Below, piece after piece: positions 1 through 64,000 of a DNA stretch of 64,000 bases (its first letter is position 1; each line of letters opens with the position of its first letter). Both the position numbers and the translations under genes were made by a program. Source of the DNA: Desulfosudaceae bacterium (GTDB lineage Bacteria; Desulfobacterota; Desulfobacteria; Desulfobacterales; Desulfosudaceae); the NCBI GenBank assembly GCA_963674745.2, contig CAXXDV010000001.1:2080001-2144000 (forward strand), in the 5' to 3' direction. The notes under the pieces were generated by a model. The model was not told the origin of the DNA, searched no databases, and saw nothing but the letters and a program-made list of their open reading frames with translations.

Positions 1-906
1 GAGTATGACACGGCTTTTTTTGACAAAGGGTCAAAATTTCTCCATTACCCGGCCAAAGCCACCATCCTGACCGGCGTGGAATTCGATCATGCCGATATTT
101 TTGACGATCTGGCCGCTGTTAAACGGACGTTTGACCGGCTTCTGTCCGGCCTGGGACCCAACAGCACGGTTGTCGCTTTTGATGCCGATGCCAATGTTTC
201 TGAACTGGTAAACAATCGGGCCTGCCGGATTATCCGCTATGGCGGTCATGAAGACTCCGAATGGCGACTGGGCCGGGTAACGGTCCGTCCCCCGCTGACG
301 GAATTTGAAATCATTAAATCCGGTCGTGTGCTGGGCCTTTTTTCAACCCCGTTAATCGGTCGCCATAATCTCTATAATGCCCTGGCTGCCGTGGCCGTGG
401 CCGACAGCGTCGGCGTATCAACCGATGCCATATCCCGCGGCCTGGCCGGTTTTGGCGGCGTAAAGCGGCGGCAGGAGGTGCGGGGCGTCAAAAACAACGT
501 TATTGTAATGGATGATTTCGCCCATCACCCCACGGCTGTGGCCGAAACCCTGGCCGGTGTCAGAAGCGCCTATCCCGATGTCCGGCTGGTGGCGGTGTTT
601 GAGCCCAGGACCAATACCAGTATGCGGGATGTTTTTCAGGCGGATTACGCCCGGGCCTTTGACGCAGCCGATATTATTTGTATCAGTCATCCCCCTCATC
701 CAGAAAAGGCGCCGGAAGGACATCGTTTTTCTTCTGAACAACTGGCGGCCGATCTTACCGGCCGGGGAAAAAACGCCTTTTGTTTCAAAAATGCGGACAA
801 GATCGTAGCCTTTCTCGCTTCCGAAGCCCGGCCCGGTGACCTGATTCTGGTCATGTCCAACGGCGGGTTTGACAATATCCACCACAAGCTGTTGACCATG
901 TTGTAA
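1..906 (+). CDS. mpl: UDP-N-acetylmuramate:L-Ala-gamma-D-Glu-mDAP ligase (5' truncated by window)
   Basis: Frame 1 is open from base 1: EYDTAFFDKGSKF, EFDHADIF, DDFAHHPTA, FEPRTNT, MSNGGF motifs. Confidence 0.9.
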   Translation, partial: EYDTAFFDKGSKFLHYPAKATILTGVEFDHADIFDDLAAVKRTFDRLLSGLGPNSTVVAFDADANVSELVNNRACRIIRYGGHEDSEWRLGRVTVRPPLTEFEIIKSGRVLGLFSTPLIGRHNLYNALAAVAVADSVGVSTDAISRGLAGFGGVKRRQEVRGVKNNVIVMDDFAHHPTAVAETLAGVRSAYPDVRLVAVFEPRTNTSMRDVFQADYARAFDAADIICISHPPHPEKAPEGHRFSSEQLAADLTGRGKNAFCFKNADKIVAFLASEARPGDLILVMSNGGFDNIHHKLLTML

Positions 907-1228
907 GTCCAGGGGTTTCGACCGTTGGCCTGTCTGGCGAAGGCTTTGGCTTTAAGGGGCCAAGGATCCCAGGGGCCGAGGGCTCAAGGGCTTGTTGTTG
1001 TAGTTCACTTGACCCCTATACCCCTGGAATCCTTGGGTCCTTCGTTTGTCACAACTGGTCGGAAGATGAACCGGAAGTATAAAAATGCGCATCCTGTTCA
1101 GGCGCCCTTGTGTTTTATGGCAGAATCAAATATTGTTACCCCCGTGAAAAAATGTCGTATTGAAACACAATTTTACAATACGGAAATTATTGTTTCTTAG
1201 TGTAGGCGTAAAAAAAACATAATTTGGA

Positions 1229-1348
1229 TGGCAAAGTAAAAAGTTCAAGATCAAGACGCGCAAATCCTGAGGGATACAGCGTACATAGAAGTACGTGAAA
1301 TCCCGAAGGATGAAGCGCAACGCAGATATTGGACTTTTTAAGAAGCCA
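1229..1348. repeat. ~120-bp palindromic MITE-like intergenic repeat, copy 1
   Basis: AAAAAGTTCAA..GCGCAAATCCTGAG..GCGTAC..GTACGTGAAAT..GCGCAACGC..TTGGACTTTTT; a near-identical unit lies at 11396-11515. Confidence 0.75.
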
Positions 1349-1369
1349 TCTTAGTTGGAGAAATGGAAC

Positions 1370-2614
1370 GTGAACATTAATGACAGGCCGCTTCGCGTCT
1401 GCCTGTTGAGTTATCGCAGCAATCCCCATTGCGGCGGGCAGGGGGTGTATGTCAGGAATTTGAGTTCCGGGCTGTCCCGCCTGGGTCACCGTGTGGAGGT
1501 CGTGTCCGGGCCGCCGGATCCGCAGTTGAAAGACGGGGTAAAGCTGACCCATCTGCCGACCCTGGATCTGTACAATCCGGAAAACCCCTTCCGCATGCCG
1601 TCCTTAAGAGAGCTGTCGGAGCCGATCAATTTCATGGAATGGCTCGGCGTGTCCACCATGGGCTTCCCCGAGATGTTCACCTTCGGCTTACGGGCCTACA
1701 ACTTTCTCAAAAAAAATCACCATCGTTTTGATATTGTTCATGATAATCAGAGCCTTTCCTACGGTGTCTGGGCCATTAAACGGAAAATGCCGACGGTCAT
1801 TACGATTCATCATCCCATTACCCGGGACAGGGAAATCGCCATCAAAAGCACCCGTTCTTCACTGACCCGGCTGAAGCATATGCGCTGGTACTCGTTTATC
1901 GGTATGCAGAAAAGGGTCTCCCGCACCTTTCCCCGGATTTTAACGGTTTCCGAATGCTCCCGGGCGGATATCTGCCGGGATTTTGATATCCCCCGACACC
2001 GCTTTGCCGTGGTGCCCAACGGCATCAATACCGAGCTGTTTTATCCCATCCCGGAGATCGAGCGGGAGCCCGACCGCATTATCGTGACCAATAGTGCCGA
2101 CACCCCGTTAAAGGGCCTTTATTACCTGTTGCGGGCCGTGGCACTGATTGCCGCCGAGCGGAGCGTCAAGATGACCGTGATCGGAACGCCCAAGGAAAAC
2201 GGTGGTGTTGTCCGGCTTGTGAAAAAACTGGGTATCGGCCCGCTGGTCAATTTCACAGGCCGTGTCAGCAATGAGGATTTTGTCAGGCATTACGCCCGTT
2301 CGACGGTGGCGGTGGTGCCCTCCGAATACGAGGGCTTCGGCCTGCCGGCCGGAGAGGCCATGGCCTGCGGGATTCCCGTGATCAGCACTTCCGGCGGGGC
2401 TTTGCCGGAAGTGGTGGGAGACGCCGGGATCATCGTTCCGCCCAAAGACGCGGACGCGCTGGCCAGGGCGATTGTGCGGGTGCTTGACAACCCGGCGCTG
2501 GCCAAAGAATTGGGACAAAAAGGGTATAAACGCGTACATCAGCTGTTTACCTGGGAAAATGCCGCCCGGGAAACAGTGAAGTTATATCGGGAGGTTATTG
2601 ATGGTTACCGCTGA
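1370..2614 (+). CDS. GT4 glycosyltransferase, resembles mycobacterial ManT alpha-1,4-mannosyltransferase
   Basis: LLSYRSNPHCGGQGVYVR N-terminus and EGFGLPAGEAMACG GT4 motif; GTG start after GGAG. Confidence 0.85.
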   Translation: MNINDRPLRVCLLSYRSNPHCGGQGVYVRNLSSGLSRLGHRVEVVSGPPDPQLKDGVKLTHLPTLDLYNPENPFRMPSLRELSEPINFMEWLGVSTMGFPEMFTFGLRAYNFLKKNHHRFDIVHDNQSLSYGVWAIKRKMPTVITIHHPITRDREIAIKSTRSSLTRLKHMRWYSFIGMQKRVSRTFPRILTVSECSRADICRDFDIPRHRFAVVPNGINTELFYPIPEIEREPDRIIVTNSADTPLKGLYYLLRAVALIAAERSVKMTVIGTPKENGGVVRLVKKLGIGPLVNFTGRVSNEDFVRHYARSTVAVVPSEYEGFGLPAGEAMACGIPVISTSGGALPEVVGDAGIIVPPKDADALARAIVRVLDNPALAKELGQKGYKRVHQLFTWENAARETVKLYREVIDGYR

Positions 2615-3317
2615 TTTCAGCCGACTGAAGATAGGGCCCGGATCCGTCATTCTGGATATCGGCTGCGGCGAAGGCCGCCATGTCTGCGCCGGGTATCAAC
2701 AAAAAGGCGTTACCGTGGTGGGCGCGGATCTGTGTTTTGATTCCTTAAAAGGCGCCAAGGGGAGACTGGAGTTCCATGACCAGCTCGGCGAACACGGGGG
2801 CGGTGCTTGGGGCCTGCTGCAGACGGATATTACCCGTCTGCCGTTTGCCGACGGTACCTTTGATCTGGTCATTTGTTCCGAGGTGTTGGAACATATCCCG
2901 GAAGACAGTGCCGCCATGCGGGAAATCATCCGGGTGGTCAAGCCGGGCAGCGACCTGGTGGTCAGTGTGCCCCGCTATTATCCCGAGCGGATCTGCTGGG
3001 CCCTGTCCGATGAGTATTTCAACGTCAACCAGGGTCATGTCCGGATTTACCGGCAAGACCAGTTGATAGGCCGCCTGGAAAAAATGGGCGTCAGGCAGTA
3101 TGCCCGGCATTTCGCCCATAGCCTGCATTCACCCTACTGGTGGATGAAATGTCTGTTCGGTCCGACCCGGACTGATTGCGTTCCGGTCAACTTGTATCAC
3201 CGGTTTCTGACCTGGGATATCATGAAAAAGCCGAAACTCACCAGGGCTGCCAGCCGTTTGCTGAATCCGGTCCTGGGCAAAAGCCTGGTGCTTTATTTTA
3301 AGAAACAGGCAGCGTAA
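2601..3317 (+). CDS. Class I SAM-dependent methyltransferase
   Basis: LDIGCGEGRH and FDLVICSEVLEH motifs; overlaps the GT4 stop. Confidence 0.85.
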   Translation: MVTADFSRLKIGPGSVILDIGCGEGRHVCAGYQQKGVTVVGADLCFDSLKGAKGRLEFHDQLGEHGGGAWGLLQTDITRLPFADGTFDLVICSEVLEHIPEDSAAMREIIRVVKPGSDLVVSVPRYYPERICWALSDEYFNVNQGHVRIYRQDQLIGRLEKMGVRQYARHFAHSLHSPYWWMKCLFGPTRTDCVPVNLYHRFLTWDIMKKPKLTRAASRLLNPVLGKSLVLYFKKQAA

Positions 3318-3340
3318 AAATCGCGCAGGCCGCGAATGCT

Positions 3341-3456
3341 GTAGGGGCAGGCCCCCGTGCCTGCCCGATAAAAGGGCACCCACAGGGGGGTGCCCCTACA
3401 GAGAGGTAGACGGCGCAGGCCCGGGGGTTGTAGGGGCAGGCCCCTGTGCCTGCCCG
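3341..3456. repeat. GTAG-type REP palindrome cluster
   Basis: GTAGGGGCAGGCCCCCGTGCCTGCCC units and inverted GGGCACCCACAGGGGGGTGCCCCTAC. Confidence 0.8.
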
Positions 3457-3521
3457 ATTTGATAAAAGCGCAGGTTAATCGGAAAAAATCATAAAAACCC
3501 CGGTTATAGGAGGTGCCGATT

Positions 3522-4970
3522 ATGATGATGACGGCGGAAGCATATGAAGAGAGTCTTCGCAAGCTGAATCTTAACGTTTACCTGTTCGGGAAAAAACTGG
3601 ATAATGTGGTGGATAACCCGATTATCCGGCCCTCCATGAACGCGGTTGCCAAAACCTATGAACTGGCTCATTTGCCGGAGCATGAAGATCTGATGACCGC
3701 CACGTCCCATCTGACCGGCCGGACCATTAACCGCTTTACTCATATTCATCAGAGCACCGCCGACCTGGTTAAAAAGACCCGCATGGGCCGCCTGCTGGGC
3801 GGGGCCACGGGCTGCTGTTTTCAGCGTTGCGTGGGCATGGATGCCTTAAATGCGCTGTCCATCGTTACCTATGATATCGATGCCGAACACGGCACCGAAT
3901 ACCACCGGCGGTTTAACCGGTACCTGGAATATGTTCAGGAGAACGACCTGACCTGCGACGGTGCCATGACCGATCCCAAGGGCGACCGTTCCCTGCCGCC
4001 GCACAAACAGGCCGACCCGGACATGTACATGCGGGTGGTACAGGTCAAGGACGACGGGATCGTTGTCCGCGGCGCCAAGGCCCATCAGACCGGGGCCGTA
4101 AACTCCCACGAAATTATCATTATGCCGACCATTGCCATGCGCGAGGCGGACAGGGATTACGCGATTTCGTTCGCCCTGCCCAGTGACGCCGAAGGCATCA
4201 CCTACATCATGGGCCGGCAGTCGTGTGACACCCGGAAGCTGGAAAAAGGGGTCATTGATCGGGGCAATTTTATTTTTGGCGGCCACGAAGCGCTGGTGGT
4301 GTTCGAGGACGTGTTCGTGCCCCATGAGCGGATCTTCATGCTCAGGGAGTATGCGTTCGCCGGCCGGCTGGTGGAGCAGTTCGCCGCCTATCATCGCCAG
4401 AGTTACGCCTGCAAGGTGGGGGTGGGCGATGTGCTCATCGGCGCGTCCCAACTGGCTGCCGAATATAACGGCGCGGACCGGGCCTCCCACATTAAAGATA
4501 AAATCGTGGAGATGAATCACCTGAACGAGACCCTGTTCTGCGGTTCGATCTCCTGTGCCGCTGCCGGCCATGCCGAGCCCAGCGGGACCTATGCCGTCAA
4601 TACGTTGCTGGCCAATGTGTTCAAGCAGAACGTGACCCGGTTCCCATATGAAATTGCGCGACTGGCTCAGGACATTGCCGGCGGGCTGATGGTCACCCTG
4701 CCGTCGGAAGACGATTTCAACGCGCCGGCTGTGGGTGACATGCTGAAAAAATACTTCAAGGGCCGGGATGACATACCGGTCGGACACCGGCAGCGGATCC
4801 TGCGATTGATCGAAAACCTGACCCTGGGAACTGCGGCCGTGGGCTATCTGACCGAGTCCATGCACGGTGCCGGATCGCCTCAGGCACAACGCATCATGAT
4901 TTCCCGGCTGGTCAATATGGATGAAAAGAAGAAAAAAGCCGGCAAACTGTGCGGCATTGATGATGAATAA
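3522..4970 (+). CDS. abfD: 4-hydroxybutyryl-CoA dehydratase/vinylacetyl-CoA isomerase (AbfD; HpaB-fold family)
   Basis: CFQRCVGMDA Fe-S motif, GAMTDPKGDRS, GAKAHQTG, ESMHGAGSPQAQ; GGAGG RBS. Confidence 0.8.
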   Translation: MMMTAEAYEESLRKLNLNVYLFGKKLDNVVDNPIIRPSMNAVAKTYELAHLPEHEDLMTATSHLTGRTINRFTHIHQSTADLVKKTRMGRLLGGATGCCFQRCVGMDALNALSIVTYDIDAEHGTEYHRRFNRYLEYVQENDLTCDGAMTDPKGDRSLPPHKQADPDMYMRVVQVKDDGIVVRGAKAHQTGAVNSHEIIIMPTIAMREADRDYAISFALPSDAEGITYIMGRQSCDTRKLEKGVIDRGNFIFGGHEALVVFEDVFVPHERIFMLREYAFAGRLVEQFAAYHRQSYACKVGVGDVLIGASQLAAEYNGADRASHIKDKIVEMNHLNETLFCGSISCAAAGHAEPSGTYAVNTLLANVFKQNVTRFPYEIARLAQDIAGGLMVTLPSEDDFNAPAVGDMLKKYFKGRDDIPVGHRQRILRLIENLTLGTAAVGYLTESMHGAGSPQAQRIMISRLVNMDEKKKKAGKLCGIDDE

Positions 4971-5237
4971 ATGACCGCTGACATGAAAACAGCGCGAATC
5001 AAATTCTGCGGAGGATGCAACCCCGAATATGACCGTGTGGCCGCAGCCGGACGTATCCGGCGGCATCTGGAGGCGGCCGGATACAGGGTCGAAACCGGCA
5101 GCGGAAAAGGCGACCTGGCGGTTGTTGTTTGCGGGTGCGCCTGCGCCTGTGCCGATGTGAGCGGGCTGAAGTGTGACCGAATGATTACGGTGACGGGAGA
5201 GGAAGAAGAGGCGAAATCATATCTCTACAGCGTGTAG
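4971..5237 (+). CDS. Small Cys-rich hypothetical protein
   Basis: CGGCNPEYDR..CGCACACA; directly follows abfD. Confidence 0.65.
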   Translation: MTADMKTARIKFCGGCNPEYDRVAAAGRIRRHLEAAGYRVETGSGKGDLAVVVCGCACACADVSGLKCDRMITVTGEEEEAKSYLYSV

Positions 5238-5354
5238 GGGCGACCGGCGGGTCGCCCTCCGGCGGTGGCACCGGTTAAAGAGATAGCCGCTTGTCCGGAA
5301 TGACGGGTTGTTGGGAAAATATCTATATGACGTTAGGTGTTTTGAGGAAATTTC

Positions 5355-6086
5355 ATGGGATTTCAGCTGACCCGCAGGATCGATTATTTCCAGTCGGCCA
5401 CGGATGGTCATATCAAGCTGGATTCGCTGATGAAAATTCTGCAGAATGCGGCCCTTGAGCATGTCCATGAAGCGGATCGCGATTCCCGGGTGCTCATTTC
5501 CGAAGGGTTCGCCTGGATCCTCAACAAGGTCGCCCTGACCATTTTCAGGCATCCCTTTTACGGGGAAACCCTGACGGTCGATACCTGGCACCGGGGAACG
5601 AAAGGTTTCAAGTCTTACCGTGAGTATGAAATCCGGTCGGGCACGGAAAAGGTCGCCGCGGCCGCAAGCTCCTGGCTTTATCTTGACCTTGACCGGCGGC
5701 GGGTGATCAAAGTGCCGGTGGAGACAGATGCCCTTTACGGGGTCAGGCCGGACTTCGCCCTTGACTTTGATATCGAACAGTGGCGGCCGGACAAAAAGCT
5801 TGAGCCGGCCTTTATCATGGCTATCACCACCCGTCATTCGGATTACGATATGCTGGGGCATGTCAACAACGCCGCTTATTTCGATTACCTGGACACGCTG
5901 CTTCATCAGTCGAACAACGGTCTGGCCGGGGTAAAAGGTATCGCCATCCAGTATAACCGGGAAATCGGTGCCGATGTCCGGCGGATCCAGGCGGGTGTGT
6001 CCGGCAACGAAACCGGCGGCAAATCTTTTATTATTTATGATGAAAAACAGGTATACGCCTGCGGGGATATCTCGTTTGCGGGTTGA
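5355..6086 (+). CDS. Acyl-ACP thioesterase (FatA-like double hotdog)
   Basis: DMLGHVNNAAY catalytic motif; N-terminal hotdog pattern. Confidence 0.8.
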   Translation: MGFQLTRRIDYFQSATDGHIKLDSLMKILQNAALEHVHEADRDSRVLISEGFAWILNKVALTIFRHPFYGETLTVDTWHRGTKGFKSYREYEIRSGTEKVAAAASSWLYLDLDRRRVIKVPVETDALYGVRPDFALDFDIEQWRPDKKLEPAFIMAITTRHSDYDMLGHVNNAAYFDYLDTLLHQSNNGLAGVKGIAIQYNREIGADVRRIQAGVSGNETGGKSFIIYDEKQVYACGDISFAG

Positions 6087-6136
6087 ACCCTCGACCCCTT
6101 GGCCCCTTGAACCCTTATTAAGGTTAGGAACTGAAA

Positions 6137-6949
6137 ATGGAGGATAAAATGCCCCAGACCATTATGAACGACATTCGCGCTTATCTGGACAAAAAAGACA
6201 TTCCCGTTCACGGTGTGGCCGACGCGGTTGAGCTGAACCGCATCGCGCCGGCGGGTTTTCGCCCGGAGGATATGCTGCCCGGTGCCCGTTCGGTGTTGAT
6301 CGTGGCCAAGCCTTTGCCTTTGTCGGTTTTCCAGACACCCAAAAACCATAAAATATATTCGTTCTACACCAGTTCATTTCATACTTACTACCAGGCCACC
6401 AACGAGGCGGTGAACAGCCTCTGCCTGATGATCGAAGACGCGGGATACGCGGCCCTGCCCATACCGTCCTACAGTCCCTTGAAATTTCATGATGGTGAGC
6501 CCCGTGGCCTGGTCAGCCTGAAACATATGGCCGTGGCTGCCGGCCTGGGGAAAATGGGCAAGAACACCCTTCTGATTCATCCCGAAGAAGGCAACATCCT
6601 ACGTCTGGGCGGGTTGATGACGACATTGGAACTGCCGGCCGACGGTCCCGGCGAGTTTCCCAAACTGTGCCCGGCGGGTTGTCATAAATGCCTGGATGCC
6701 TGCCCGGTAGGGGCCTTGTCGGAGAACGGCATCAATAAAATGCAGTGCATGGGAAACTGCATTGACCATCTGTTGATGCCGCCGCGATGGGCTTTATCCA
6801 TGATTCGCTGGCCGGTGGGTAAAAGCCGAATGCTGACCAATCTCATGGACCTGTTTGCGTTGAGTTTTTTTGAAAGCTACGGTGTGTCCTGCTTTGCCTG
6901 TCTCAAGGCCTGTCCCCATTTCCCGGGCAATCGGAAAGCAGCCGGCTGA
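6137..6949 (+). CDS. QueG-like 4Fe-4S protein
   Basis: SLKHMAVAAGLGKMGKN, CHKCLDACPVGA, CFACLKACP. Confidence 0.7.
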   Translation: MEDKMPQTIMNDIRAYLDKKDIPVHGVADAVELNRIAPAGFRPEDMLPGARSVLIVAKPLPLSVFQTPKNHKIYSFYTSSFHTYYQATNEAVNSLCLMIEDAGYAALPIPSYSPLKFHDGEPRGLVSLKHMAVAAGLGKMGKNTLLIHPEEGNILRLGGLMTTLELPADGPGEFPKLCPAGCHKCLDACPVGALSENGINKMQCMGNCIDHLLMPPRWALSMIRWPVGKSRMLTNLMDLFALSFFESYGVSCFACLKACPHFPGNRKAAG

Positions 6950-6979
6950 CCGGCGGATAACTTTTTACTGCTTAAAACC

Positions 6980-8509
6980 ATGTCAAAAAGAGAACGGTTT
7001 GTTTTTTTGTTTTTTTTTGTTTCCCTGCTGATAATCGGCATGGTTGTGGCTGATGATTACGGTGTGCCCTGGGATGAATACAGGCAACGGGCCACTGGCT
7101 TTTTCGCGTACAACTACCTGGTGAATGATGATGACGCCCTGTTTGATTATCAGGATAGATGCTATGGGACGGCTTTTGAGCTTCCCCTGGTTATGCTGGA
7201 AAAGGTTCTGGATCTGCAGACCACCCACACAATTTTTATCATGCGGCATTATGTCGTTTTTCTTTGTTTTTATTTTTCCTGCATGGCTTTTTATTTTCTA
7301 ACCAGAAAACTGTTCGGAAGCTGGCAGCTGTCCCTGGTGGCAGTCGGACTGCTGGTCGTCAGTCCGAGAATTTTCGCTCATGCGTTTTATAACTCCAAAG
7401 ACCTCGTTTTCATGTCCGTGTTTATCATTTCCTTTTATACCCTGACGGTTTTTATGGAGAGACAGACGTTTTTAAGCTGTTTGTTCCATGCCGCATCGTC
7501 GGCCTTTCTTATCGATATAAGGGTCGTTGGTCTGATGATTCCGTTTTTTACGGTTTTCTGGATAATTGTTCGATGTTTTCGGGACAGGATGATGATTGCA
7601 CTTTTGAAAAAAGGGCTGTTATATTTAGCCCTTTTAACCGGTTTAGTCATTTTATTCTGGCCTTATCTGTGGCGAAACCCTATGTCCAACTTCGTGGACG
7701 CGTTTATCACCATGAGCCATTATCCCTGGATGGATTTTATGCTTTACGGCGGGGAGTATATCAGATCCGATCGTCTCCCCTGGCACTACCTGCCGGTCTG
7801 GATATTGATTACCATTCCCCCGGCCTACTCATTGTTTTTTTTCGTGGGCGCGAGCGTCATTCTCTTCAGTTTTATTAAAAGCCCCAAAGGGTTCCTGTTG
7901 GAAACGACCGGCCTCTTTCTGGTTATGGCCTGGTTCTTCTGCCCTGTTATTCTTGTGATTGTCTTGAAATCCACCATCTACGACGAGTGGCGGCAACTAT
8001 ATTTTATTTATCCGGCATTTGTTCTCTTAAGCGCCGCCGGTATAAAAATGGTCTGGGAGTTGCCCGGGGGCTTTCGTCATATGTTAAAAACGGCGGCGTT
8101 TTTATGCCTGGCCGCAAACATGGTGGTGGCTTTGCATTTTATGGTCAGGTTCCACCCCCATGGCAATGTCTATTTCAATGTGCTGGCCGGTACGGATTAT
8201 AAACAGGTTAAGAATCGTTTTGAAATGGATTACTGGGGACTGGCTTATCGGCAGGCCCTGGAAAAGATTCTGGAGGTTGATAATAGAAAAAAGATCCTGG
8301 TTTTTTCCGTTAATTGTCCCGGTGTGTATAATTCACTGATTCTTCCGGAAAAAGAAAAGCGCCGGATTTGGTTTACAAATGATATGGATAAAGCGGATTA
8401 TTTTATCACCAACTACAGGCTGCACAGTAAACCTTATGAGTTGGAGAAAGAAATGTTCTCGGTCTACGTTAAGGGGGTGAAGATCGCATCGGTTTTCAGG
8501 TCGTTCTAA
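6980..8509 (+). CDS. Polytopic membrane glycosyltransferase (GT-C, ArnT/PMT-like)
   Basis: YGVPWDE, PRIFAHAFYNSKD, DYWG; many TM segments; paralogous to 50725-52320. Confidence 0.7.
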   Translation: MSKRERFVFLFFFVSLLIIGMVVADDYGVPWDEYRQRATGFFAYNYLVNDDDALFDYQDRCYGTAFELPLVMLEKVLDLQTTHTIFIMRHYVVFLCFYFSCMAFYFLTRKLFGSWQLSLVAVGLLVVSPRIFAHAFYNSKDLVFMSVFIISFYTLTVFMERQTFLSCLFHAASSAFLIDIRVVGLMIPFFTVFWIIVRCFRDRMMIALLKKGLLYLALLTGLVILFWPYLWRNPMSNFVDAFITMSHYPWMDFMLYGGEYIRSDRLPWHYLPVWILITIPPAYSLFFFVGASVILFSFIKSPKGFLLETTGLFLVMAWFFCPVILVIVLKSTIYDEWRQLYFIYPAFVLLSAAGIKMVWELPGGFRHMLKTAAFLCLAANMVVALHFMVRFHPHGNVYFNVLAGTDYKQVKNRFEMDYWGLAYRQALEKILEVDNRKKILVFSVNCPGVYNSLILPEKEKRRIWFTNDMDKADYFITNYRLHSKPYELEKEMFSVYVKGVKIASVFRSF

Positions 8510-9119
8510 GGCGTTGAAGCACACCCAGGGTCTTGACGCGGGAGTGGGGCTCAAACAGGCCTGAAGATAAGGCCAGTTTGTAAATTTCGTAAGGGGCCTG
8601 TCCGCCTTCGTCCGGGTTTTCAAAAATATCGTGAATCAGTAAAAATCCGCCCGGCATGATGTGTTTTGCCCAGCTTTCATAGTCGCCGGTGGCGGTTTCA
8701 AGGGAATGACCGCCGTCAATGAAAACCAGGGAAAGCGGGGTGCCCCAGGACCTGGCTGCTACGGACGAAGGACAGACAATGGGCACCACCGTATCGTCCA
8801 GACCGGCTTTTGCAATGGCCGACAGAAAAAGGGGCAGGGTATTGATGCGTCCGGTCTTGTAATCGTAAAGGGAAGGATCAAAATATTCTTCGCCGGGCTG
8901 CTGTTCTTCCGAACCTTTGTGATGATCAATGGAATAAAGAACACCACCGTTGTTCCGGCAGGCAATACCCAGGCAGACAGCCGATTTTCCGCAGTAACTG
9001 CCGATTTCCAGGCAGGGGCCGAGCCGGCTGGCTTCCAGCGCTGTAAGATACAGGTGGGCCGCTTCTTCCTCGTCCAGGAATCCTTTTATGTCGTCAAGCT
9101 GTCGGATATCGAAAGTCAT
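8496..9119 (-). CDS. Class I SAM methyltransferase (Methyltransf_24), resembles mycobacterial MeT1
   Basis: EIGSYCGKS, IDHHKGSEEQQPG, FIDGGH, IHDIF. Confidence 0.8.
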   Translation of the reverse strand: MTFDIRQLDDIKGFLDEEEAAHLYLTALEASRLGPCLEIGSYCGKSAVCLGIACRNNGGVLYSIDHHKGSEEQQPGEEYFDPSLYDYKTGRINTLPLFLSAIAKAGLDDTVVPIVCPSSVAARSWGTPLSLVFIDGGHSLETATGDYESWAKHIMPGGFLLIHDIFENPDEGGQAPYEIYKLALSSGLFEPHSRVKTLGVLQRLRTT

Positions 9120-11263
9120 GATTTTCTAATGTCGTCATAATCGGCCACTAATACTTCCCGCGGCTTGACGCCGTCCGACGGGCCGACCACGCCTTCCCTT
9201 TCCATGGTTTCCACTATCCGGGCCGCCCGGTTATATCCAATGCGCAGGTGCCGTTGGATGGAGGAGATGGACGCCTGCCGTGTTTTGGCCACCAGGGCAA
9301 CGGCTTCATCATATCGTTCATCGTAATCCCCGGTTTCCTCGTCGCCTTCCGGCCGGGGCGGCGCTTCGGTAACGCTTTCATCAAAATCCGGTCGTTTCTG
9401 TTTTTTCAGAAAATCAATCACCCGCAGGACCTCGTCTTCGGAGATAAAGGCGCCGTGAATGCGCTGGAGCTTTGCCGTTCCGGGCGCCAGGAAAAGCATA
9501 TCACCGTTGCCCAGCAGGCTTTCGGCGCCATTGGCATCCAGAATGGTCCGGGAGTCTGTTTTGGAGGACACCTGGAAGGATATCCGGGTGGGAAAGTTGG
9601 CCTTGATGACACCGGTGATAACGTTCACCGACGGCCGCTGGGTGGCGATAATCAGATGAATTCCGGCGGCCCGGGCCATCTGTGCCAGACGCGTCAGCGC
9701 CGATTCCACTTCCCGCGAGGCGACCGACATCAGGTCCGCGAATTCATCGATAATGATCACGATGTAAGGCAGGGTTTCATCTTCTGTCTCCCCGGCTTTT
9801 TTTTCCTTGACGATTTTTTTGTTGTACTGGGTGATGTTGCGGACTTTCCTTTCGGAAAGTTTTTCGTACCTGTCCTCCATCTCCCGTACGGCCCAGGAAA
9901 GGGCGTTGGTGGCTTTTTTCATGTCGGTAACCACCGGTGTGATCAGGTGCGGGATCTTGTTGTAAAGCGACAGCTCAATACGTTTGGGGTCGATCATCAG
10001 CAGTTTGACTTCATCCGGCCGGGCTTTGTAGAGCAGGCTGCAGATCATGGTGTTCAGGGCCACACTTTTACCCGATCCGGTCGAACCGGCCACCAGCAGG
10101 TGGGGCATCCTGTCCATTTCCACGGCCAGGGGTTCACCGACGATGTTTTTGCCCAGGCACAGGGTCAACCGTGATTTCTGCTTTTCAAAGCTTTCGGAAA
10201 CAATAATCTCTTTAATGCGCACAAATTCCCGTTCCATGTTGGGGATTTCAATGCCGATCACGGACTTCCCGGGAATAGGGGCCACGATGCGGATGCTCAT
10301 GGCCCGAAGCGCCAGGGCCAGGTCGTCCGCCAGGGTGACGATCTTGTTGATTTTAACCCCGGGCGCGGGTTCATATTCAAACATGGTGATGACCGGGCCG
10401 GGCGTAACAGCGGTGACCGAACCGTTGACACCGAAGTCTTCCAGTTTCTTTTCGAGCAGGCGCGACAGCATCTGCAGGCTGTCATTGTCAACCGAGGCGG
10501 GGCGGTCGTCCGGATCGTCCAGAAGCTTGACGGACGGCAGGGAAAAGGCGCCATCCTCATGCATGAACGAAAATTCTTCCTGCCGGGGACGGGGTATGGC
10601 TTTTACGGGCGCAGCGGTCGGCGTGTTGATTTTCAGCTCGCCGGTTTTTTTCGGCGGTTTTTTCTGTTGCGCGGCCAGGCGTTTTTCCGCTTTTAGTTTT
10701 CGCTCTTTACGGATGATACGGCGTGTTTTCAGTTTTTCGTAAAATGATCGCCCCAGATGCCAGCATGATTTAGAAAATTTGACCGGTGAAAAGCTCGTGG
10801 CCGTGATCAGGCCGATGAGCAGGAGGATAATCGTGATGAACAGGCCGCCATTGGGGCCGGCCATGCCGGTTAACATCTCCTGCAGAACGTCTCCGGTTAC
10901 GCTGTGGGCCGGATAGGCGATGAACAGCGTCTGGCCGGTCTGGAAAGATGCCAGACAGCCGGTGGCGATCATCAGCAGCAGGCCGCCCCAGGCGATGCGG
11001 ATAATGGCCCGGATATCCGTCCGGGTAATAATGCGTGTGCCGGCCAGCAGCAGGAGCAGGGGGACCCAGAAAGCGCCGATGCCGAATCCGGCCAGCAGCA
11101 GGCCGGCGGTATGTGCGCCAAGCGGCCCGAAGAAATTATGGATCTTTCCTGATGTTGAAGCGGCCATACCGACGGCGGGGTCCTCCGGGCTGAAGGTCAG
11201 CAGGCTGACCACGGTCAAGATGACAAGGAAAAAAAGCAGTATGCCGCTGATCTCTTTACGCAT
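9116..11263 (-). CDS. ftsK: DNA translocase FtsK
   Basis: N-terminal 4TM region, AGSTGSGKS Walker A, IIDEFADL, gamma domain IGYNRAARI. Confidence 0.97.
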   Translation of the reverse strand: MRKEISGILLFFLVILTVVSLLTFSPEDPAVGMAASTSGKIHNFFGPLGAHTAGLLLAGFGIGAFWVPLLLLLAGTRIITRTDIRAIIRIAWGGLLLMIATGCLASFQTGQTLFIAYPAHSVTGDVLQEMLTGMAGPNGGLFITIILLLIGLITATSFSPVKFSKSCWHLGRSFYEKLKTRRIIRKERKLKAEKRLAAQQKKPPKKTGELKINTPTAAPVKAIPRPRQEEFSFMHEDGAFSLPSVKLLDDPDDRPASVDNDSLQMLSRLLEKKLEDFGVNGSVTAVTPGPVITMFEYEPAPGVKINKIVTLADDLALALRAMSIRIVAPIPGKSVIGIEIPNMEREFVRIKEIIVSESFEKQKSRLTLCLGKNIVGEPLAVEMDRMPHLLVAGSTGSGKSVALNTMICSLLYKARPDEVKLLMIDPKRIELSLYNKIPHLITPVVTDMKKATNALSWAVREMEDRYEKLSERKVRNITQYNKKIVKEKKAGETEDETLPYIVIIIDEFADLMSVASREVESALTRLAQMARAAGIHLIIATQRPSVNVITGVIKANFPTRISFQVSSKTDSRTILDANGAESLLGNGDMLFLAPGTAKLQRIHGAFISEDEVLRVIDFLKKQKRPDFDESVTEAPPRPEGDEETGDYDERYDEAVALVAKTRQASISSIQRHLRIGYNRAARIVETMEREGVVGPSDGVKPREVLVADYDDIRKS

Positions 11264-11395
11264 TACAGATCGTTTCCGTTCCGGGGTATTTTTTTAAAAA
11301 GTTAATCGTTACAATACCATACCCTTTTTTCGAATAATGGCAAAGCAAAAAGTCCAATATCAGAATTATATGGCACTCGTATAAAAAACTAGGCT

Positions 11396-11515
11396 GGCTG
11401 CGTAAAAAGTTCAACAACAAGGCGCGCAAATCCTGAGAAATGCAGCGTACTTAGTCGTACGTGAAATTTCGAAGGATGCAGCGCAACGCCGTGTTGGGCT
11501 TTTTACGCTGCCAGC
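11396..11515. repeat. ~120-bp palindromic MITE-like repeat, copy 2 (partial extra end at 11338-11362)
   Basis: Aligns with 1229-1348; terminal inverted repeat GCGTAAAAAG..CTTTTTACGC. Confidence 0.75.
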
Positions 11516-11517
11516 AA

Positions 11518-13167
11518 TCATAGCTCGACAATGATTGGTATCACAACCGGACGCCGTTTAATGGTAAACTTAAAATATTGTCTTAAGGCGATTTTCATTT
11601 TGGCTTCGATAATGGCCACCCGGTCCGGGACGGAATTGTCGATTTCTTCCACGATTTCAAGGATTACGCATTCCGCGTCCTGAAGCAGATGGCCGGTGAC
11701 ACCGGGAAAAACAAACCCCTTGGAAATAATTTCCGGACCATGAAGAATAATCCCGGTTTCCTCGTCAAAGATCATGACCACCACGACCAGACCGTGTTCG
11801 GATAATTCCCGGCGTTCCCGCAGGACCCGCTGGCCGACATCACCGACGCCCTTGCCGTCGACCAGCACCCGGCTGGTTTCAATCCGCCCGCCAAGGCGGC
11901 CGCCGTATTCGTCAAATTCGATAATTTTTCCGTTATCGGGCAGCAGCGTCCGGTCCTTTGGGATGCCCATTTCTTCGGCCAGCCGGATATGGTGTACCAG
12001 GTGGCGTCGTTCCCCATGAATTGGGATGAAATACAATGGGTTCACGATGTCGATCATTTCTTTGAGCTCGTCGGCAAAGGCGTGCCCGGAAACGTGGATA
12101 TCGGATATCTTCTCATAGATTACCCTGGCCCCGTCTTCACAGAAGTTATTGATGACACTGGCAATGGCTTTTTCATTGCCGGGAATGAACTTGGAAGAAA
12201 GGATAATGGTGTCATCGGGCTTGGTCTTGATCATTTTATTGTTGCCCGTGGCCATGCGGGCCAAAGAAGACATGGGCTCACCCTGGCTGCCGGTGGTAAC
12301 CACGATGATTTCCTCGTCGGGAAAATAGTCCACATCCTTGACGCTGATCTCCAGATGTTCCGGAATGGACAGGTATCCCAGGTTCCGGGCCGTTTGTGTG
12401 CTGACCTCGATACTTCTGCCGTCAAAGGCGATTTTGCGGTTGAACTTGACGGCAATGTCGACTATCTGTTGAATCCGCACGATATTTGAGGCAAACAGGG
12501 CGATGATGGCCCGGCCCGGACATTTGGAAATAAGCTTTTCCAGGGTGTCGCCGACCGTCCGGTCTGAAAGCGTGCGCCCTTCTTTTTCAACGTTGGTGGA
12601 ATCGGACATCAGCGCCAGAACACCCTTTCGTCCGTGATGAACGAACTTGTCCACATCCGTGTTCATCCAGGGGAAGTGGCTCTGGCTCAGTTTGAAATCA
12701 CCGGTATGAATGATCGTGCCCACCGGTGACTTGATGACGATCCCCACGCCATCGACCACGCTGTGGTTGACCCGGATGAAATCCAGGTCAAAAGGACCGA
12801 TTTTCAGGGTGTCTTCGGGTGAAATCCGGTTCAGCCGGGCGTTTTCCAGCAGCCCCCACTCGTTGAGCTTGTGCTTGATCAGTTCCAGGGTAAAGGGGGT
12901 GCCGTAAACAGGCACATTAATGGCTCTTAATACATAGGGGATGGCGCCGATGTGATCTTCATGTCCGTGGGTGACGACAATGGCCGCAAAATTGTCCCGC
13001 TTTGCTTTTAAATAGCTGATTTCAGGGATAACAATGTCCACCCCCAGCATATAATCTTCCGGGAACATCAGTCCGGCATCGATGGCGAAAACGGTGTCAC
13101 CGAATTCGATGGCCATCATGTTCAAACCGATTTCCCGGGTTCCCCCCAGGGGGATAATCTTTAACAT
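11518..13167 (-). CDS. rnj: Ribonuclease J
   Basis: LKIIPLGG.EIG, THGHEDHIGA, TGSQGEPMS, HVSGHA. Confidence 0.95.
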   Translation of the reverse strand: MLKIIPLGGTREIGLNMMAIEFGDTVFAIDAGLMFPEDYMLGVDIVIPEISYLKAKRDNFAAIVVTHGHEDHIGAIPYVLRAINVPVYGTPFTLELIKHKLNEWGLLENARLNRISPEDTLKIGPFDLDFIRVNHSVVDGVGIVIKSPVGTIIHTGDFKLSQSHFPWMNTDVDKFVHHGRKGVLALMSDSTNVEKEGRTLSDRTVGDTLEKLISKCPGRAIIALFASNIVRIQQIVDIAVKFNRKIAFDGRSIEVSTQTARNLGYLSIPEHLEISVKDVDYFPDEEIIVVTTGSQGEPMSSLARMATGNNKMIKTKPDDTIILSSKFIPGNEKAIASVINNFCEDGARVIYEKISDIHVSGHAFADELKEMIDIVNPLYFIPIHGERRHLVHHIRLAEEMGIPKDRTLLPDNGKIIEFDEYGGRLGGRIETSRVLVDGKGVGDVGQRVLRERRELSEHGLVVVVMIFDEETGIILHGPEIISKGFVFPGVTGHLLQDAECVILEIVEEIDNSVPDRVAIIEAKMKIALRQYFKFTIKRRPVVIPIIVEL

Positions 13168-13225
13168 TCCCCGAAAGCCTTTTGTGCCACAGCCGTTTCG
13201 GCAGCGGAAATTATGCACCAGATAT

Positions 13226-13558
13226 TTAAGTGGTTATATCAAGTTTTTCAAAGATATCGTCAATCGTGGAGATGAACCACTCCCGCTGCCCGGCAGTCGC
13301 GTAAGCGATACAATTGCATCGTATGGCCGACTTTGTTCTGACCAGAAGCTCGCAGGTTATTTTGTTCTCATCGATCTCTACCGCAAAGAAAAATGGGCGG
13401 CAATTTTGATGATCGAGCTGGGTTTCGGAAAGCCGGTTTTCAGGAACGGTTATCCAGTACAGGTTTCCCATTTCCGGTGGCCCGAAAGCGTCTGTGAAAT
13501 AATCATTCAGGCGGCCTGCCTCGCCCGGGCGAAGCTCATCAATTACATACTGTTTCAT
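13226..13558 (-). CDS. Conserved hypothetical protein
   Basis: 110-aa ORF co-oriented upstream of rnj; H..C..RCNC pattern. Confidence 0.7.
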   Translation of the reverse strand: MKQYVIDELRPGEAGRLNDYFTDAFGPPEMGNLYWITVPENRLSETQLDHQNCRPFFFAVEIDENKITCELLVRTKSAIRCNCIAYATAGQREWFISTIDDIFEKLDITT

Positions 13559-13700
13559 GTCCGTTTAATTAGCATAAGTTGTGGTATTGTACAATATGGG
13601 AAAAAAAGTTGGGAAAAAAGATTGATATCCGGCTGTCATCGGCGATAAAATCGAAAGATTCCAGTCTGTGTAATCAGCTGTTATTTCAAGGAACAGGAAA

Positions 13701-14822
13701 ATGAATGATTCACGATCGCAGGACCTGTCCGCGTCTATTGACGGAAAATTGGATCAGTTACGTCGGGAAATCAACCGCACCGACCAGGACATACTGGCGC
13801 TTCTCAACCGGCGGGCGGAGCTGTGCGTGGCGGTCGGGCAGGTCAAGTCCGCCACTGATCAGACCATATTTAAACCGTTTCGTGAAAAAGAAGTACTTCA
13901 ACAACTGATCGGCAATAATACCGGCGTTTTGCCCGAGGATCACCTGCGGGCCATTTACCGGGAGATACTGTCCTCGTCCAGGAAGTTACAGCGGCCCCAG
14001 AAAATTGTCTACCTTGGACCGGAAGGCACGTTTTCCTATTTTGCCGGTGTAGAGCTGCTGGGCAGCAGCTCGGATTTTCAGGCCTGCGGCAGTCTGGCCG
14101 AGGTGTTCGCGGCCGTGGCCGGCAAGCGGGCCTCGCTGGGGATCGTGCCCCTCGAAAATGCGCTTTACGGCAGTGTGGGGCAGAACCTGGATTTTTTCCT
14201 GAAACACCCGGTCTTTATTCAGGCGGAAATATTTTGTCGCATCAGCCATTATCTGATGGGGGCGGGAGACGGGCTTGACGGAATCAGGGCGGTATATTCC
14301 CATGCCCGGGCCCTTGAGCAGTGTGCCGGGTGGCTGGACGCGCGCCTGCCCGGGGCCGAGCGCGTTCCTGTATCCAGCACGGCCGCTGCCGTCGGCAAGG
14401 TGGCCGACCGCAGGGATACGGCCGCCATCGGACACAGCAAGCTTGCCGATATGAGTTCCCTGAATGTACTCGCTGCCGGAATCGAGGACACACCGGACAA
14501 CTGGACGCGGTTTATCGTTATTGGCCCGGAACTGCCCAGGGGCAGCGGACGGGATAAAACATCGATGCTGTTTACCCTGCCGCACCAGTCCGGCGCACTG
14601 GCCCGGGTGCTGGCTGTGCTGGCTGGAAGCGACATCAATATGAAAAAACTGGAATCCCGGGCCATGAAGGCGGATCAATGGCAGTACCTGTTTTTTGCCG
14701 ATGTGGAATGTGATCTGGGTGACGATGAATATGCCGACCTGTTGCGGGAACTGGCAGAGAACTGTCATACCTTGAAGATCCTGGGCAGCTATCCAGCGGG
14801 ACGATATATGGATGACGTCTGA
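13701..14822 (+). CDS. pheA: Chorismate mutase/prephenate dehydratase
   Basis: N-terminal CM domain, [17 protein letters not shown] domain LESR. Confidence 0.95.
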
Positions 14823-14841
14823 ACGGGGAGAGATATCCATT

Positions 14842-15681
14842 ATGAAAACGATCGCCATCGTCGTTAAACCCGATCCGGAGGCCATCACCAATGCCGAGGC
14901 CCTGGAAAAGTGGCTGACGTCCCGCGGTGTGGCCGTTGTCCGGAAGTCACCTGAATCCCAACAGCCCGCTTCAGACGGCCTGTCCTGCGTGTTCGTTCTG
15001 GGAGGGGACGGCACCTTTTTAAGCGCGGCCCGCTGGATCGGTGACCTGGACATTCCTTTGATCGGTATCAAGTTCGGCCAGGTCGGCTTCCTGGCGGAAA
15101 CGGTCGAGGAAGACCTTCTGTCCGCTGCGGAAAAAATTCTGAGCAACAACTATACCCTTGAACAACGCATGCGCCTGCAAGTCACCATTTTTAAAAACGG
15201 CCGGGAGCACGTCCGGCAGGCGGTTTTAAATGACGTGGTCATCAATAAAGGGGCAGTGGCCCGTTTGGCGCACATTAAAACCCATATCGATGATTACTAT
15301 CTGACCACTTATCGCGGCGACGGGTTGATTGTTTCCACCCCTACCGGCTCAACCGCCTACTCCCTGGCAGCCGGTGGCCCGATTGTTCATCCCTCGGTGT
15401 CGGGCATTATTTTGACACCGATTTGTCCTTTTACGCTGACCAACCGGCCGCTGGTCGTGCCGGAAACCGTGCGGATCGAGCTGAGTCTGGCAAGGAAGCC
15501 AAAGGATATCATGGTTACCCTGGACGGGCAGGAAGGGTATGAGATTGATGAAAAGGATACTCTGGTCATTGAAAAAGCACCCCATCCGGTCAACATGATC
15601 ATTCTGCCGGGGCAGCGTTATTTTGACGTTCTGAAGACCAAGCTGCAGTGGGGTGGGGGACCGGGCAACCCGAATGTTTAA
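14842..15681 (+). CDS. nadK: NAD kinase
   Basis: [30 protein letters not shown]. Confidence 0.95.
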
Positions 15682-15799
15682 TGAGTGACCTTGAGCCCGG
15701 GCCCATGGCACCTTATGCTGTGTTGCATGCTTGTGACTGTTGTAGGGGCAGGCCCCCGTGCCTGCCCGCTCGTGAAACATCCGGAAAGGGAGGGCTACA

Positions 15800-16546
15800 A
15801 TGAAAGTCTTTTTTCACGACGATTTTTACCAGGTGTACACCTCCGATCCGGCGGCCGCGTCCGGCCGTATGGAGGCTATCGTCAGAGAAATCAAACCCCA
15901 CGTTACTTTTATCCAGGCGGAGATGGCCGATCATGACGATGTGGCGGCCGTGCATACCGCGGCCCACATCGACCATGTGCGGGACGAGGGGCTTTACCCC
16001 ATTTCCATGCTGGCCGCCGGCGGCGCGGTCCAGGCCGCGGAGACCGGGTTGACCGAGCCCTGTTTCGGTCTGATCCGTCCCCCCGGTCACCATGCCTCGG
16101 CCGGCTCAAGCTGGGGCTTCTGTTATTTCAACAATATGGCCGTGGCCCTGTCTTCGCTCAAGCGCCGGCAGATGATCGCCACCGCTTATGTGCTTGATAT
16201 CGATTTGCATTACGGCGATGGAACGGTCAATATTCTGGAGGACGAAGATTACGTGACCGTTCACAACCTGGAGTCCACCCGCCGAAAGGTCTACATGGAC
16301 GAAGTCCGCCGCGAGATGGACAACTGCCGGGCCGACATTATCGGCATTTCGGCCGGGTTCGACAACCATCGCGAGGATTGGGGCAGTGTGTTGGAAACCG
16401 AAGACTATCACGAGATCGGCCGAATGGCGGCCCTGGCGGCCGGGCGCAACGACGGCGGTTGCTTTGCCATTCTGGAGGGCGGATACAACCATGATATCCT
16501 TGGCCGGAACGTGCTGGCCTTGATCCAGGGGATGTCGGCCGCATGA
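15800..16546 (+). CDS. Histone deacetylase-family amidohydrolase
   Basis: RPPGHHA, GFCYFNN, DIDLHYGDGT, SAGFD, LEGGY. Confidence 0.9.
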   Translation: MKVFFHDDFYQVYTSDPAAASGRMEAIVREIKPHVTFIQAEMADHDDVAAVHTAAHIDHVRDEGLYPISMLAAGGAVQAAETGLTEPCFGLIRPPGHHASAGSSWGFCYFNNMAVALSSLKRRQMIATAYVLDIDLHYGDGTVNILEDEDYVTVHNLESTRRKVYMDEVRREMDNCRADIIGISAGFDNHREDWGSVLETEDYHEIGRMAALAAGRNDGGCFAILEGGYNHDILGRNVLALIQGMSAA

Positions 16547-17334
16547 TGATCGTTGCCGATAACCTGCAGGTCACCAGTTCCCGGGTGGCCCGGGCCATTG
16601 ACAGCCGCGACGAGGAGGTGGTCCGCGCCATTGTCCGCCAGAGCCTTGCGGCCGGCGCTGATGCGGTTGACATCAATCCCGGGCCGCTGAACCGCGAGCC
16701 GGAAGACAAAATGGTTTTCCTGGTAGAGGCGGTGCAGTCGGAAACAGATAAACCGCTGCTGCTGGACACCACCAATCCCCGGGCACTGGCGGCGGGCCTG
16801 GCAATTGCCCGTAATCCGGTCATCATTAATGGCTTTTCCCTGGAGCCGGTCAAGCTGGAACATATTCTTCCCCTGGCCGCGCAATACAATGCCGATATTA
16901 TCGGTTATTTGCTTGATGCCGGGAGCCGGGTGCCGACCGACGCCGATGACTGCCTGGCGCTGGCGGCTGATCTGTTTGAAGCCTTTACTCAATCCGGCGT
17001 TTCGCCGGGTCACCTGATTATTGATCCGGTGGTCGCCCCCCTGATCTGGGAGAACGGCCTGCAGCACAACCGGGCGGTACTGGCCGTCATCCCCCGTCTG
17101 GCCGATTTGTTCGGGTTCCCGGTTCGGACCATTGCCGGTATTTCCAACCTGACCACCGGCCAGGCCGATTATGACAGGCGCATGCGCCTGGAACAGGCCT
17201 TTATTCCCATGCTGGCCGCTGCCGGCTTGGATATGGCCCTGATGAACATGCGCCACACCGCGTCAATCCAGTGCCTCCGGGCCTGTAATATCCTGATGCA
17301 CTCGGAGGTGTTTGCCTGGGAAGCGCTGGCGTAA
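16543..17334 (+). CDS. Pterin-binding enzyme (AcsE/MetH methyltetrahydrofolate-binding-like)
   Basis: GADAVDIN, LLDTTN, IIDPVV, GISNL. Confidence 0.75.
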   Translation: MMIVADNLQVTSSRVARAIDSRDEEVVRAIVRQSLAAGADAVDINPGPLNREPEDKMVFLVEAVQSETDKPLLLDTTNPRALAAGLAIARNPVIINGFSLEPVKLEHILPLAAQYNADIIGYLLDAGSRVPTDADDCLALAADLFEAFTQSGVSPGHLIIDPVVAPLIWENGLQHNRAVLAVIPRLADLFGFPVRTIAGISNLTTGQADYDRRMRLEQAFIPMLAAAGLDMALMNMRHTASIQCLRACNILMHSEVFAWEALA

Positions 17335-17376
17335 CTAGGTAATGGGCCAATTCGGGTGCCTTTTGACGGTTTCGAA

Positions 17377-18186
17377 TCAACGGTGGATCACCTCTATCTC
17401 AAACAGCCGCGGCCACAGTTTACCCGTTACAAACAGCCGATCATTCTCCGCATCATAGGCGATCCCGTTGAGCACGGCATCGGGCTCCCCCGGATTGCAG
17501 ACCAGGGGCAGAAGGCCCGTCAGGTCAATCCAGCCGAGCACCTGACCCGAGACCGGTGAAATCCTGGCGATCCGGTCTGTACACCAGACGTTGGCGTAGA
17601 TCTCTCCTTTCACATACTCAAGTTCATTCAGCCGGCCGACCGGTAAACCCCCGTCTTTCACGGCGAGTCGCCCCAGTTCCCGGAAGCTTTCGGGATCAAG
17701 CAGGCGCAGGTGATGGCTTCCGTCGCTCATAATTAATCGGGTTCCGTCATGGGTCAGTCCCCACCCCTGACCGGGGTAACGGAACTTGCGCTGAAGATCA
17801 AAGGCGGCAAGGTCGTAAACAAAGGCAACATTCGATTGCCAGGTAAGCTGTATGAGCCGCTCTTTCCAGTCGGTCAGCCCTTCTGCCCAGTACCCGGCCT
17901 CTATCCGCCTCTCCTGGACAACCGCTCCTGTTTCTATTCTGACTTTCCGAAGAGAGGAGAGCCCTCTGCGGCCGGTGCTTTCGTAAAGAAACCCATTGCG
18001 GTAGAGCAGCCCCTGTGTGAATGCTTTGGGGTCATGGGGGTAGGCGTTCACCACGCGATACCCGTATACTGGGGCTTCGTCCCGGGCGGCCGGTTGCCCG
18101 CCCGGAGCATGGCCTGGCAGACATATCAGGACAATGAGGCTCAAGACCCCGGTCCATTCAAGCGTTCTTAACATAAGACATACCAT
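17377..18186 (-). CDS. Glutaminyl-peptide cyclotransferase
   Basis: YPHD..AFTQGL, GWGLT, LNELE, VLNGIA, TGKLWP. Confidence 0.9.
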   Translation of the reverse strand: MVCLMLRTLEWTGVLSLIVLICLPGHAPGGQPAARDEAPVYGYRVVNAYPHDPKAFTQGLLYRNGFLYESTGRRGLSSLRKVRIETGAVVQERRIEAGYWAEGLTDWKERLIQLTWQSNVAFVYDLAAFDLQRKFRYPGQGWGLTHDGTRLIMSDGSHHLRLLDPESFRELGRLAVKDGGLPVGRLNELEYVKGEIYANVWCTDRIARISPVSGQVLGWIDLTGLLPLVCNPGEPDAVLNGIAYDAENDRLFVTGKLWPRLFEIEVIHR

Positions 18187-18234
18187 TGCCTCACCCCTGC
18201 GAGTCCATAGTAAAGGCGTCGACCAGAGACCTTT

Positions 18235-19131
18235 TTATCCCTTAACTCTTTGCAGATAAATACTGCCGCCGGAATTCCTGGCGCACAGGGGCATATTTTG
18301 TTGAATATAATCCTTAAACGTCACGCCGATAAAATGATTAAAGAAATGAATCTTCCAACTGTCATTGTAAGCCAGAAAGGAATGTAGAAAATAGCACTCG
18401 TTCCAATATCTGCCCTGCTTTAACCAATCTGACGGGTATTCGAATGGGTAAAAAATGTCATGGAAATGAACAAATGTCCCGGGTGAAAGCGTCGGCAGTA
18501 CTTTATTGAAAAGATATTGAACATCACTCCCCGCTTTAAGAACATGGCTGGAATCAATAAACAACAGGTCGCCAGGGCCGAGTTCGCTGAATTCTGATAT
18601 GGGAACAGACTGAACTTCACGTTCGAGAATATCAACCTTCTCGTGCCCCCTGATCAAGGACCGTAACCTGTCCGGATACGGTTCAATGCAGGTCAATTCT
18701 ATACTTTCCTCTCTTAGGATGTCCACGGTATCAAGGATTACGGCGGTGGAATAGCCCGACCCGACCTCAATTATTCGTTTTGGCCGATGCGCTCTTAAGA
18801 AGCAATAGAGGAAAATGGCATCAGCATAACAGAACCAGGATTGATTAAAGGCGTATCTGTTGTTTTCTGACGCTTTCTCTGTGAAGGGCATTTCCCCATA
18901 GAACGCGGCGAAACTCTCAAGAACTTTTTTCTGATGGTCGACATTGAGATCAACATCAACCAGAGATGACTGGGCCTCAGAGAAAACTTTTAAATAAGAC
19001 GCTACCTGGTCGACATGTGGTACTGGAGAGTGGTAATGCCCGGGCAGATACATCAGGAAACTACGGGAACTCCGGATGTAACCAAGAAGCTGATGGAGTG
19101 TGTTTAATAAGTTCATGTTAGTATTTTCCAA
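18235..19131 (-). CDS. Class I SAM-dependent methyltransferase (start codon uncertain)
   Basis: PGHYHSP, EVGSGYST, FIDSSH, HFHDI, WNE. Confidence 0.8.
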   Translation of the reverse strand: MENTNMNLLNTLHQLLGYIRSSRSFLMYLPGHYHSPVPHVDQVASYLKVFSEAQSSLVDVDLNVDHQKKVLESFAAFYGEMPFTEKASENNRYAFNQSWFCYADAIFLYCFLRAHRPKRIIEVGSGYSTAVILDTVDILREESIELTCIEPYPDRLRSLIRGHEKVDILEREVQSVPISEFSELGPGDLLFIDSSHVLKAGSDVQYLFNKVLPTLSPGTFVHFHDIFYPFEYPSDWLKQGRYWNECYFLHSFLAYNDSWKIHFFNHFIGVTFKDYIQQNMPLCARNSGGSIYLQRVKG

Positions 19132-19272
19132 AAAGGATAACGCGCTTGAAGAAAAAATCGGTTTTGGCCAGGCATTTTTATGTCTTTTTTAAAAAAGAGT
19201 TTATCAGAAAAATTAAGGGGTTACTTTTTTTTTGGAGAGATTCGTTTGTTTGTTTAGAATTTACCATTGTAT

Positions 19273-19363
19273 GTTTAACGTCTTACGGTTAGCTTTGGCG
19301 CGACTTGCCTGAGCGAAGCGAAGATTGCAAGCCGTGGACATCAGCTATAACGCATTGTTGGGC
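19273..19363 (-). other. attC 1 (singleton, 91 bp, last site of the array)
   Basis: TTTAAC..GTTAGCT..CTTGC/GCAAG..AGCTATAAC..GTTGGGC hairpin. Confidence 0.75.
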
Positions 19364-19374
19364 CAATATTAATA

Positions 19375-19698
19375 TTAAAAGGCGAATAATCTTTGAAGGA
19401 TTGAAATAACATCCGACTGGCTTTTTGAATCTATTGTGCCAAGCTTTTTTATCAGTCGTGTTTTATCAATTGTTCGAAGCTGATCTAACACAATTTGCCC
19501 CTTTTTCTTTTGAAAAGTACAGGAAACACGAGTTGGATATTCTTTTTGGGCAGAAGTCAGTGAGGCAATGATCACTGTTCGGATGTTGCGATTCATTTCA
19601 TCGGGAGAAATAACCAAGCCAGGCCTTGTCTTTTGGATCTCTGAACCAATGGTTGGGGCAAGGTTAACCAAATAAACATCAAAACGTTTCACTACCAT
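19375..19698 (-). CDS. mazF: PemK/MazF toxin (cassette)
   Basis: GSEIQKTRPGLVISPDEMN, LDQLRTIDKTRL. Confidence 0.93.
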   Translation of the reverse strand: MVVKRFDVYLVNLAPTIGSEIQKTRPGLVISPDEMNRNIRTVIIASLTSAQKEYPTRVSCTFQKKKGQIVLDQLRTIDKTRLIKKLGTIDSKSQSDVISILQRLFAF

Positions 19699-19943
19699 TG
19701 CCATTCTTCCTCATCCCATGTATGAGAAATGTTATCATCAATGATTGGCTCGTCATCATTCTTTTCTCCCATGGCTTTGAAAGCGGCATCCCATCCATCA
19801 CGAACATCTTTAACCGGTCGAATGATAATTTGATTTTTTTCAACCTCAATTTCAACATCATCCATAATGCCTGTTTGATCAAGGATGGGTTTTGGGATTC
19901 GCAAGCCTTGGGAGTTGCCAATTTTAATTATATGCGCTCTCAT
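19692..19943 (-). CDS. mazE: AbrB/MazE antitoxin (cassette)
   Basis: IKIGNSQGLRIPK, acidic WDEEEWQW tail; overlaps the toxin gene. Confidence 0.93.
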   Translation of the reverse strand: MRAHIIKIGNSQGLRIPKPILDQTGIMDDVEIEVEKNQIIIRPVKDVRDGWDAAFKAMGEKNDDEPIIDDNISHTWDEEEWQW

Positions 19944-19966
19944 TTGATTTCTCCTTCGTCATTTGA

Positions 19967-20004
19967 TGTAAATACATTGTAATTACATTGGCGGCAAAAG
20001 TCAA
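19967..20004 (-). promoter_or_regulatory. mazEF sigma70 promoter with two palindromic operators
   Basis: TTGACT-N17-TACAAT; TGTAATTACA and TGTATTTACA overlap the -10/TSS. Confidence 0.75.
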
Positions 20005-20021
20005 GAGCTGGTTCAAGAGGC

Positions 20022-20147
20022 ATCCAACGTCTGAAGCCAATGGCAGCCAGGGCTTCCACCGACTTCCTTAAAGATGTTTGTTGTTCAATTCTCGTGGTTG
20101 TACAACAAAGCCCGCTCGGGCTGTTTTTTTTGGCTGACTTGTTAGCC
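20022..20147 (-). other. attC 2 (family A, degenerate arms)
   Basis: CCAACGTCTGAAGCCAATGGCAGCCAGGGC..GTTAGCC. Confidence 0.8.
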
Positions 20148-20498
20148 CCTGTTTTTTCCAGAGGGGGCTACGGATTTTCGTAAAACACTAATACAGAAAT
20201 TATTAAGGCTGTCTCCGGACTGTAATGCCTTTATTGCTAAAGCCTTGTGAAGATCACTTCCCGTACGCAATTGAAACTTGCCAGAATATCGTTTATCGCT
20301 CGTGGAGGGTGGTAAAGGCCGGCCGTCTTTTTTATAAGTGACGATCCATTCATCAACTATACGGCAGAGTTGACGATAAACTTTTTCTTCGTTGTCTCCG
20401 TGGCAACACTTACCGATCCATCCCGGCACAGAACCGACATAGCATTTATCTTCATCTGACCACTCAACAATTTTCAAATAACGATCTCTATCTTTCAT
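20142..20498 (-). CDS. hicB: HicB antitoxin
   Basis: IVEWSDEDKCYVG N-terminus, GRPLP, YSGKFQLR..LHKALA RHH domain. Confidence 0.88.
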   Translation of the reverse strand: MKDRDRYLKIVEWSDEDKCYVGSVPGWIGKCCHGDNEEKVYRQLCRIVDEWIVTYKKDGRPLPPSTSDKRYSGKFQLRTGSDLHKALAIKALQSGDSLNNFCISVLRKSVAPSGKNRG

Positions 20499-20689
20499 TA
20501 TTTGGCCTCCTCAATCTTCTGCTTGACAATTTTTTCCTGATAAGGCTTTGCATCATCACCAAGTTGACCTGAGACTGTGACAGCAACGCCTTTTTCATGT
20601 AAGAAATTTTGATGGCTACCTTTTCCGCCCCGATTAACAAAACCGGCATTCTCAAGGTCTTTGATTAGTTGACGAAGTTTTCTTGGCAT
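20498..20689 (-). CDS. hicA: HicA mRNA interferase toxin
   Basis: LENAGF..GKGSH..F.H, AKPYQ. Confidence 0.9.
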   Translation of the reverse strand: MPRKLRQLIKDLENAGFVNRGGKGSHQNFLHEKGVAVTVSGQLGDDAKPYQEKIVKQKIEEAK

Positions 20690-20694
20690 GATTT

Positions 20695-20723
20695 ATGGTA
20701 CTGCTTTGGTACCACACTGTCAA
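20695..20723 (-). promoter_or_regulatory. hicAB promoter (likely leaderless mRNA) with TGGTACCA palindrome
   Basis: TTGACA-N17-TACCAT, 5 nt before the hicA ATG; no SD. Confidence 0.75.
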
Positions 20724-20737
20724 GCAATTTGACTTGT

Positions 20738-21215
20738 TTATACGGTTTCCCCTATTACCTTATTCATCTTTATACATTCAAGTTGAGTCCCATCAGGCAA
20801 CTCATGAAAATCTGTTCCGTTTTCAACATAACCATGGCGTATGTAAAAGTCCGACGCATTGATTGTAGAACAGAGATGCAGTTGATGAATATTTTTTTCC
20901 TAAAGAGATCGCTTTGAGTTTAAATAAAATTTTTCTGCCTATCCCTATCCCTTTTGAATTTGGGTGTACATAAATCGCACTTATTTCTTTATTCTTTATG
21001 TCAAGAATACCAAACCCTGACAAATTGACTTCTTGTTCCGCAACGATAATGACTTTTTCTTGTATAGCACTCTCGTAAATTTCAGGAAGAAGAATATTTG
21101 TCCATTTATCTATGCTTTCCGGGCTGTAATAGTCCTTGCACAACCATCGAATGGAGGCTTTGTGGCATTTTGATATTTCTTCTAAATCATATGTTGTCGC
21201 CAGTCGTATCTGCAT
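20738..21215 (-). pseudogene. GNAT acetyltransferase cassette gene, frameshifted
   Basis: AIYVHP..KGIGIG; removing one A from the A7 run (20892-20898) restores ..STINASDFYIRHGY..CIKMNK. Either a real lesion or a sequencing error. Confidence 0.8.
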
Positions 21216-21224
21216 TTTTTTTAC

Positions 21225-21346
21225 GTATAACGTCTTCAGCCAAAGGGCGCCAGGGCTTCCACTAACTTGCCTAAAATTAATTTATGTTCAATCCCCATGG
21301 TTGTTCGAAACCCGAGTGCCCTGGCTGTCCACTTGAGCTTCTTGGT
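21225..21346 (-). other. attC 3 (family A), interrupted in R'' by the group II intron; remainder at 22057-22061
   Basis: Rejoining gives GT|TATAAGG, complementary to CCTTATAAC at 22514-22522. Confidence 0.88.
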
Positions 21347-22056
21347 GTGTGCCGGGCACGGCACATGTTCTTAAAAGTGAGCCAAGGCTATCATATATTT
21401 GATAATTTTGGCAAGTCTTAGACCCAGCCTGATGGAGGCGAAGGGTGTAGCGGTAGTGCAACGGGGTACCGGTGACGGTGCTTCGGGAGGAAGCCGCCCT
21501 GCTGCGGCAGGGTACCGCGAAGGTACGGGATGACGCACAGGAATCGAGTATAAGGCGCGCACGCCGGGACGAGTCTGCACAACAAGGCAAAGTCCTCTAT
21601 CCATCTTAAGGCGTGTCCGTAAACTCGGCATTTACGTACCGAAAGACACGTGCTTACCCCGGGAGATCTCTCCTGTGCCGTACAACGGCTGAGGGTCGGG
21701 TAACCGGCCCTGACCGCAGGGGAGAAGTCAGCAGAAGGCATAGTAGCCGGCGGAAACGAGCCGGGCCTCCCTTAAGCGGGAGAAGTATACCCGGAGGACT
21801 CACCCCGGTGAAGGCCGGAACGGTGCCCGGACCGAATGGCACGGGTAAATGGTGGTGGCAAGTAAGGGAGTATCTCTTACGGGGATAATGCGGCAGCTGC
21901 CGAAATTCACGTAGCGAGCTTTCTCTGAAAACCCGGTGGAACTGGTGGGATAACTCACAGCCGGTCTCATCAGTACCAGCCGAACCGCCTTGGTACGTGA
22001 TCCGTATGCCAGGTGGTGTGGGAGGGGGTAGCCGTGAGGCTACTCCCTATCCCAAT
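21347..22056 (+). mobile_element. Group IIC-attC intron, ORF-less (710 nt)
   Basis: 5' GTGTG; 3' DV/DVI GAACCGCC..GTACGTGATCCGTATGCCAGGTGGTGTGGGAGG..CCCTATCCCAAT; inserted in attC antisense to the cassettes; no RT ORF. Confidence 0.88.
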
Positions 22057-22065
22057 TATAAGGAT

Positions 22066-22512
22066 TTAATATGGGTTCTTATATGGTCCCTCCCAGATTC
22101 CCGACAAAACGATCGTTGCTGTAGAAGCACTACGAGTTCTGAAAGTTGCATATCCAGTCTCTCCAGGCTCCAATTTGGGATATATCAGTCGTGTCTTTTC
22201 CCCAACTACTTGTCCATCTTGATCAAGCTCGACGAAGAATACTTCACTTGGGAGTGGTAACTTGCCATTGTATGAAACTCGGCAAGTAAGCCCAGAGATA
22301 GGGTGACAATTATTGATGGTGAATATCTTCTGCAAGTCTCCAGTCAGTTTCATAACGGGAACGCACCAGCCATCCTCGTTGGGGACCATTCCGTACTTAC
22401 TGCAATCTTGGGGATCATAGACTCCTGAGCAGCTTAATACAGCAGAGAAAAGGAGTGCTGAAGCAACCCTGAAAATCAACCTCAAATATTTTATTTCTTG
22501 TCTTTGTTGCAT
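22066..22512 (-). CDS. Cassette: hypothetical lipoprotein
   Basis: Hydrophobic leader with VLSC lipobox; bounded by R boxes. Confidence 0.75.
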   Translation of the reverse strand: MQQRQEIKYLRLIFRVASALLFSAVLSCSGVYDPQDCSKYGMVPNEDGWCVPVMKLTGDLQKIFTINNCHPISGLTCRVSYNGKLPLPSEVFFVELDQDGQVVGEKTRLIYPKLEPGETGYATFRTRSASTATIVLSGIWEGPYKNPY

Positions 22513-22515
22513 ACC

Positions 22516-22638
22516 TTATAACGTCTCAAGCCAATGGAAACCAGGGCTTCCACCAGCTTGGTTAAAGATTATGGTTGTTCAGTTCCCCTAATTTTTCAAA
22601 ACCAGAGTGCCCTGGTTGTCCACTTGAGCTTGATTGTT
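22516..22638 (-). other. attC 4 (family A), separated from its cassette by the recombinase/IS91 element
   Basis: TCAAGCCAATGGAAACCAGGGC..GCCCTGGTTGTCCACTTGAGCTTGA..GTT. Confidence 0.88.
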
Positions 22639-22729
22639 GAACGAAGCCGCTACGCGGCGGATTAATAAAAAACAAGGTATACTCCAATACGTGCTCAATT
22701 ACGGGCACCCCCAATAAAAGGAGTATACC

Positions 22730-23634
22730 ATGAACGATTCGGAAGTAAAACGTTTCAACCGGCTTTATGAGCGGCACCTGGAGTTGCTCAAGCTTCAGGG
22801 GATGAGTCCGAGGACCATTGATCTCTATGCCCGTTCAGTCCGCCGCATTCGTAACCATTTTGATTGTTGTCCCGACCATTTACGTCCGGAACAATTGGAA
22901 GGTTATTTCTCTCAGCTGGTGGATAGCCATTCCTGGAGCACGGTCAGGGTTGACCGTAACGGCTTGCAGTTCTTCTGGCGGTATGTGCTCGGAAAGGACT
23001 GGGAATGGATCAAGATCGTCAAACCGCCGAAAGTCAAAACCATACCGGACATTCTTACCGTTTCCGAAGTTGAACGGATCATCGGCAAAACCAAGAAATT
23101 GCGTTACCGGGTATTTCTGCTGACAACCTATTCCATGGGATTGCGTCTGGAAGAGACGTTGTCCCTTCAGATCGGGGACATTGATGCTGAACGCAAAAAG
23201 GTCCATATCCGCCGGGGTAAAGGTCATAAGGACCGAATGCTGCCATTGCCGGATCTTACGTTGGAGGGCCTGCGGGAGCTTTGGCGTAAGCATCGTCATC
23301 CTAATTTGTTATTCCCCAATTGCAAGGGTTCTTTAGAAACCATCCGGGCGGCCACCAACTTTATGGATAAAGGCGGCTGTCAGAGGGCCATGAAAGTGGT
23401 CGTCGCCGAATGCGGCATTAAAAAAAAGTATCCATTCACTCCCTGCGTCACAGTTTTGCCACCCACCTGCTTGAACGCGGCTTAAGCCTCCGTCACATCC
23501 AGGCCCTGCTTGGCCATGCCAGTCCCTCCACAACAGCACGTTATACGCATCTAAGCGATATAACGGAGCAGGACAGCCTGACTGTCTTAAATGAGTTGAT
23601 AAATACAATCCATGTTGATTTTAGAAAGGTATGA
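22730..23634 (+). CDS. Tyrosine recombinase, complete only via a -1 frameshift at A8G (23420-23428)
   Basis: 0 frame: SAM-like N-terminus, [10 protein letters not shown]. -1 frame: [26 protein letters not shown], stop overlapping the tnp ATG (ATGA). Confidence 0.85.
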
Positions 23635-24686
23635 TTATGGAACTGGCATCAATTATTGATCAGTACGCTGACAGGTTTATGGAAAAGCACGGCCAAAAAG
23701 CCTTGCCGGGGCATCTTAAAGCCTTGCGTGCCATACGCAGGTGCCGCACTCCTGCCTCCGGAGAATTTCACGTTCAGTGCCCCGGCTGCCAACATGGACA
23801 ATGGAAACCAATGTCCTGCGGGCACCGGAGCTGCCCCAAATGCCAGAATCATGAGGCCAGTCAGTGGATCGACCGGCAGCAGGAGAAACTGCTTCCGGTG
23901 CTTTACTTTATGGCGACGTTTACGCTGCCGTTTGAACTCCGTCCGCTGGCCTGGAACAATCAGCGGGATGTATATTCAATCTTCTTTTCCTGCGTGTCCG
24001 AAACACTCAAGGATTTTGGCTTAAACCCGAAGCAAATGGGCGCAGAAATCGGTTTGACCATGGTTCTGCATACGAACACCCGAAGTCTGGATTATCATCC
24101 TCATATCCATGTGGTGGTGCCCGGCGGCGGGATTGATAAGCGCCGGCGACAATGGAAAAAGAAAAAAGGAAAATATCTGTTTAATGAGTTTAACCTGGCC
24201 ACGGTCTTTCGTGCCCGTTTTCTGGCCGCTTTAAGAAAAGCCGGCCTTTATGTGCCTAAAAATACACCTGCAAAATGGGTCGTGGATTGTGAAAAGGTCG
24301 GTAACGGGCTCCCGGTCATAAAGTACCTGTCCCGGTACTTATACCGGGGTGTAATCAGTGAAAAGAATATTGTGGCCAATGAAAATGGCCGGGTCACCTT
24401 CAGGTACACTGAAAGCGGCACCGGCCATACCCGTTATCGTACGCTTGACGGAGAAGATTTTCTCCAGCTCATTCTGCAGCATGTCCTGCCCAAGGGCTTC
24501 CGCAGGGTGCGCGATTACGGGTTTCTTCATGGCAACGCCAAAAAGACGCTGCAACTGGTGCAATTGATCCTGCATGTCCGGCTTGGAATAAAAACCCAAC
24601 GCCCGAGACCTGCTGTAAAGTGCCCCCGTTGCCACATCCCGATGGTCATCAAAGGGTTCCGTTACGCGGCCTGGAAGCCGGGATAA
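23631..24686 (+). CDS. IS91-family rolling-circle transposase
   Basis: Zn-binding [26 protein letters not shown]2 motif [17 protein letters not shown]. Confidence 0.95.
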
Positions 24687-24880
24687 AACGCTGACCCGGT
24701 TATGACCCGGCACAACAAAAAACAGGAGGCAATCACACCCATGAACAAAATTGTCTTTTTAAAACCTGCCTTCAGGTTAAGGGATCCCTGCGTCCTGCAA
24801 AAAAAGCACTTTCCAGGTTCACGCCTTTTGCCCTCTATCCCAAATTAAATATTTTCTTATAGTGAAAGTTCAGCGGGCTT

Positions 24881-24941
24881 GTTCAACCCCGGATAAGATC
24901 GTGGCTCGTTACCTCGCACGATCTATCCTTGTTCGTTATGA
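24881..24941 (+). other. Short attC-like hairpin, inverted relative to the array
   Basis: GTTCAAC-ccc-GGATAaGATCGTG-13 nt-CACGATCTATCC-ttgttc-GTT; extra base on the left arm; spacing not canonical. Confidence 0.6.
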
Positions 24942-25069
24942 TTACCCCTTTCGCTACACAGAAAAAACCATGCGATATCAAAAAATTACACGCTTACAAA
25001 ATTTTGTTTAAAAGAATAAATTAAAAAGATTTTGTTATTGGAACAAAATTGCATTATCAGCGAATTTTA

Positions 25070-25285
25070 CTAAATGTTTTCCCAAATGTCATATCCAATA
25101 AAAATTATTATTAGAACACAAAACAAAAGAATTATAATTTTTCTTCTTCGTAGACATTTCGGGCATCGATAAACATATTTATATCTTTCTGTCAGCGACC
25201 AATGATTAAGCACAAGCTCAACATCTTTTTCAGATACTTCAATTCCGCAGGAGGCACATTTCATGTCATTTTTTGCTTTAATCAT
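25070..25285 (-). CDS. Cassette: small CxxC..CxxC protein with C-terminal TM helix, copy A
   Basis: CASC..CPKC, hydrophobic tail; ATG lies within the R' box. Confidence 0.7.
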   Translation of the reverse strand: MIKAKNDMKCASCGIEVSEKDVELVLNHWSLTERYKYVYRCPKCLRRRKIIILLFCVLIIIFIGYDIWENI

Positions 25286-25409
25286 AACGTCTTCAGCCAA
25301 AGGGCGCCAGGGCTTCCTCTGACTGACTTAAAGTCGGTTGATGTTCAATTTCCCGAGGATGTTCAAAACCCGAGTGCCCTGGCGATCCTTTTGCGCTGAA
25401 TTGTTGAGT
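25282..25409 (-). other. attC 5 (family A)
   Basis: TTCAGCCAAAGGGCGCCAGGGC..GCCCTGGCGATCCTTTTGCGCTGAA; 3 extrahelical bases. Confidence 0.9.
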
Positions 25410-25416
25410 GTAAATT

Positions 25417-25782
25417 TTATTTGTTTGGTTCTATAAAATCATCAACTTCAATATGAATATCCCGGCAACCAAGGAATTCCTCATCTACTTCGTATATATT
25501 TAATATACCACCATATTCAGCAGTGAGTTCACCATCCCAAAAGATAGCTTGAATTTCGATTAACACGTGATCTCCGACATGGATTGTTTCTTTTTCCTGA
25601 TTAACTATTACATCTTCGTTATGATAATCATTATCTTCTACAGCATAGTATATACTTACTTCTCTGTCTGTATCATTGAAAACTCTTACGCAAAAATTTT
25701 GCGGGTCATCAAAATCGAACGGATCAGTGCAGCCAAACATTATCAAAAAAATAACCGGTACTAATTTAATGAAAATATTCAC
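25417..25782 (-). CDS. Cassette: acidic hypothetical lipoprotein
   Basis: MFGC lipobox-like leader. Confidence 0.72.
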   Translation of the reverse strand: MNIFIKLVPVIFLIMFGCTDPFDFDDPQNFCVRVFNDTDREVSIYYAVEDNDYHNEDVIVNQEKETIHVGDHVLIEIQAIFWDGELTAEYGGILNIYEVDEEFLGCRDIHIEVDDFIEPNK

Positions 25783-25787
25783 TCTAC

Positions 25788-25913
25788 ACTCAACGTCTCC
25801 AGCCAGAGGGCGCCAGGGATTCCACTGACTGTCTTAAAGTTGGTGAATGTTAAATCCCCCCGGTTGTCCAACAAAGCCCGCCCTGGCGGTCCTGCTGGGC
25901 TGGATTGTTATGA
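25788..25913 (-). other. attC 6 (family A)
   Basis: Family A arms; AAC..GTT ends. Confidence 0.9.
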
Positions 25914-25929
25914 TTTAGGATATTATTTT

Positions 25930-26275
25930 TCAATCCACCCATTCAACTTTTACTTTAGTTCCTCTAAGACCTTCAAAAAACCCGCCGACTAAGGCCCATG
26001 CGGTTTTTTGGTTCCCTTGTCTTGTTTTAACTTTTATCCAAAAAATTCGTTGTCTCCAAACAAGTTTAAAAAAAAATGGATTCATTTTTAATCTTGGATA
26101 TTTGAAGTCTATTAAAGCATATCCATTATTACTTGCCCAGATTTCGAGTATTTTTTTACCCTTTTTCGAGTTATAATAATGTTCAAATATAAACAATATA
26201 AGGAGAATAGATATCGGAACATTACATAATGATAGTAATATTAAAAGATCATTGTTCATATGCAGAAAAATCATA
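25930..26275 (-). CDS. Cassette: hypothetical membrane protein
   Basis: N-terminal TM helix; start trimmed to the ATG inside the cassette. Confidence 0.7.
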
Positions 26276-26396
26276 ACGGCGGCAGCCAAAGCAGCCAGGG
26301 CTTCCACTGCCTTTATTAAAGTTGTTTGCTGCTCAATTCCCCCGGCATGTTCAAAAACCGAATGCCCTGGCTGTCATTTGGGCTGCTTGGTTAAGT
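26271..26396 (-). other. attC 7 (family A)
   Basis: GCAGCCAAAGCAGCCAGGGC..GCCCTGGCTGTCATTTGGGCTGC. Confidence 0.9.
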
Positions 26397-26680
26397 GCCC
26401 GCATTATTCAGAAAGCCTTTAACGACAGCATGGGCAAATCAATTAAAATGATTTTTTTCTTTTTACGCCTTGTCCATCATGAACTTATGAAAACGGGTAG
26501 GTCTCTTTTCATCCGGACAAATAAAGGCGCAAAATCAAACAGTCCCGCCAGATCAAAATACAGCTTATCTTTACTGATTGAAAATATCAATCTGGTGACA
26601 ATTTCCATAGTGGCAACGAAGATCATTTTTCGTCAAAATTCTTTTTTTATTTTTTCCCGTACAGATTAAGTGCACTTAAC
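26390..26680 (-). other. ORF-less cassette, family 1, copy 1
   Basis: GTTAAGTG..CACTTAAC bounds; homologous to 31833-32126 and 32843-33134; no - strand ORF. Confidence 0.85.
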
Positions 26681-26797
26681 GTCCGCCACCACCGGCGAGC
26701 AGGGTTTGCGGACTTCCTTAAAGTGAGTTTAACACCAAACTATGCCAGGACAAAAGCAGCCCGCCCCTGCGAGTCCGGGTGAGTGGCATTGTTATCT
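26674..26797 (-). other. attC 8 (family B)
   Basis: CCGCCACCACCGGCGAGCAGGG..CCCTGCGAGTCCGGGTGAGTGGC. Confidence 0.9.
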
Positions 26798-26798
26798 T

Positions 26799-27287
26799 TC
26801 AGTTTTTTAATATTTTTGATTCTATTAATTCATTTTTTAAAATCATAAAAATTCCTGCTACTACCGTAAAACCATGTGCAAATGAATTACTCCAATAGAA
26901 ACCTCCTCCCGAGCGAATTGGTAAAAGGAATAAATCTCTGATTAAGGAGGACGTTCCACTTGTGAAAAAGTATATGCCTAAAAGAATAAGCCAAAAGGAT
27001 AGATTAGAGTAATTGGGGTCGCTTTCATCTGTCTTGGGTGTTACTTTAGAATCTCCGGAAATAAAATTTGATATTTTTTCGGCCTTCGAAATTAAGAGGA
27101 TTGCAACAATAATATAAAATATCGGGAGAAAAGAAGCCCAAATATTATATAGCACAGGATTCTTGATAAACTTTTCCTGATTGATAGCAAATGAAGAGAT
27201 TAATCCAGAAAATGCATATGGTATTTGAACTAAAAGATAAAGGCCGTAAATACGTGTTGCAATTTCAATGGCTTTTTTTGTGCTCAT
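26799..27287 (-). CDS. Cassette: 4-TM hypothetical membrane protein
   Basis: Four hydrophobic segments; GAAGGA before MSTKK. Confidence 0.75.
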   Translation of the reverse strand: MSTKKAIEIATRIYGLYLLVQIPYAFSGLISSFAINQEKFIKNPVLYNIWASFLPIFYIIVAILLISKAEKISNFISGDSKVTPKTDESDPNYSNLSFWLILLGIYFFTSGTSSLIRDLFLLPIRSGGGFYWSNSFAHGFTVVAGIFMILKNELIESKILKN

Positions 27288-27303
27288 AGAGTTCCTTGAA
27301 GAA

Positions 27304-27432
27304 AGATAACGGCGGCCGCCAATGGGAGCCAGGGCTTCCACTGACTTGCCTTAAAATTGGTTGCTATTCAACTTCCCCCGAATGTTCAAACCCCGGGGTG
27401 CCCTGGCTATCCTTTGCGCGGCCTTGTTATGA
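27304..27432 (-). other. attC 9 (family A)
   Basis: GGCCGCCAATGGGAGCCAGGGC..GCCCTGGCTATCCTTTGCGCGGCC. Confidence 0.9.
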
Positions 27433-27560
27433 TTACCCCTTTCGCTACACAGAAAAAACCATGCGATATCAAAAAATTACACGCTTACAAAATTTTGTTT
27501 AAAAGAATAAATTAAAAAGATTTTGTTATTGGAACAAAATTGCATTATCAGTGAATTTTA

Positions 27561-27776
27561 CTAAATGTTTTCCCAAATGTCATATCCAATAAAAATTATT
27601 ATTAGAACACAAAACAAAAGAATTATAATTTTTCTTCTTCGTAGACATTTCGGGCATCGATAAACATATTTATATCTTTCTGTCAGCGACCAATGATTAA
27701 GCACAAGCTCAACATCTTTTTCAGATACTTCAATTCCGCAGGAGGCACATTTCATGTCATTTTTTGCTTTAATCAT
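27561..27776 (-). CDS. Cassette: small CxxC..CxxC TM protein, copy B
   Basis: The 354-bp body (27426-27779) is nearly identical to 24935-25288. Confidence 0.7.
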   Translation of the reverse strand: MIKAKNDMKCASCGIEVSEKDVELVLNHWSLTERYKYVYRCPKCLRRRKIIILLFCVLIIIFIGYDIWENI

Positions 27777-27901
27777 AACGGCGGCAGCCAAAGGGCGCCA
27801 GGGCCTTCTCTGACAGCCTTTAAGAAGGTTACTGTTCAGTTTTCTTCGAATGTTCCAAAACCCGAGTGCCCTGGCGATCCTCTTGCGCTGCCTGGTTAGT
27901 T
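27773..27901 (-). other. attC 10 (family A)
   Basis: Family A arms. Confidence 0.9.
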
Positions 27902-28281
27902 TTCTTTTTATTTCTTATGGTTAGAATCATTTTATATAAATCCTCCATCTGCTCACCTGCCCATGGATACATACGATAATTTTTTGATCTGGGTAATATG
28001 CTATTGGCTATGTCGAAGCAATTGCAACTATCGATGTCAATTTGAAAATTCATTATGACCATTGATTTGGTTTTATTATCATAAATTTTGAGATCGGCCC
28101 ATGAACGGGGCCATTCACTGTTTCTCTCTACATAGAATGTTGTTTGTTTAATAACATCGGCAGTTTTATATTCTGGGTCGACGTTGAAAATTATTGCAGA
28201 AAAATGGCCAAACAAATAGGCAACAAAGATTGATAAAATCCATAAAACAAAAATCAAAATTTTTTTCTTTTTGCCTGTCAT
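27829..28281 (-). CDS. Cassette: membrane-anchored hypothetical protein; stop lies inside attC
   Basis: MTGKKKK followed by a TM helix. Confidence 0.7.
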   Translation of the reverse strand: MTGKKKKILIFVLWILSIFVAYLFGHFSAIIFNVDPEYKTADVIKQTTFYVERNSEWPRSWADLKIYDNKTKSMVIMNFQIDIDSCNCFDIANSILPRSKNYRMYPWAGEQMEDLYKMILTIRNKKKTNQAAQEDRQGTRVLEHSKKTEQ

Positions 28282-28301
28282 TTCGAGCTTGCTCTCATGA
28301 A

Positions 28302-28429
28302 AACTAACGTCTTCAGCCAAAGGGCGCCAGGGCTGTCTCTGACTGACTTAAAGTCTGTTGATGTTCAATTCAGCACGGCTGTTCAAAAGCCGAATGCCCT
28401 GGCGATCCTATTGCGCTGAATTGTTCGGT
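28302..28429 (-). other. attC 11 (family A)
   Basis: Family A arms. Confidence 0.9.
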
Positions 28430-28896
28430 GCCTTAAGGGTTTCTATAGATTCCAGCAATTCTTTTATAAATTGATCAAAATTATTCTTGTTTGAGCCGTT
28501 ATTACCGATATTAAAAGCTATTAAACCATTATCCATTTTGAATTGATAGAATTCTATTTTCCCCCAATTGATAATTGCAAGGATTGCGCATAGTAGAGGT
28601 ATAAATAAGAAGAACATATGTGCTAAAAAGGGGAGCCCTCCGCCTTCAAAATAAAAAATAAGTTCGGCAAACAAAGCAATTGGTAAAGACCCAACAAATA
28701 TGCCTGCCGAATATTTAAAGGTTTCAGTTCTGATCCAAACCTTATCATATATGGGGTCAATCTTCTTGAGGTCTAATTTGGCTTCAGATTTTTCACCCCA
28801 AGATCGTTTGCTCTTAAAAATTAGAAAATCATCGTTTATTTCAAAGTCTCTAACAGTTCCATTGAAACGATGTGAGTATTTTTTGATTTTGTTCAT
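28408..28896 (-). CDS. Cassette: 2-TM hypothetical protein
   Basis: Fills the cassette; two central hydrophobic segments. Confidence 0.72.
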   Translation of the reverse strand: MNKIKKYSHRFNGTVRDFEINDDFLIFKSKRSWGEKSEAKLDLKKIDPIYDKVWIRTETFKYSAGIFVGSLPIALFAELIFYFEGGGLPFLAHMFFLFIPLLCAILAIINWGKIEFYQFKMDNGLIAFNIGNNGSNKNNFDQFIKELLESIETLKAPNNSAQ

Positions 28897-28907
28897 AATA
28901 ATTGTGC

Positions 28908-29031
28908 ACCGAACGTCCGCCACCACCGGCGAGCAGGGTTTGCGGACTTTTTAAGGGTTAGTTCAACACCACACTATGCTAAAAATAAGGCAGGCCGCCC
29001 CTGCGAGTCTGTGTGAGTGGCGTTGTTATGT
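28908..29031 (-). other. attC 12 (family B)
   Basis: Family B arms. Confidence 0.9.
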
Positions 29032-29039
29032 GCCTCTAA

Positions 29040-29378
29040 TCATTCGTATTTCTTATATGCACGCCAATGTGTATCACAATTCAAGCATTTGCTATGGAAA
29101 ACGCCTAAATATCTCCAACTAAAACCGAACAATTCTCCACAGACAGGACAAGTACTGTATTTACTTGCAAGGCTGGAAATGAACAGCGCTACAAGATATG
29201 GCAAAAAAAATATAGCCATGATTATTCCAAAGTAGAATCCATTGAAAAGGATATCGCTAAATAATGCCACAATAATAAAATACGGGAATGTGCAACCAGC
29301 AAGAATCCAGTTGGTTTTTCTCGCAAGCCTAATTTTTCGTAGTTCCTTTGCAATTTTTCTATTGTCTTCTTCACCCAT
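29040..29378 (-). CDS. Cassette: 2-TM protein with C-terminal zinc ribbon
   Basis: CPVCG..CLNC. Confidence 0.72.
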   Translation of the reverse strand: MGEEDNRKIAKELRKIRLARKTNWILAGCTFPYFIIVALFSDILFNGFYFGIIMAIFFLPYLVALFISSLASKYSTCPVCGELFGFSWRYLGVFHSKCLNCDTHWRAYKKYE

Positions 29379-29389
29379 TATTCTTTGGC

Positions 29390-29517
29390 ACATAACGTCG
29401 GCCGCCAATGGGAGCCAGGGCTTCCACTTACTTGCCTTAAAGGTTATTAAAGTTCGTTTTTCCCCGAGTTTTCAAAAACCGAATGCCCTGGCTATCCTTT
29501 GCGCGGCCTGGTTAAGT
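29390..29517 (-). other. attC 13 (family A)
   Basis: Family A arms. Confidence 0.9.
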
Positions 29518-29527
29518 GTCTTAAATA

Positions 29528-29848
29528 TTAATACAATTCGAATAAAACCAAACTGACAATAAATACGTGAACTATCCCAACGCCGAATACAGAATAAAGG
29601 CTGATCTTAAAATTATGTTGGCAAAGCATTCCACATAAAAAATAACAAAATGAAGAGACCAACCAAAAGGCCCAGAAAAATATTATATTATACAGGCGAT
29701 CTAAGGTTACGCCACGAGCACCATTTTCATAAAGTCCATAGTGTATGAGAAATTGTATACCTCCGACAATAATGCCTGAAGCCAACAAAAATAAACTGCA
29801 GGTGATTAATGCTCTTTTACAATATAGGGTTATTTTATCTCCAGCCAT
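29528..29848 (-). CDS. Cassette: 3-TM hypothetical protein
   Basis: Hydrophobic ORF filling the cassette. Confidence 0.68.
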   Translation of the reverse strand: MAGDKITLYCKRALITCSLFLLASGIIVGGIQFLIHYGLYENGARGVTLDRLYNIIFFWAFWLVSSFCYFLCGMLCQHNFKISLYSVFGVGIVHVFIVSLVLFELY

Positions 29849-29856
29849 TATTTTAC

Positions 29857-29985
29857 ACTTAACGCTCTGGTTCACCGGGCGGGCGGCGAACCACGAAAAC
29901 CGCCGAAAGGCGAAAAAGGTTGAAAAATAGCACCACTCAAAAGTGCGGCGCTGTAGCCCGATCCGTGTGCAACCAGTTGTTATCT
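29857..29985 (-). other. attC 14 (singleton)
   Basis: CTGGTTCACCGGGCGGGC..GCCCGATCCGTGTGCAACCAG. Confidence 0.85.
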
Positions 29986-30426
29986 TTTAATTTTATATGT
30001 TTGTAAAACATTTTTACATTCTAAAATTAAACCTGACAAATAGCTTTGGTCGATCTCGAATATAAATTCATGGTTTTGCAAAAGATGATCAGGCGTAAGG
30101 CTAACTTTCATTTCCATTTGACCAAGCTTATTTGCTTCTATACTCATGTACAATTCAGGTTCCATACATGAAAGCTCGGCTTTACCTGAAAGAGTTTGAT
30201 AAAGTTTTTCTGTAGATTCAAGCAATTGGTTTATTTCGGACAAATGGAGTATGTTGCCGGACACCCAAACATAAGATTGTTTTGACTCACATTTAGCCGT
30301 AATATTTACCCAATTCCCATCCCAAAAATCTTTTGAATCTGGAAACTGTCGTCTGTGTATCCATATTTCCAATCCAGCTATTTTAATGTCTGGTTTTTCT
30401 AAATCTTTTGGGAAATCTTTCATCAT
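29980..30426 (-). CDS. Cassette: WapI-like immunity-family protein
   Basis: QFPDSKDFWDGNW..EPEL..IDQSYL pattern recalled from WapI-like proteins. Confidence 0.6.
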   Translation of the reverse strand: MMKDFPKDLEKPDIKIAGLEIWIHRRQFPDSKDFWDGNWVNITAKCESKQSYVWVSGNILHLSEINQLLESTEKLYQTLSGKAELSCMEPELYMSIEANKLGQMEMKVSLTPDHLLQNHEFIFEIDQSYLSGLILECKNVLQTYKIKR

Positions 30427-30434
30427 ATTCTTAA

Positions 30435-30558
30435 AGATAACGTCCGCCACCACCGGCGCGCAGGGTTTGCGGACTTCGCTAAAGTAAGTTAAACACCAAA
30501 TTACGCCAAAACAAAGGCCGCCCGCCCCTGCGAGTCCGGGTGAGTGGCGTTGTTATAT
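30435..30558 (-). other. attC 15 (family B)
   Basis: Family B arms. Confidence 0.9.
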
Positions 30559-30843
30559 TCCAGTTTTTATTTTTATGAAAATAATTGCTGCCAGCAGCCC
30601 TATCATAGCACCAAAAATTATCGACAAATACCATTTTGAAATATTCGTGAATTTTATAATTAGTGCCGGAAAGATCGAAATCAGGATTATTTTGAATAGA
30701 CCTGAAATTAAATAAGGCCAATCCATAAAACCGTAATGCTTGAGCATAGTCAAAAAGAAAATGGAAAATAAACAAATTGTGCTTGCAAAATAAGCAAGTA
30801 ATGCTTGTTTTGAATGAGCTAAAAATTTGCTTTGATCATCCAT
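30553..30843 (-). CDS. Cassette: 3-TM hypothetical protein
   Basis: Hydrophobic; stop codon in the R'' box. Confidence 0.7.
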   Translation of the reverse strand: MDDQSKFLAHSKQALLAYFASTICLFSIFFLTMLKHYGFMDWPYLISGLFKIILISIFPALIIKFTNISKWYLSIIFGAMIGLLAAIIFIKIKTGI

Positions 30844-30860
30844 AAATTTTCTCTTGTGGA

Positions 30861-30986
30861 ATATAACGTCCACGGTGTGAGGCCGCAAGGGGAACAGGCC
30901 ACCCGCAGAAAACTCGTTTATAAAAATAATTGGTAAGAGCCAAAACCGACCGCCCCTTGCGGTCCTTTACCAACGTGTTGTTATGC
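30861..30986 (-). other. attC 16 (singleton)
   Basis: CACG..GGCCGCAAGGGG..CCCCTTGCGGTCC..CGTG. Confidence 0.85.
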
Positions 30987-30988
30987 AA

Positions 30989-31279
30989 CTATCTATAATT
31001 TCGAATTTTTTTGCGTTGCGCTGTATATTTCCACCATTCCTTTGGTTCTCCACCATTCATAAAATCCGTTATAGAAAGAAAAACATCAATCACGCAGGGG
31101 TCATGCTTCTGACCAGTAACTCTACATAGATCATCATACATCGTATAAGCAGATTTACCCTTCAATTTTTCGGGCTTGTCTATATTTATTCGTTTTAAAT
31201 CCTTGGCGATAGCTTTTCCTATGTTTGGAAGATCTGTTAACTCGATGACATTGTCGCGTTTTACTTTGTTTGGATTCAT
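30989..31279 (-). CDS. Cassette: helix-hairpin-helix protein (Cdd1/mitomycin-resistance-like family)
   Basis: LTDLPNIGKAIA HhH, HDPCVIDVF, WWKYT. Confidence 0.8.
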   Translation of the reverse strand: MNPNKVKRDNVIELTDLPNIGKAIAKDLKRINIDKPEKLKGKSAYTMYDDLCRVTGQKHDPCVIDVFLSITDFMNGGEPKEWWKYTAQRKKIRNYR

Positions 31280-31289
31280 ATGAAAAGTT

Positions 31290-31413
31290 GCATAACGCCC
31301 GCCACCACCGGCGAGCAGGGTTTGCGGACTTCTCTAAAGTGAGTTCAACTCCAAATTACGCCACAACAAAAGCCGCGCGTCCCTGCGAGTCCGTGTGGGT
31401 GGCGTTGTTATCT
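31290..31413 (-). other. attC 17 (family B)
   Basis: Family B arms. Confidence 0.9.
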
Positions 31414-31653
31414 CTAAATGTTATGCTTTTTTTTAACTTCTGAGATTCTATCCCAAACTGCTTTTGAAACTGAATCTTGGGATACTTGATCGAAAATGTT
31501 ATTTAGTACCCGTTTTTCATCATCATCAATAATATTATCGGCCATTGCTAATCCAAGCAGATAATTGATTTCTCCAATATCCAGCGTACCATCATCAGTG
31601 AAACATTTAATAGAGTCGAGGGCAATTCTTAAATGACTTTCAAGTGGTGACAT
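31414..31653 (-). CDS. Cassette: small acidic protein, TerB-like motifs
   Basis: DDGTLDIGE and ADNIIDDDE repeats; GAAAGG RBS. Confidence 0.65.
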   Translation of the reverse strand: MSPLESHLRIALDSIKCFTDDGTLDIGEINYLLGLAMADNIIDDDEKRVLNNIFDQVSQDSVSKAVWDRISEVKKKHNI

Positions 31654-31713
31654 TTGATTGTACCTTTCTCTCCAAGAGGGTTGTCGGTTAAAGCGCACTT
31701 AATATTATAAGAG

Positions 31714-31839
31714 AGATAACGTCTGCAGCCAAAGTAGCCAGGGCTTCCAGTGACTGACTTTAAGGTGGTTGATGTTCAATTTCCCCCGAATGTTCAAAAA
31801 CCGAATGCCCTGGCTATCATTTGGGCTGCTTGGTTAAGT
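31714..31839 (-). other. attC 18 (family A)
   Basis: Near-identical to attC 20. Confidence 0.9.
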
Positions 31840-32126
31840 GCCCGCATTATTCAGAAAGACTTTAACGACAGCATGGGCAAATAAAATAAAATGATATTTT
31901 TCTTTTTACGCCTTGTCCATCATGAACTTATGAATACGGGTAGGTCTCTTTTCATCCGGACAAATAAAGCCGCATTATCATTTGGCCGCGCCAGTTCGAA
32001 ATTACAATTTACCTTTACTGGCCGAAAAATTCAACTTGGTGACAATTACCATTTTGGCAACGAATGTCGATTTCAGCCAAAATTCTTTTTTTTATTTTTT
32101 TCCCGTACAGAATCAGTGCACTTAAC
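31833..32126 (-). other. ORF-less cassette, family 1, copy 2 (more diverged)
   Basis: Homologous to copies 1 and 3. Confidence 0.85.
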
Positions 32127-32246
32127 GGCGGCAGCCAAAGCAGCCAGGGCTTCCACCGCCTTTATTAAAGTTGTTTGCTATTTAAGTCCCCCGGCTGTTC
32201 AGAAACGCGCCCGCCCTGGCTGTCGTTTTGCGCTGCCTTGTTGGGA
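32120..32246 (-). other. attC 19 (family A)
   Basis: Family A arms. Confidence 0.9.
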
Positions 32247-32719
32247 AATCTCCTTTTTAAACCAATTCGAATGCATACGACCAAGAGGTATGCAACCCCA
32301 AAAACGAATATGAGCCATGCAAACTGGAGCCCGACGATAGTCCACATGCCAACTCCGGGGACGAGTGTCGCATTACTTGCGTTTGTAGGATCGTAGAAGA
32401 CGACAACATATTCGTCAATTTTGTACTTCCGAAAAATATCCTTGGCGTCCATGTCATCGCCAAAAGAACGCACGCTTGACACATAAGAGTGGCCATCGAT
32501 AGTGTAGCGGTAGGTGACGATTGGAGAGTTACTAATCGGCCTTCCTTGTGACGTCCGTTCATAATCAACACGAAGAATGGTTCCCTCAGTCTTAATCCAT
32601 GATTCGCTTGCTTGCGCCTTGTGTAGGTTCTCGTATTCCAGGCACAGCAGAACGCCGCCCAACGCGATAAAGAAAACCGCCAAGGCAACTGCACGCAATG
32701 CTGATGGTTGTTCCTTCAT
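32165..32719 (-). CDS. Cassette: DUF3592-like membrane protein; stop lies inside attC
   Basis: SW..TEGTI, YRYTIDG..Y, VFYDP.N between two TM helices. Confidence 0.78.
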   Translation of the reverse strand: MKEQPSALRAVALAVFFIALGGVLLCLEYENLHKAQASESWIKTEGTILRVDYERTSQGRPISNSPIVTYRYTIDGHSYVSSVRSFGDDMDAKDIFRKYKIDEYVVVFYDPTNASNATLVPGVGMWTIVGLQFAWLIFVFGVAYLLVVCIRIGLKRRFPNKAAQNDSQGGRVSEQPGDLNSKQL

Positions 32720-32723
32720 TCAT

Positions 32724-32849
32724 TCCCAACGTCTGCAGCCAAAGTAGCCAGGGCTTCCAGTGACTGACTTTAAGGTGGTTGATGTTCAATTTCCCCCGAA
32801 TGTTCAAAAGCCGAATGCCCTGGCTATCATTTGGGCTGCTTGGTTAAGT
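32724..32849 (-). other. attC 20 (family A)
   Basis: Near-identical to attC 18. Confidence 0.9.
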
Positions 32850-33134
32850 GCCCGCATAATTCTGAAAGACTTTAACGACAGCATGGGCAAATAAATGAAA
32901 ATGATATTTTTCTTTTTACGCCTTGTCCATCATGAACTTATGAAAACGGGCAGGTCTCTTTTCATCCGGACAAATATAGGCGCAAAATCAAACAGTCCCG
33001 CCAGATCAAAATACAGCTTATCTTTACTGATTAAAAATATCAATCTGGTGACAATTTCCATAGTGGCAACGAAGATCATTTTTCGTCAAAATTCTTTTTT
33101 TTATTTTTTCCCGTACAGATTAAGTGCACTTAAC
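32843..33134 (-). other. ORF-less cassette, family 1, copy 3
   Basis: Homologous to copies 1 and 2. Confidence 0.85.
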
Positions 33135-33251
33135 GTCCGCCACCACCGGCGAGCAGGGTTTGCGGACTTCGCTAAAGTGAGTTCAACTCCAAACTACGCC
33201 AAAACCAAAGCCGGCCGCCCCTGCGAGTCTGCGTGGGTGGTGTTGTTATAT
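33128..33251 (-). other. attC 21 (family B)
   Basis: Family B arms. Confidence 0.9.
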
Positions 33252-33686
33252 TTAAAAAAAATCTAATTGCGATATTACAGCCGCCAAAATAATTGCAATA
33301 ATAATTGCGCCTAATGCAAGTGCCAAAAACTGGAAGGCTATTGCCCCGCCTCCAAGAACTGCGGCCCCTCCGGCAACTCTGAGAGATTCGTTTTTAATAA
33401 AAGCCACAACTGCAATGATAATCGCTATGCCACCCAAGAGCGCTGTGATCACATCAATTATTTTGTCTGCATCCCATTTCGACGACCATTTTTCTTCTTT
33501 CACTTCTTTACCTTTGAGGGCAGCAACTGTCGCATCTCTTATGGCAACTGCTTTTTCAGCAATGGTTTGCTCTAACTTCGGCTGTGGTGCGAAAGGTCCT
33601 GCGTAAAAATGGAATAAAGCCAACAGCAAAGCAATTGACCCGATAATAACACCGATAATTCCGATCTTTGATTTCTCTTCGTCCAT
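33252..33686 (-). CDS. Cassette: inner-membrane protein (YidI-like)
   Basis: GPFAPQP.LEQ.IAEKA followed by hydrophobic helices. Confidence 0.7.
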   Translation of the reverse strand: MDEEKSKIGIIGVIIGSIALLLALFHFYAGPFAPQPKLEQTIAEKAVAIRDATVAALKGKEVKEEKWSSKWDADKIIDVITALLGGIAIIIAVVAFIKNESLRVAGGAAVLGGGAIAFQFLALALGAIIIAIILAAVISQLDFF

Positions 33687-33699
33687 TGTTGTCCCTAAA

Positions 33700-33826
33700 A
33701 TATAACGTCTGAAGCCAATGGCAGCCAGGGCTTCCACTAACTTGGTTAAGGATTTTGGTTGTTCAACTTCCCCGGCTGTTCAAAACCCGGGTGCCCTGGC
33801 TGTCCACTTGAGCTTCGTTGTTATGT
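33700..33826 (-). other. attC 22 (family A)
   Basis: GAAGCCAATGGCAGCCAGGGC..GCCCTGGCTGTCCACTTGAGCTTC. Confidence 0.9.
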
Positions 33827-33831
33827 CAAAA

Positions 33832-34446
33832 TCATTTATTTGTTTTTTCGGTCTCTTCAATATTTTCTGGTTTAACTTTAATATTCATAATTCGGTTCAT
33901 TTCTTTTGCAATTTTCTTGTCTTGACGTTTATGTTTGTTCGCTTTTAATTTGTCGTTAACATAATCGCGAATGACGTCCAAAATTCTCCACGCCTTTGCA
34001 CCGTCTAAGGGTTCGATTGGCATAAGATTAAATAGAATCATCCATAGGTTTGCACCTATGAAAGCATGATAGATTTGGAAAGTATATATATTCGTTGGGG
34101 GGCCGAAAATCATGATCGCAATTTGTGCGAGAGCCATTAAAACCAATTGTGCAAGTATGCCACCCCAAGATATGATGGTTTCTTGCATTTCAGTAGCTTC
34201 GCCGGCCCATCTGCAATACCCGCCAATGCCCTGAAGAACAATTTCTTCAACCCAGAAACCGAATTTTCGTATTATGATTGCATGACCAAATTCATGAGCT
34301 ATAACTAAGAAGAGAAAAGCAATCCAGAAGATTGGCATAAAATCGAGCCTGCCAAATAAAAATGCACATAGGATTACTGTCCAATGTATCCTAATCGGGG
34401 CATCGTTCCATTCGCCAATTATTAAAGAGTCTTTTGTAAGTTCCAT
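33832..34446 (-). CDS. Cassette: site-2 protease (peptidase M50)
   Basis: HEFGH and FNLMPIEPLDG motifs. Confidence 0.88.
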   Translation of the reverse strand: MELTKDSLIIGEWNDAPIRIHWTVILCAFLFGRLDFMPIFWIAFLFLVIAHEFGHAIIIRKFGFWVEEIVLQGIGGYCRWAGEATEMQETIISWGGILAQLVLMALAQIAIMIFGPPTNIYTFQIYHAFIGANLWMILFNLMPIEPLDGAKAWRILDVIRDYVNDKLKANKHKRQDKKIAKEMNRIMNIKVKPENIEETEKTNK

Positions 34447-34459
34447 GTTTTCTGTAGTG

Positions 34460-34584
34460 ACATAACGTCCGCCACCACCGGCGAGCAGGGATTGCGGACT
34501 TCGCTAAAGTGAGTTTTAACTCCGAATTATGCCAAAACCAAGGCCGCGCGCCCCTGCGAGTCCGGGTGAGTGGCATTGTTATCT
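34460..34584 (-). other. attC 23 (family B)
   Basis: Family B arms. Confidence 0.9.
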
Positions 34585-34923
34585 GTTTATTATTTTTCCT
34601 GTTTGCCCATCAATTTTAACGCCAAGGCTCGCCGAGGATGAATTTGACCCCCAAAAAGCATCATGAACATAATAATACCTTGAGTCAGCATAAAGATGCC
34701 AAACATGTTTCATTGAAAGCATCGGAGGTTTTTTGTGTAGTACAATCATATATGCCTCCTCAGGTGTAATTTTAAAACCATTTGGTGGTTCAATATTTTC
34801 AGTTGGAAAGTTTTTCTCAGTCCAAACCGGATAAATATCATCGTAGTAGGAGCAAATGGACGATAAGCACCCAGTTCCAAACAGTAAAACTAATAAAAAA
34901 AATAATATTCTATATTTCTTCAT
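34579..34923 (-). CDS. Cassette: hypothetical lipoprotein
   Basis: MKK, hydrophobic leader, GTGC. Confidence 0.72.
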   Translation of the reverse strand: MKKYRILFFLLVLLFGTGCLSSICSYYDDIYPVWTEKNFPTENIEPPNGFKITPEEAYMIVLHKKPPMLSMKHVWHLYADSRYYYVHDAFWGSNSSSASLGVKIDGQTGKIINR

Positions 34924-34927
34924 ATAC

Positions 34928-35052
34928 AGATAACGGCGGCAGCCAAAGTAGCCAGGGCTTTCTCCGACTGCCTTAAAGATGGTTAATGTTCAATTTTCCC
35001 CGAATTTTCGAACCCGAGTGCCCTGGCTGTCATTTGGGCTGCTTGGTTGTGC
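34928..35052 (-). other. attC 24 (family A)
   Basis: Family A arms. Confidence 0.9.
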
Positions 35053-35326
35053 GAAAATATATTTTATAGTGATTCACAAAAATTTGCAGGGCTTTTCGTT
35101 ACAAAGTTTTGCAAAAAAGTACAGAAACCGTTTTTCATCTTTTCCGGATTGACTGGCGAATTCAAAAAATCCATTTTCCGGCTGATCAGAAACGCATGAT
35201 CTGATCGATGCCGGTGGTTCATTCGCAAAGATGAAAAATATATCTTTTTTCCCCTTTGTTTCAAATTCATCCTGCCAAAAATTATCGAGTAGCTCGATTT
35301 TCCAAAAAGCGTTTTATACGCACAAC
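35046..35326 (-). other. Probable ORF-less cassette, family 2
   Basis: GTTGTGCG..CGCACAAC bounds; only a weak 68-codon ORF. Confidence 0.6.
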
Positions 35327-35447
35327 GCCTTCAGCCAAAGGGCGCCAGGGCTTTCTCTGACTGACTTAAAGATGGATAATGTTCAATTCAGCACGGCTGT
35401 TCAAAATCCTAATGCCCTGGCGATCCTTTTGCGCTGAATTGTTATCC
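35320..35447 (-). other. attC 25 (family A)
   Basis: Family A arms. Confidence 0.9.
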
Positions 35448-35873
35448 CTTCATTTGTTTATATAAATTATTATCCCATGGGTGTCCCCAAGGCCCATCTA
35501 CTTTTATTGCTTTCGAATACCCGTATTTTTGTCCCTTGATGATCATTGAAAAGGGTTCGTCATCAAGAAGTGCTAATGGGGATGCACCATCATTATGCCA
35601 TAGGACTTCTAATTGGCGATTGGCTATGTCAGAGATGACTGCACTTTCATGCGAATATCCAGAAACGAGGGGAGGGGCGCCTTGGCCATTATAAAGTTTT
35701 TTAAATTCTGATAATTCCATTAACTCCTGTAGGCTGCAAATTGGAGATGTTGCAATAACTTGCTTCTCTTGAATGTCATGAAGATACATCCAAACAGTTC
35801 TTTCGTCGCTTTCAATAATACAGTAATAATTACCATCGGGACTGTACGATTCTATGTAAATTTTTTCATTCAT
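35442..35873 (-). CDS. Cassette: hypothetical soluble protein
   Basis: Fills the cassette; stop codon in R''. Confidence 0.75.
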   Translation of the reverse strand: MNEKIYIESYSPDGNYYCIIESDERTVWMYLHDIQEKQVIATSPICSLQELMELSEFKKLYNGQGAPPLVSGYSHESAVISDIANRQLEVLWHNDGASPLALLDDEPFSMIIKGQKYGYSKAIKVDGPWGHPWDNNLYKQMKG

Positions 35874-35880
35874 TGTGTAG

Positions 35881-36008
35881 GGATAACGTCTTCAGCCAGA
35901 GGGCGCCAGGGCTTACTCCGACTGACTTATAGATGGTTTATGTTCAATTCAGCACAGCTGTTCAAAACCCGAGTGCCCTGGCGATCCTACTGGGCTGAAT
36001 TGTTCGAC
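35881..36008 (-). other. attC 26 (family A)
   Basis: Family A arms. Confidence 0.9.
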
Positions 36009-36017
36009 CAGAAAAAT

Positions 36018-36278
36018 TTATTGAATTCGCCGTATTGCAGCATCACGGACTTGCCGAAACAGTAGCTTTGCTCGATCGATAAAAAACAAATATGTTCCTG
36101 CTAACACAATTGCTGTAACGATGGCAGTTCCAATAAATATCCAAATTGGTCCTTTCTCAATCACAAATTGCTCGAATCCCAACGCGGCTAATCCTGCGAG
36201 CCACATAAGAACGAATACGCGCCTCATTAGCCGTGCAAAATCGTCCTCATCATTTATTTTGATTCGTTTCAGTCCCAT
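36018..36278 (-). CDS. Cassette: 2-TM hypothetical protein
   Basis: Two hydrophobic helices. Confidence 0.72.
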   Translation of the reverse strand: MGLKRIKINDEDDFARLMRRVFVLMWLAGLAALGFEQFVIEKGPIWIFIGTAIVTAIVLAGTYLFFIDRAKLLFRQVRDAAIRRIQ

Positions 36279-36293
36279 TGTTTATTCTTGTAG

Positions 36294-36423
36294 GTCGAAC
36301 GTCTTCAGCCAAAGGGCGCCAGGGCTTACTCTGACTGATTTAAAAGTCGATTAATATTCAACTCAGCACGGCTGATCAAAAACCCGAATGCCCTGGCGAT
36401 CCTCTTGCGCTGAATTGTTCTGC
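36294..36423 (-). other. attC 27 (family A, first cassette)
   Basis: R'' GTTCTGC matches GCAGAAC at attI. Confidence 0.9.
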
Positions 36424-36427
36424 GCCC

Positions 36428-36841
36428 TTATTTCCAGAATTGCCACCTCGTTCTGATCATTGCTGAGTGGACTATCTTCTCTGCTTGCATACGTGCCTCA
36501 ACAGAATCCGCTTTATAGCCAATATAGTTTCCTTTGATGCCTACAGCTTTTGGCTCAAGGCTATAAACACCTTTTCGTTCTGTTCGAATAACTTGGCGCA
36601 CATCAGTTGTGATCGTCGTGAGTGATATTATCTGTTCGACCCCAAGATTGGAAAGGGTGTACTTAATCTGTTCGTGGGCCAATTCCTCGGTTTCTGCCAG
36701 GGTCCGGCACCATATTACGAAATTAAGTTCAGCTGTATCTGGTTCGTGATCCTCATCAAAACCAATGGCTAATACAATTCCAGTGTCAGGGAATTCGTCG
36801 CTGATGTCATTAATTATAGCCGTACAATAAAATGGATGCAT
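36428..36841 (-). CDS. First cassette: hypothetical protein
   Basis: Lies between attI and attC 27; ends WQFWK. Confidence 0.75.
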   Translation of the reverse strand: MHPFYCTAIINDISDEFPDTGIVLAIGFDEDHEPDTAELNFVIWCRTLAETEELAHEQIKYTLSNLGVEQIISLTTITTDVRQVIRTERKGVYSLEPKAVGIKGNYIGYKADSVEARMQAEKIVHSAMIRTRWQFWK

Positions 36842-36854
36842 AATGTTACAATTC

Positions 36855-36873
36855 GCAGAACAATGTTATTAGA
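36855..36873 (-). other. attI core site
   Basis: - strand TCTAATA-ACATT-GTTCTGC, same layout as attI1 CCCTAAA-ACAAA-GTT; no hairpin upstream. Confidence 0.8.
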
Positions 36874-36937
36874 TAGAATTTCTCGATTACATCCCCTTTG
36901 GATATAATTAGCTATAATTTTTATTAATTACAAGCGA

Positions 36938-36966
36938 ATTGTATTTAGACCTATTTTCATAGACAA
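36938..36966 (-). promoter_or_regulatory. Candidate Pc cassette promoter
   Basis: TTGTCT-N17-TACAAT pointing into attI. Confidence 0.55.
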
Positions 36967-37115
36967 ATAAATAAAAATCAAATTATTATGTTAGATATTG
37001 CCAAATCATAATAATTTTGCGATTCTTGATTTCGTGCCATATGGGCGTCTTAGTCGGAAATTCTCGATAAAAAATTTTTTACTTATCAATTCATTTTCAG
37101 GTTCAGGGAGGAACT

Positions 37116-38447
37116 ATGGATGAATTCACCAACTATCTGTTATCAAAAGCAATAGTCCCCCAGAAGCAGGTCCGGTATTATGTGAGCTGGTTAAAAACGT
37201 TTTTTCGTTTAATCGGTAAAGACCCGTCCGAGAATGTGTCTTCTGAAGAAATTAATCAGTTCTTAAAAAACCTGGCTAAAAGATCAGAGGGCTGGCAGGT
37301 AAAGCAGGCCGAACAGGCGATTCGAATTTTTCGTTATTACCAGGGCCGGCAGAAGGCGCCGGCTATTCCTGATGGCAGTGCGCATCAGCAGTGGAAAATT
37401 GCGTCACAAGAGATGAGAAATATGATCCGTTTGAAGCAGTTATCCTTGAAAACGGAAAAAACGTATTTCTCCTGGTTGAGACAGTTTTATGGCTATCTGA
37501 AAGGGGCTTCTCCGTATTCCCTTGACGACACCCACATTACAAATTTTCTGACGCATCTGGCAGTTGAAAGGAATATTGCGGCTTCCACTCAGGATCAGGC
37601 ATTTAACGCCCTGTTGTTTTTCTACCGGCATGTACTGGATAAAGAAGTCAGTCATCTGGGTGACGTGGTGCGATCAAAAAAAAGAAAGTGGCTTCCGGTG
37701 GTACTGACAAGGGATGAAGTGTCTCGTTTGTTTGAAAATATGCAGGGTGTAAGCCGGCTGATGGCGAAGGTAATTTATAGCGGCGGATTGCGACTTCAGG
37801 AATGCGTCAGGTTGAGAGTCAAGGATATTGATTTTGAACGCGACACGTTGGTGATCAAATTTGCCAAGGGCAATAAAGACAGAGAAACCTTGCTCGCAGG
37901 ATCCATAAGGGAAGACCTGAAAAACCACCTTGAAAAAGTGAAGGCGCTTTATGACCTGGACAGGGAAAATGACACACCGGGCGTGGAAATGCCCAACGCT
38001 CTGGATCGGAAGTATCCCAATGCCGGAAAAGAATGGCCCTGGCAATGGGTGTTCCCCTCGCAAACCTTGTCCAAAGACCCCCGTTCAAAAATTATCAGGC
38101 GGCATCATGTGCATTCGTCAAATTTGCAGAAACAGATCAAAACCGCCGCATTCAAGGCGGGTATCGCAAAACGGGTAACAACGCATACATTGCGGCACAG
38201 CTTTGCCACCCATTTACTGGAAGACGGTTATGATATCCGAACCATTCAGGAATTGTTAGGCCATGCCAGCCTGAAAACCACCATGATATATACCCATGTG
38301 GCCCAAAAAAACCGGCTGGGTGTGAGAAGCCCGCTGGATTCAATCCGGGAAAGCCCGGGATACAACTGCGCTAAGAGCGCCATGGTTTATATCCATGCAG
38401 ACCGGAAAAACCGGTTGTACGTGAAAAGTCCGCTGGACCGGTTGTAA
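37116..38447 (+). CDS. intI: Integron integrase, long form
   Basis: GLRLQE, KGNKDR, IntI-specific insert [55 protein letters not shown]. Confidence 0.97.
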   Translation: MDEFTNYLLSKAIVPQKQVRYYVSWLKTFFRLIGKDPSENVSSEEINQFLKNLAKRSEGWQVKQAEQAIRIFRYYQGRQKAPAIPDGSAHQQWKIASQEMRNMIRLKQLSLKTEKTYFSWLRQFYGYLKGASPYSLDDTHITNFLTHLAVERNIAASTQDQAFNALLFFYRHVLDKEVSHLGDVVRSKKRKWLPVVLTRDEVSRLFENMQGVSRLMAKVIYSGGLRLQECVRLRVKDIDFERDTLVIKFAKGNKDRETLLAGSIREDLKNHLEKVKALYDLDRENDTPGVEMPNALDRKYPNAGKEWPWQWVFPSQTLSKDPRSKIIRRHHVHSSNLQKQIKTAAFKAGIAKRVTTHTLRHSFATHLLEDGYDIRTIQELLGHASLKTTMIYTHVAQKNRLGVRSPLDSIRESPGYNCAKSAMVYIHADRKNRLYVKSPLDRL

Positions 38448-38556
38448 CGGCTCAGTGTGTTTTCCTGTTGACACCCGCGTAGGTGTTTAATAATTTTGTC
38501 CTTTACCCGTCGGCAGGGAGGCTGACGCGACGGGCCGATAAGAATAACTTTTCAAG

Positions 38557-40764
38557 ATGATCGGTCAGGTTATGGATAACCGGAAAATTGATGTAAACGG
38601 TCGCAGGATGCGGCATGCGCCATGGACGGTGGATTCACAGGGGCTCTACCGGTCCCCATCCCCCAAAGAAATTTCGGAAACCTACGGCATCTCGGGTGTG
38701 GCAATCCGGGAGACGCTGATTTATTTTGAGCAATGCCGGGGCGACACGGCCGTGCTGGTTGATCGTTTGAACGATCATGTGGCCGGAGACCGGCATTATG
38801 TCACCCGCCTTCATCTGCTGGATGAAAGCCGCTGGTATACCAACGAGTATTATTTTTACCTGGTCATGTTCTGCAAGGACCTGATCGGTCGCTTTGACTG
38901 GCATTTCGGGGAGTTCTCAACGGCCCAGTTGCCCGAACATCACAAGATATGGGAAAAAGGGCCGTTGCGGTTCGTGCCCTATGCCGGCCCGGAAAAGGAC
39001 TCCACCTTCAGCATGATCAAGGCCATGCTGGATAATTATACCGCCCGGGGCATCGATTTTACAGATTTGTATGACTGGGCCGACTGTCTTTGCCTGGCAA
39101 AGACCGGCATCGGCTTCAAGGACGAGGTCGTTCATATCAAGAACACCTGGCTTTGTTCCGAGTTCTGGTATTACCTGATCGAGTTCATCAAGATTATAAC
39201 CAACATCAACAGCCCCGGCCGGATTGTGGCCGAAAGTTTCGACTATTATGAGCTGGAGGGGTTTTCTTTCGCGCCCGAAGGTATGCTGCTGCACGTGCTG
39301 ACTTACATGCTCAACAAGTCGACCCGGGCTTACCGGGTGAGTGCCGATTATGACGGCGGCAACAAGGCCGCCTTCCGGCTGACCCGTCGTCCGGAGTGGA
39401 ACGCCGGCAAGTGCGATAAGTATTTCGCGTCCACGACCCAAAACGGCGACGAGGCCATCATCACCGCCTATCAACTGATCATCATGAAGTTTTTCGGTCT
39501 GGACGTGGTGCCGGAGGTGTCGAATGTGTCCGGGGTCGGCTCGGGCACGGTCAGCTTTACCATTTCCTGGCCCCGCCGGGTGTTGCCGATTCCGTTTTTG
39601 CCCATGCTGCTTGGCAGTACCGGGTGGGCCGGGGTTTATTATCTGGCCGGCATCAACCATCCCGCCTGGCTGGCGGCCGGTCTGGCCGGAATCAATATCG
39701 GCATCGGGTTTACCCGGTATGTCAAATACGCACACAACCGGATATCCATTTTGAAAAGACAGCTGGCCCGGACCATTACCGCCAACGAGGCCAAGATCGA
39801 ACAGGCTGAAAAGATCACCCGGGATCTGCTGGAAGAAAAAAAACGGCTGCTCAAGGAGCGCCGGGAGACGATCCGCCGGTTGAAGATCACCCAGGTCTAT
39901 ACCCGCAAATCCCTGGTGGATATTATCACCGCCGGCGAGGACCCGACCTGTTTCCCTTCCACCTACCGCATGGTGTCGGTTCTGTTTGCGGATATTTATG
40001 ATTTTACCCGGTGGTCGGAGGACAGGCCGTCCATGGAAATCGTGAACATGCTCAACGGGTATTTCAATAAGATGAACCGGCATATCATGCGCGAGAATGG
40101 AGAAATCGACAAACTGATCGGTGACGGGCTCATGGCCGTGTTTGCCGACCCCGACCGGTGCCTGCGGGCCGCCATTCGCATGAGCCGCAGCCTGCGGTCA
40201 TTTAAAAACAACGGTGGGAGTGAAGGCGGCCCGGTATTCAACAGCGGTATCGGCATCAATTACGGTCAGGTGGTGGTAGGCAACATCGGTTCGGAAAGCA
40301 AGATGGATTATACCGTTATCGGTGATATCGTCAATGCCGCCAGCCGGCTGGAGGCCCTTACCCGCCATTATCGTACGGATATTATCGTCTCCGAAGCCTT
40401 TTACCGCCAGTTGACCGGTAATTATCAAATTCAGTTCCTGGATGTCGTCCAGGTCAAAGGAAGCCAGAGACCCACCCGGATTTATGAAGTCTACGATCAC
40501 CTGGACGGTAACAGCATCAGCCGCAAACAGAAAATCGGCCCTGATCTAGAAATCGCCTTTGGCTGCTATCAGGAGGGCGATTTCAGACAGGCCCTGATGA
40601 TTTATTCCGCGGTCCAGTCAAAAGCGGCCGCCTGGGGCAAAAACGGCCTGGCCCTGATGTCGACCCTGGCCTTTTACAGCGATCGCTGCCGGCACCTGCT
40701 GCGGCAGCAGCAGGCCGGGCGGTTGAGGGGATGGAAGGGGGTGTATGATTTCACCATCAAATAA
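38557..40764 (+). CDS. Class III adenylate/guanylate cyclase with large N-terminal region and TM segment
   Basis: VLFADI..FT, IDKLIGDGLMAVF, GNIGS..KMDYTVIGDIVNAASRLE. Confidence 0.9.
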   Translation: MIGQVMDNRKIDVNGRRMRHAPWTVDSQGLYRSPSPKEISETYGISGVAIRETLIYFEQCRGDTAVLVDRLNDHVAGDRHYVTRLHLLDESRWYTNEYYFYLVMFCKDLIGRFDWHFGEFSTAQLPEHHKIWEKGPLRFVPYAGPEKDSTFSMIKAMLDNYTARGIDFTDLYDWADCLCLAKTGIGFKDEVVHIKNTWLCSEFWYYLIEFIKIITNINSPGRIVAESFDYYELEGFSFAPEGMLLHVLTYMLNKSTRAYRVSADYDGGNKAAFRLTRRPEWNAGKCDKYFASTTQNGDEAIITAYQLIIMKFFGLDVVPEVSNVSGVGSGTVSFTISWPRRVLPIPFLPMLLGSTGWAGVYYLAGINHPAWLAAGLAGINIGIGFTRYVKYAHNRISILKRQLARTITANEAKIEQAEKITRDLLEEKKRLLKERRETIRRLKITQVYTRKSLVDIITAGEDPTCFPSTYRMVSVLFADIYDFTRWSEDRPSMEIVNMLNGYFNKMNRHIMRENGEIDKLIGDGLMAVFADPDRCLRAAIRMSRSLRSFKNNGGSEGGPVFNSGIGINYGQVVVGNIGSESKMDYTVIGDIVNAASRLEALTRHYRTDIIVSEAFYRQLTGNYQIQFLDVVQVKGSQRPTRIYEVYDHLDGNSISRKQKIGPDLEIAFGCYQEGDFRQALMIYSAVQSKAAAWGKNGLALMSTLAFYSDRCRHLLRQQQAGRLRGWKGVYDFTIK

Positions 40765-40857
40765 TAGCGATCCCGGATCAAAGCTCTCTCTGCGTTGGCT
40801 GTAAATGTTGTGTTGCATGACGTTCGTAAATTCATGCGGGGCATGCACGGTAACCAT

Positions 40858-40964
40858 GTAGGGGCACCCCCCCGTGGTTGACCTTTTGGTGGGCGGCCAC
40901 AGGGGGCCGCCCCTACAATGCGCATGATCGGTACCCATGTAGGGGCAACCCCCCGTGGTTGCCC
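40858..40964. repeat. GTAG-type REP cluster
   Basis: GTAGGGGCA(A/C)CCCCCGTGGTTG(A/C)CC units. Confidence 0.8.
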
Positions 40965-42065
40965 TTAAATCGCGTGAAGTGTAATCCGCAGAATCTCCCC
41001 CGGTTTCCAGAGGCGCATGCGGGGACCCCAGGTGCCGGTGCCGCGGCAGACGATCAGGGTCATGCCGTTGATTTTGTAACGGCCGGACATCATGGGGTAG
41101 CGGAGTCTGACCAGATAGTTGAAAGGCCAGATCTGGCCGCCGTGGGTGTGGCCGCAGAGCATGAGCCCGGCACCGCGCCGGGCGGCTTTTTCATATTCCA
41201 GGGGCGAGTGGGAAAGCAGGATGGCCGCGCCCGGTGGCCGATCAGCCAGTGCCCGGCTAACCAGGTCGGCGGTGTTGCTCTGGCGCTGGTGGTGGCTCAG
41301 GTCATCCACCCCGGCCATGATCAGGCCGGGTTTTATTTCCGTCCATTGGTTGCGCAGGAGGGTGAAACCCGCTTTTTCCATGCGTTTGATACCGCTGCCC
41401 CCAGGGCTGTAAAATTCGTGGTTGCCGGTAACGGCATAAATCCCCAGGGGCGGTTTCAGCTGTTTAAAGGAAGCGGTCAGCCTGTCTTTTTCGGCGCCGT
41501 GTCCTTCAAAGATATCACCCAGCAGGACGATGATGTCCGGATTTAAGGCCCGGATCTGTTTGATGCGTTTTGACAGCCAGCGCTGGCCGATCAGGGAACC
41601 CAGGTGCGTGTCGGATACGGCCACCAGCACGGTGCCGTCCAATTCGGCCGGCAGTCCCGGCAGGCCCACGTCATATTCTGTAATTACCGGTGGACGCAGG
41701 CCCTGGGCCAGGGCGGCCAGGGAAAGAAATGCGGCAAACGCCAGTGCCCATCCCCGCAGGCGGGGGGCAAGCTGTTTCAGGAGCAGGCCGAACAGGGTGA
41801 CCAGGTCAACCGCCAGCAGAAAGGTAAAGGCGAGTAAGACGGCGGCCATCCAGTTCATGCCGCAGAATTCCAGTATAACGGCAACCGGCCCGGTGCCGTG
41901 GTGGCCGTAAACACGGCCGGCAACAAATATGGCCCAGGTGACAACGGCGGTTATCACCAGGGCCCGCCGGGAAACATGGCGTCTGACAAAAGGGACTGTG
42001 GCCGTCCGCCAGAAGACAAAGGCCTGCATCAGGGTGGTGATGGTGATCAGTATGGTTCCAAACAT
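40965..42065 (-). CDS. Membrane-anchored metallophosphoesterase (YkuE/YaeI-like)
   Basis: SDTHLG, LGD, GNHE, LLSH, GHTHGGQ, GTWGP.MR. Confidence 0.88.
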   Translation of the reverse strand: MFGTILITITTLMQAFVFWRTATVPFVRRHVSRRALVITAVVTWAIFVAGRVYGHHGTGPVAVILEFCGMNWMAAVLLAFTFLLAVDLVTLFGLLLKQLAPRLRGWALAFAAFLSLAALAQGLRPPVITEYDVGLPGLPAELDGTVLVAVSDTHLGSLIGQRWLSKRIKQIRALNPDIIVLLGDIFEGHGAEKDRLTASFKQLKPPLGIYAVTGNHEFYSPGGSGIKRMEKAGFTLLRNQWTEIKPGLIMAGVDDLSHHQRQSNTADLVSRALADRPPGAAILLSHSPLEYEKAARRGAGLMLCGHTHGGQIWPFNYLVRLRYPMMSGRYKINGMTLIVCRGTGTWGPRMRLWKPGEILRITLHAI

Positions 42066-42073
42066 GGCAGTCC

Positions 42074-43918
42074 TTAACGCAGCGGTCGCAGAAGGGTGGA
42101 CCCGGATTTTTTGGTCAGGGCCTGGCAGGGGCCGTTTTCCGAATCGCCGATCAAAAAAACACGGCCCATCAGGGCGTAGTATTTTTCTCTGGCCAGGGCG
42201 GTATCGGCCTGTTCCCGGGCTTGATACTCCGATCCGCGGAATACGGCGGTAATGACGATCCGATGCCCCTGACCGGCGGAAGGCGCGTGGCACATGACCA
42301 CATAGTCATCCGCTCTTAAGTCATAGGCCGCCGGCGTGGGCGGCGGTATTTGATTGATGCAGGAAAACCGGGCCCGGTTGATGCCCAGCAACTGGATGGC
42401 CAGCCCGGGATGGCGCTGACCGGCGTTCATCAGCGCCTCCTCGACCGCCGGCATGTTTTCATCGCAGCCAACCACGCACAGGCCGCTGTCCGGATTGTTG
42501 GGGTGGGAAAAATCCTGGATAAAGGCCAGGTACAGCTCTTTCTCCTCCGGGTTAACGGCCCGCAGGTCCTTGAAGCGCGTCTCCAGGGAGGAACCTGGCG
42601 GTGCCTCTTCAATGACAGGCTCAGGGGACTGAAACGGCGCTTCCAGCGGATGCAAGATCTGCTCACTGATTTCCGCTGCCCCCTTTTTCCTTTTTGACGG
42701 GTCAGGTTCAGATGGTTTTTTGGCCGAAGGCTTTTGAACCGATGAAGCGGGTTTTGGTGCTTCGGGCGGCGCCGGCTGCTCCGGTTCTTGAGGTACCGGT
42801 TCGATATCCGCCAGTTTCGATTTCCGTTTACTGCGCCTGGGCGGATCCATCCCCACTTGTTTCCAGGCCTGTTGCCAGGCGCCGTAAATCAGTCCGGGCG
42901 CCAGAACATAAAGGGTGATGCCGGCCAGCCCCAGGACCGTCCAGAGAAGGCCGAAAACAAGGAATATCCCCGCATATCCGGACAGCTTGTCATTATACGC
43001 TTGGGCCGTGGCATATTTGATAATCCCGATGCGTTCCGGCAGGGCATGGCCGACGACCGTTTCAAAATGGGCGTAGCACCGGTTCCGGGCGTCATAATCG
43101 TCGAGGCTCATGGGCTGCAGTACGCCGGTGATGGTCTGCCCGTAGCCGGCTTCCTGGTCGGCCGTGGTCCATAAAAATATGCGGTCACTGCCGTTGACCG
43201 GCACCCAGAAGTGGGTGGAAAAAAAATCCATGGATTCCCCGGTGTAGGGCTCGTCCGGAAAGACCATAAAGGCGTCGGGCCTGGCCGGCAGCATCTGCCG
43301 GGCATATTCATAAAAACCCGAAGGCAGGGTGGCCAGGGCCTGGTCATAGGTGGCCAGCAGGCCGGTCACGGACCGGCTTGTCTGCCAGTCGGAAAGATTT
43401 ATGGACGGGCCTTCGGCAATCGTTGATTTGACCCAGATCCGTTCATCGGTGCCGGAGACGGGCGCGATGGACACGGTCCTGATTTTATCGGCCGTGGCCT
43501 GCGGCGGCCAGCGGATCGTACGGGCCTCGGCGATATCGATCCGGCCATAGAGGTTGACCGCGCATCCCAACAGTCCCCGCAGGTCTTCGGCATCGGCCTG
43601 GTCGGCGCTGATATCCCAGATTTCATCCGGCGGACAGTTTCCCCAGAAAGGCGACCAGGCACCGGTACGGTAAATTTTCCGGGTAAAGTCCGGTTCGGCC
43701 GCCAGATCAATGTAAGACGGGTCGGTTCCTTCCACCCGTTCATGGGCAATGGCAAGATCGACGGTTTCGGGTGTCGGGGGCAGGCGGTGGCGGGTGCCGT
43801 AATAGGCGGCCCCGAACAGGAAGAACAGCCCGCCCACGAAGATAAACAGCACCTGGCCCAGGTTGCGCAGGTTCCAGACATACCAGATGGTGGAAAAAAA
43901 GCGTTTAAATGATGCCAT
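42074..43918 (-). CDS. Hypothetical membrane protein
   Basis: 614-aa ORF; 2 TM helices, Pro-rich linker. Confidence 0.7.
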   Translation of the reverse strand: MASFKRFFSTIWYVWNLRNLGQVLFIFVGGLFFLFGAAYYGTRHRLPPTPETVDLAIAHERVEGTDPSYIDLAAEPDFTRKIYRTGAWSPFWGNCPPDEIWDISADQADAEDLRGLLGCAVNLYGRIDIAEARTIRWPPQATADKIRTVSIAPVSGTDERIWVKSTIAEGPSINLSDWQTSRSVTGLLATYDQALATLPSGFYEYARQMLPARPDAFMVFPDEPYTGESMDFFSTHFWVPVNGSDRIFLWTTADQEAGYGQTITGVLQPMSLDDYDARNRCYAHFETVVGHALPERIGIIKYATAQAYNDKLSGYAGIFLVFGLLWTVLGLAGITLYVLAPGLIYGAWQQAWKQVGMDPPRRSKRKSKLADIEPVPQEPEQPAPPEAPKPASSVQKPSAKKPSEPDPSKRKKGAAEISEQILHPLEAPFQSPEPVIEEAPPGSSLETRFKDLRAVNPEEKELYLAFIQDFSHPNNPDSGLCVVGCDENMPAVEEALMNAGQRHPGLAIQLLGINRARFSCINQIPPPTPAAYDLRADDYVVMCHAPSAGQGHRIVITAVFRGSEYQAREQADTALAREKYYALMGRVFLIGDSENGPCQALTKKSGSTLLRPLR

Positions 43919-44082
43919 TTATACCCCGAAAAGCCGGCTCGCAAAGACCCCGGCATTTTATGATAAATGGTAAATACGGGTAGTTTTTCGCTAATGGATC
44001 AGTATACCGGCTGCGGCACAAAAATTCAATAACCGTCACGACGGACACCGGAGGATGTGCCGTGATCCGTTGGGCGAAAATG

Positions 44083-44296
44083 CGACCCGCCGGGTCGCCC
44101 CTTGCTCGGGCGGTTGTGATGAGTTACTCCTGCCTGATCGCAGGCCATATGGATGTGGCCGTAGGGGCAACCCCCTGTGGTTGCGCTTCCATTGGGCGGC
44201 CGCCTCTCTACAACACCCATGAACGTTTACCCCGGCCCGTAGGGGCAACCCCCTGTGGTTGCCCTTCCCCGGGCAGGCACAGGGGCCTGCCCCTAC
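44083..44296. repeat. GTAG-type REP cluster
   Basis: Shares REP units and spacers with 48600-48849. Confidence 0.8.
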
Positions 44297-44325
44297 AACA
44301 ATTGCGAACGTCCTCAAACCCCGTC

Positions 44326-44412
44326 CACCTAACCACTTAATCACCTAATCACCTAATCACCTAACCACTTAATCACTTAATCACTTAATCACTTAATCAC
44401 CTAATCACCTAA
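44326..44412. repeat. 8-bp tandem repeat CAC(C/T)TAA(T/C), ~11 copies
   Basis: Directly visible; related tract at 48912-48960. Confidence 0.9.
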
Positions 44413-44509
44413 AACTTTAAAACCCTAAAACCTTTACCCCCTTTCGATGGCATGATATATCCGGTAACTGAATGACATCCCGGACAACGCTTACAAAACA
44501 AGAAAAATC

Positions 44510-45229
44510 ATGACACGCGGCCTGACCTTATCAGATCTCCACCTGTTCACCCGGAGATCGGGGATGACGGATTTAATCCACCTGCTCCCCGACGATATGC
44601 ATGAAATCCGCTATCTGGTGTTGAACGGTGATATTGTTGATTTCAAATGGACGGCCCTGCCGGATGTCGAAACAACGATTGAGAAGGCAGTCGACTGCGT
44701 AACGGATGTAATGGCGCGTTACCCGCATCTTGACGTTCATTATATTCTCGGCAATCATGACTGCCATCAAGCGTTTATCGAGAGGCTCCGGGAACTTGAG
44801 GACAACAGGCCGTCTTTTTTTCTGCATCCGTATTTTCTGCGGATGGGCGACCTGTTTTTTCTGCACGGGGACTGTACCAATTATTATACCCGGCATGCGG
44901 ATCTGGTGAAAAAGAGAGCATCATGGCAGAAGGTGTCAAAAAGGCATACACGTCAGGCCATGGTGTACGAAATGGCCGACAAATCAGGCATGGTCCGCCT
45001 GTTTCACCATCTCTATTTTCCGAAAAAAGCGGTGGCCAGAAGGGCGTTATATTATCTCGGGAGTCTGCCCGGGGGAATGCCCGAAGGGGTCAGGGAAATT
45101 TTTATTGGTCATTCCCATATCCCGTTTACCCGGTTTGAATATAAAAATTATTGTTTCCACAACAGTGGTTGTGGGATTAATGGGATGCGTCTGAATCCCG
45201 TTTATTTTGTGACTGAAACGAACCCGTAA
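44510..45229 (+). CDS. Metallophosphoesterase (LpxH-like)
   Basis: SDLH, GDIVD, GNHD, LHGD, GHSH. Confidence 0.8.
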   Translation: MTRGLTLSDLHLFTRRSGMTDLIHLLPDDMHEIRYLVLNGDIVDFKWTALPDVETTIEKAVDCVTDVMARYPHLDVHYILGNHDCHQAFIERLRELEDNRPSFFLHPYFLRMGDLFFLHGDCTNYYTRHADLVKKRASWQKVSKRHTRQAMVYEMADKSGMVRLFHHLYFPKKAVARRALYYLGSLPGGMPEGVREIFIGHSHIPFTRFEYKNYCFHNSGCGINGMRLNPVYFVTETNP

Positions 45230-45244
45230 AAGAGAAAACCGCCA

Positions 45245-45871
45245 ATGAAAGAAGATCATTCTACAGACGAGGCCGGGAAAAAGGTCACCTGCTATTCTGA
45301 AGGTGAACAGAAAATGATGGATGAATCCCAGAAGATCAGGGGTGCGATGTTCGGTCCCTTGCTTCGGTTTCTGGACAGATACGGCGTCAGCCCGAATCAC
45401 CTCACCTTCCTTTCGCTGCTTTCCGGGCTGGTTTTCTGCTTTGTTTTTCAATCCAGCCATGTGATTGCGATGATTTTTCTGCTCCTGCATGTACTGCTGG
45501 ACGGGTTGGATGGTCCATTGGCCCGGTACACCGGCCGGGCTTCCAACCGGGGATCTTTTACCGACACGACTTCGGATCAGATAATCGTTGCCGTATCGAC
45601 GCTGACGCTCATATATTTCGGTTATATCGGCATCATCCCCGGAGGGCTTTATATCTTTTTCTATACCATTGTCGTCATCTTTGCCATGGTCCGGAGCAGC
45701 CTTTCCATTCCCTATTCCTGGGTGGTCAGGCCGCGGTTTTATGTATATGCCTGGATTCCGGTTGAAATTTATTTTCTGCCGGGCACCATGAATTATGTGG
45801 TATGGTTTTTTACCGTTCTGCTGGCGCTGAAGATGCTGACAGGATTTATCCGGATCCGCAAAAAAATATAA
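45245..45871 (+). CDS. CDP-alcohol phosphatidyltransferase family protein
   Basis: SPNHLT, DGLDGPLAR..G.F.D..SD. Confidence 0.85.
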   Translation: MKEDHSTDEAGKKVTCYSEGEQKMMDESQKIRGAMFGPLLRFLDRYGVSPNHLTFLSLLSGLVFCFVFQSSHVIAMIFLLLHVLLDGLDGPLARYTGRASNRGSFTDTTSDQIIVAVSTLTLIYFGYIGIIPGGLYIFFYTIVVIFAMVRSSLSIPYSWVVRPRFYVYAWIPVEIYFLPGTMNYVVWFFTVLLALKMLTGFIRIRKKI

Positions 45872-45902
45872 ATAGTGTCCTGACAACCCGGGAGCCTTTA
45901 TT

Positions 45903-48580
45903 ATGTCAAAAAATCGCGTCGTCTATCTGATCGACGGTACCGCTTATATCCACCGCGGCTATCATGCCGTGCGCAGTCTGTCCAACTCTCAGGGGCTGCC
46001 TACCAACGCCGCTTTTTCATTTACCCGCATGCTGCAGAAATTCATGAAGGAGCGTCAGCCGGAATACGCGGTGGTGCTGTTTGACGCCAAGGGGCCCACC
46101 TTCCGCCATGAGATATACCAGGAATATAAGGCCAACCGGTCCGCCATGCCCGAAGACATGGCCGTCCAGATTCCTTACATTAAGAAAATCGTGGATGCCT
46201 TCCGGGTGCCCATGCTGGAGATGCCGGGATATGAAGCCGACGACCTGATCGGAACCCTGGCCCGTCAGGCGGTGGACGGGGGCTTTGACGTGGTCATCGT
46301 GTCCGGTGACAAGGATTTCGCCCAGCTGGTGAGCGACCGGGTTACCATCTGGGACCCCATGAAAGAGGTGAGTGTCGACCCGGCCGCGGTTCGTGAAAAA
46401 TTCGGTATTGAACCGGAGCAGGTCATTGACGCCATGGCCCTGTCAGGCGACAGTTCCGATAATATTCCCGGTATTCCCGGCATCGGCCCCAAGACCGCTT
46501 TTTCCCTGATCCGGGAATTCGGATCTTTGGATAAAATTTACGATCAGGTGGATACCATTACCAAAAAGAAGCAGAAGGAGAACCTGGTCAACTTCAAGGA
46601 CCAGGCTTACCTGAGCCGTCAGCTGGTCACCATCGACACCGGGGCGCCGGTGGATTATGACGCGGCAAAATTCCAGGTGGCCGGGCCGGACAACAACGCC
46701 CTGTCGGACCTGTTCGGAGAGCTGGAGTTTTCCGCGCTGCAAAAAGAGTTCCCCAAAAAAAGCGACCTGTCGGGGAAAACATACGCGGCCGTGCTTACCA
46801 TGGACGACCTGGAGCGGCTGGTTGACCGTCTGGGCAGCGTGTCCTGCTTTGCGCTGGATACGGAAACCACCGGCCTTGATCCCATGCGGGCGGAACTGGT
46901 GGGCATGTCTTTTGCCATGGCCGCGGACGAAGCGTTTTATATTCCCCTGGGACATGATTATGAGGGGGTGCCGCAACAGCTTGATCTGAAGGCCGTGTTG
47001 GACAGGCTGCAACCGGTTCTGGACGACGCCGGTATTGTGAAGATCGGTCAGAACATCAAGTATGACTGGACCCTGCTTTCGCGTTACGACGTGTCCATCA
47101 AAGGCCCGGTGTTTGACACCATGGTGGCGGCTTACCTGGTCAACCCGGCCCGGCGGGGATACAGTCTGGATCAGATCGCCCTGGATTACCTGGACCATAA
47201 GACCATTTCCTACCAGGAAGTGACCGGCACCGGCAAAAACGCGATCTGTTTTTCACAGGTCAGCATCGAAAATGCCGTGCCATATGCCTGCGAGGATGCC
47301 GATATAACTTTTATGGCCTATGAACTGCTGGCGGAAAAGTTAAAACAGGACGGTCTGATGGAACTGTTTGAGACCATCGAAATGCCCCTGGTGTCGGTGC
47401 TGATGGCCATGGAAATGCGCGGGGTGACCGTGGACAAAGACGCCCTGCAGGCGTTGTCCAAAGATTTCGAGGGGCAGCTGGCCAACCTGGAAAAAGAAAT
47501 TTACAGCCTGGCCGGCGAGGAATTCAACATCAATTCCCCCCAGCAGCTGGGTGTTATTCTGTTGAGAAGCTGGGGCTGCCGACCCAGAAGAAAACCAAGA
47601 AAAAGACCGGCTACTCTACGGACGCGGACGTGTTGACGGCCCTGGCCGGTCATCATGAACTGCCGGTCATACTGTTGCGTCACCGCACCCTGTCCAAGCT
47701 GAAATCCACCTATGCCGACGCCTTGTTCGGGCTGATCAACCCCGACACCGGCCGCATCCACACCTCGTTCAACCAGACGGCCACGGCCACCGGCCGCCTG
47801 AGCAGCACCGACCCCAACCTGCAGAACATTCCCATCCGCACCGACGAGGGCCGGCAGATCCGGCAGGCCTTTATCCCCCGGCCGGGCTGGACATTCGTGG
47901 CCGCTGACTATTCCCAGATCGAGCTGCGCATCCTGGCCCATTATTCGCAGGATGCCATCCTGATCGAATCGTTTGAAAAGGATGAGGACATTCACACCCG
48001 TACGGCCAGTGAGGTGTTCCAGGTCTTTCCCGAGATGATTACCGAGGATGTGCGGCGGCAGGCCAAGGCCATCAATTTCGGGATCGTTTACGGTATCAGC
48101 CCGTTCGGCCTCTCCCGGGACCTGGGTATCAGCCAGAAGATGGCCAGAAATTATATTGACAGCTATTTTGACCGGTACAGCGGCGTCAAGCGGTTTATGG
48201 ACGAAGCCATCGCTGCGGCCAGGGAGACCAGACAGACCCGGACCCTGTTCGGCCGGGTCCGGTACCTGCCTGATATCGAAAGCCGGAATGCCACCGTGCG
48301 CGGATTTGCCGAGAGGGCGGCCATCAATACGCCCATCCAGGGCACGGCCGCGGATATCATCAAGCTGGCCATGATCGGGGTGGAGAAAGCGCTGGCCGAA
48401 AAGCAGCTGGCCTCTGTCATGCTGCTGTCGGTCCATGATGAACTGGTGCTGGAAAGTCCGCCCGAAGAAATCAAAACGGTTTCCGACCTGGTCCGGGATG
48501 TGATGGAGCACCTCTGCGACCTGGCCGTTCATTTGAAGGTGAATATTGCATCAGGCCCCAACTGGGCGGCCGCCCATTAA
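45903..48580 (+). CDS. polA: DNA polymerase I (1-bp frameshift near 47562, probably a sequence error)
   Basis: 5'-3' exo, 3'-5' exo and polymerase domains; adding one T restores ILFEKLGLP..TGYSTD; ADYSQIELR, VHDE. Confidence 0.93.
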
Positions 48581-48599
48581 CAGGCGCCTGCCTGAACAC

Positions 48600-48960
48600 A
48601 GGCCATATCGGTGTGGGCGTAGGGGCAACCCCCCGTGGTTGCCCTTTGATCGGGCGGCTGTGATCGATTGCCTTGCCGGATTGCAGGCCATATGAATACG
48701 GGCGTAGGGGCAACCCCCCGTGGTTGCCCAATCGCCGGGCAGGCACAGGGGCCTGCCCCTACATTGTTCATGAACGCCTTACACGGCCCGTAGGGGCAAC
48801 CCCCCGTGGTTGCCCTTCTGCCGGGCGGCCACGGGGGGCCGCCCCTACAACATTTGCGAGCGGCCTGCAGAACGGAGGAATGAGCCAGGGGGGCGGGTCC
48901 CCCAAATGACATCTAACACATAACCACCTGATCACTTAACCACTTAACCACATAATCACC
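48600..48960. repeat. GTAG-type REP cluster followed by a degenerate 8-bp tandem tract
   Basis: Five REP units, then CAC(A/T/C)TAA(C/T) repeats. Confidence 0.8.
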
Positions 48961-49008
48961 GAAATATACGAACAGGTTGAATATTTGACAATTTCATCGA
49001 GGTAGAAG

Positions 49009-50442
49009 ATGGAACTAAGAAAAATCGACGACTACAAATGGGAAATACCCCAAACCGGGGCCATGCGCGTGCCCGGTATCGTCTTTGCCAGTGCGGCCCT
49101 GGTGGATGAACTGCGCCGGGAAGAGGCCTGTCAGCAGGTGGCCAATGTGGCTACCCTGCCGGGTATTCTCAAGGCCTCTCTGGCCATGCCGGATATCCAC
49201 TGGGGTTACGGTTTTCCCATCGGCGGGGTGGCGGCCTTTGATATGGACGAAGGCATTATTTCTCCGGGCGGGGTGGGGTATGATATTAACTGCGGCGTGC
49301 GCCTGGCCGCCAGTCGGCTGGAACCGGACGAGGTTTGCCGAGCGGCTGAACATCTGGCGGACGCCTTGCTGGCGGCCATTCCCTGCGGCATCGGTTCGAC
49401 CGGCGGCCTGAAACTTTCCTACGCCGAGGAACGCCAGGCCATTTCCCGGGGCGCGCCATGGGCGGTCAAACGCGGCCTGGGCGAAGCGGATGATATTGAC
49501 CGGACGGAGGACGGCGGCTGCATGCCCGGAGCGGATCCCGGGACGGTCAGCGAGCGGGCCCTGGAACGGGGTAAAAAACAGCTGGGTACCCTGGGGTCGG
49601 GCAACCATTTTCTGGAAGTGGGCGTGGTCGACGCGGTTTTTGACGATCGGGCGGCCGCCCGCATGGGACTGCATAAAAACCAGATCACATTGATGATTCA
49701 CTCCGGTTCCCGTGGATTGGGGCATCAGGTGTGCGACGATTATCTGGCCGTAATGGCCAAAGCGGCCCGCCAGGCCGGGATCGAACTGGCCGACCGGCAA
49801 CTGGCCTGCGCGCCCATCAAGTCAGCGGCCGGGCAGCGCTATTTCAGCGCCCTGGCCTGTGCCGCCAATTTCGCCTGGATCAACCGCCAGGTGCTGCTTC
49901 ATCAGGCCCGTCAGGTTTTCTCCCGGGTGTTCAAAAAAAGTCCGGCCGAAGTCGGGCTGCGGATGGTATATGATATCTGTCATAATATCGCCAAACAGGA
50001 GGACCATGTGGTGGACGGTGAAAAGCGGCGGGTGTGTGTTCATCGAAAAGGCGCTACCCGGGCCCTGCCCGCCGGTCATCCCGCCCTGGGTGAGACGTAC
50101 CGTGACCTGGGCCAGCCGGTGCTCATCCCCGGTGACATGGGGACCGCCTCCTATGTGCTGCTGGGTGGTGAAAACGCCCTGAGTGAAACCTTTGGCTCGA
50201 CCTGTCATGGTGCCGGACGGGTGTTGAGCCGGACTGCCGCCAGAAAATCGGCCCGGGGCCGGAACCTGTTTGCCGAGATGAGCAAACGAGGCGTTGTGCT
50301 TCGTTGTGCCAAAAAGGCCACGGCCGCCGAAGAGATGCCCGAAGCCTATAAGAATGTGGATGATGTGGTGGAAGTGGTGCACCGGGCCGGAATTTCGACA
50401 AAGGTGGTACGGATAAAACCCCTCATCGTCGTCAAAGGCTGA
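49009..50442 (+). CDS. rtcB: RtcB RNA ligase
   Basis: MPDIHWGYGFPIGG, GYDINCG, GSGNHFLE, HRKGAT, HGAGR. Confidence 0.95.
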   Translation: MELRKIDDYKWEIPQTGAMRVPGIVFASAALVDELRREEACQQVANVATLPGILKASLAMPDIHWGYGFPIGGVAAFDMDEGIISPGGVGYDINCGVRLAASRLEPDEVCRAAEHLADALLAAIPCGIGSTGGLKLSYAEERQAISRGAPWAVKRGLGEADDIDRTEDGGCMPGADPGTVSERALERGKKQLGTLGSGNHFLEVGVVDAVFDDRAAARMGLHKNQITLMIHSGSRGLGHQVCDDYLAVMAKAARQAGIELADRQLACAPIKSAAGQRYFSALACAANFAWINRQVLLHQARQVFSRVFKKSPAEVGLRMVYDICHNIAKQEDHVVDGEKRRVCVHRKGATRALPAGHPALGETYRDLGQPVLIPGDMGTASYVLLGGENALSETFGSTCHGAGRVLSRTAARKSARGRNLFAEMSKRGVVLRCAKKATAAEEMPEAYKNVDDVVEVVHRAGISTKVVRIKPLIVVKG

Positions 50443-50499
50443 TCCGGCTTTATAAAACGCTCAATCTCGGCGTTGCGCTGTCCACCCTCGGATTTTCAA

Positions 50500-50610
50500 G
50501 TAGGGGCACCCCCCTGTTGGTGCCCTTTTACCGGGCAGGCACGGGGGCCTGCCCCTACATTGTTCATGAACGCCCGCCACGACCCGGAGGGGCGACCCGC
50601 CGGTCGCCCT
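50500..50610. repeat. GTAG-type REP cluster
   Basis: Same REP family; single units also at 5233-5258 and 15742-15768. Confidence 0.75.
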
Positions 50611-50724
50611 TTCACCGTGGCGGCCTGAAGGGCGTCGCTTTGTAATAAGATTGACACACATGGGCGGCCTTGCTATTCAGAGTGTTAAAACAAACCCGAA
50701 TCTCTTCCATCAGAGACAGACCAT

Positions 50725-52320
50725 ATGAAAATTCATGGCGCTCACAACTTGTTCGTGTTGTTTTTCGCCGGCTACGCCCTGTTTTTGCTGCTGGCACTTC
50801 CCGGTTATGGCCCGACCTGGGATGTCCCCTTGGAGTTTTCACGTGCTACGGCCTATCTGGATAATGCCCTCGGGAATCCCACCCCTTCGGGAATTTCCCC
50901 CTGGCATCAAATGGGTTATGAACACGCCAGATCCAGTATTTGCGGAAGTTTAAACGGCTGTTTGCCCTCGCTGATAGCGGCGGTCAGCGGCAAGATCCTG
51001 TTCGAAAAAAGCGGCTTGATGGGATATATCGATGCCTACCATTGCGGACTGGTATTTTTGTGGCTTATCTTTTTAATTTATTTCTATCTGATGCTGTCAA
51101 CGCTTCACGACCGGCGTACCGCACTCATCGCAACCATCCTGCTGGCACTTGCGCCCCGCGTATTAGGGCACGTACCGAACAACATGAAAGATATCCCCGC
51201 CCTGGCGTTTGCCAGCTTATCTTTGCTTGAGTTCGCTTTGGCAGTAACCCGTAACCGGCCGCGACGAATTTATCTGGCCGGCATTCTCTTCGCCTGTGCC
51301 ATTTCAAGCAAGTTCACCGCGGCAATAGTGGTGGCCCCGGCAATCGTGATGCTGTACCTGGCTTTTCGAAAGACAGACATCCCCAAATCCTTTCTGCTAC
51401 CGATATTGTCGGTTCCGGTCCTTACCCTTGCGGTACTGATCATCCATTGGCCGTACTTGTGGGTTTTGCCGGCGACTTTATGGGAACGGCTGGTGGACCT
51501 GGCAGCGGCTGCCACTTGTCGAAAGGGCTCCGGCGTGCCCTCTATCTATCCGGTCTTGATGACACTGATAACGACCCCGCCCGTCATGCTTTTCGGTCTT
51601 GTCTGCCTGCCGGTTGCCGCTTTACGCCCCCCACGGTTTAAACGGGAGGAGGCCCTTCTCCTTGGTTTTTATGCCAGCTGGTTGTTTTTCGTTCTTTTCG
51701 TCTTCAGCACGGGAAGAATTGCCCTTTTCGATGGTGTTCGTCATTTTTTGTTGTATATGCCGCCGGCAGCGATTCTGTCCGCCTGGGGAATGGTCAGGAT
51801 GTTTGACATGGCAAAGGGAAAAGTGCGCTTTTTTCGAAATATGCCGGCCCGATGGCGCGAGGCCGTTGCCGGGTCGGTCCTGTTGGGCGCCAGCATACTT
51901 CCCGTTGCATTGTATCACCCCTATGAAGTGACGTATTTCAATTTTTTGGCAGGGGGATTGCCGGGAGCGACTCAAATTCAGTTCGGCCCCGAGGTCCTCG
52001 ACTACGAACCGCGTGATTACTGGGCAACCAGTCTCCGGTCCGCAATGAACTGGGTGAACCAGCATCTGCCCGATGATTCGGAGTTGTGGATCTCCATACC
52101 CCGGCACCTCGGCGCTTTATTTGAGCTTCGCCCCGGTCTGTCTCTTGTCAGGCCGGACGAACGTCAGCCCGGCAAGCCATATTACCTGATTTTTGTTAAC
52201 CGGAAGGATTTCTTCACGCCACTGGAATACTACGCCATGAGTAAAGGAGAGCTTGTTCATAAGGTTGAGATAAAAGGGGTAACCCTTTCCAGCGTGTACA
52301 AAATGCCCGATCTCCTCTAA
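50725..52320 (+). CDS. Polytopic membrane glycosyltransferase (GT-C-like)
   Basis: YGPTWD, PRVLGH..NNMKD, DYW; paralogue of 6980-8509. Confidence 0.7.
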   Translation: MKIHGAHNLFVLFFAGYALFLLLALPGYGPTWDVPLEFSRATAYLDNALGNPTPSGISPWHQMGYEHARSSICGSLNGCLPSLIAAVSGKILFEKSGLMGYIDAYHCGLVFLWLIFLIYFYLMLSTLHDRRTALIATILLALAPRVLGHVPNNMKDIPALAFASLSLLEFALAVTRNRPRRIYLAGILFACAISSKFTAAIVVAPAIVMLYLAFRKTDIPKSFLLPILSVPVLTLAVLIIHWPYLWVLPATLWERLVDLAAAATCRKGSGVPSIYPVLMTLITTPPVMLFGLVCLPVAALRPPRFKREEALLLGFYASWLFFVLFVFSTGRIALFDGVRHFLLYMPPAAILSAWGMVRMFDMAKGKVRFFRNMPARWREAVAGSVLLGASILPVALYHPYEVTYFNFLAGGLPGATQIQFGPEVLDYEPRDYWATSLRSAMNWVNQHLPDDSELWISIPRHLGALFELRPGLSLVRPDERQPGKPYYLIFVNRKDFFTPLEYYAMSKGELVHKVEIKGVTLSSVYKMPDLL

Positions 52321-52540
52321 TATCCGATATCATCCAGTAGCCCCGCTATCATACATAACAATTTGTTATTTAAAGCTTTCCTCTTGTGCTGTAAAAAAAT
52401 CATGAAATACGCAATCAGATGCTTATATTAATAATTTAGATCGGGTGAAAATCGTTCCCTCAGTGTGGGAAAAGGCCTTTTAATGTGTCGAAAAAAGTAA
52501 CCTGCCGCTTTTGTGTGTTTTTTCAGGGTTTGATAAAAAA

Positions 52541-52587
52541 ACACTATATATTGATTTTTTTAGTTGACAAATCACAATATGTTGGGA
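52541..52587 (+). promoter_or_regulatory. Tandem NrdR boxes overlapping the nrdD promoter
   Basis: ACACTATATATTGATT (52541) and TCACAATATGTTGGGA (52572), 31 bp apart, flanking TTGACA. Confidence 0.8.
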
Positions 52588-52724
52588 TAGGTTTAATTTC
52601 ATTCCAAGGCAATAAATCAATTTTCATCTGTTTTTTTGGGTTTAAATGATGCAACGTACCTTTGCTGTTGATGGTGGTCGTCACCATTCATGTTTATTAT
52701 CCAGCCGGTTAAAGGAGGCCCCAA

Positions 52725-54896
52725 TTGTTTGAAAGCATAAAGAAACGGGACGGCAGAGTATGTGGGTTTGACTCCCACAAGATTACCGAGGCGATCGCCA
52801 AGGCGGGCAAAGCGACCGGAGAATTCGACCTCCGGGAAGCCAAAAAGCTGACGCTCAAGGTGCTGACGCTGGCCGGCCAGATGGGGCTGGATCTGATTCC
52901 GGAAGTGGAAGAAATCCAGGATATCGTGGAACGGGTGTTGCTGGATTCACCGTTTTACAAGAGTGCCAAGGCCTATATCCTGTACCGGGAACAGCATGCC
53001 CAGATCCGCCAGATCGCCACCCGGGCCAGCGTTAAACTGGTGGAAAGCTATATTGATAATGCCGACTGGAAAATAAAAGAAAACAGCAATATGAGTTATT
53101 CGTTGCAGGGCCTGAACAACTACATCTCCTCTGATGTAACCGCCGAATATTGGCTCAACCGGGTATATCCGCCCAAGGTTCGCAAGGCCCACAAGAGCGG
53201 TGCGATTCATATTCATGACTTGAGCCTGCTGTCCGTCTATTGTGTGGGCTGGGATCTGCAGGACCTGTTGTTTCAGGGCTTTAAAGGCGTTAAAGGAAAG
53301 GTGGAAAGCTCTCCACCCAAGCATTTCCGGTCGGCCCTGGGCCAGATCGTCAACTTTTTTTATACGCTTCAAGGTGAAGCGGCCGGTGCCCAGGCGATTT
53401 CCAATTTTGATACCCTGCTGGCACCCTTTGTCCGGTATGACGGCCTTGACTATGACAATGTTAAACAGGCCCTCCAGGAGTTCGTGTTTAATATCAATAT
53501 TCCCACCCGGGTGGGTTTCCAGACGCCGTTTACCAATATCACCATGGACCTGAAGGTGCCGGTGACGTTGAAAGATCAGCCGGTTATTGTCGGCGGCAAG
53601 TACAGTGATTCCGAAACCTACGCCGATTTCCAGTCGGAAATGGATCTCATCAACCGGGCCTTTGCCGATGTCATGATGGAAGGGGATGCCAAGGGCAGGG
53701 TCTTTACCTTTCCCATTCCCACCTATAATATCACCAAGGACTTTGACTGGGACAACCCCAACCTGGATTCGGTCTGGCGGATGACAGCCAAATACGGCAT
53801 TCCCTATTTTTCAAATTTTGTCAATTCCGATATGTCGCCCGAGGATGCCCGTTCCATGTGTTGCCGCCTGCGGCTGGACAACCGCGAACTGGCCAAGCGA
53901 GGCGGCGGTCTTTTCGGTGCCAACCCGCTGACCGGTTCCATCGGCGTGGTCACTATCAATCTGCCCCGGATCGCTTATGAAGCGGCCACCAGGGAAGCGT
54001 TTTTCGATCGTATCGCCGAACTGGTGACACTTGCCAAAGAGAGCCTGATTATCAAGCGCAAGGTGCTCGAAGCGTTTACCGAAAGTAATTTATACCCCTA
54101 TGCCAAGTTCTATCTGAGTAAGATCAAGGAAACGACCGGATCGTTCTGGAAAAATCATTTTTCCACCATTGGTATTATCGGCATGAATGAAGCCTGCCAG
54201 AATTTTCTCGGCGTGGATATTACCAACGGTGCCGGCCAGGCTTTTGCCCTGGAGGTGATGGATTTTTTGCGGGATCTGCTGACCAGGATACAGGAAGAAA
54301 CCGGTGATATCTTTAACCTGGAAGCCACCCCGGCCGAGGGAACCGCTTTCCGTCTGGCCATGCTGGACAAGGACCGTTATCCGGACATCATCTGTGCCAA
54401 CGAAACCGACGGCCCGAATCGGGCGCCGTTTTACACCAACTCAACCCAGTTGCCGGTGGGTTATACGGACGATATTTACGAGGCCTTGATGTTGCAGGAC
54501 AAGCTGCAGGCCAAGTATACCGGCGGTACGGTTTTCCACGTCTTTTTGGGCGAGCAGGTGGAAGACATCGAAGGCGCCAAGGCCCTGATCCGGAAAATCT
54601 CGGGAAATTTTCATCTGCCCTATTTTACCCTGACGCCGACGTTCAGCATCTGCCCGGAACACGGCTATATCACCGGTGAGCAGCCGTATTGTGCTGCCTG
54701 CGGCTGTGAAACCGAAGTGTATTCCCGGGTAGTGGGGTATCTGCGGCCGGTGGCCCAGTGGAACGACGGAAAACAGGCCGAGTTCACCATGCGGGAGGTG
54801 TTTGACGCCGGTGTCCGGCATGACATGCCCGCCATGTCAATGCCTTCCAAGGATGAAAAGAAGGCTTATGAACAACCTGTTTCCATGGCGCCATAA
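52725..54896 (+). CDS. nrdD: Anaerobic class III ribonucleotide reductase with ATP cone
   Basis: IKKRDGR..FD ATP cone, SMCCRL, EATPAEG, YSRVVGYLRP glycyl-radical loop. Confidence 0.95.
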   Translation: MFESIKKRDGRVCGFDSHKITEAIAKAGKATGEFDLREAKKLTLKVLTLAGQMGLDLIPEVEEIQDIVERVLLDSPFYKSAKAYILYREQHAQIRQIATRASVKLVESYIDNADWKIKENSNMSYSLQGLNNYISSDVTAEYWLNRVYPPKVRKAHKSGAIHIHDLSLLSVYCVGWDLQDLLFQGFKGVKGKVESSPPKHFRSALGQIVNFFYTLQGEAAGAQAISNFDTLLAPFVRYDGLDYDNVKQALQEFVFNINIPTRVGFQTPFTNITMDLKVPVTLKDQPVIVGGKYSDSETYADFQSEMDLINRAFADVMMEGDAKGRVFTFPIPTYNITKDFDWDNPNLDSVWRMTAKYGIPYFSNFVNSDMSPEDARSMCCRLRLDNRELAKRGGGLFGANPLTGSIGVVTINLPRIAYEAATREAFFDRIAELVTLAKESLIIKRKVLEAFTESNLYPYAKFYLSKIKETTGSFWKNHFSTIGIIGMNEACQNFLGVDITNGAGQAFALEVMDFLRDLLTRIQEETGDIFNLEATPAEGTAFRLAMLDKDRYPDIICANETDGPNRAPFYTNSTQLPVGYTDDIYEALMLQDKLQAKYTGGTVFHVFLGEQVEDIEGAKALIRKISGNFHLPYFTLTPTFSICPEHGYITGEQPYCAACGCETEVYSRVVGYLRPVAQWNDGKQAEFTMREVFDAGVRHDMPAMSMPSKDEKKAYEQPVSMAP

Positions 54897-54917
54897 ACAA
54901 AATCACGACGGCTGGTC

Positions 54918-55607
54918 ATGATTATCGGCGGCCTTCAGAAGACGTCGGTTATTGATTACCCCGGCAAAGTGAGTTGTGTGCTGTTCTGTGCCGGTTGTAA
55001 TTTCAAATGTCCGTACTGTCACAACCCTGACTTGATTTCCGTGGCCAATCCGCCATTTATGACGGTTGATCAGTTCTTTGATTTTCTTTCACAGCGCCGG
55101 AATTTTTTAGAAGGGGTGGTGGTGACCGGTGGGGAGCCTTCCCTGGACGACAATATCATGTCGTTATGCCGGGGCATCAAAGAAAAAGGGCTGGCCGTAA
55201 AGCTGGATACCAACGGCAGCCGGCCGGCCATGCTTCAGAAGTTGATAGAAGACAAAGTGGTGGATTACCTTGCCATGGATGTCAAAACCCGGCCGGCAAA
55301 TTACACCCTCCTGGCTGGCAAGAATTTCGACACCGACCGCATCCGGTCCAGTATCAGAATCATCAAGCATTCCGGCCTGCCTTATGAGTTCCGAACCACC
55401 TGCGTCCGGCCATTTGTGGATGAGGCCATTATTCAGAAAATTGTCGATCTTGTCTCCGGCGCGCCGCTTTATGTTTTGCAGAAGTGCCGCACCCGGCGGG
55501 TGCTGGCCCCCGATTTTTTCGCGGACAAGGCGCCTTTCACGGACCAGGAGCTTGAACATTTCCAAAAGGTCGCGGCCAGGAAGGTGGATCGTTGTTATAT
55601 TCGATAG
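54918..55607 (+). CDS. nrdG: Anaerobic RNR activase (radical SAM)
   Basis: GCNFKCPYCHNP, TGGEP, KLDTNG. Confidence 0.92.
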   Translation: MIIGGLQKTSVIDYPGKVSCVLFCAGCNFKCPYCHNPDLISVANPPFMTVDQFFDFLSQRRNFLEGVVVTGGEPSLDDNIMSLCRGIKEKGLAVKLDTNGSRPAMLQKLIEDKVVDYLAMDVKTRPANYTLLAGKNFDTDRIRSSIRIIKHSGLPYEFRTTCVRPFVDEAIIQKIVDLVSGAPLYVLQKCRTRRVLAPDFFADKAPFTDQELEHFQKVAARKVDRCYIR

Positions 55608-56344
55608 ACAAGAACAGAAATGCCAAAGATTATCTGATATTTGCCCTGGATGTGCCCACGGCCGAAGAGGCCCGCAGATATATCGATCTGCTGAACGGCA
55701 GTGTCGGCCTGTTCAAGGTGGGCCTGGAGCTGTTTGTCCGGGAGGGCCGGCAGGTCATCAATGATATCCGGACGGCCGGTGATGCCGGTGTCTTTCTGGA
55801 TTTGAAGCTGCATGATATTCCGGCCACGGTTTTACGGGCCATGAAAAACATTGCCGGCCTCGGCGTAACCTTGACCACGGTGCATTGCGCCGGTCAGCGG
55901 GATATGCTCAAGGCGGCCGTGGAAGGCGCCGGCGGCCGGGTGGGGGTGCTGGGGGTGACCGTGTTGACCAGCGTCAGCGGTCAGGATCTCCGGGACGCAG
56001 GCTTCGCCGCGCCGTACGCCGATGATGTTTCCCGGCTGGTAGCGCTTCGGGCCGCTGCGGCGGCTGAATGCGGGCTGGACGGTGTGGTCTGTTCACCGCT
56101 CGAGGCGCCCATCATCAAACAGGCCCAGGGCGTTGATTTTCTGGCCGTTACACCGGGTATCCGTCCCGCTTCTCAGGCGGTTGCCAAAGACGATCAGCAT
56201 CGGGTCATGACACCGGCCGCAGCCGTCAAAAACGGTGCCGATTATGTGGTTATCGGCCGCCCCATCAGGGACGCCGACGATCCCCGGGCAACAGCCGAAC
56301 AGATTTGCGGTGAAATTGAAAAAACGCTCTTATCCGGAGACTGA
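55592..56344 (+). CDS. pyrF: Orotidine-5'-phosphate decarboxylase
   Basis: FALD, FLDLKLHDIPATV, TPGIRP, VIGRPI. Confidence 0.95.
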   Translation: MLYSIDKNRNAKDYLIFALDVPTAEEARRYIDLLNGSVGLFKVGLELFVREGRQVINDIRTAGDAGVFLDLKLHDIPATVLRAMKNIAGLGVTLTTVHCAGQRDMLKAAVEGAGGRVGVLGVTVLTSVSGQDLRDAGFAAPYADDVSRLVALRAAAAAECGLDGVVCSPLEAPIIKQAQGVDFLAVTPGIRPASQAVAKDDQHRVMTPAAAVKNGADYVVIGRPIRDADDPRATAEQICGEIEKTLLSGD

Positions 56345-56362
56345 CTTCAATCGAGAAAAAAA

Positions 56363-57298
56363 ATGGCAAAAACAAAACTGGCGGTTTTTATTATGCTGAT
56401 GACCCTTTTGGGCGGTTGTGCCCCGACCGATCTTTATGTTTCCCGTTTGTTCAGCCCCGGTTTGCCGGAATCCGGCGATGTGTGCGTCACCTGGCTGGGG
56501 ACGGCCGGCATGCTGGTTTCCGACGGGCAGACGAATATCCTCATTGATCCGTTTGTCAGTCGCTACGGGTTGCTGCGGGTCGGTCTTGGTTTTTCCCTGC
56601 CGTCCAAACCGGACCTGATCAGTGACTGGTTGAAACGCGTCGGGTGTAACAGCGCGGAGGCTGTTCTGGTCAGCCATTCTCACTTTGATCACGTCCTGGA
56701 TGCGCCTTTTTTTGCCCGCCAGACGGGGGCTGTACTGGTGGGATCCGAAAGTACGCTCAATGTCGGCCGCGGGGCGGGCCTGCCGGAAACACAACTGGTG
56801 AAGGCGCAACCGGGGCAGCCGCTTGAATTCGGGGCGTTTACGCTGCGGTTTATCGAAAGCCGTCACGGTCCGGCCCTGTTCGGTCGTGTGCCTTATCCCG
56901 GCACGATCGATCAGCCGCTGACACCGCCCCAAAAGGCCTCGGCCTACAGGCTCGGGGGGGTCTACGGAATACTTATTGAACATCCGTCCGGCACGATTCT
57001 TCATCACGGCAGCGCCGGTTTTTTACCGGGAATGTATGATGACGTGCGGGCCGACGTTCTTCTTCTGGGCATTACCGGCCGTGAGGACACCATGACCTAT
57101 CTGGCGGCCGTGCCTGACAAGGTCCGGCCGCACCTGTTGATTCCGATCCATTTTGACGATTTTTTCACCCCCCTGGATGACCGGATAGACTTTCTGTATT
57201 CGTCACATTTCCGGGAGTTCATTGATGCGGTAGACGAGCACGGCACTTACATGGTCTATACCCTGCCCATCGGCCAGGCGATGCCCATATTACCGTAG
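56363..57298 (+). CDS. MBL-fold metallohydrolase, probable lipoprotein
   Basis: LGGC lipobox, HSHFDH..D, PIHFD. Confidence 0.85.
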   Translation: MAKTKLAVFIMLMTLLGGCAPTDLYVSRLFSPGLPESGDVCVTWLGTAGMLVSDGQTNILIDPFVSRYGLLRVGLGFSLPSKPDLISDWLKRVGCNSAEAVLVSHSHFDHVLDAPFFARQTGAVLVGSESTLNVGRGAGLPETQLVKAQPGQPLEFGAFTLRFIESRHGPALFGRVPYPGTIDQPLTPPQKASAYRLGGVYGILIEHPSGTILHHGSAGFLPGMYDDVRADVLLLGITGREDTMTYLAAVPDKVRPHLLIPIHFDDFFTPLDDRIDFLYSSHFREFIDAVDEHGTYMVYTLPIGQAMPILP

Positions 57299-57390
57299 GG
57301 GCACGGCGTGCCGTGCCCCCGGCCAGGCGCAGGACGGATAATCACGTAGGGGCACCCCCCTGTGGGTGCCCTTTGAGCGGGCCGCCCCTG
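57295..57390. repeat. GTAG-type REP cluster
   Basis: GTAGGGGCACGGCGTGCCGTGCCCC and related units. Confidence 0.75.
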
Positions 57391-57420
57391 CTAACCCGAA
57401 AATTTCATGAAATATTCGGG

Positions 57421-58416
57421 CTAAATCAACATATGCCTTACATTCGCGGGGGGTATGCCAAGCATGGTGATGGAACGCTTTTGCCCGCCGGTTGTGGCGA
57501 TTACCTGGACCGTTTCATCCTCCGGCGCTTTGCTGTAGCCGGCACAGATACCCGCTGCCAGCATAAGCGCGCTTTCATCCGACGTGCCGGCCAGCAGGCA
57601 GGTCGGCCCTGGCAACGTTTCGGTTTTTAACACGGTCATTGTTCCGGACGCGTTTGTTTCCGCAAGGTTCTTATTGTCCTCCTTGTTTCTCCCGACGATG
57701 AGCTTGCTTTCCGGTGTCAGGCGGAAATGGCGCCCGAATTTTAAAGCGTTCAGGTCGGCCTCCGAACATTCGTCCTGGTGCGCGAACAAATCTTTCAGGC
57801 GCTTGGAAAAACCGCTGTCGGTCAACAGGCATCCGCCCGCCGGGGTTGGATAGTCGGAAATCCCGTAATGCGCGGCCAGTTCCAATTGGCGCTTACGAGA
57901 CCTTCCCGTAATGTCATATAACCGGCTTCTGTCTACCAGGCCCTCTTTTTCCGGGACGGTTTCCGGCAGTGCCCTGGCAGACAAAGGCCGAAGCAGATAG
58001 CCGTCAACACCGGATCGCTTTTCAACATAACGTAACGCATGTTGAACCTGGGACATGGGCCGCTGGCCCATCACTTCACCGCTGAAAATAAAGTCAAAGT
58101 TTTCCTGGCGCATCATCTGTCCGGCCAGATTGACCATCAGGGCATGACAGTCCATGCAGGGATTCATGTTCTGTCCATAACCGCAGGGCGGATCTCTTAA
58201 CATTTTCAGGTATTGGGGGGTAATGTTTTTTACGGTAATGGAAATCCCGATGTCCCGGGCCGCTTTTTTGGCATTATCGGCCGAGAAAAACGGCGTCTCA
58301 AAACAGATCCATTTCACTTTGATATTCTGATCGCGCAGGACCAGGGCCGCCAGCATGCTGTCCAGCCCGCCGGAGGTAAGACCCAGCGCCCGGACTGTTG
58401 TCGGTGTTTTACGCAT
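57421..58416 (-). CDS. ThiI/MnmA-like PP-loop tRNA thiouridylase-family protein
   Basis: SGGLDS, NPCMDCH, GEVMGQRPMSQ, PAGGCLLT. Confidence 0.8.
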   Translation of the reverse strand: MRKTPTTVRALGLTSGGLDSMLAALVLRDQNIKVKWICFETPFFSADNAKKAARDIGISITVKNITPQYLKMLRDPPCGYGQNMNPCMDCHALMVNLAGQMMRQENFDFIFSGEVMGQRPMSQVQHALRYVEKRSGVDGYLLRPLSARALPETVPEKEGLVDRSRLYDITGRSRKRQLELAAHYGISDYPTPAGGCLLTDSGFSKRLKDLFAHQDECSEADLNALKFGRHFRLTPESKLIVGRNKEDNKNLAETNASGTMTVLKTETLPGPTCLLAGTSDESALMLAAGICAGYSKAPEDETVQVIATTGGQKRSITMLGIPPANVRHMLI

Positions 58417-58647
58417 ATTTTTCAATTATTAATTTCTGGAAAATTTTTATTTTTAAATTCTGTTGTCATTTTTGACAATGAAAAAAAGAAAAATTTGTGC
58501 TTTTTCCCTTTTTTCCCGCTTCGTCAAACACATGGCCGGTGGGGATAATTTATTAAAAAAATTGTTTATTTCCCACGTTTTTTCTTGACATGACCATATA
58601 TTGTAATAGAGTGGGTATAAACGGGTAGCAAAGTGCAGGCCAGAAGA

Positions 58648-59121
58648 ATGTCCAGACAAGACAAAAAACTACGTGGCACCACCACCAACACCGTTGATTC
58701 CAAGGGGCGGTTGATCATCCCCAAACGGTTTCGGGATTTCTTTGAGGGTTATCCGGGTAACAGTGAAATGCCCCTGATGGTGACTTATTACTCAGGCGCA
58801 CTCTACGCCTATCCGCCGGATGAGTGGGATAAGCGGGAAAGAAAGTTGCTCGATAACGAAACCATGGCCGGGCAGTATCAGCAGCTGATCGACAACTATC
58901 TGGGGCAGGTGTCGGAATGCAAAATCGACAAGCAGTGGCGGGTTTTGATTCCGTCTGAATTGCGAGCCATGGCGGGCTTAAAAGATGAGATTGTTATTGT
59001 CGGCCTGGTATATTACTTCAAAGTCTGGGACCGGGAAAGATACGAAGCGCAACGGATCACTTTTGATAAACAGGTAGACAGCGAGGACTATCAGCGTGTA
59101 ATTCGAGAAATAGGGCTTTGA
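58648..59121 (+). CDS. mraZ: Division/cell-wall cluster regulator MraZ
   Basis: DSKGRLIIP and DKQWRVLIP repeats; GTGGG-type boxes upstream. Confidence 0.9.
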   Translation: MSRQDKKLRGTTTNTVDSKGRLIIPKRFRDFFEGYPGNSEMPLMVTYYSGALYAYPPDEWDKRERKLLDNETMAGQYQQLIDNYLGQVSECKIDKQWRVLIPSELRAMAGLKDEIVIVGLVYYFKVWDRERYEAQRITFDKQVDSEDYQRVIREIGL

Positions 59122-59123
59122 TC

Positions 59124-60065
59124 ATGCAGTTCGGCCATCCACCCGTTATGCTGAAGGAAGCGGTTGACTCCCTCAACTGCAGCAGGGGGATGGCTGTTGC
59201 TGACTGCACGATCGGCGGTGCCGGTCATTCCCGATTGATTGCCGAACGGATCCTGCCCGGCGGCTTTTTAATCGGAATCGACAGGGACGCTGACGCCCTG
59301 ACCGCGGCACGGGAACGGCTGCGGGAATGGGCGCCGGAAGAAGTCTGCCTGGTTCAAGATAATTACGCCAATTTTTCTGACATTCTCTCACGTATCGGTA
59401 TCGAAACCGTTGACGGCGTTCTGGTTGATCTGGGTGTTTCTTCTTATCAGTTAAAGAACAGCGGGCGCGGATTTTCATTCAATCTTGACGAGCCGCTGGA
59501 CATGCGGATGGATGTTCGCCAGCCCTTAACGGCCGAAAAAATCGTCAATAGTGCGAGTGAAGCCGAGCTGGCCGATATTTTTAAAAAATTTGGTGAGGAA
59601 CGATACGCCGTAAAAATCGCCCGCACGATTGTCCGTGCCCGTGAATCCGAAGCGATTAATTCCAGCAGCCGGTTGGCCCGTCTTGTGGAAAAGGCATACC
59701 CGGTCAAGTCCCGTTGGGCACTCAAGATCCATCCGGCGACACGGGTATTTATGGCATTGCGTATCGCCGTAAACGGCGAGCTGGATAATTTGAGCGTTTT
59801 TTTGGATCAGGTCCCGGATTGCCTGAAAAGCGGGGCCAGGCTTTGTATTCTGTCTTTTCATTCTCTGGAGGACAGAATCGTCAAGCAACGGATGCGGTTG
59901 TGGGAAAAAGATTGCCTCTGCCCGTCGGATTTGCCGGTTTGTTGTTGTGACAAGAAAAAAGAGTTTCGTCTTATTACGAGAAAAGCCATGGTGCCCGATG
60001 GGCCGGAAGTGGAAGAAAATCCCATGGCCAGAAGTACCCGCATGAGGGTTGCAGAGAAAATCTGA
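59124..60065 (+). CDS. rsmH: 16S rRNA m4C1402 methyltransferase
   Basis: DCTIGGAGHS, DLGVSS, PLDMRMD, FHSLEDR. Confidence 0.96.
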   Translation: MQFGHPPVMLKEAVDSLNCSRGMAVADCTIGGAGHSRLIAERILPGGFLIGIDRDADALTAARERLREWAPEEVCLVQDNYANFSDILSRIGIETVDGVLVDLGVSSYQLKNSGRGFSFNLDEPLDMRMDVRQPLTAEKIVNSASEAELADIFKKFGEERYAVKIARTIVRARESEAINSSSRLARLVEKAYPVKSRWALKIHPATRVFMALRIAVNGELDNLSVFLDQVPDCLKSGARLCILSFHSLEDRIVKQRMRLWEKDCLCPSDLPVCCCDKKKEFRLITRKAMVPDGPEVEENPMARSTRMRVAEKI

Positions 60066-60089
60066 GGCAAGGGGCACCGGGGTCGGGGA

Positions 60090-60386
60090 ATGAGAAGAAA
60101 AACCAGACATGATCGATACATCGTCAGGGTAACCGCCGTCTGGGTAGCGGTGGTAATGGCCTGTATCGTCGAGATTTTTTTTTATACCTGGTGCAGTGTG
60201 CAATGCACGCGGTTTAGGTATGAAATCGGGCGCCAGGAAAAAACGACGGAAAAGCTTGAGGCGGAAAAAAAAGAGTTGCGAATTGAAATGGCCATGCTCA
60301 AGTCTCCGGCGAGAATTATGGGAATCGCCAGAGACCGGCTCGGCATGGTGGTCCCAAAAACAGATCAGGTGATTATTGTCCCATGA
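60090..60386 (+). CDS. ftsL: Cell division protein FtsL
   Basis: TM plus coiled coil, LKSPARI..IA..LGM; gene position. Confidence 0.85.
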   Translation: MRRKTRHDRYIVRVTAVWVAVVMACIVEIFFYTWCSVQCTRFRYEIGRQEKTTEKLEAEKKELRIEMAMLKSPARIMGIARDRLGMVVPKTDQVIIVP

Positions 60387-62143
60387 AATACAGCCGCAAA
60401 AAAAGAGAACCCGGAAAGATCAAGCTGCGGATCATTCTGGTGGGCGTCTTTTTCAGCCTGCTGTATATCGTCATTGCCGGGCGGGTTGTATATCTGCAGG
60501 TGTTCCGCGGTGAGATGCTGGCCGGCAGGGCATACCGTGAATACTATCGCACCTGTGTAACCTCGGGTAAACGGGGAACTGTTTTTGACAGGAACCACAA
60601 CGAGATGGCGGTCACGGTCGATGCCATGTCCATCGGCCTTCATCCTTCAGAAATTCCTGATGTCAATCAAGTGCTGCCGGAACTGGCCAGGGCGGTAAAC
60701 ATTGGGGTTGATGATCTCGGCAAAAAGTTAAATTCCAACCGATCTTTTGTCTGGTTAAAACGAAAAATGACGGATGATGAGGTCGCCGCAGTCCGACAGA
60801 TCGGTCTGCCGGCCAAAGCGATTGAATATATTCCGGCGCATAAAAGGGTTTATCCGAACAATTCCCTGGCGGCCCAGTTGATCGGATTTACCGGTGTCGA
60901 CGGTATCGGGATGGAAGGCATTGAATATGAATGGGAAAAAGAGCTTTGCGGGAATACCGTCAGCCGAACGGTCTTAATGGATGCCCGCAAGCGCTATCTG
61001 GGTAACGGCGACGAGCAGGCGGGTAAAGCCGATGGTAATGATGTCATTCTTACCATCGACAGTGCCATTCAGTATATTACCGAAGCCGCGCTGGAGGAAG
61101 CCGTGGTTTCGGCCGAAGCGATATCGGGTATGGCCATCGTGATGGACCCTCAAACGGGTGAGATACTGGCCATGGCCAACTACCCTTATTTTAACCTGAA
61201 CAATTACCGCCAATACAGCCGGGATTTATGGCGGAACCGGATTGTGACCGATGCCTTTGAACCGGGATCGATTATGAAGGTTTTTCTGGCGGCCGGGTCA
61301 ATTGAATCGGGCTTGTGCACGCCGGATTCGGTTTTTTTCTGTGAAGAAGGTGAATACCTGATCGACGGCCATTGTATTCATGACTCCCATGAGAACGGGT
61401 GGCTGACGATGCGTGAAATCATAAAAATTTCCAGCAACATCGGCGCCGTAAAAATTAGTGAGCGGATCGGACGCAAGAATTTATGGGAGACGTTGCGGCG
61501 GTTCGGCTTTGATTCCCGGCCGGATATTGCATGCCCCGGTGGAACTGGCGGCTTACTTTCGTTTTACACCCAATGGACGACGGTCGATACCAGCGCGATT
61601 GCTTTTGGCCAGGGCGTATCCGCTTCGGCGGTTCAACTGGTTACGGCTGTTTCCGCGATCGCCAACGGCGGACTGCTGTTGAAACCTTACGTGGTCAGCG
61701 CGACGACAGAACCCGACGGCCGGATTGTTCAATATAGAGAACGTAAAGTTATTCGACGGGTTATTTCCGAACAGACAGCCGCTTGCTTAAAAGAAATGAT
61801 GGCCGAAGTGACAAGCGAGGGCGGTACCGGCGCAAAAGCCGCTATAGACGGCTATACGGTATGCGGAAAAACAGGGACCGCTCAGAAACTGAATGAAGAG
61901 GGGCAATATACCGACAAAGATTACGTGGCTTCATTTCTCGGTTTCGCGCCGTTTAACAATCCCCGGATGGCTGTTCTGGTGGTGGTGAATTCACCCCGAA
62001 AGGGCTATTACGGCGGGATTGTCGCGGCCCCGGCATTCAAAAAAATCGTTCATGAAGCACTTAATTATTTCGGTGTACCGCCGGAGAGGAAAAATACCGG
62101 AGAAAACCTGATGGCGCTGGTCAAACAGGAGGCCAAGCGATGA
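60383..62143 (+). CDS. ftsI: Penicillin-binding protein FtsI
   Basis: EPGSIMK, SSN, KTGTAQ. Confidence 0.93.
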   Translation: MKYSRKKREPGKIKLRIILVGVFFSLLYIVIAGRVVYLQVFRGEMLAGRAYREYYRTCVTSGKRGTVFDRNHNEMAVTVDAMSIGLHPSEIPDVNQVLPELARAVNIGVDDLGKKLNSNRSFVWLKRKMTDDEVAAVRQIGLPAKAIEYIPAHKRVYPNNSLAAQLIGFTGVDGIGMEGIEYEWEKELCGNTVSRTVLMDARKRYLGNGDEQAGKADGNDVILTIDSAIQYITEAALEEAVVSAEAISGMAIVMDPQTGEILAMANYPYFNLNNYRQYSRDLWRNRIVTDAFEPGSIMKVFLAAGSIESGLCTPDSVFFCEEGEYLIDGHCIHDSHENGWLTMREIIKISSNIGAVKISERIGRKNLWETLRRFGFDSRPDIACPGGTGGLLSFYTQWTTVDTSAIAFGQGVSASAVQLVTAVSAIANGGLLLKPYVVSATTEPDGRIVQYRERKVIRRVISEQTAACLKEMMAEVTSEGGTGAKAAIDGYTVCGKTGTAQKLNEEGQYTDKDYVASFLGFAPFNNPRMAVLVVVNSPRKGYYGGIVAAPAFKKIVHEALNYFGVPPERKNTGENLMALVKQEAKR

Positions 62144-63717
62144 GGCTGTCCAGACTGCTCCAGGCTGCCTGTCCTCGACGGGTTATTGGAAATGGACTCG
62201 CCAACGGAGGGGTGTTGTCGGATCCGGAAGTCACGTCGATTCATTGCCGGTCCGATAATGTCCGGCCGGGCGGTGTTTTTGTCGCTCTGACAGGCCAGCA
62301 CGCCGACGGAAATGATTATATCGATGAGGCCCTGGCCAGGGGCGCGGTGGCCGTTGTAACGGAAAAATCGGATATTGATAATGCCATCGTCGCCCAGGTT
62401 GAGAACGCCAGAAAAGCGCTGGCACTGATGTCGGCGACTTTTTACGGAAAGCCCGCCGAAGCGCTGATAATGATTGGTGTAACAGGAACCAACGGGAAAA
62501 CCACCAGCGTCGCTTTGATCGAAAGCATCCTCAGGGCAAAGGGTATTGCTGTCGGCGTTATTGGAACGGAAAATTATCGTTACCACGGAAAAACGTTTGC
62601 CAATCCGTTAACGACGCCGGAATCGATCGACCTCCAAAGGATTCTGGCGGATATGGTTGCGTCGGGAGTTACCCACGTTGTCATGGAAGTGTCGTCCCAT
62701 GCGCTGGCCCAGCAACGGGTCGACGGATGCGCCTATGATGTGGCGGTTTTTACGAACCTGACCCAGGATCATCTGGACTATCATAAAGACATGGAAAATT
62801 ACTGGGTCTGCAAACAACTGTTGTTCACCCACTACCTGGGGCTCAGCTTTAAAAAGGAAAAAACCGCGGCGGTCATCAATTGTAATGACGCCCGGGGACG
62901 GCAGTTGTCAGGACGGTTAAAAGATACCCGTGTGATCTGTGTCGGGGATAACGATGACTGTTCGGTCGCACCGATCGATATCCGGTACACCCCCGACGGT
63001 ATTTTTGGCGATATCAGAACGCCTGTCGGCACGCTGTGTGTCCGGTCACTTTTAGCCGGTCACTATAATCTTGAAAATATTCTGTGCGCAGTCGGCGTGG
63101 CAGTCGCCCTGGGCGTTGAAAACGATATCACCCGTTCCGGTATCGAGGCGTTTTCCGGTGTGCCCGGAAGACTGGAGTCCGTCTCCAATCATCTGGATCG
63201 ATATGTGTATGTGGATTATGCCCACACCCCCGATGCCCTGGCCAATGTGCTGACTACCGTTCGGGCCATTACACCCGACCGGTTGTTTTGTGTTTTCGGC
63301 TGTGGCGGTGACCGGGACAGAAAAAAACGCCCCCAAATGGGAAAGATCGCTGTCGCTATGGCGGACCGGGTGGTGATTACTTCCGATAACCCCCGGTCTG
63401 AAGATCCGGCCGATATTATTAACGATATATTGGTCGGTGTCGAAGAAACCGCTTTACCGGCCATAGATTTTCAGGACCTCGGCCGACCGGATGTTGGTAA
63501 ACGATACCTGGTTGAACCTGACCGGGCCAGGGGCATCGCCGCGGCGATGATGGCATCCCGGCCGGGCGACGCTGTTGTAATTGCCGGAAAGGGCAGCGAA
63601 CCTTACCAGATATTAAAAGACGAAACCATAGATTTTGATGACCGGCTGGAGGCACGAAAAGCCTTGCAGCTGCTTGATGAAAAACGTCAACCGCATATGG
63701 GTATGTGCGCGACATGA
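62140..63717 (+). CDS. murE: UDP-MurNAc-tripeptide synthetase (mDAP)
   Basis: GTNGKTT, MEVSSH, DHLDYH, DYAHTPD, DNPR. Confidence 0.96.
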   Translation: MRLSRLLQAACPRRVIGNGLANGGVLSDPEVTSIHCRSDNVRPGGVFVALTGQHADGNDYIDEALARGAVAVVTEKSDIDNAIVAQVENARKALALMSATFYGKPAEALIMIGVTGTNGKTTSVALIESILRAKGIAVGVIGTENYRYHGKTFANPLTTPESIDLQRILADMVASGVTHVVMEVSSHALAQQRVDGCAYDVAVFTNLTQDHLDYHKDMENYWVCKQLLFTHYLGLSFKKEKTAAVINCNDARGRQLSGRLKDTRVICVGDNDDCSVAPIDIRYTPDGIFGDIRTPVGTLCVRSLLAGHYNLENILCAVGVAVALGVENDITRSGIEAFSGVPGRLESVSNHLDRYVYVDYAHTPDALANVLTTVRAITPDRLFCVFGCGGDRDRKKRPQMGKIAVAMADRVVITSDNPRSEDPADIINDILVGVEETALPAIDFQDLGRPDVGKRYLVEPDRARGIAAAMMASRPGDAVVIAGKGSEPYQILKDETIDFDDRLEARKALQLLDEKRQPHMGMCAT

Positions 63718-63739
63718 TGTGTCGTAAGGATGAAGGCAG

Positions 63740-64000
63740 ATGGCGGGAAAAATGGTGTGGACAGGGCCGGACGTACTGGCGGCAATCGGCGGAAAGCTGG
63801 TTAGCGGCACCGGCGACTTTTTTTTCAGCGGGGTGTCGACCGATTCCCGCGCCATTGTCCCGTCTGAGTTGTTTCTGGCGATTAAAGGGCAAACGTATGA
63901 TGCCCATGATTACATAAAAGATGTTCTGGAAAAGGGAGTATCGGGGTTTGTTGTCGCAAAGACATGCCGGCCGGCGACTGTTGGGCGAATCAAGACGGCC
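63740..64000 (+). CDS. murF: MurF (3' truncated by window)
   Basis: Not in the ORF track; reads MAGKMVW..GVSTDSR..LFLAIKG..YDAHDY. Confidence 0.85.
   Translation, partial: MAGKMVWTGPDVLAAIGGKLVSGTGDFFFSGVSTDSRAIVPSELFLAIKGQTYDAHDYIKDVLEKGVSGFVVAKTCRPATVGRIKTA

Follow-up and report, generated by a model that had tools for sequence, protein, structure and literature searches.

An intron that splits the recombination site of an integron cassette, and that carries no gene for a reverse transcriptase (RT) or maturase, raises the question of how it came to lie there: as a ribozyme mobilised by a protein from elsewhere, as a protein-free nuclease, or as the dead remnant of a larger element. The intron lies in a 64-kb stretch of DNA (hereafter the window, meaning the whole stretch that was analysed; positions are counted from its first letter), which belongs to a genome of 5.55 Mb in 3 contigs. 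A preliminary description of the window had read the element as a non-autonomous group IIC intron within an attC site, and the evidence bearing on that reading is set out below.

A complete group IIC ribozyme without an enzyme gene

The ends of the element can be read directly, since the + strand runs ...CTTCTTGGT|GTGTGCCGGG...CCCTATCCCAAT|TATAAGGAT and thereby delimits the 710-nt intron (Table 1). Both group II termini are present (GUGUG at 21347–21351 and ..AAU at 22054–22056), and they are identical in six copies in the genome and recur in 30 relatives. At gathering thresholds, the sole Rfam matches in the 64-kb window fall within the intron: RF02001 (group-II-D1D4-3; 121 bits, E 2.6e-24, gathering 32, positions 21466–21653), which we take to be the class C group II model, and RF01998 (group-II-D1D4-1; 41.8 bits, gathering 35, positions 21690–21767, with an extent of 21690–21816 in the E-value run). 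The domain V/VI model RF00029 scored below gathering (13.7 bits versus 40, E 9.8; 22004–22056), and domains V and VI were therefore established by covariation in the 30 relatives instead. Class IIC introns have a short domain V with a CGC triad. An RT/maturase ORF is absent from the intron, whose longest internal ORF is 107 aa, and none of the five ORFs overlapping it matched a Pfam family at E ≤ 0.1. The element is a genuine group IIC intron that possesses complete ribozyme domains I–VI and lacks an enzyme gene of its own. Its assignment to the IIC-attC introns would rest on site, strand and motif, the clade defined by the intron-encoded protein (IEP) being a separate criterion.

Table 1. Features of the intron, its insertion site and the neighbouring cassette array, in window coordinates.
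Feature	Position	Strand	Basis
ORF-less group IIC-attC intron, GUGUG...CCCAAU	21347..22056	+	sequence, Rfam, six genome copies, fold of 30 relatives
Domain I	21352..21662	+	consensus structure projected on the window; RF02001 covers 21466–21653
EBS1 ACAA, in an 8-nt terminal loop	21579..21582	+	loop placed by RF02001 alignment
Domain II	21663..21729	+	consensus structure
Domain III	21736..21817	+	consensus structure; RF01998 in the E-value run
Domain IV, 162 nt, no ORF	21821..21982	+	consensus structure; structured remnant 21850–21978 with a DIVa-like hairpin
Domain V, 34 nt, 2-nt bulge	21984..22017	+	triad C21986-G21987-C21988, G.U wobble
Domain VI, bulged U22048/A22049	22020..22053	+	projection; upper-stem covariation
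IBS1 TGGT, last 4 nt of the 5′ exon	21343..21346	+	sequence, copies, EBS1 test
IBS3 T, first nt of the 3′ exon	22057	+	with 21345–21346 (GT) and 22058–22061, forms the split R″ GT|TATAA
Interrupted attC body (bottom strand), from R′ GTATAAC 21225–21231 to the insertion point	21225..21346	+	R′/R″ complementarity, repeats
Cassette ORF, 148 aa, no family; parted from its own attC by the intron	22066..22512	-	ORF and family search
Next cassette downstream, GNAT acetyltransferase-like ORF	20823..21215	-	ORF and family search
Integron integrase of the intron-holding array (G000:C1:2117407-2118342)	37407..38342	+	TIGR02249 415.7 bits, cut-off 265

The consensus fold of 30 ORF-less elements (mean column identity 69%) comprises 194 pairs, of which 88 are compensatory. 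Specifically, the domain V triad pairs (columns 757–759/785–787) are invariant in 29 of the 30 sequences, the remaining one being gapped there, and pairing at columns 762–782 and 764–780 is kept with both sides changed in 13 sequences each. Upper-stem pairs of domain VI are fully swapped among relatives (columns 800–815: UA in 11, CG in 11 and GC in 5), and bulged A22049, the 8th nucleotide from the 3′ end, is the putative branch A. These results bear out the intron bounds, GTGTG start, missing RT/maturase ORF and IIC-type domain V/VI end of the preliminary description, the last of them by covariation in both domains despite the low RF00029 score, and the Rfam search and RNA fold that it had proposed as checks returned matches above gathering and covarying domains I–III. 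Its estimate of ~100–150 nt for domain IV was close to the measured length.

Domain IV deserves separate consideration, as its structured part takes the place of the ORF. This ORF-less part contains 35 pairs, with 94.1% of cells paired and 23 pairs changed on both sides; 0 of 500 shuffles equalled this pairing, and slid controls were 28–45% paired. Such compensatory changes indicate that selection acts on the RNA. In ORF-bearing relatives, a hairpin homologous to that of domain IV encloses the IEP start codon, which identifies the short domain IV as the 5′ end of an old ORF region, kept as structured RNA; in one relative (L042/L062), domain IV is still readable as the first ~20 IEP codons. By analogy with other group II introns (PMC2882425), the hairpin, which lies at 21880–21920 in the window intron, is presumed to be DIVa, the docking site of the IEP.

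A split attC site on the bottom strand

The intron occupies the attC of the 22066–22512 cassette, near the distal end of an array in which attC-type repeats span 20–36 kb of the window; repeat families D5/D8 mark attC copies at 20023–20144, 21226–21347 and 22517–22638. Because the cassette ORFs lie on the − strand and the integrase on the + strand, the intron occupies the bottom strand of attC and runs antisense to the cassettes, and in that orientation it would not be spliced out of cassette mRNA. The exact ends, ORF strands, attC repeats and integrase thus concur with the bottom-strand insertion at TGGT|T that had been proposed. Removal of the intron joins GT|TATAA into GTTATAA, which resembles the empty sites ...TGGTTA and ...TTGTTA within the same array and is complementary, with 1 mismatch, to GTATAAC at 21225–21231, 122 nt upstream. 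The R″ box is therefore continuous without the intron, as first described, but it is not the perfect box of that description. When the bottom strand of attC is reconstituted and folded as DNA, the structure of minimum energy has its long arms paired and R′/R″ unpaired. With 710 nt separating R″ from the rest of attC, the site should be a poor IntI substrate, and the split R″ suggests that this attC is blocked at the DNA level.

A sigma-70 scan of 20700–22700, the one promoter type covered, returned 2 sites versus 2.9 expected, none of them directed outward from the intron 5′ end as a Pout would be, and a scan around the intron gave 0 terminators. At least two attC families are present at 25000–36000 of the window (..GCCCTGGC..TGGTTA and ..CCCCTGCGAGTCCG..GGCATTGTTAT); both end in the target motif of the intron, and one attC in the window is occupied. 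One cassette from the intron, at 22730–24686 (+), the array is interrupted by a tyrosine recombinase (251 aa, Phage_int_SAM_4 and Phage_integrase) and, after it, a transposase of the IS91 family (351 aa, NF033538 389 bits); the recombinase has matches at four genomic positions.

Genomic copies and matching of EBS1 to the target

A search for other short copies in the genome, as the preliminary description had advised, yielded five further full-length ones. The six 710-nt copies (c1, in the window, to c6) are 99–100% identical, with 0, 3, 7, 3, 5 and 7 of 710 positions changed relative to the window copy, and occupy six different sites, three on C1 and three on C3. Each has exact GTGTG...CCCAAT ends, with flanks that are unlike on both sides, and the copies lie in or adjoin mapped attC arrays. 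The target is TGGT|T in five of the six; TTGT|T is used by one copy and by an RT-bearing relative in the same genome. The same attC arm (..GCCCTGGC.., with one T variant) precedes 5 of these 7 elements, namely four ORF-less copies and the RT-bearing relative, and copy c4 lies in a 65-nt attC hairpin with R′/R″ pairing. At least 90 empty sites of the same attC family (58 + 32; strict pattern) are present in the genome. A strict search for a complementary R′ at each copy, which is too strict for imperfect attC, gave credible results for c1 and c4, a doubtful one for c2, and none for c3, c5, c6 or the RT-bearing relative.

The 3′ flank of copy c2 (G000:C1:1483320 onward) is nearly the same as that of L017 (G009:C6), a 1824-nt RT-bearing intron of another genus (tggggcaaaaaaa..tattgacaattcgcc), and the 5′ flanks of the two differ. 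Such a pattern is expected from recombination between intron copies that joins a gene to a new attC.

The EBS1 that had been suspected near 21579–21585 is placed at its first four positions by the RF02001 terminal loop and by covariation with the exon. At position 21581, c1 and c2 carry A and c3–c6 carry C, which changes ACAA to ACCA; the ACCA loop is a perfect match to the TGGT sites of c3–c5 and is mismatched at the TTGT site of c6. In the window copy, three of the four ACAA/TGGT positions pair, the exception being an A.G clash at −3, and pairing at the six copies is 3–4 of 4 each. ACAA is also the loop of the RT-bearing relative. Over 37 distinct element/site pairs, Watson–Crick pairing averaged 3.32 of 4 positions, compared to 2.65 for shuffled exons, and 0 of 10,000 shuffles reached this value, although the elements are kin by descent, so that independence is overstated, and 6 of 45 elements, in which the loop pattern had no match, were left out. 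The loop variants are distributed accordingly: AACA accompanies ..GTT| and, in most cases, a 3′ exon A, whereas the other three all accompany a 3′ exon T, with ACAA found at ..TTGT| or ..TGGT|, ACCU at AGGT| and CGGT|, and ACCA likewise at ..GT|. Class IIC introns recognise their targets through a short EBS1/IBS1 and through EBS3/IBS3, beside an upstream hairpin and with no EBS2; in the present elements, a coordination-loop variant, UAUAA versus UCA, tracks 3′ exon T versus A.

The RT-bearing relative and candidate helper proteins

The RT-encoding parent that had been anticipated has a counterpart in the genome, insofar as a 1932-nt relative was found at TTGT|T (C3:1857065->1855134). It is 94% identical to the window copy over nt 1–511, and 100% identical over 50 nt of domain V. 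Its ORF encodes an RT and maturase (RVT_1 and GIIM) with no endonuclease domain, and the frame is cut by an in-frame TAA at codon 301. As this is the sole cognate RT gene in the genome, present-day mobility there is doubtful. The cognate helper is present solely as a pseudogene, and the intron family is probably stranded in this genome now. An open 446-aa IEP, with 85–86% identity, occurs in 2 of 5 other genomes that have ORF-less copies. The 1932-nt intron is not a parent in the sense of simple deletion: blastn of domain IV against it shows no ORF remnant past the first ~30 nt, and domain IV is recognisable as homologous to the 5′ portion of the ORF region via relatives only.

Two other group II lineages encode RTs in this genome. 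In an intron of the RF02012/RF00029 class (G000:C3:~1849500-1851730, +), the RT is broken by a frameshift and a TGA; this intron sits among IIC copies in the same array. The other lineage, of the RF02005 class, consists of two identical introns (G000:C1:2271650 and C3:2339500) with an intact 458-aa RT/maturase (TIGR04416 342 bits, cut-off 300), which belongs to another RNA class and shares 40% identity over 212 residues with the IIC IEP. About 1 kb from the RT-bearing intron, a cassette array on G000:C3 (L007 2883–3509, +) contains an ORF that is open at the end of the locus, has an S-T-F-K motif and by eye resembles a class D beta-lactamase/BlaR-type domain.

Distribution and mosaic origin of the ORF-less lineage

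Matches were found in 4 of 13 genomes of the window's own family, G000 included; the others contain decayed RT-bearing forms (1824 and 1922 nt) or deletion forms with RT remnants (884 and 887 nt). In a class-wide sample, 132 of 401 genomes match, and 13 genomes from five other families contain 16 loci where the match is unbroken from nt 1 to nt 656 or beyond, and so includes the short domain IV, at 71–85% identity. Members of at least 5 further families in the order carry ORF-less forms of ~690–730 nt with a short domain IV. When species-representative genomes were searched with a pattern that extends across domain IV, 83 stretches matched; most are in records named Desulfobacterales, Desulfobacter, Desulfosarcina, Desulfobacterium or Desulfatiglandales, and 3–6 copies occur in each of several records. 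From these loci, 45 complete elements were delimited, 39 of them distinct. These matches across families show that the window intron is no one-off relic but a member of a conserved protein-less lineage that is present in many related genomes of sulfate reducers.

The same pattern also matched L060, L064, L074, L089, L099, L110, L111, L115, L116, L122, L124 and L130, in records of Bacteroidales, Lapidilactobacillus, Acidobacteriota, Dysgonomonas, Paenibacillus, Domibacillus, Burkholderiales, Saccharibacteria, Bryobacterales, Nitrospira and Flavobacteriaceae; none of the twelve gave complete intron ends. These matches outside Desulfobacterales may be chance matches, of which a rough estimate predicts several, or other introns. 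At L033 and L036 (G273 and G130), the 3′ strand of domain V (..GGTGGT|), ~660 nt from the start of the element, is immediately followed by a second GTGTG... intron; the two are twintrons, in which the domain V hairpin with TGGT seems to mimic an attC-type target.

Phylogenies of the two parts of the intron are in conflict. On the DI–DIII tree, ORF-less and ORF-bearing elements are interspersed, with at least 4–5 state changes, and the window copy groups with the resident RT-bearing intron (support 95/89); for DIV–DVI, it pairs with three copies of a Desulfosarcina MAG (100/99). A grouping of the window copy with Desulfosarcina, which was named after the data were seen, is rejected on DI–DIII (delta lnL 138, p-AU 1.8e-5). 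These placements imply that modules were exchanged between intron lineages; the element, itself a mosaic, belongs to an older ORF-less lineage.

Contigs from sequencing runs

Four sequencing runs were examined, all as contigs. None contained a contig joining 21346 to 22057, as an empty site or ligated exons would, so that excision, splicing and presence/absence polymorphism all went unobserved. Joints from 21346 to 22518/22519 are most simply other attC copies. In runs X1 and X2, the flanks are present at depth 9–14 with many intron variants, and 21581 A>C also occurs in contigs of runs X1–X3. Contigs of X22, a marine-sediment metatranscriptome, include a ~93%-identical ORF-less relative with unbroken DIII-DIV-DV. 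In one X22 contig (window 22053->21346), ...CCCTAT is joined head-to-tail to GTGTG, and a similar tandem arrangement occurs in a MAG contig (L083 5′ flank). The CCCTAT|GTGTG junction could come from circular RNA, from DNA copies in tandem or from the assembly itself, DNA being possible in such libraries.

Proposed mechanism and alternatives

In our view, this is likely to be a group IIC-attC intron of the non-autonomous kind, which has a short, structured domain IV and is mobilised in trans. Its RNA would be bound, spliced and carried by an RT/maturase from a related intron, and the RNP would locate the folded bottom strand of attC. There, EBS1 (4 nt) would pair with the last 4 nt before the insertion point of R″ (GT|T) and EBS3 with the next base, whereupon the RNA would reverse-splice into attC and be copied to DNA. 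Spread within the genome would have reached six sites in three cassette arrays. The A-to-C change of EBS1 (ACAA to ACCA) would suit the TGGT R″ of the resident attC family, with the window copy keeping the older ACAA, and the mosaic would have drawn DI–DIII from a source closest to the resident RT-bearing intron and DIV–VI from one closest to the Desulfosarcina MAG introns. We infer the trans step from copy number, exact ends and EBS1/IBS1 covariation. The preliminary description had likewise favoured a non-autonomous ribozyme, and had stated that an element whose domains I–III did not fold, with no other copy or cognate RT, would be a dead relic; what was found is a covarying fold of domains I–III, five more copies and an RT-bearing relative.

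Against trans-mobilisation stand the lack of an intact cognate IEP in the genome, its other RTs being broken or of another class, the EBS1 mismatches of the window copy and c6 at their own sites, and the fact that no contig of the four runs bridges an empty site or ligated exons. The missing cognate IEP also counts in favour of a HYER-like role, with the RNA kept chiefly as a protein-free, guided hydrolytic endonuclease acting on folded attC bottom strands, and retromobility secondary or historical. Hydrolysis of ssDNA and RNA by class IIC introns without an ORF, using a 6–7-nt recognition site, is described in the published accounts available to us (PMC11754743, PMC12990946), and the lineage considered here is conserved across families with its catalytic core intact. 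However, every copy has exact ends in a target matching its EBS1 and putative EBS3, which is the footprint of reverse splicing and cDNA synthesis and thus of an RT, and the covarying start-codon hairpin of domain IV suits protein binding better than it suits a protein-free nuclease; such a role is, in our view, unlikely. An RT might instead come from outside the intron's class, with the two intact 458-aa RF02005-class RT/maturases, the sole intact group II IEPs in the genome, serving as relaxed ‘driver’ IEPs for the IIC copies. Drivers of relaxed specificity exist in T. elongatus, according to the available part of PMC2882425, but known drivers act on closely related introns, whereas these proteins have the low identity and different RNA class given above; moreover, the DIVa hairpin resembles that of IIC ORF-bearing relatives, and we attach very little weight to this explanation.

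It is similarly hard to credit that the copies are dead, as immobile deletion derivatives duplicated with their cassettes by integrase or homologous recombination. These elements do undergo recombination (the window copy has a mosaic make-up, and c2 has a 3′ flank in common with an intron of another genus, with 5′ flanks that differ), and decayed copies are frequent in the family. Nevertheless, cassette duplication would carry the flanks along, yet those of the six copies are unrelated and the ends exact; in addition, EBS1 variants follow the target sequence, the ORF-less domain IV has undergone compensatory evolution, and the same form is found in at least 13 other genomes. Returning to trans-mobilisation, a wider and rather doubtful possibility is that the ~700-nt form represents an old, self-sustaining ‘parasite of a parasite’, an attC-homing lineage spread across Desulfobacterales families. 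Such a lineage would keep its IEP-docking hairpin, swap modules with resident RT-bearing introns such that DI–DIII fits the local IEP, and retune EBS1 to the local attC; it might also lock cassettes by splitting R″, possibly with HYER-type cutting of folded attC bottom strands.

Comparison with known systems

IIC-attC introns of the S.ma.I2 type, which belong to integron cassette arrays and CALINs, enter the bottom strand of attC at TTGT/T of R″, face against the direction in which cassettes are transcribed, and are often found in distal cassettes (PMC3001079, PMC7923331). The window intron resembles them in site, strand and motif, and its resident relative lies at TTGT|T with an IEP of RT and maturase only. 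It differs in lacking an IEP gene, in that most copies are at TGGT|T with a matching EBS1, and in that no sigma-70 Pout was seen.

Another precedent is TeI3 of T. elongatus (Mohr, Ghanem, Lambowitz 2010), in which deletion of the ORF spared DIVa, copies without an ORF are more numerous than those with one, new target families arose through altered EBS sequences, IEPs act in trans, and sites have good EBS/IBS pairing (PMC2882425). The two systems have in common ORF-less, DIVa-keeping and EBS-diversifying introns. By contrast, TeI3 is non-IIC, has no attC hairpin targets in the account available, and derives from one deletion in one genome where intact driver IEPs are present, whereas the ORF-less form described here spans several families, is interspersed with ORF-bearing elements on the DI–DIII tree, and has a broken resident IEP.

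Bacterial ORF-less group II introns have been deemed rare and short-lived (review PMC4424553). An ORF-less intron summarised in that review (2008) is, like the window intron, the genome-mate of a closely related IEP-bearing intron. Unlike the picture given there, the present lineage is multi-copy and extends over several families, with a short domain IV under purifying and compensatory evolution; an attC-homing ORF-less form with its RNA under selection therefore contrasts with the reviewed view. Such introns may have been overlooked: one census used a 24-bit cut for RF00029 (PMC8919778, available part), above the 13.7 bits of the window domains V and VI, and where RF00029-type scores fall this far below threshold, model-based censuses would miss them. 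A census preprint lists more ORF-less introns in Desulfobacterota, undescribed in the part available (10.1101/2021.09.28.462093), and a literature search of incomplete coverage found no published account of an ORF-less IIC-attC lineage.

ORF-less IIC introns and IIC-attC introns are each already known; what is added here is the retuning of EBS1, the covarying short domain IV, the mosaicism and the stranded helper gene. With EBS1 variants that naturally correspond to variants of attC, both the targeting rules of IIC-attC introns and their suggested locking or reshuffling of cassettes become testable. Small natural ribozymes of class IIC are also of current interest as programmable nucleases, namely HYERs (Liu et al., Science 2024, via PMC11754743, PMC12990946), which are natural ORF-less class IIC introns of ~0.4–0.64 kb with short guides. 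Compared by description only, the window intron is likewise class IIC and devoid of an ORF; HYERs are defined by protein-free hydrolytic cleavage, whereas the window intron is known here from its sequence.

Follow-up and report, generated by a model that had tools for sequence, protein, structure and literature searches.

Within the window, a 64,000-nucleotide stretch of contig CAXXDV010000001.1 from a Desulfosudaceae bacterium, a 2,299-nt unit splits an attC site at its R'' box and carries a gene for an Xer-like tyrosine recombinase directly upstream of a gene for a Y2 HUH transposase, tnpA (Table 1). The unit is flanked by the two parts of an attC belonging to an array with its intI at 37116-38447 (+). 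The cassette ORFs are on the minus strand, which makes the plus strand the bottom strand of attC and places the insertion in R''. The body of the unit (22639-24934) lies between a left GTT and a right GTT (24935-24937), the left boundary reading ..gagcttgatt-GTT-GAACGAAGCC.. and the right boundary ..CTATCCTTGTTC-GTT-atgatt.., and the R' box of the interrupted site has its AAC at 22520-22522. An attC scanner gave this site a value of -16.1 kcal/mol and a span of 119 nt, comparable to the 22 neighbouring attC sites. The empty site is represented by a paralogous cassette (27428-27791) with an uninterrupted R'' containing a single GTT; a single GTT is also found in the L064 junction and the empty attC of aadA1 (see below). 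Because the left GTT is common to target and element, the exact cut within the triplet cannot be placed, and no target duplication is evident beyond the shared triplet. An earlier sequence-only reading of this DNA had set the limits of the unit at 22636..24941, of which the start was exact and the end 4-7 nt too far; the R'' pair it had claimed, AATCATAAC (25280-25288) complementary to GTTATGATT (24935-24943), is indeed in the sequence.

Table 1. Features of the element and of the attC site that it interrupts (window coordinates).
Feature	Position	Strand	Details
Interrupted attC body, read as bottom strand	22514..22635	+	R' box CCTTATAAC to spacer ..GCTTGATT
Left GTT	22636..22638	+	Triplet common to target and element
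Left end, terIS-like by analogy	22636..22658	+	Tip box GTTGAAC-G-AAGCC and hairpin
Tyrosine recombinase, zero frame, 251 aa	22730..23485	+	Pfam PF13495, PF00589
Slippery heptamer A_AAA_AAG, correct phase	23422..23428	+	Within A8 run 23420-23427
Recombinase -1 frame, catalytic C-terminus	23428..23634	+	PF00589 positions 130-169
tnpA, IS91-family Y2 HUH transposase	23631..24686	+	Pfam PF14319, PF04986; NF033538
Subterminal box GGGCTTGTTCAAC	24875..24887	+	Pairs with left tip after end joining
Subterminal hairpin GGATA-A-GATCGTG / loop / CACGATC-TATCC	24891..24928	+	Conserved bulged base
Right tip TTGTTC, then right GTT	24929..24937	+	
Rest of split R'' box (GTT + ATGATT) and start of cassette body	24938..24946	+	Same sequence as the uninterrupted paralogue from 27431 on

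TnpA matches Zn_Tnp_IS91 (PF14319) at 95.9 bits, consistent with an N-terminal zinc-binding domain, Y2_Tnp (PF04986) at 164.2 bits and the NCBIfam model NF033538 at 389 bits (cut-off 125). Six columns (H154, H156, H158, Y230, Y234, and Y236) are invariant among 25 TnpA sequences, and by our own reading of the motifs these are predicted to represent the HUH histidines and the catalytic tyrosine pair. The ATG of tnpA at 23631 overlaps the recombinase stop codon; relatives begin at ATG 23637. The zero frame of the recombinase gene extends through the SAM-like N-terminal domain into the beginning of the catalytic domain, ending at a stop 19 codons past the slippery site, and the -1 frame, with the motifs LLGHAS .. 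ARYTHL and a TGA stop at 23632-23634, is kept as protein in all relatives examined. The full-length recombinase of 301 aa needs a -1 shift at A_AAA_AAG, a point absent from the sequence-only reading, and as judged from the reading frames it should be obtainable only via such a shift, by ribosomal slippage or by an extra A in transcription. Of 49 copies, drawn from many taxa, 43 have the same requirement at the same A-run, and the heptamer behaves as expected for programmed -1 recoding: it is in phase and conserved, and the downstream frame is conserved with third-position changes. The shifted frame terminates at the start codon of tnpA. In four copies the length of the A-run is different by one base, and DNA-level length variation or assembly error contributes to such differences. 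In relatives at 44-46% identity the recombinase is in frame and there is no A-run, from which it follows that the frameshift is a feature of a clade and not essential to the design. Among close relatives only L056 has its recombinase in frame, and there the catalytic Tyr is replaced by Cys.

In the frameshift, the element resembles IS3 and IS1 transposases and dnaX, which have an in-phase A_AAA_AAG or A9 motif and short and longer products with a common N-terminus; it differs from them in what is recoded, a tyrosine recombinase gene, and in the coupling of the shifted frame to a transposase gene that is separate. The recombinase, a member with IntI of one broad Xer/IntI group, scores under the XerA, XerD, and IntI cut-offs (for the IntI model TIGR02249, 144.5 bits in two stretches against a cut-off of 265). 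It is 30% identical to the host IntI and is missing ~45 residues where the extra domain of IntI lies, a domain that reads extrahelical bases.

The element has two unlike ends with subterminal palindromes and no simple terminal inverted repeats, as is typical of the IS91 family. The left-end hairpin, GCCGC-TAC-GCGGC at 22646-22658, is ~10 nt from the tip, the antisense strand reads hairpin-TTC-GTTC-AAC, and the right end consists of a box and a hairpin 6-9 nt from its tip. The left tip is conserved in 38 related loci as well as in the relatives at 44-46% identity, and both ends are conserved down to 44-46% transposase identity; in a Herpetosiphon relative at 35% identity the end motifs searched for were absent. 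When the ends are joined, the order is the GGGCTTGTTCAAC box, a CCC spacer, the inner hairpin with its bulged A, a TTGTTC spacer, and the left-tip GTTGAAC-G-AAGCC, giving a long imperfect hairpin that follows the layout of a folded attC, with a 7-bp box of the RYYYAAC/GTTRRRY type, then an unpaired spacer, then an inner helix containing a bulged base (R-type boxes, spacers of 3 and 6 nt, one bulged base). This junction hairpin, which the sequence-only reading had proposed and for which it had suggested a covariation test, was borne out: all of its parts are present and are conserved with compensatory changes. The inner hairpin has at least five clean double-change variants among 32 distinct right ends, and the outer box has the covarying variants GTTGGAC/GTCCAAC and GTTGTAC/GTACAAC. 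The outer-box pairs (n = 30) were A/T in 21, A/C in six, G/C in two, T/A in one, and G/T in none, which means that every mismatch is a wobble on the antisense strand only. The segment 24888-24934 belongs to the element in every copy, excluding one of the outcomes that the same reading had named as fatal to its proposal.

A natural junction was found in one contig (L064), which has a 141-nt exact terminal repeat consistent with a 2,312-nt circle or a tandem, with a single GTT at the junction; it folds as expected on both strands (z -5.6 and -6.3). There were no junctions among 116 metagenome left ends with usable flanks. Contigs from four of 22 public runs break at the element ends and held neither a circle junction nor an empty site of the host; short "skip" joints in the contigs of those runs have sides of 21-44 nt.

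The genome carries four copies of the element in four different cassette arrays on two contigs, the three further copies being 97-99% identical to the one described here, with the same ends. All four are at the GTT of an attC R'' box with the same polarity, so that insertion into attC is position-exact, orientation-specific, and repeated, as in attC-targeting mobile elements. With 243 attC sites among 180,764 GTT sites, the probability that all four would be in attC by chance is ~3e-12, or ~7e-8 if only the 15,149 TTGTT sites are counted. The genome has one more Y2_Tnp match, the fifth (L039), in a truncated IS91-type gene that is unrelated and lies next to a transposase of the Mutator family.

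To examine the targets of relatives, we used a home-made scan for attC architecture in place of plain MFE folding of the rebuilt empty sites and constrained AAC-GTT folding energies, which discriminated poorly (at the 5% mark, 3/28 sites vs. 21/400 controls). A gapped inverted-repeat alignment score was dropped as too harsh, and a generic measure of a hairpin within 12 nt was noisy (46/92 sites against 94/600 controls at -10 kcal/mol). By the architecture scan, 12 of 28 insertion sites on genome contigs and 46 of 92 in metagenomes are attC-like, vs. 98 of 1500 control GTT sites, an enrichment with p values of 1e-7 and 1e-26, respectively, among copies that are phylogenetically non-independent. 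Roughly half of the related sites (16/28 and 46/92) failed the scan; targeting may be partly by sequence word, or the scan may miss attC sites. The unpaired bases of the 46 attC-like metagenome sites are mostly in the 3' arm (33 sites; 5' arm 6, equal 7), and the window's own attC bottom strands have a similar distribution (3' arm 24, 5' arm 4, equal 1). In the right flank the bases following GTT are A, G/T, G, Y, and the left flank has T at -11, A at -8, C at -6, and TT at -2/-1, a pattern that is present also in sites that failed the scan. On the antisense strand the four bases beyond the insertion point are RYYY (G, C, C/A, T). The sense strand of the element and the attC bottom strand always form one continuous strand, so that the element is backwards relative to the cassettes. 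One relative at 44% identity (L226) splits the attC of aadA1 in a class 1 integron on an E. coli plasmid, and the same attC is uninterrupted in another locus (L230), demonstrating that the insertion was precise. The attC targeting that had been proposed earlier is thus upheld by the four host-genome copies, the enrichment in relatives, and the exact match of filled and empty aadA1 sites, and the flanks of homologues, which were to be the test of it, are attC-like beyond controls, excluding random GTTC/CTTG insertion without hairpin conservation.

We consider it highly probable that the unit is an active-looking IS91-family insertion sequence specialised on integron attC. In the available text of PMC13181058, IS91 biology includes a terIS/oriIS layout, GTTC/GTCC words, a functional single-stranded circle of the bottom strand, and an orf121 overlapping tnpA, and TnpA alone excises and inserts the single-stranded circles. 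The element shares with IS91, IS801, IS1294, and IS1294b a Y2 HUH transposase with a zinc-binding N-terminus, functionally different ends, and subterminal palindromes; with the canonical family a GTTC/GTCC word beside the left boundary (on the antisense strand) and putative circular junction forms; and with IS91 a small upstream gene overlapping the tnpA start. Unlike in the canonical family, its upstream gene, where orf121 would be, encodes the 301-aa tyrosine recombinase and needs a -1 frameshift, the target is the attC R'' box and not a bare CTTG/GTTC word (the insertion point being the GTT/AAC of R''), and the left tip pairs with the right subterminal box to form an attC-like fold. Some IS91-family members in ISfinder and in reviews have an upstream ORF of the phage-integrase type, the same two-gene layout as in this element. 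Neither an attC target rule nor a frameshift was found described for such elements in the searchable literature.

By homology to IS91, TnpA would release the antisense strand as a single-stranded circle in which the left end (hairpin and GTYC, terIS-like) is joined to the right end (oriIS-like). The folded junction would then be matched with a folded attC, one strand would be exchanged at or beside AAC, and replication would fix the insertion. The recombinase could supply the hairpin (attC) specificity that canonical IS91 elements are without, and the frameshift and the coupling may keep both catalytic proteins rare. As for which enzyme cuts and joins the target, we see nearly an even chance that it is the recombinase, by IntI/Xer-like single-strand exchange; a lesser, still substantial chance that TnpA cuts after the RYYY(AAC) word with the recombinase as a targeting or regulatory factor; and little likelihood that something else is responsible.

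We give somewhat less than even odds to the scheme of the sequence-only reading, in which the HUH enzyme makes only the single-stranded circle and the element's recombinase, acting at the spacer-adjacent AAC, exchanges a single strand of the folded junction with the folded attC in integron-like fashion. In geometry the junction fold matches a recombinase core site, with a 6-nt spacer between a 7-bp box and a second box that has a bulged base; the cut point is at the box/spacer boundary, and the catalytic residues are retained in the -1 frame across the family. Moreover, the recombinase gene and attC targeting co-occur in this subgroup, whereas only tetranucleotide targets are given for IS91, IS801, and IS1294 in the available parts of PMC13181058, although by the precedent in the same text, where TnpA of IS91 inserts circles unaided, a catalytic recombinase is not required. 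Also difficult to reconcile with exchange by the recombinase are the sites that fail the attC scan and the relative without the catalytic Tyr. A further objection is that the recombinase has no counterpart of the IntI domain for extrahelical bases. In its strongest form, that the element encodes a second hairpin-specific tyrosine recombinase besides IntI, which exchanges a single strand between an attC-like junction and a folded attC top strand, the proposal is in our view unlikely.

It is feasible, although we are inclined to doubt it, that TnpA does everything, cutting single-stranded DNA after RYYY (its own GTYC and the RYYY of R''), with attC favoured for having that word beside a hairpin like that of the right end and with the recombinase as a regulator or termination aid (like Orf121) or a resolver of products. 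The antisense left end, hairpin-TTC-GTYC-AAC, is consistent with this, GTTC and GTCC being cleavage or target words of IS801, IS1294, and IS1294b, as is the position of the recombinase gene, which is in the place of orf121 and similarly overlaps the tnpA start (both comparisons with the available text of PMC13181058). Sites that are not attC-like also retain the flank pattern and TT-GTT; however, the target pattern extends from about -11 to +4 and so exceeds a tetranucleotide, and a catalytically complete recombinase is conserved. Furthermore, IS91, IS801, and IS1294, which have no recombinase, are described with tetranucleotide targets and not attC in the parts of PMC13181058 available, and our literature search gave no report of attC for these three elements.

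That the copies are relics whose recombinase was broken by a one-base deletion would explain the early zero-frame stop, yet it is very improbable given the identical -1 requirement at the same heptamer in those 43 copies of many taxa, the conservation of the downstream frame as protein with third-position changes, and the fact that the element reached four arrays while carrying the shift. It is extremely unlikely that the element is an ordinary integron cassette mobilised by the host integron integrase, as its joined ends with their RYYYAAC/GTTRRRY boxes might imply: none of the four copies is at R' or attI, all being at R'' in the orientation inverse to that of the array, the two genes have their own expression signals, and the relatives' sites are attC-like by the scan in only about half of cases. 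It is with the top strand of attC, at R'', that the antisense strand of the element is continuous, instead of with the bottom strand at R', and this geometry rules out the ordinary IntI reaction. Neither such insertion by the host IntI nor the label "cassette", both of which came from the sequence-only reading, can be retained; the ends are organised like the terIS and oriIS of IS801 and IS1294 in the available text of PMC13181058. We give scarcely any credence to a chance effect, in which a normal IS91-type element uses GTTC/CTTG words that happen to fall in attC, as CTTG and GTTC do occur in the L'' consensus of attC (GCTTGAAC) and at the right tip of the element, since the four copies are at the same attC base, the insertion point is the GTT of R'' and not a GTTC/CTTG word, and relatives have the same site and polarity.

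Compared to integron cassettes and IntI, the element would share a folded single-stranded hairpin as substrate, RYYYAAC/GTTRRRY boxes, a spacer, extrahelical bases, and crossover in AAC/GTT, and it differs in having no IntI-specific domain, an IntI score below the cut-off, insertion at R'', inverted polarity, and a transposase. The dedicated attC parasites known to us are of two kinds, IS1111-attC elements and group IIC-attC introns, and the element described here is possibly a third class, from a different enzyme family. IS1111-attC elements are, like it, insertion sequences specialised on attC sites; they have a DEDD-type transposase, another position in attC, no HUH enzyme, and no recombinase. 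In the available portion of PMC9229058, which mentions the IS1111-attC group (IS110 family), the IS91-like ISShvi3 directly adjoins an attC in a Shewanella integron, and no IS interrupting an attC was found and no targeting rule drawn; the likeness of ISShvi3 to our element is by this published description.

With this element, the recombinase of an IS91 subgroup, hitherto unexplained, would have a function, and it is uncommon for a tyrosine recombinase to be controlled by a circuit of this kind, a conserved frameshift coupled to the start of a transposase. Insertion parts R'' from the rest of attC and should therefore block excision of that cassette; the four copies are substrates for rearrangement, IS91-type elements can carry along flanking DNA, and the presence of a relative in a class 1 resistance integron on an E. 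coli plasmid extends this to the clinic. If there were a second hairpin-specific recombinase, the element would be a hybrid of a rolling-circle transposon and integron-type recombination, by which cassettes could be split, frozen, reshuffled, or carried along, and this would bear on the origin of attC and cassettes. Group IIC-attC introns, in the available text of PMC7923331, target R'' on the attC bottom strand at TTGT/T in the orientation opposite to cassettes, as our element does, and also some hairpins other than attC; they differ in being retroelements (ribozyme and reverse transcriptase) whose target recognition is through pairing of RNA with DNA. A neighbouring attC in the window holds an ORF-less group II intron placed like the group IIC-attC introns.

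The element is a real, intact, multi-copy, attC-homing member of the IS91 family. On the + strand of the window its left boundary reads ..gagcttgatt GTT GAACGAAGCCGCTACGCGGCGG.. at 22636 and its right boundary ..CACGATCTATCC TTGTTC GTT atgattacc.. at 24935, for a length of 2,299 nt with one GTT counted (22636-24934 or 22639-24937). Both flanks belong to one attC of a cassette array, in which a home-made scan of the window found 22 attC sites at regular spacing between 25403 and 36417 in addition to the interrupted site; since the cassette ORFs lie on the - strand, the + strand corresponds to the bottom strand of attC. The insertion point is in the R'' box, immediately past AATCATAAC in the - strand reading. 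The sequence-only reading had the 2.3-kb unit splitting R'' at its GTT, and we confirmed this from the sequence at both junctions and from a paralog of the interrupted cassette (27561-27791) whose uninterrupted R'' has a single GTT. A small cassette is present in two near-identical copies (24938-25300 and 27431-27791) that match as far as the AAC of R'', after which their attC bodies and downstream cassettes differ, a divergence possibly due to exchange at R'' or to recombination between two element copies.

Features of the element and its surroundings (window positions unless a host contig, C1 or C3, is named)
Feature	Position	Strand	Remarks
Tyrosine recombinase, zero frame	22730-23485	+	PF13495, PF00589
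Tyrosine recombinase, -1 frame	23428-23634	+	remainder of split gene
Slippery site A_AAA_AAG	23422-23428	+	in phase, within A8 run
Integrase gene intI of the array	37116-38447	+	TIGR02249, 415.7 bits (cut-off 265)
Group II intron Rfam matches	21466-21653 and 21690-21767	+	RF02001, 121 bits; RF01998, 41.8 bits
Arrays with element copies	C1 1.73, 2.10 and 2.27 Mb; C3 2.33 Mb		one copy per array

A relative in the E. coli IncC plasmid NZ_LT985243.1 (transposase 44% identical, recombinase annotated as one in-frame gene) lies in a class 1 integron, flanked by aadA1 and qacEdelta1, and is inverted with respect to the cassettes. The filled site reads ..ggcttgaacgaatt GTT GAACGAAGCC.. at the first junction and ..CTATCC TTATTT GTT agacattatttgcc at the second, and the empty site on another plasmid reads ..ggcttgaacgaatt GTT agacattatttgcc; comparison of the two therefore shows an exact insertion at the GTT of R'', a few bases downstream of the stop codon of aadA1. 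Only one other plasmid record, from Shewanella, matched this element at near identity, over a 252-nt fragment, and there were no matches across the E. coli genome set.

The host genome has four copies of the element (97-100% identity), all of which occupy the R'' GTT in one polarity: the element's sense strand coincides with the bottom strand of attC. An HMM made from the window's attC sites found 243 attC sites in this genome, which has 180,764 GTT and 15,149 TTGTT; among such numbers, four of four copies at attC corresponds to p ~3e-12 for GTT sites and 7e-8 on the TTGTT count. The ~243 sites form at least eight clusters, the largest of 88 sites (C1:1.48-1.53 Mb). Three integron integrase genes scored above cut-off (C3:2348261, C1:2117407, C3:27977), and several clusters are without an integrase nearby. 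A solo remnant at C3:1912977-1913005 (locus L009, ~1500-1530, - strand) consists of the last 26 nt of the element (3' hairpin arm, TTGTTC and GTT) followed by ATGC, and lies outside every HMM-found attC array.

At least 7,900 transposase relatives were found at E < 1e-20 among the 8,000 database sequences scored; 118 of the best 120 are 72-83% identical, most being on contigs of ~2-3 kb. Both ends are strongly conserved across 62 genome-contig loci, the left as GTTGRACGAAGCCGC(loop)GCGGC and the right as GGGCTTGTYCAAC, 2-5 nt, GGATAAGATCGTG, loop, CACGATCTATCC, TTRTTC, GTT. Flanks were scanned for attC by the rule AAC, up to 8 nt, helix, up to 8 nt, GTT; the duplex had to reach at least -8 kcal/mol in stability. 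This was passed by 12 of 28 left flanks of genome-contig relatives (L064, a circular or tandem contig, L094, whose tip is divergent, and left ends flanked by <100 nt were excluded) and by 98 of 1500 control GTT sites from the same loci, a conservative control because it was drawn from cassette-rich DNA. Pattern scanning of metagenome contigs turned up at least 123 left ends; among those listed, 92 have the terminal hairpin together with a flank of 100 nt or more, and 46 of these passed, as did 52 of 116 unfiltered. Enrichment over controls was significant in both sets (p 1e-7 for genomes; 1e-26 for metagenomes, among matches listed). The scan also overlooks sites that are attC-like by eye, and flanks that failed it keep the pattern of those that passed (T -11, A -8, C -6, TT -2/-1). 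Past the right GTT, 34 distinct flanks follow the R-box consensus: A (21), G/T (31), G (21), Y (27). Insertion polarity is uniform among relatives: of the 46 attC-like flanks among listed metagenome ends, 33 have most of their unpaired bases in the 3' arm, 6 in the 5' arm and 7 equally in both, the corresponding counts for the window's own attC being 24, 4 and 1 for bottom strands and 2, 22 and 1 for top strands. Two relatives have altered structures. In L082 a 1.85-kb insert with two ORFs (~4240-6100), one with a weak DDE_Tnp_1 match below cut-off (21.3 bits), separates tnpA from the right end and looks like a nested insertion sequence. A 1,183-nt metagenome contig (L178/L179) has two left ends separated by only ~1,070 nt, both with attC-like sequence ahead of them, which suggests a shortened derivative or truncated copy.

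The proposal that the ends, joined at GTT, form a long hairpin was borne out by L064, a contig of 2,453 nt whose two ends repeat 141 nt exactly, which makes it a circle or head-to-tail tandem of 2,312 nt. The L064 junction, TTAATC-GTT-GGAC, folds on both strands into one long imperfect hairpin (z -5.6 and -6.3; 0 of 200 shuffles as good). Pairing across the joined ends is kept through double changes. The inner helix has at least five clean ones across 32 distinct right ends (GATTGTG/CACAATC, GATCATG/CATGATC, GGTTGCG/CGCAACC, GATCGCG/CGCGATC, AATCGTG/CACGATT), with the bulged base retained, and changes in the outer box are matched by changes in the left tip (GTTGAAC/GTTCAAC, GTTGGAC/GTCCAAC and, in the 46% identical relative L084, GTTGTAC/GTACAAC). 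In 30 complete elements the variable outer pair is A/T 21, A/C 6, G/C 2, T/A 1 and G/T 0 times. The A/C pairs, like inner-helix cases in L043 and L065, are mismatches on the sense strand and T-G wobbles on the antisense, a hint that the antisense strand may be the one that folds, though a weak one as the events are few and related. The available part of PMC13181058 gives the antisense strand as the functional circle of IS91.

The antisense strand reads hairpin-TTC-GTYC-AAC at the left end and AAC-GAAYAA-hairpin at the right. The left end resembles the terIS of IS801 and IS1294, where one palindrome adjoins the GTTC cleavage word (PMC13181058, available part). Once joined, the antisense strand resembles the folded bottom strand of an attC: the 5' box GTYCAAC, which contains the joint, is followed by a spacer of 6 nt, then by a helix whose 3' arm holds the bulged base, and lastly by the 3' box GTTGRAC. 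On the target side it is partnered by the top strand of attC, at RYYYAAC of R''.

Family, target, polarity, precise insertion, conserved folded junction and conservation of the putative recoding site are established. The mechanism put forward from sequence, an HUH circle inserted by the recombinase or host IntI, is plausible but unproven overall. By IS91 homology, TnpA would produce an antisense single-stranded circle. As inserter we tentatively place the recombinase narrowly first: the junction has core-site geometry, and in this subgroup the gene co-occurs with attC targeting, which the available part of PMC13181058 does not report for canonical elements. Strand exchange by TnpA is almost as probable and ranks a close second, given the precedent of IS91, the GTYC adjoining the boundary and the roughly half of insertion sites that have no clear attC fold. 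Host IntI is unlikely, since its standard reaction (bottom strand, R') gives another position and the opposite polarity, and some other enzyme or route is improbable.

The second gene encodes an IS91-family transposase (PF14319, PF04986; NF033538 389 bits, cut-off 125). The recombinase scores below the cut-offs for XerA (154 vs. 220 bits), XerD (147 vs. 330) and IntI (144 vs. 265), Xer proteins and IntI4 are the closest relatives of known structure, and it is 30% identical to host IntI, from which it differs in missing ~45 residues at the IntI special domain; judged by sequence, it is Xer-like. Its -1 frame reads V-S-I-H-S-L-R-H.., then His-x-x-Arg, Gly-His and Tyr motifs, and ends at TGA 23632-23634, which overlaps one ATG of tnpA (23631) and lies 2 nt ahead of another (23637). 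A -1 shift is needed in 43 of 49 copies (four in the host, 39 of 45 elsewhere), at a run of A8G or A9; L056 and L084 are in frame and four are off by one further base. The C-terminal part is kept as protein, with silent nucleotide changes, and in relatives of 44-46% identity the gene is in frame and has no A-run. We infer that the run is a recoding site, ribosomal or transcriptional, which would yield a common truncated protein and rare full-length recombinase, with tnpA translation coupled to the rare shifted frame. L056 (1951-2856), alone among close relatives in having the recombinase in frame, carries Cys for the catalytic Tyr (ARCAHL for ARYTHL).

ISfinder and reviews list IS91 members that have an integrase-type ORF upstream. 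Our literature search found neither attC targeting by IS91-type elements nor the recombinase frameshift described. ISShvi3 was noted beside attC in PMC9229058, whose authors state in the available text that they found no attC interrupted by an IS. Group IIC-attC introns resemble the element in R'' site (TTGT/T, bottom strand) and inverted orientation, and also enter some non-attC hairpins (PMC7923331, available part). An ORF-less group II intron (21340-22050, +) occupies the R'' box of the neighboring attC, sharing strand and, almost exactly, position with the IS91-type element, with junctions ..gagcttcttg GTGTG.. on the left and ..cccaa ttataagg on the right. In the cassette to its left, two small overlapping ORFs of 63 and 118 aa (20142-20689, -) look, to judge from their translations, like a HicA/HicB toxin-antitoxin pair.
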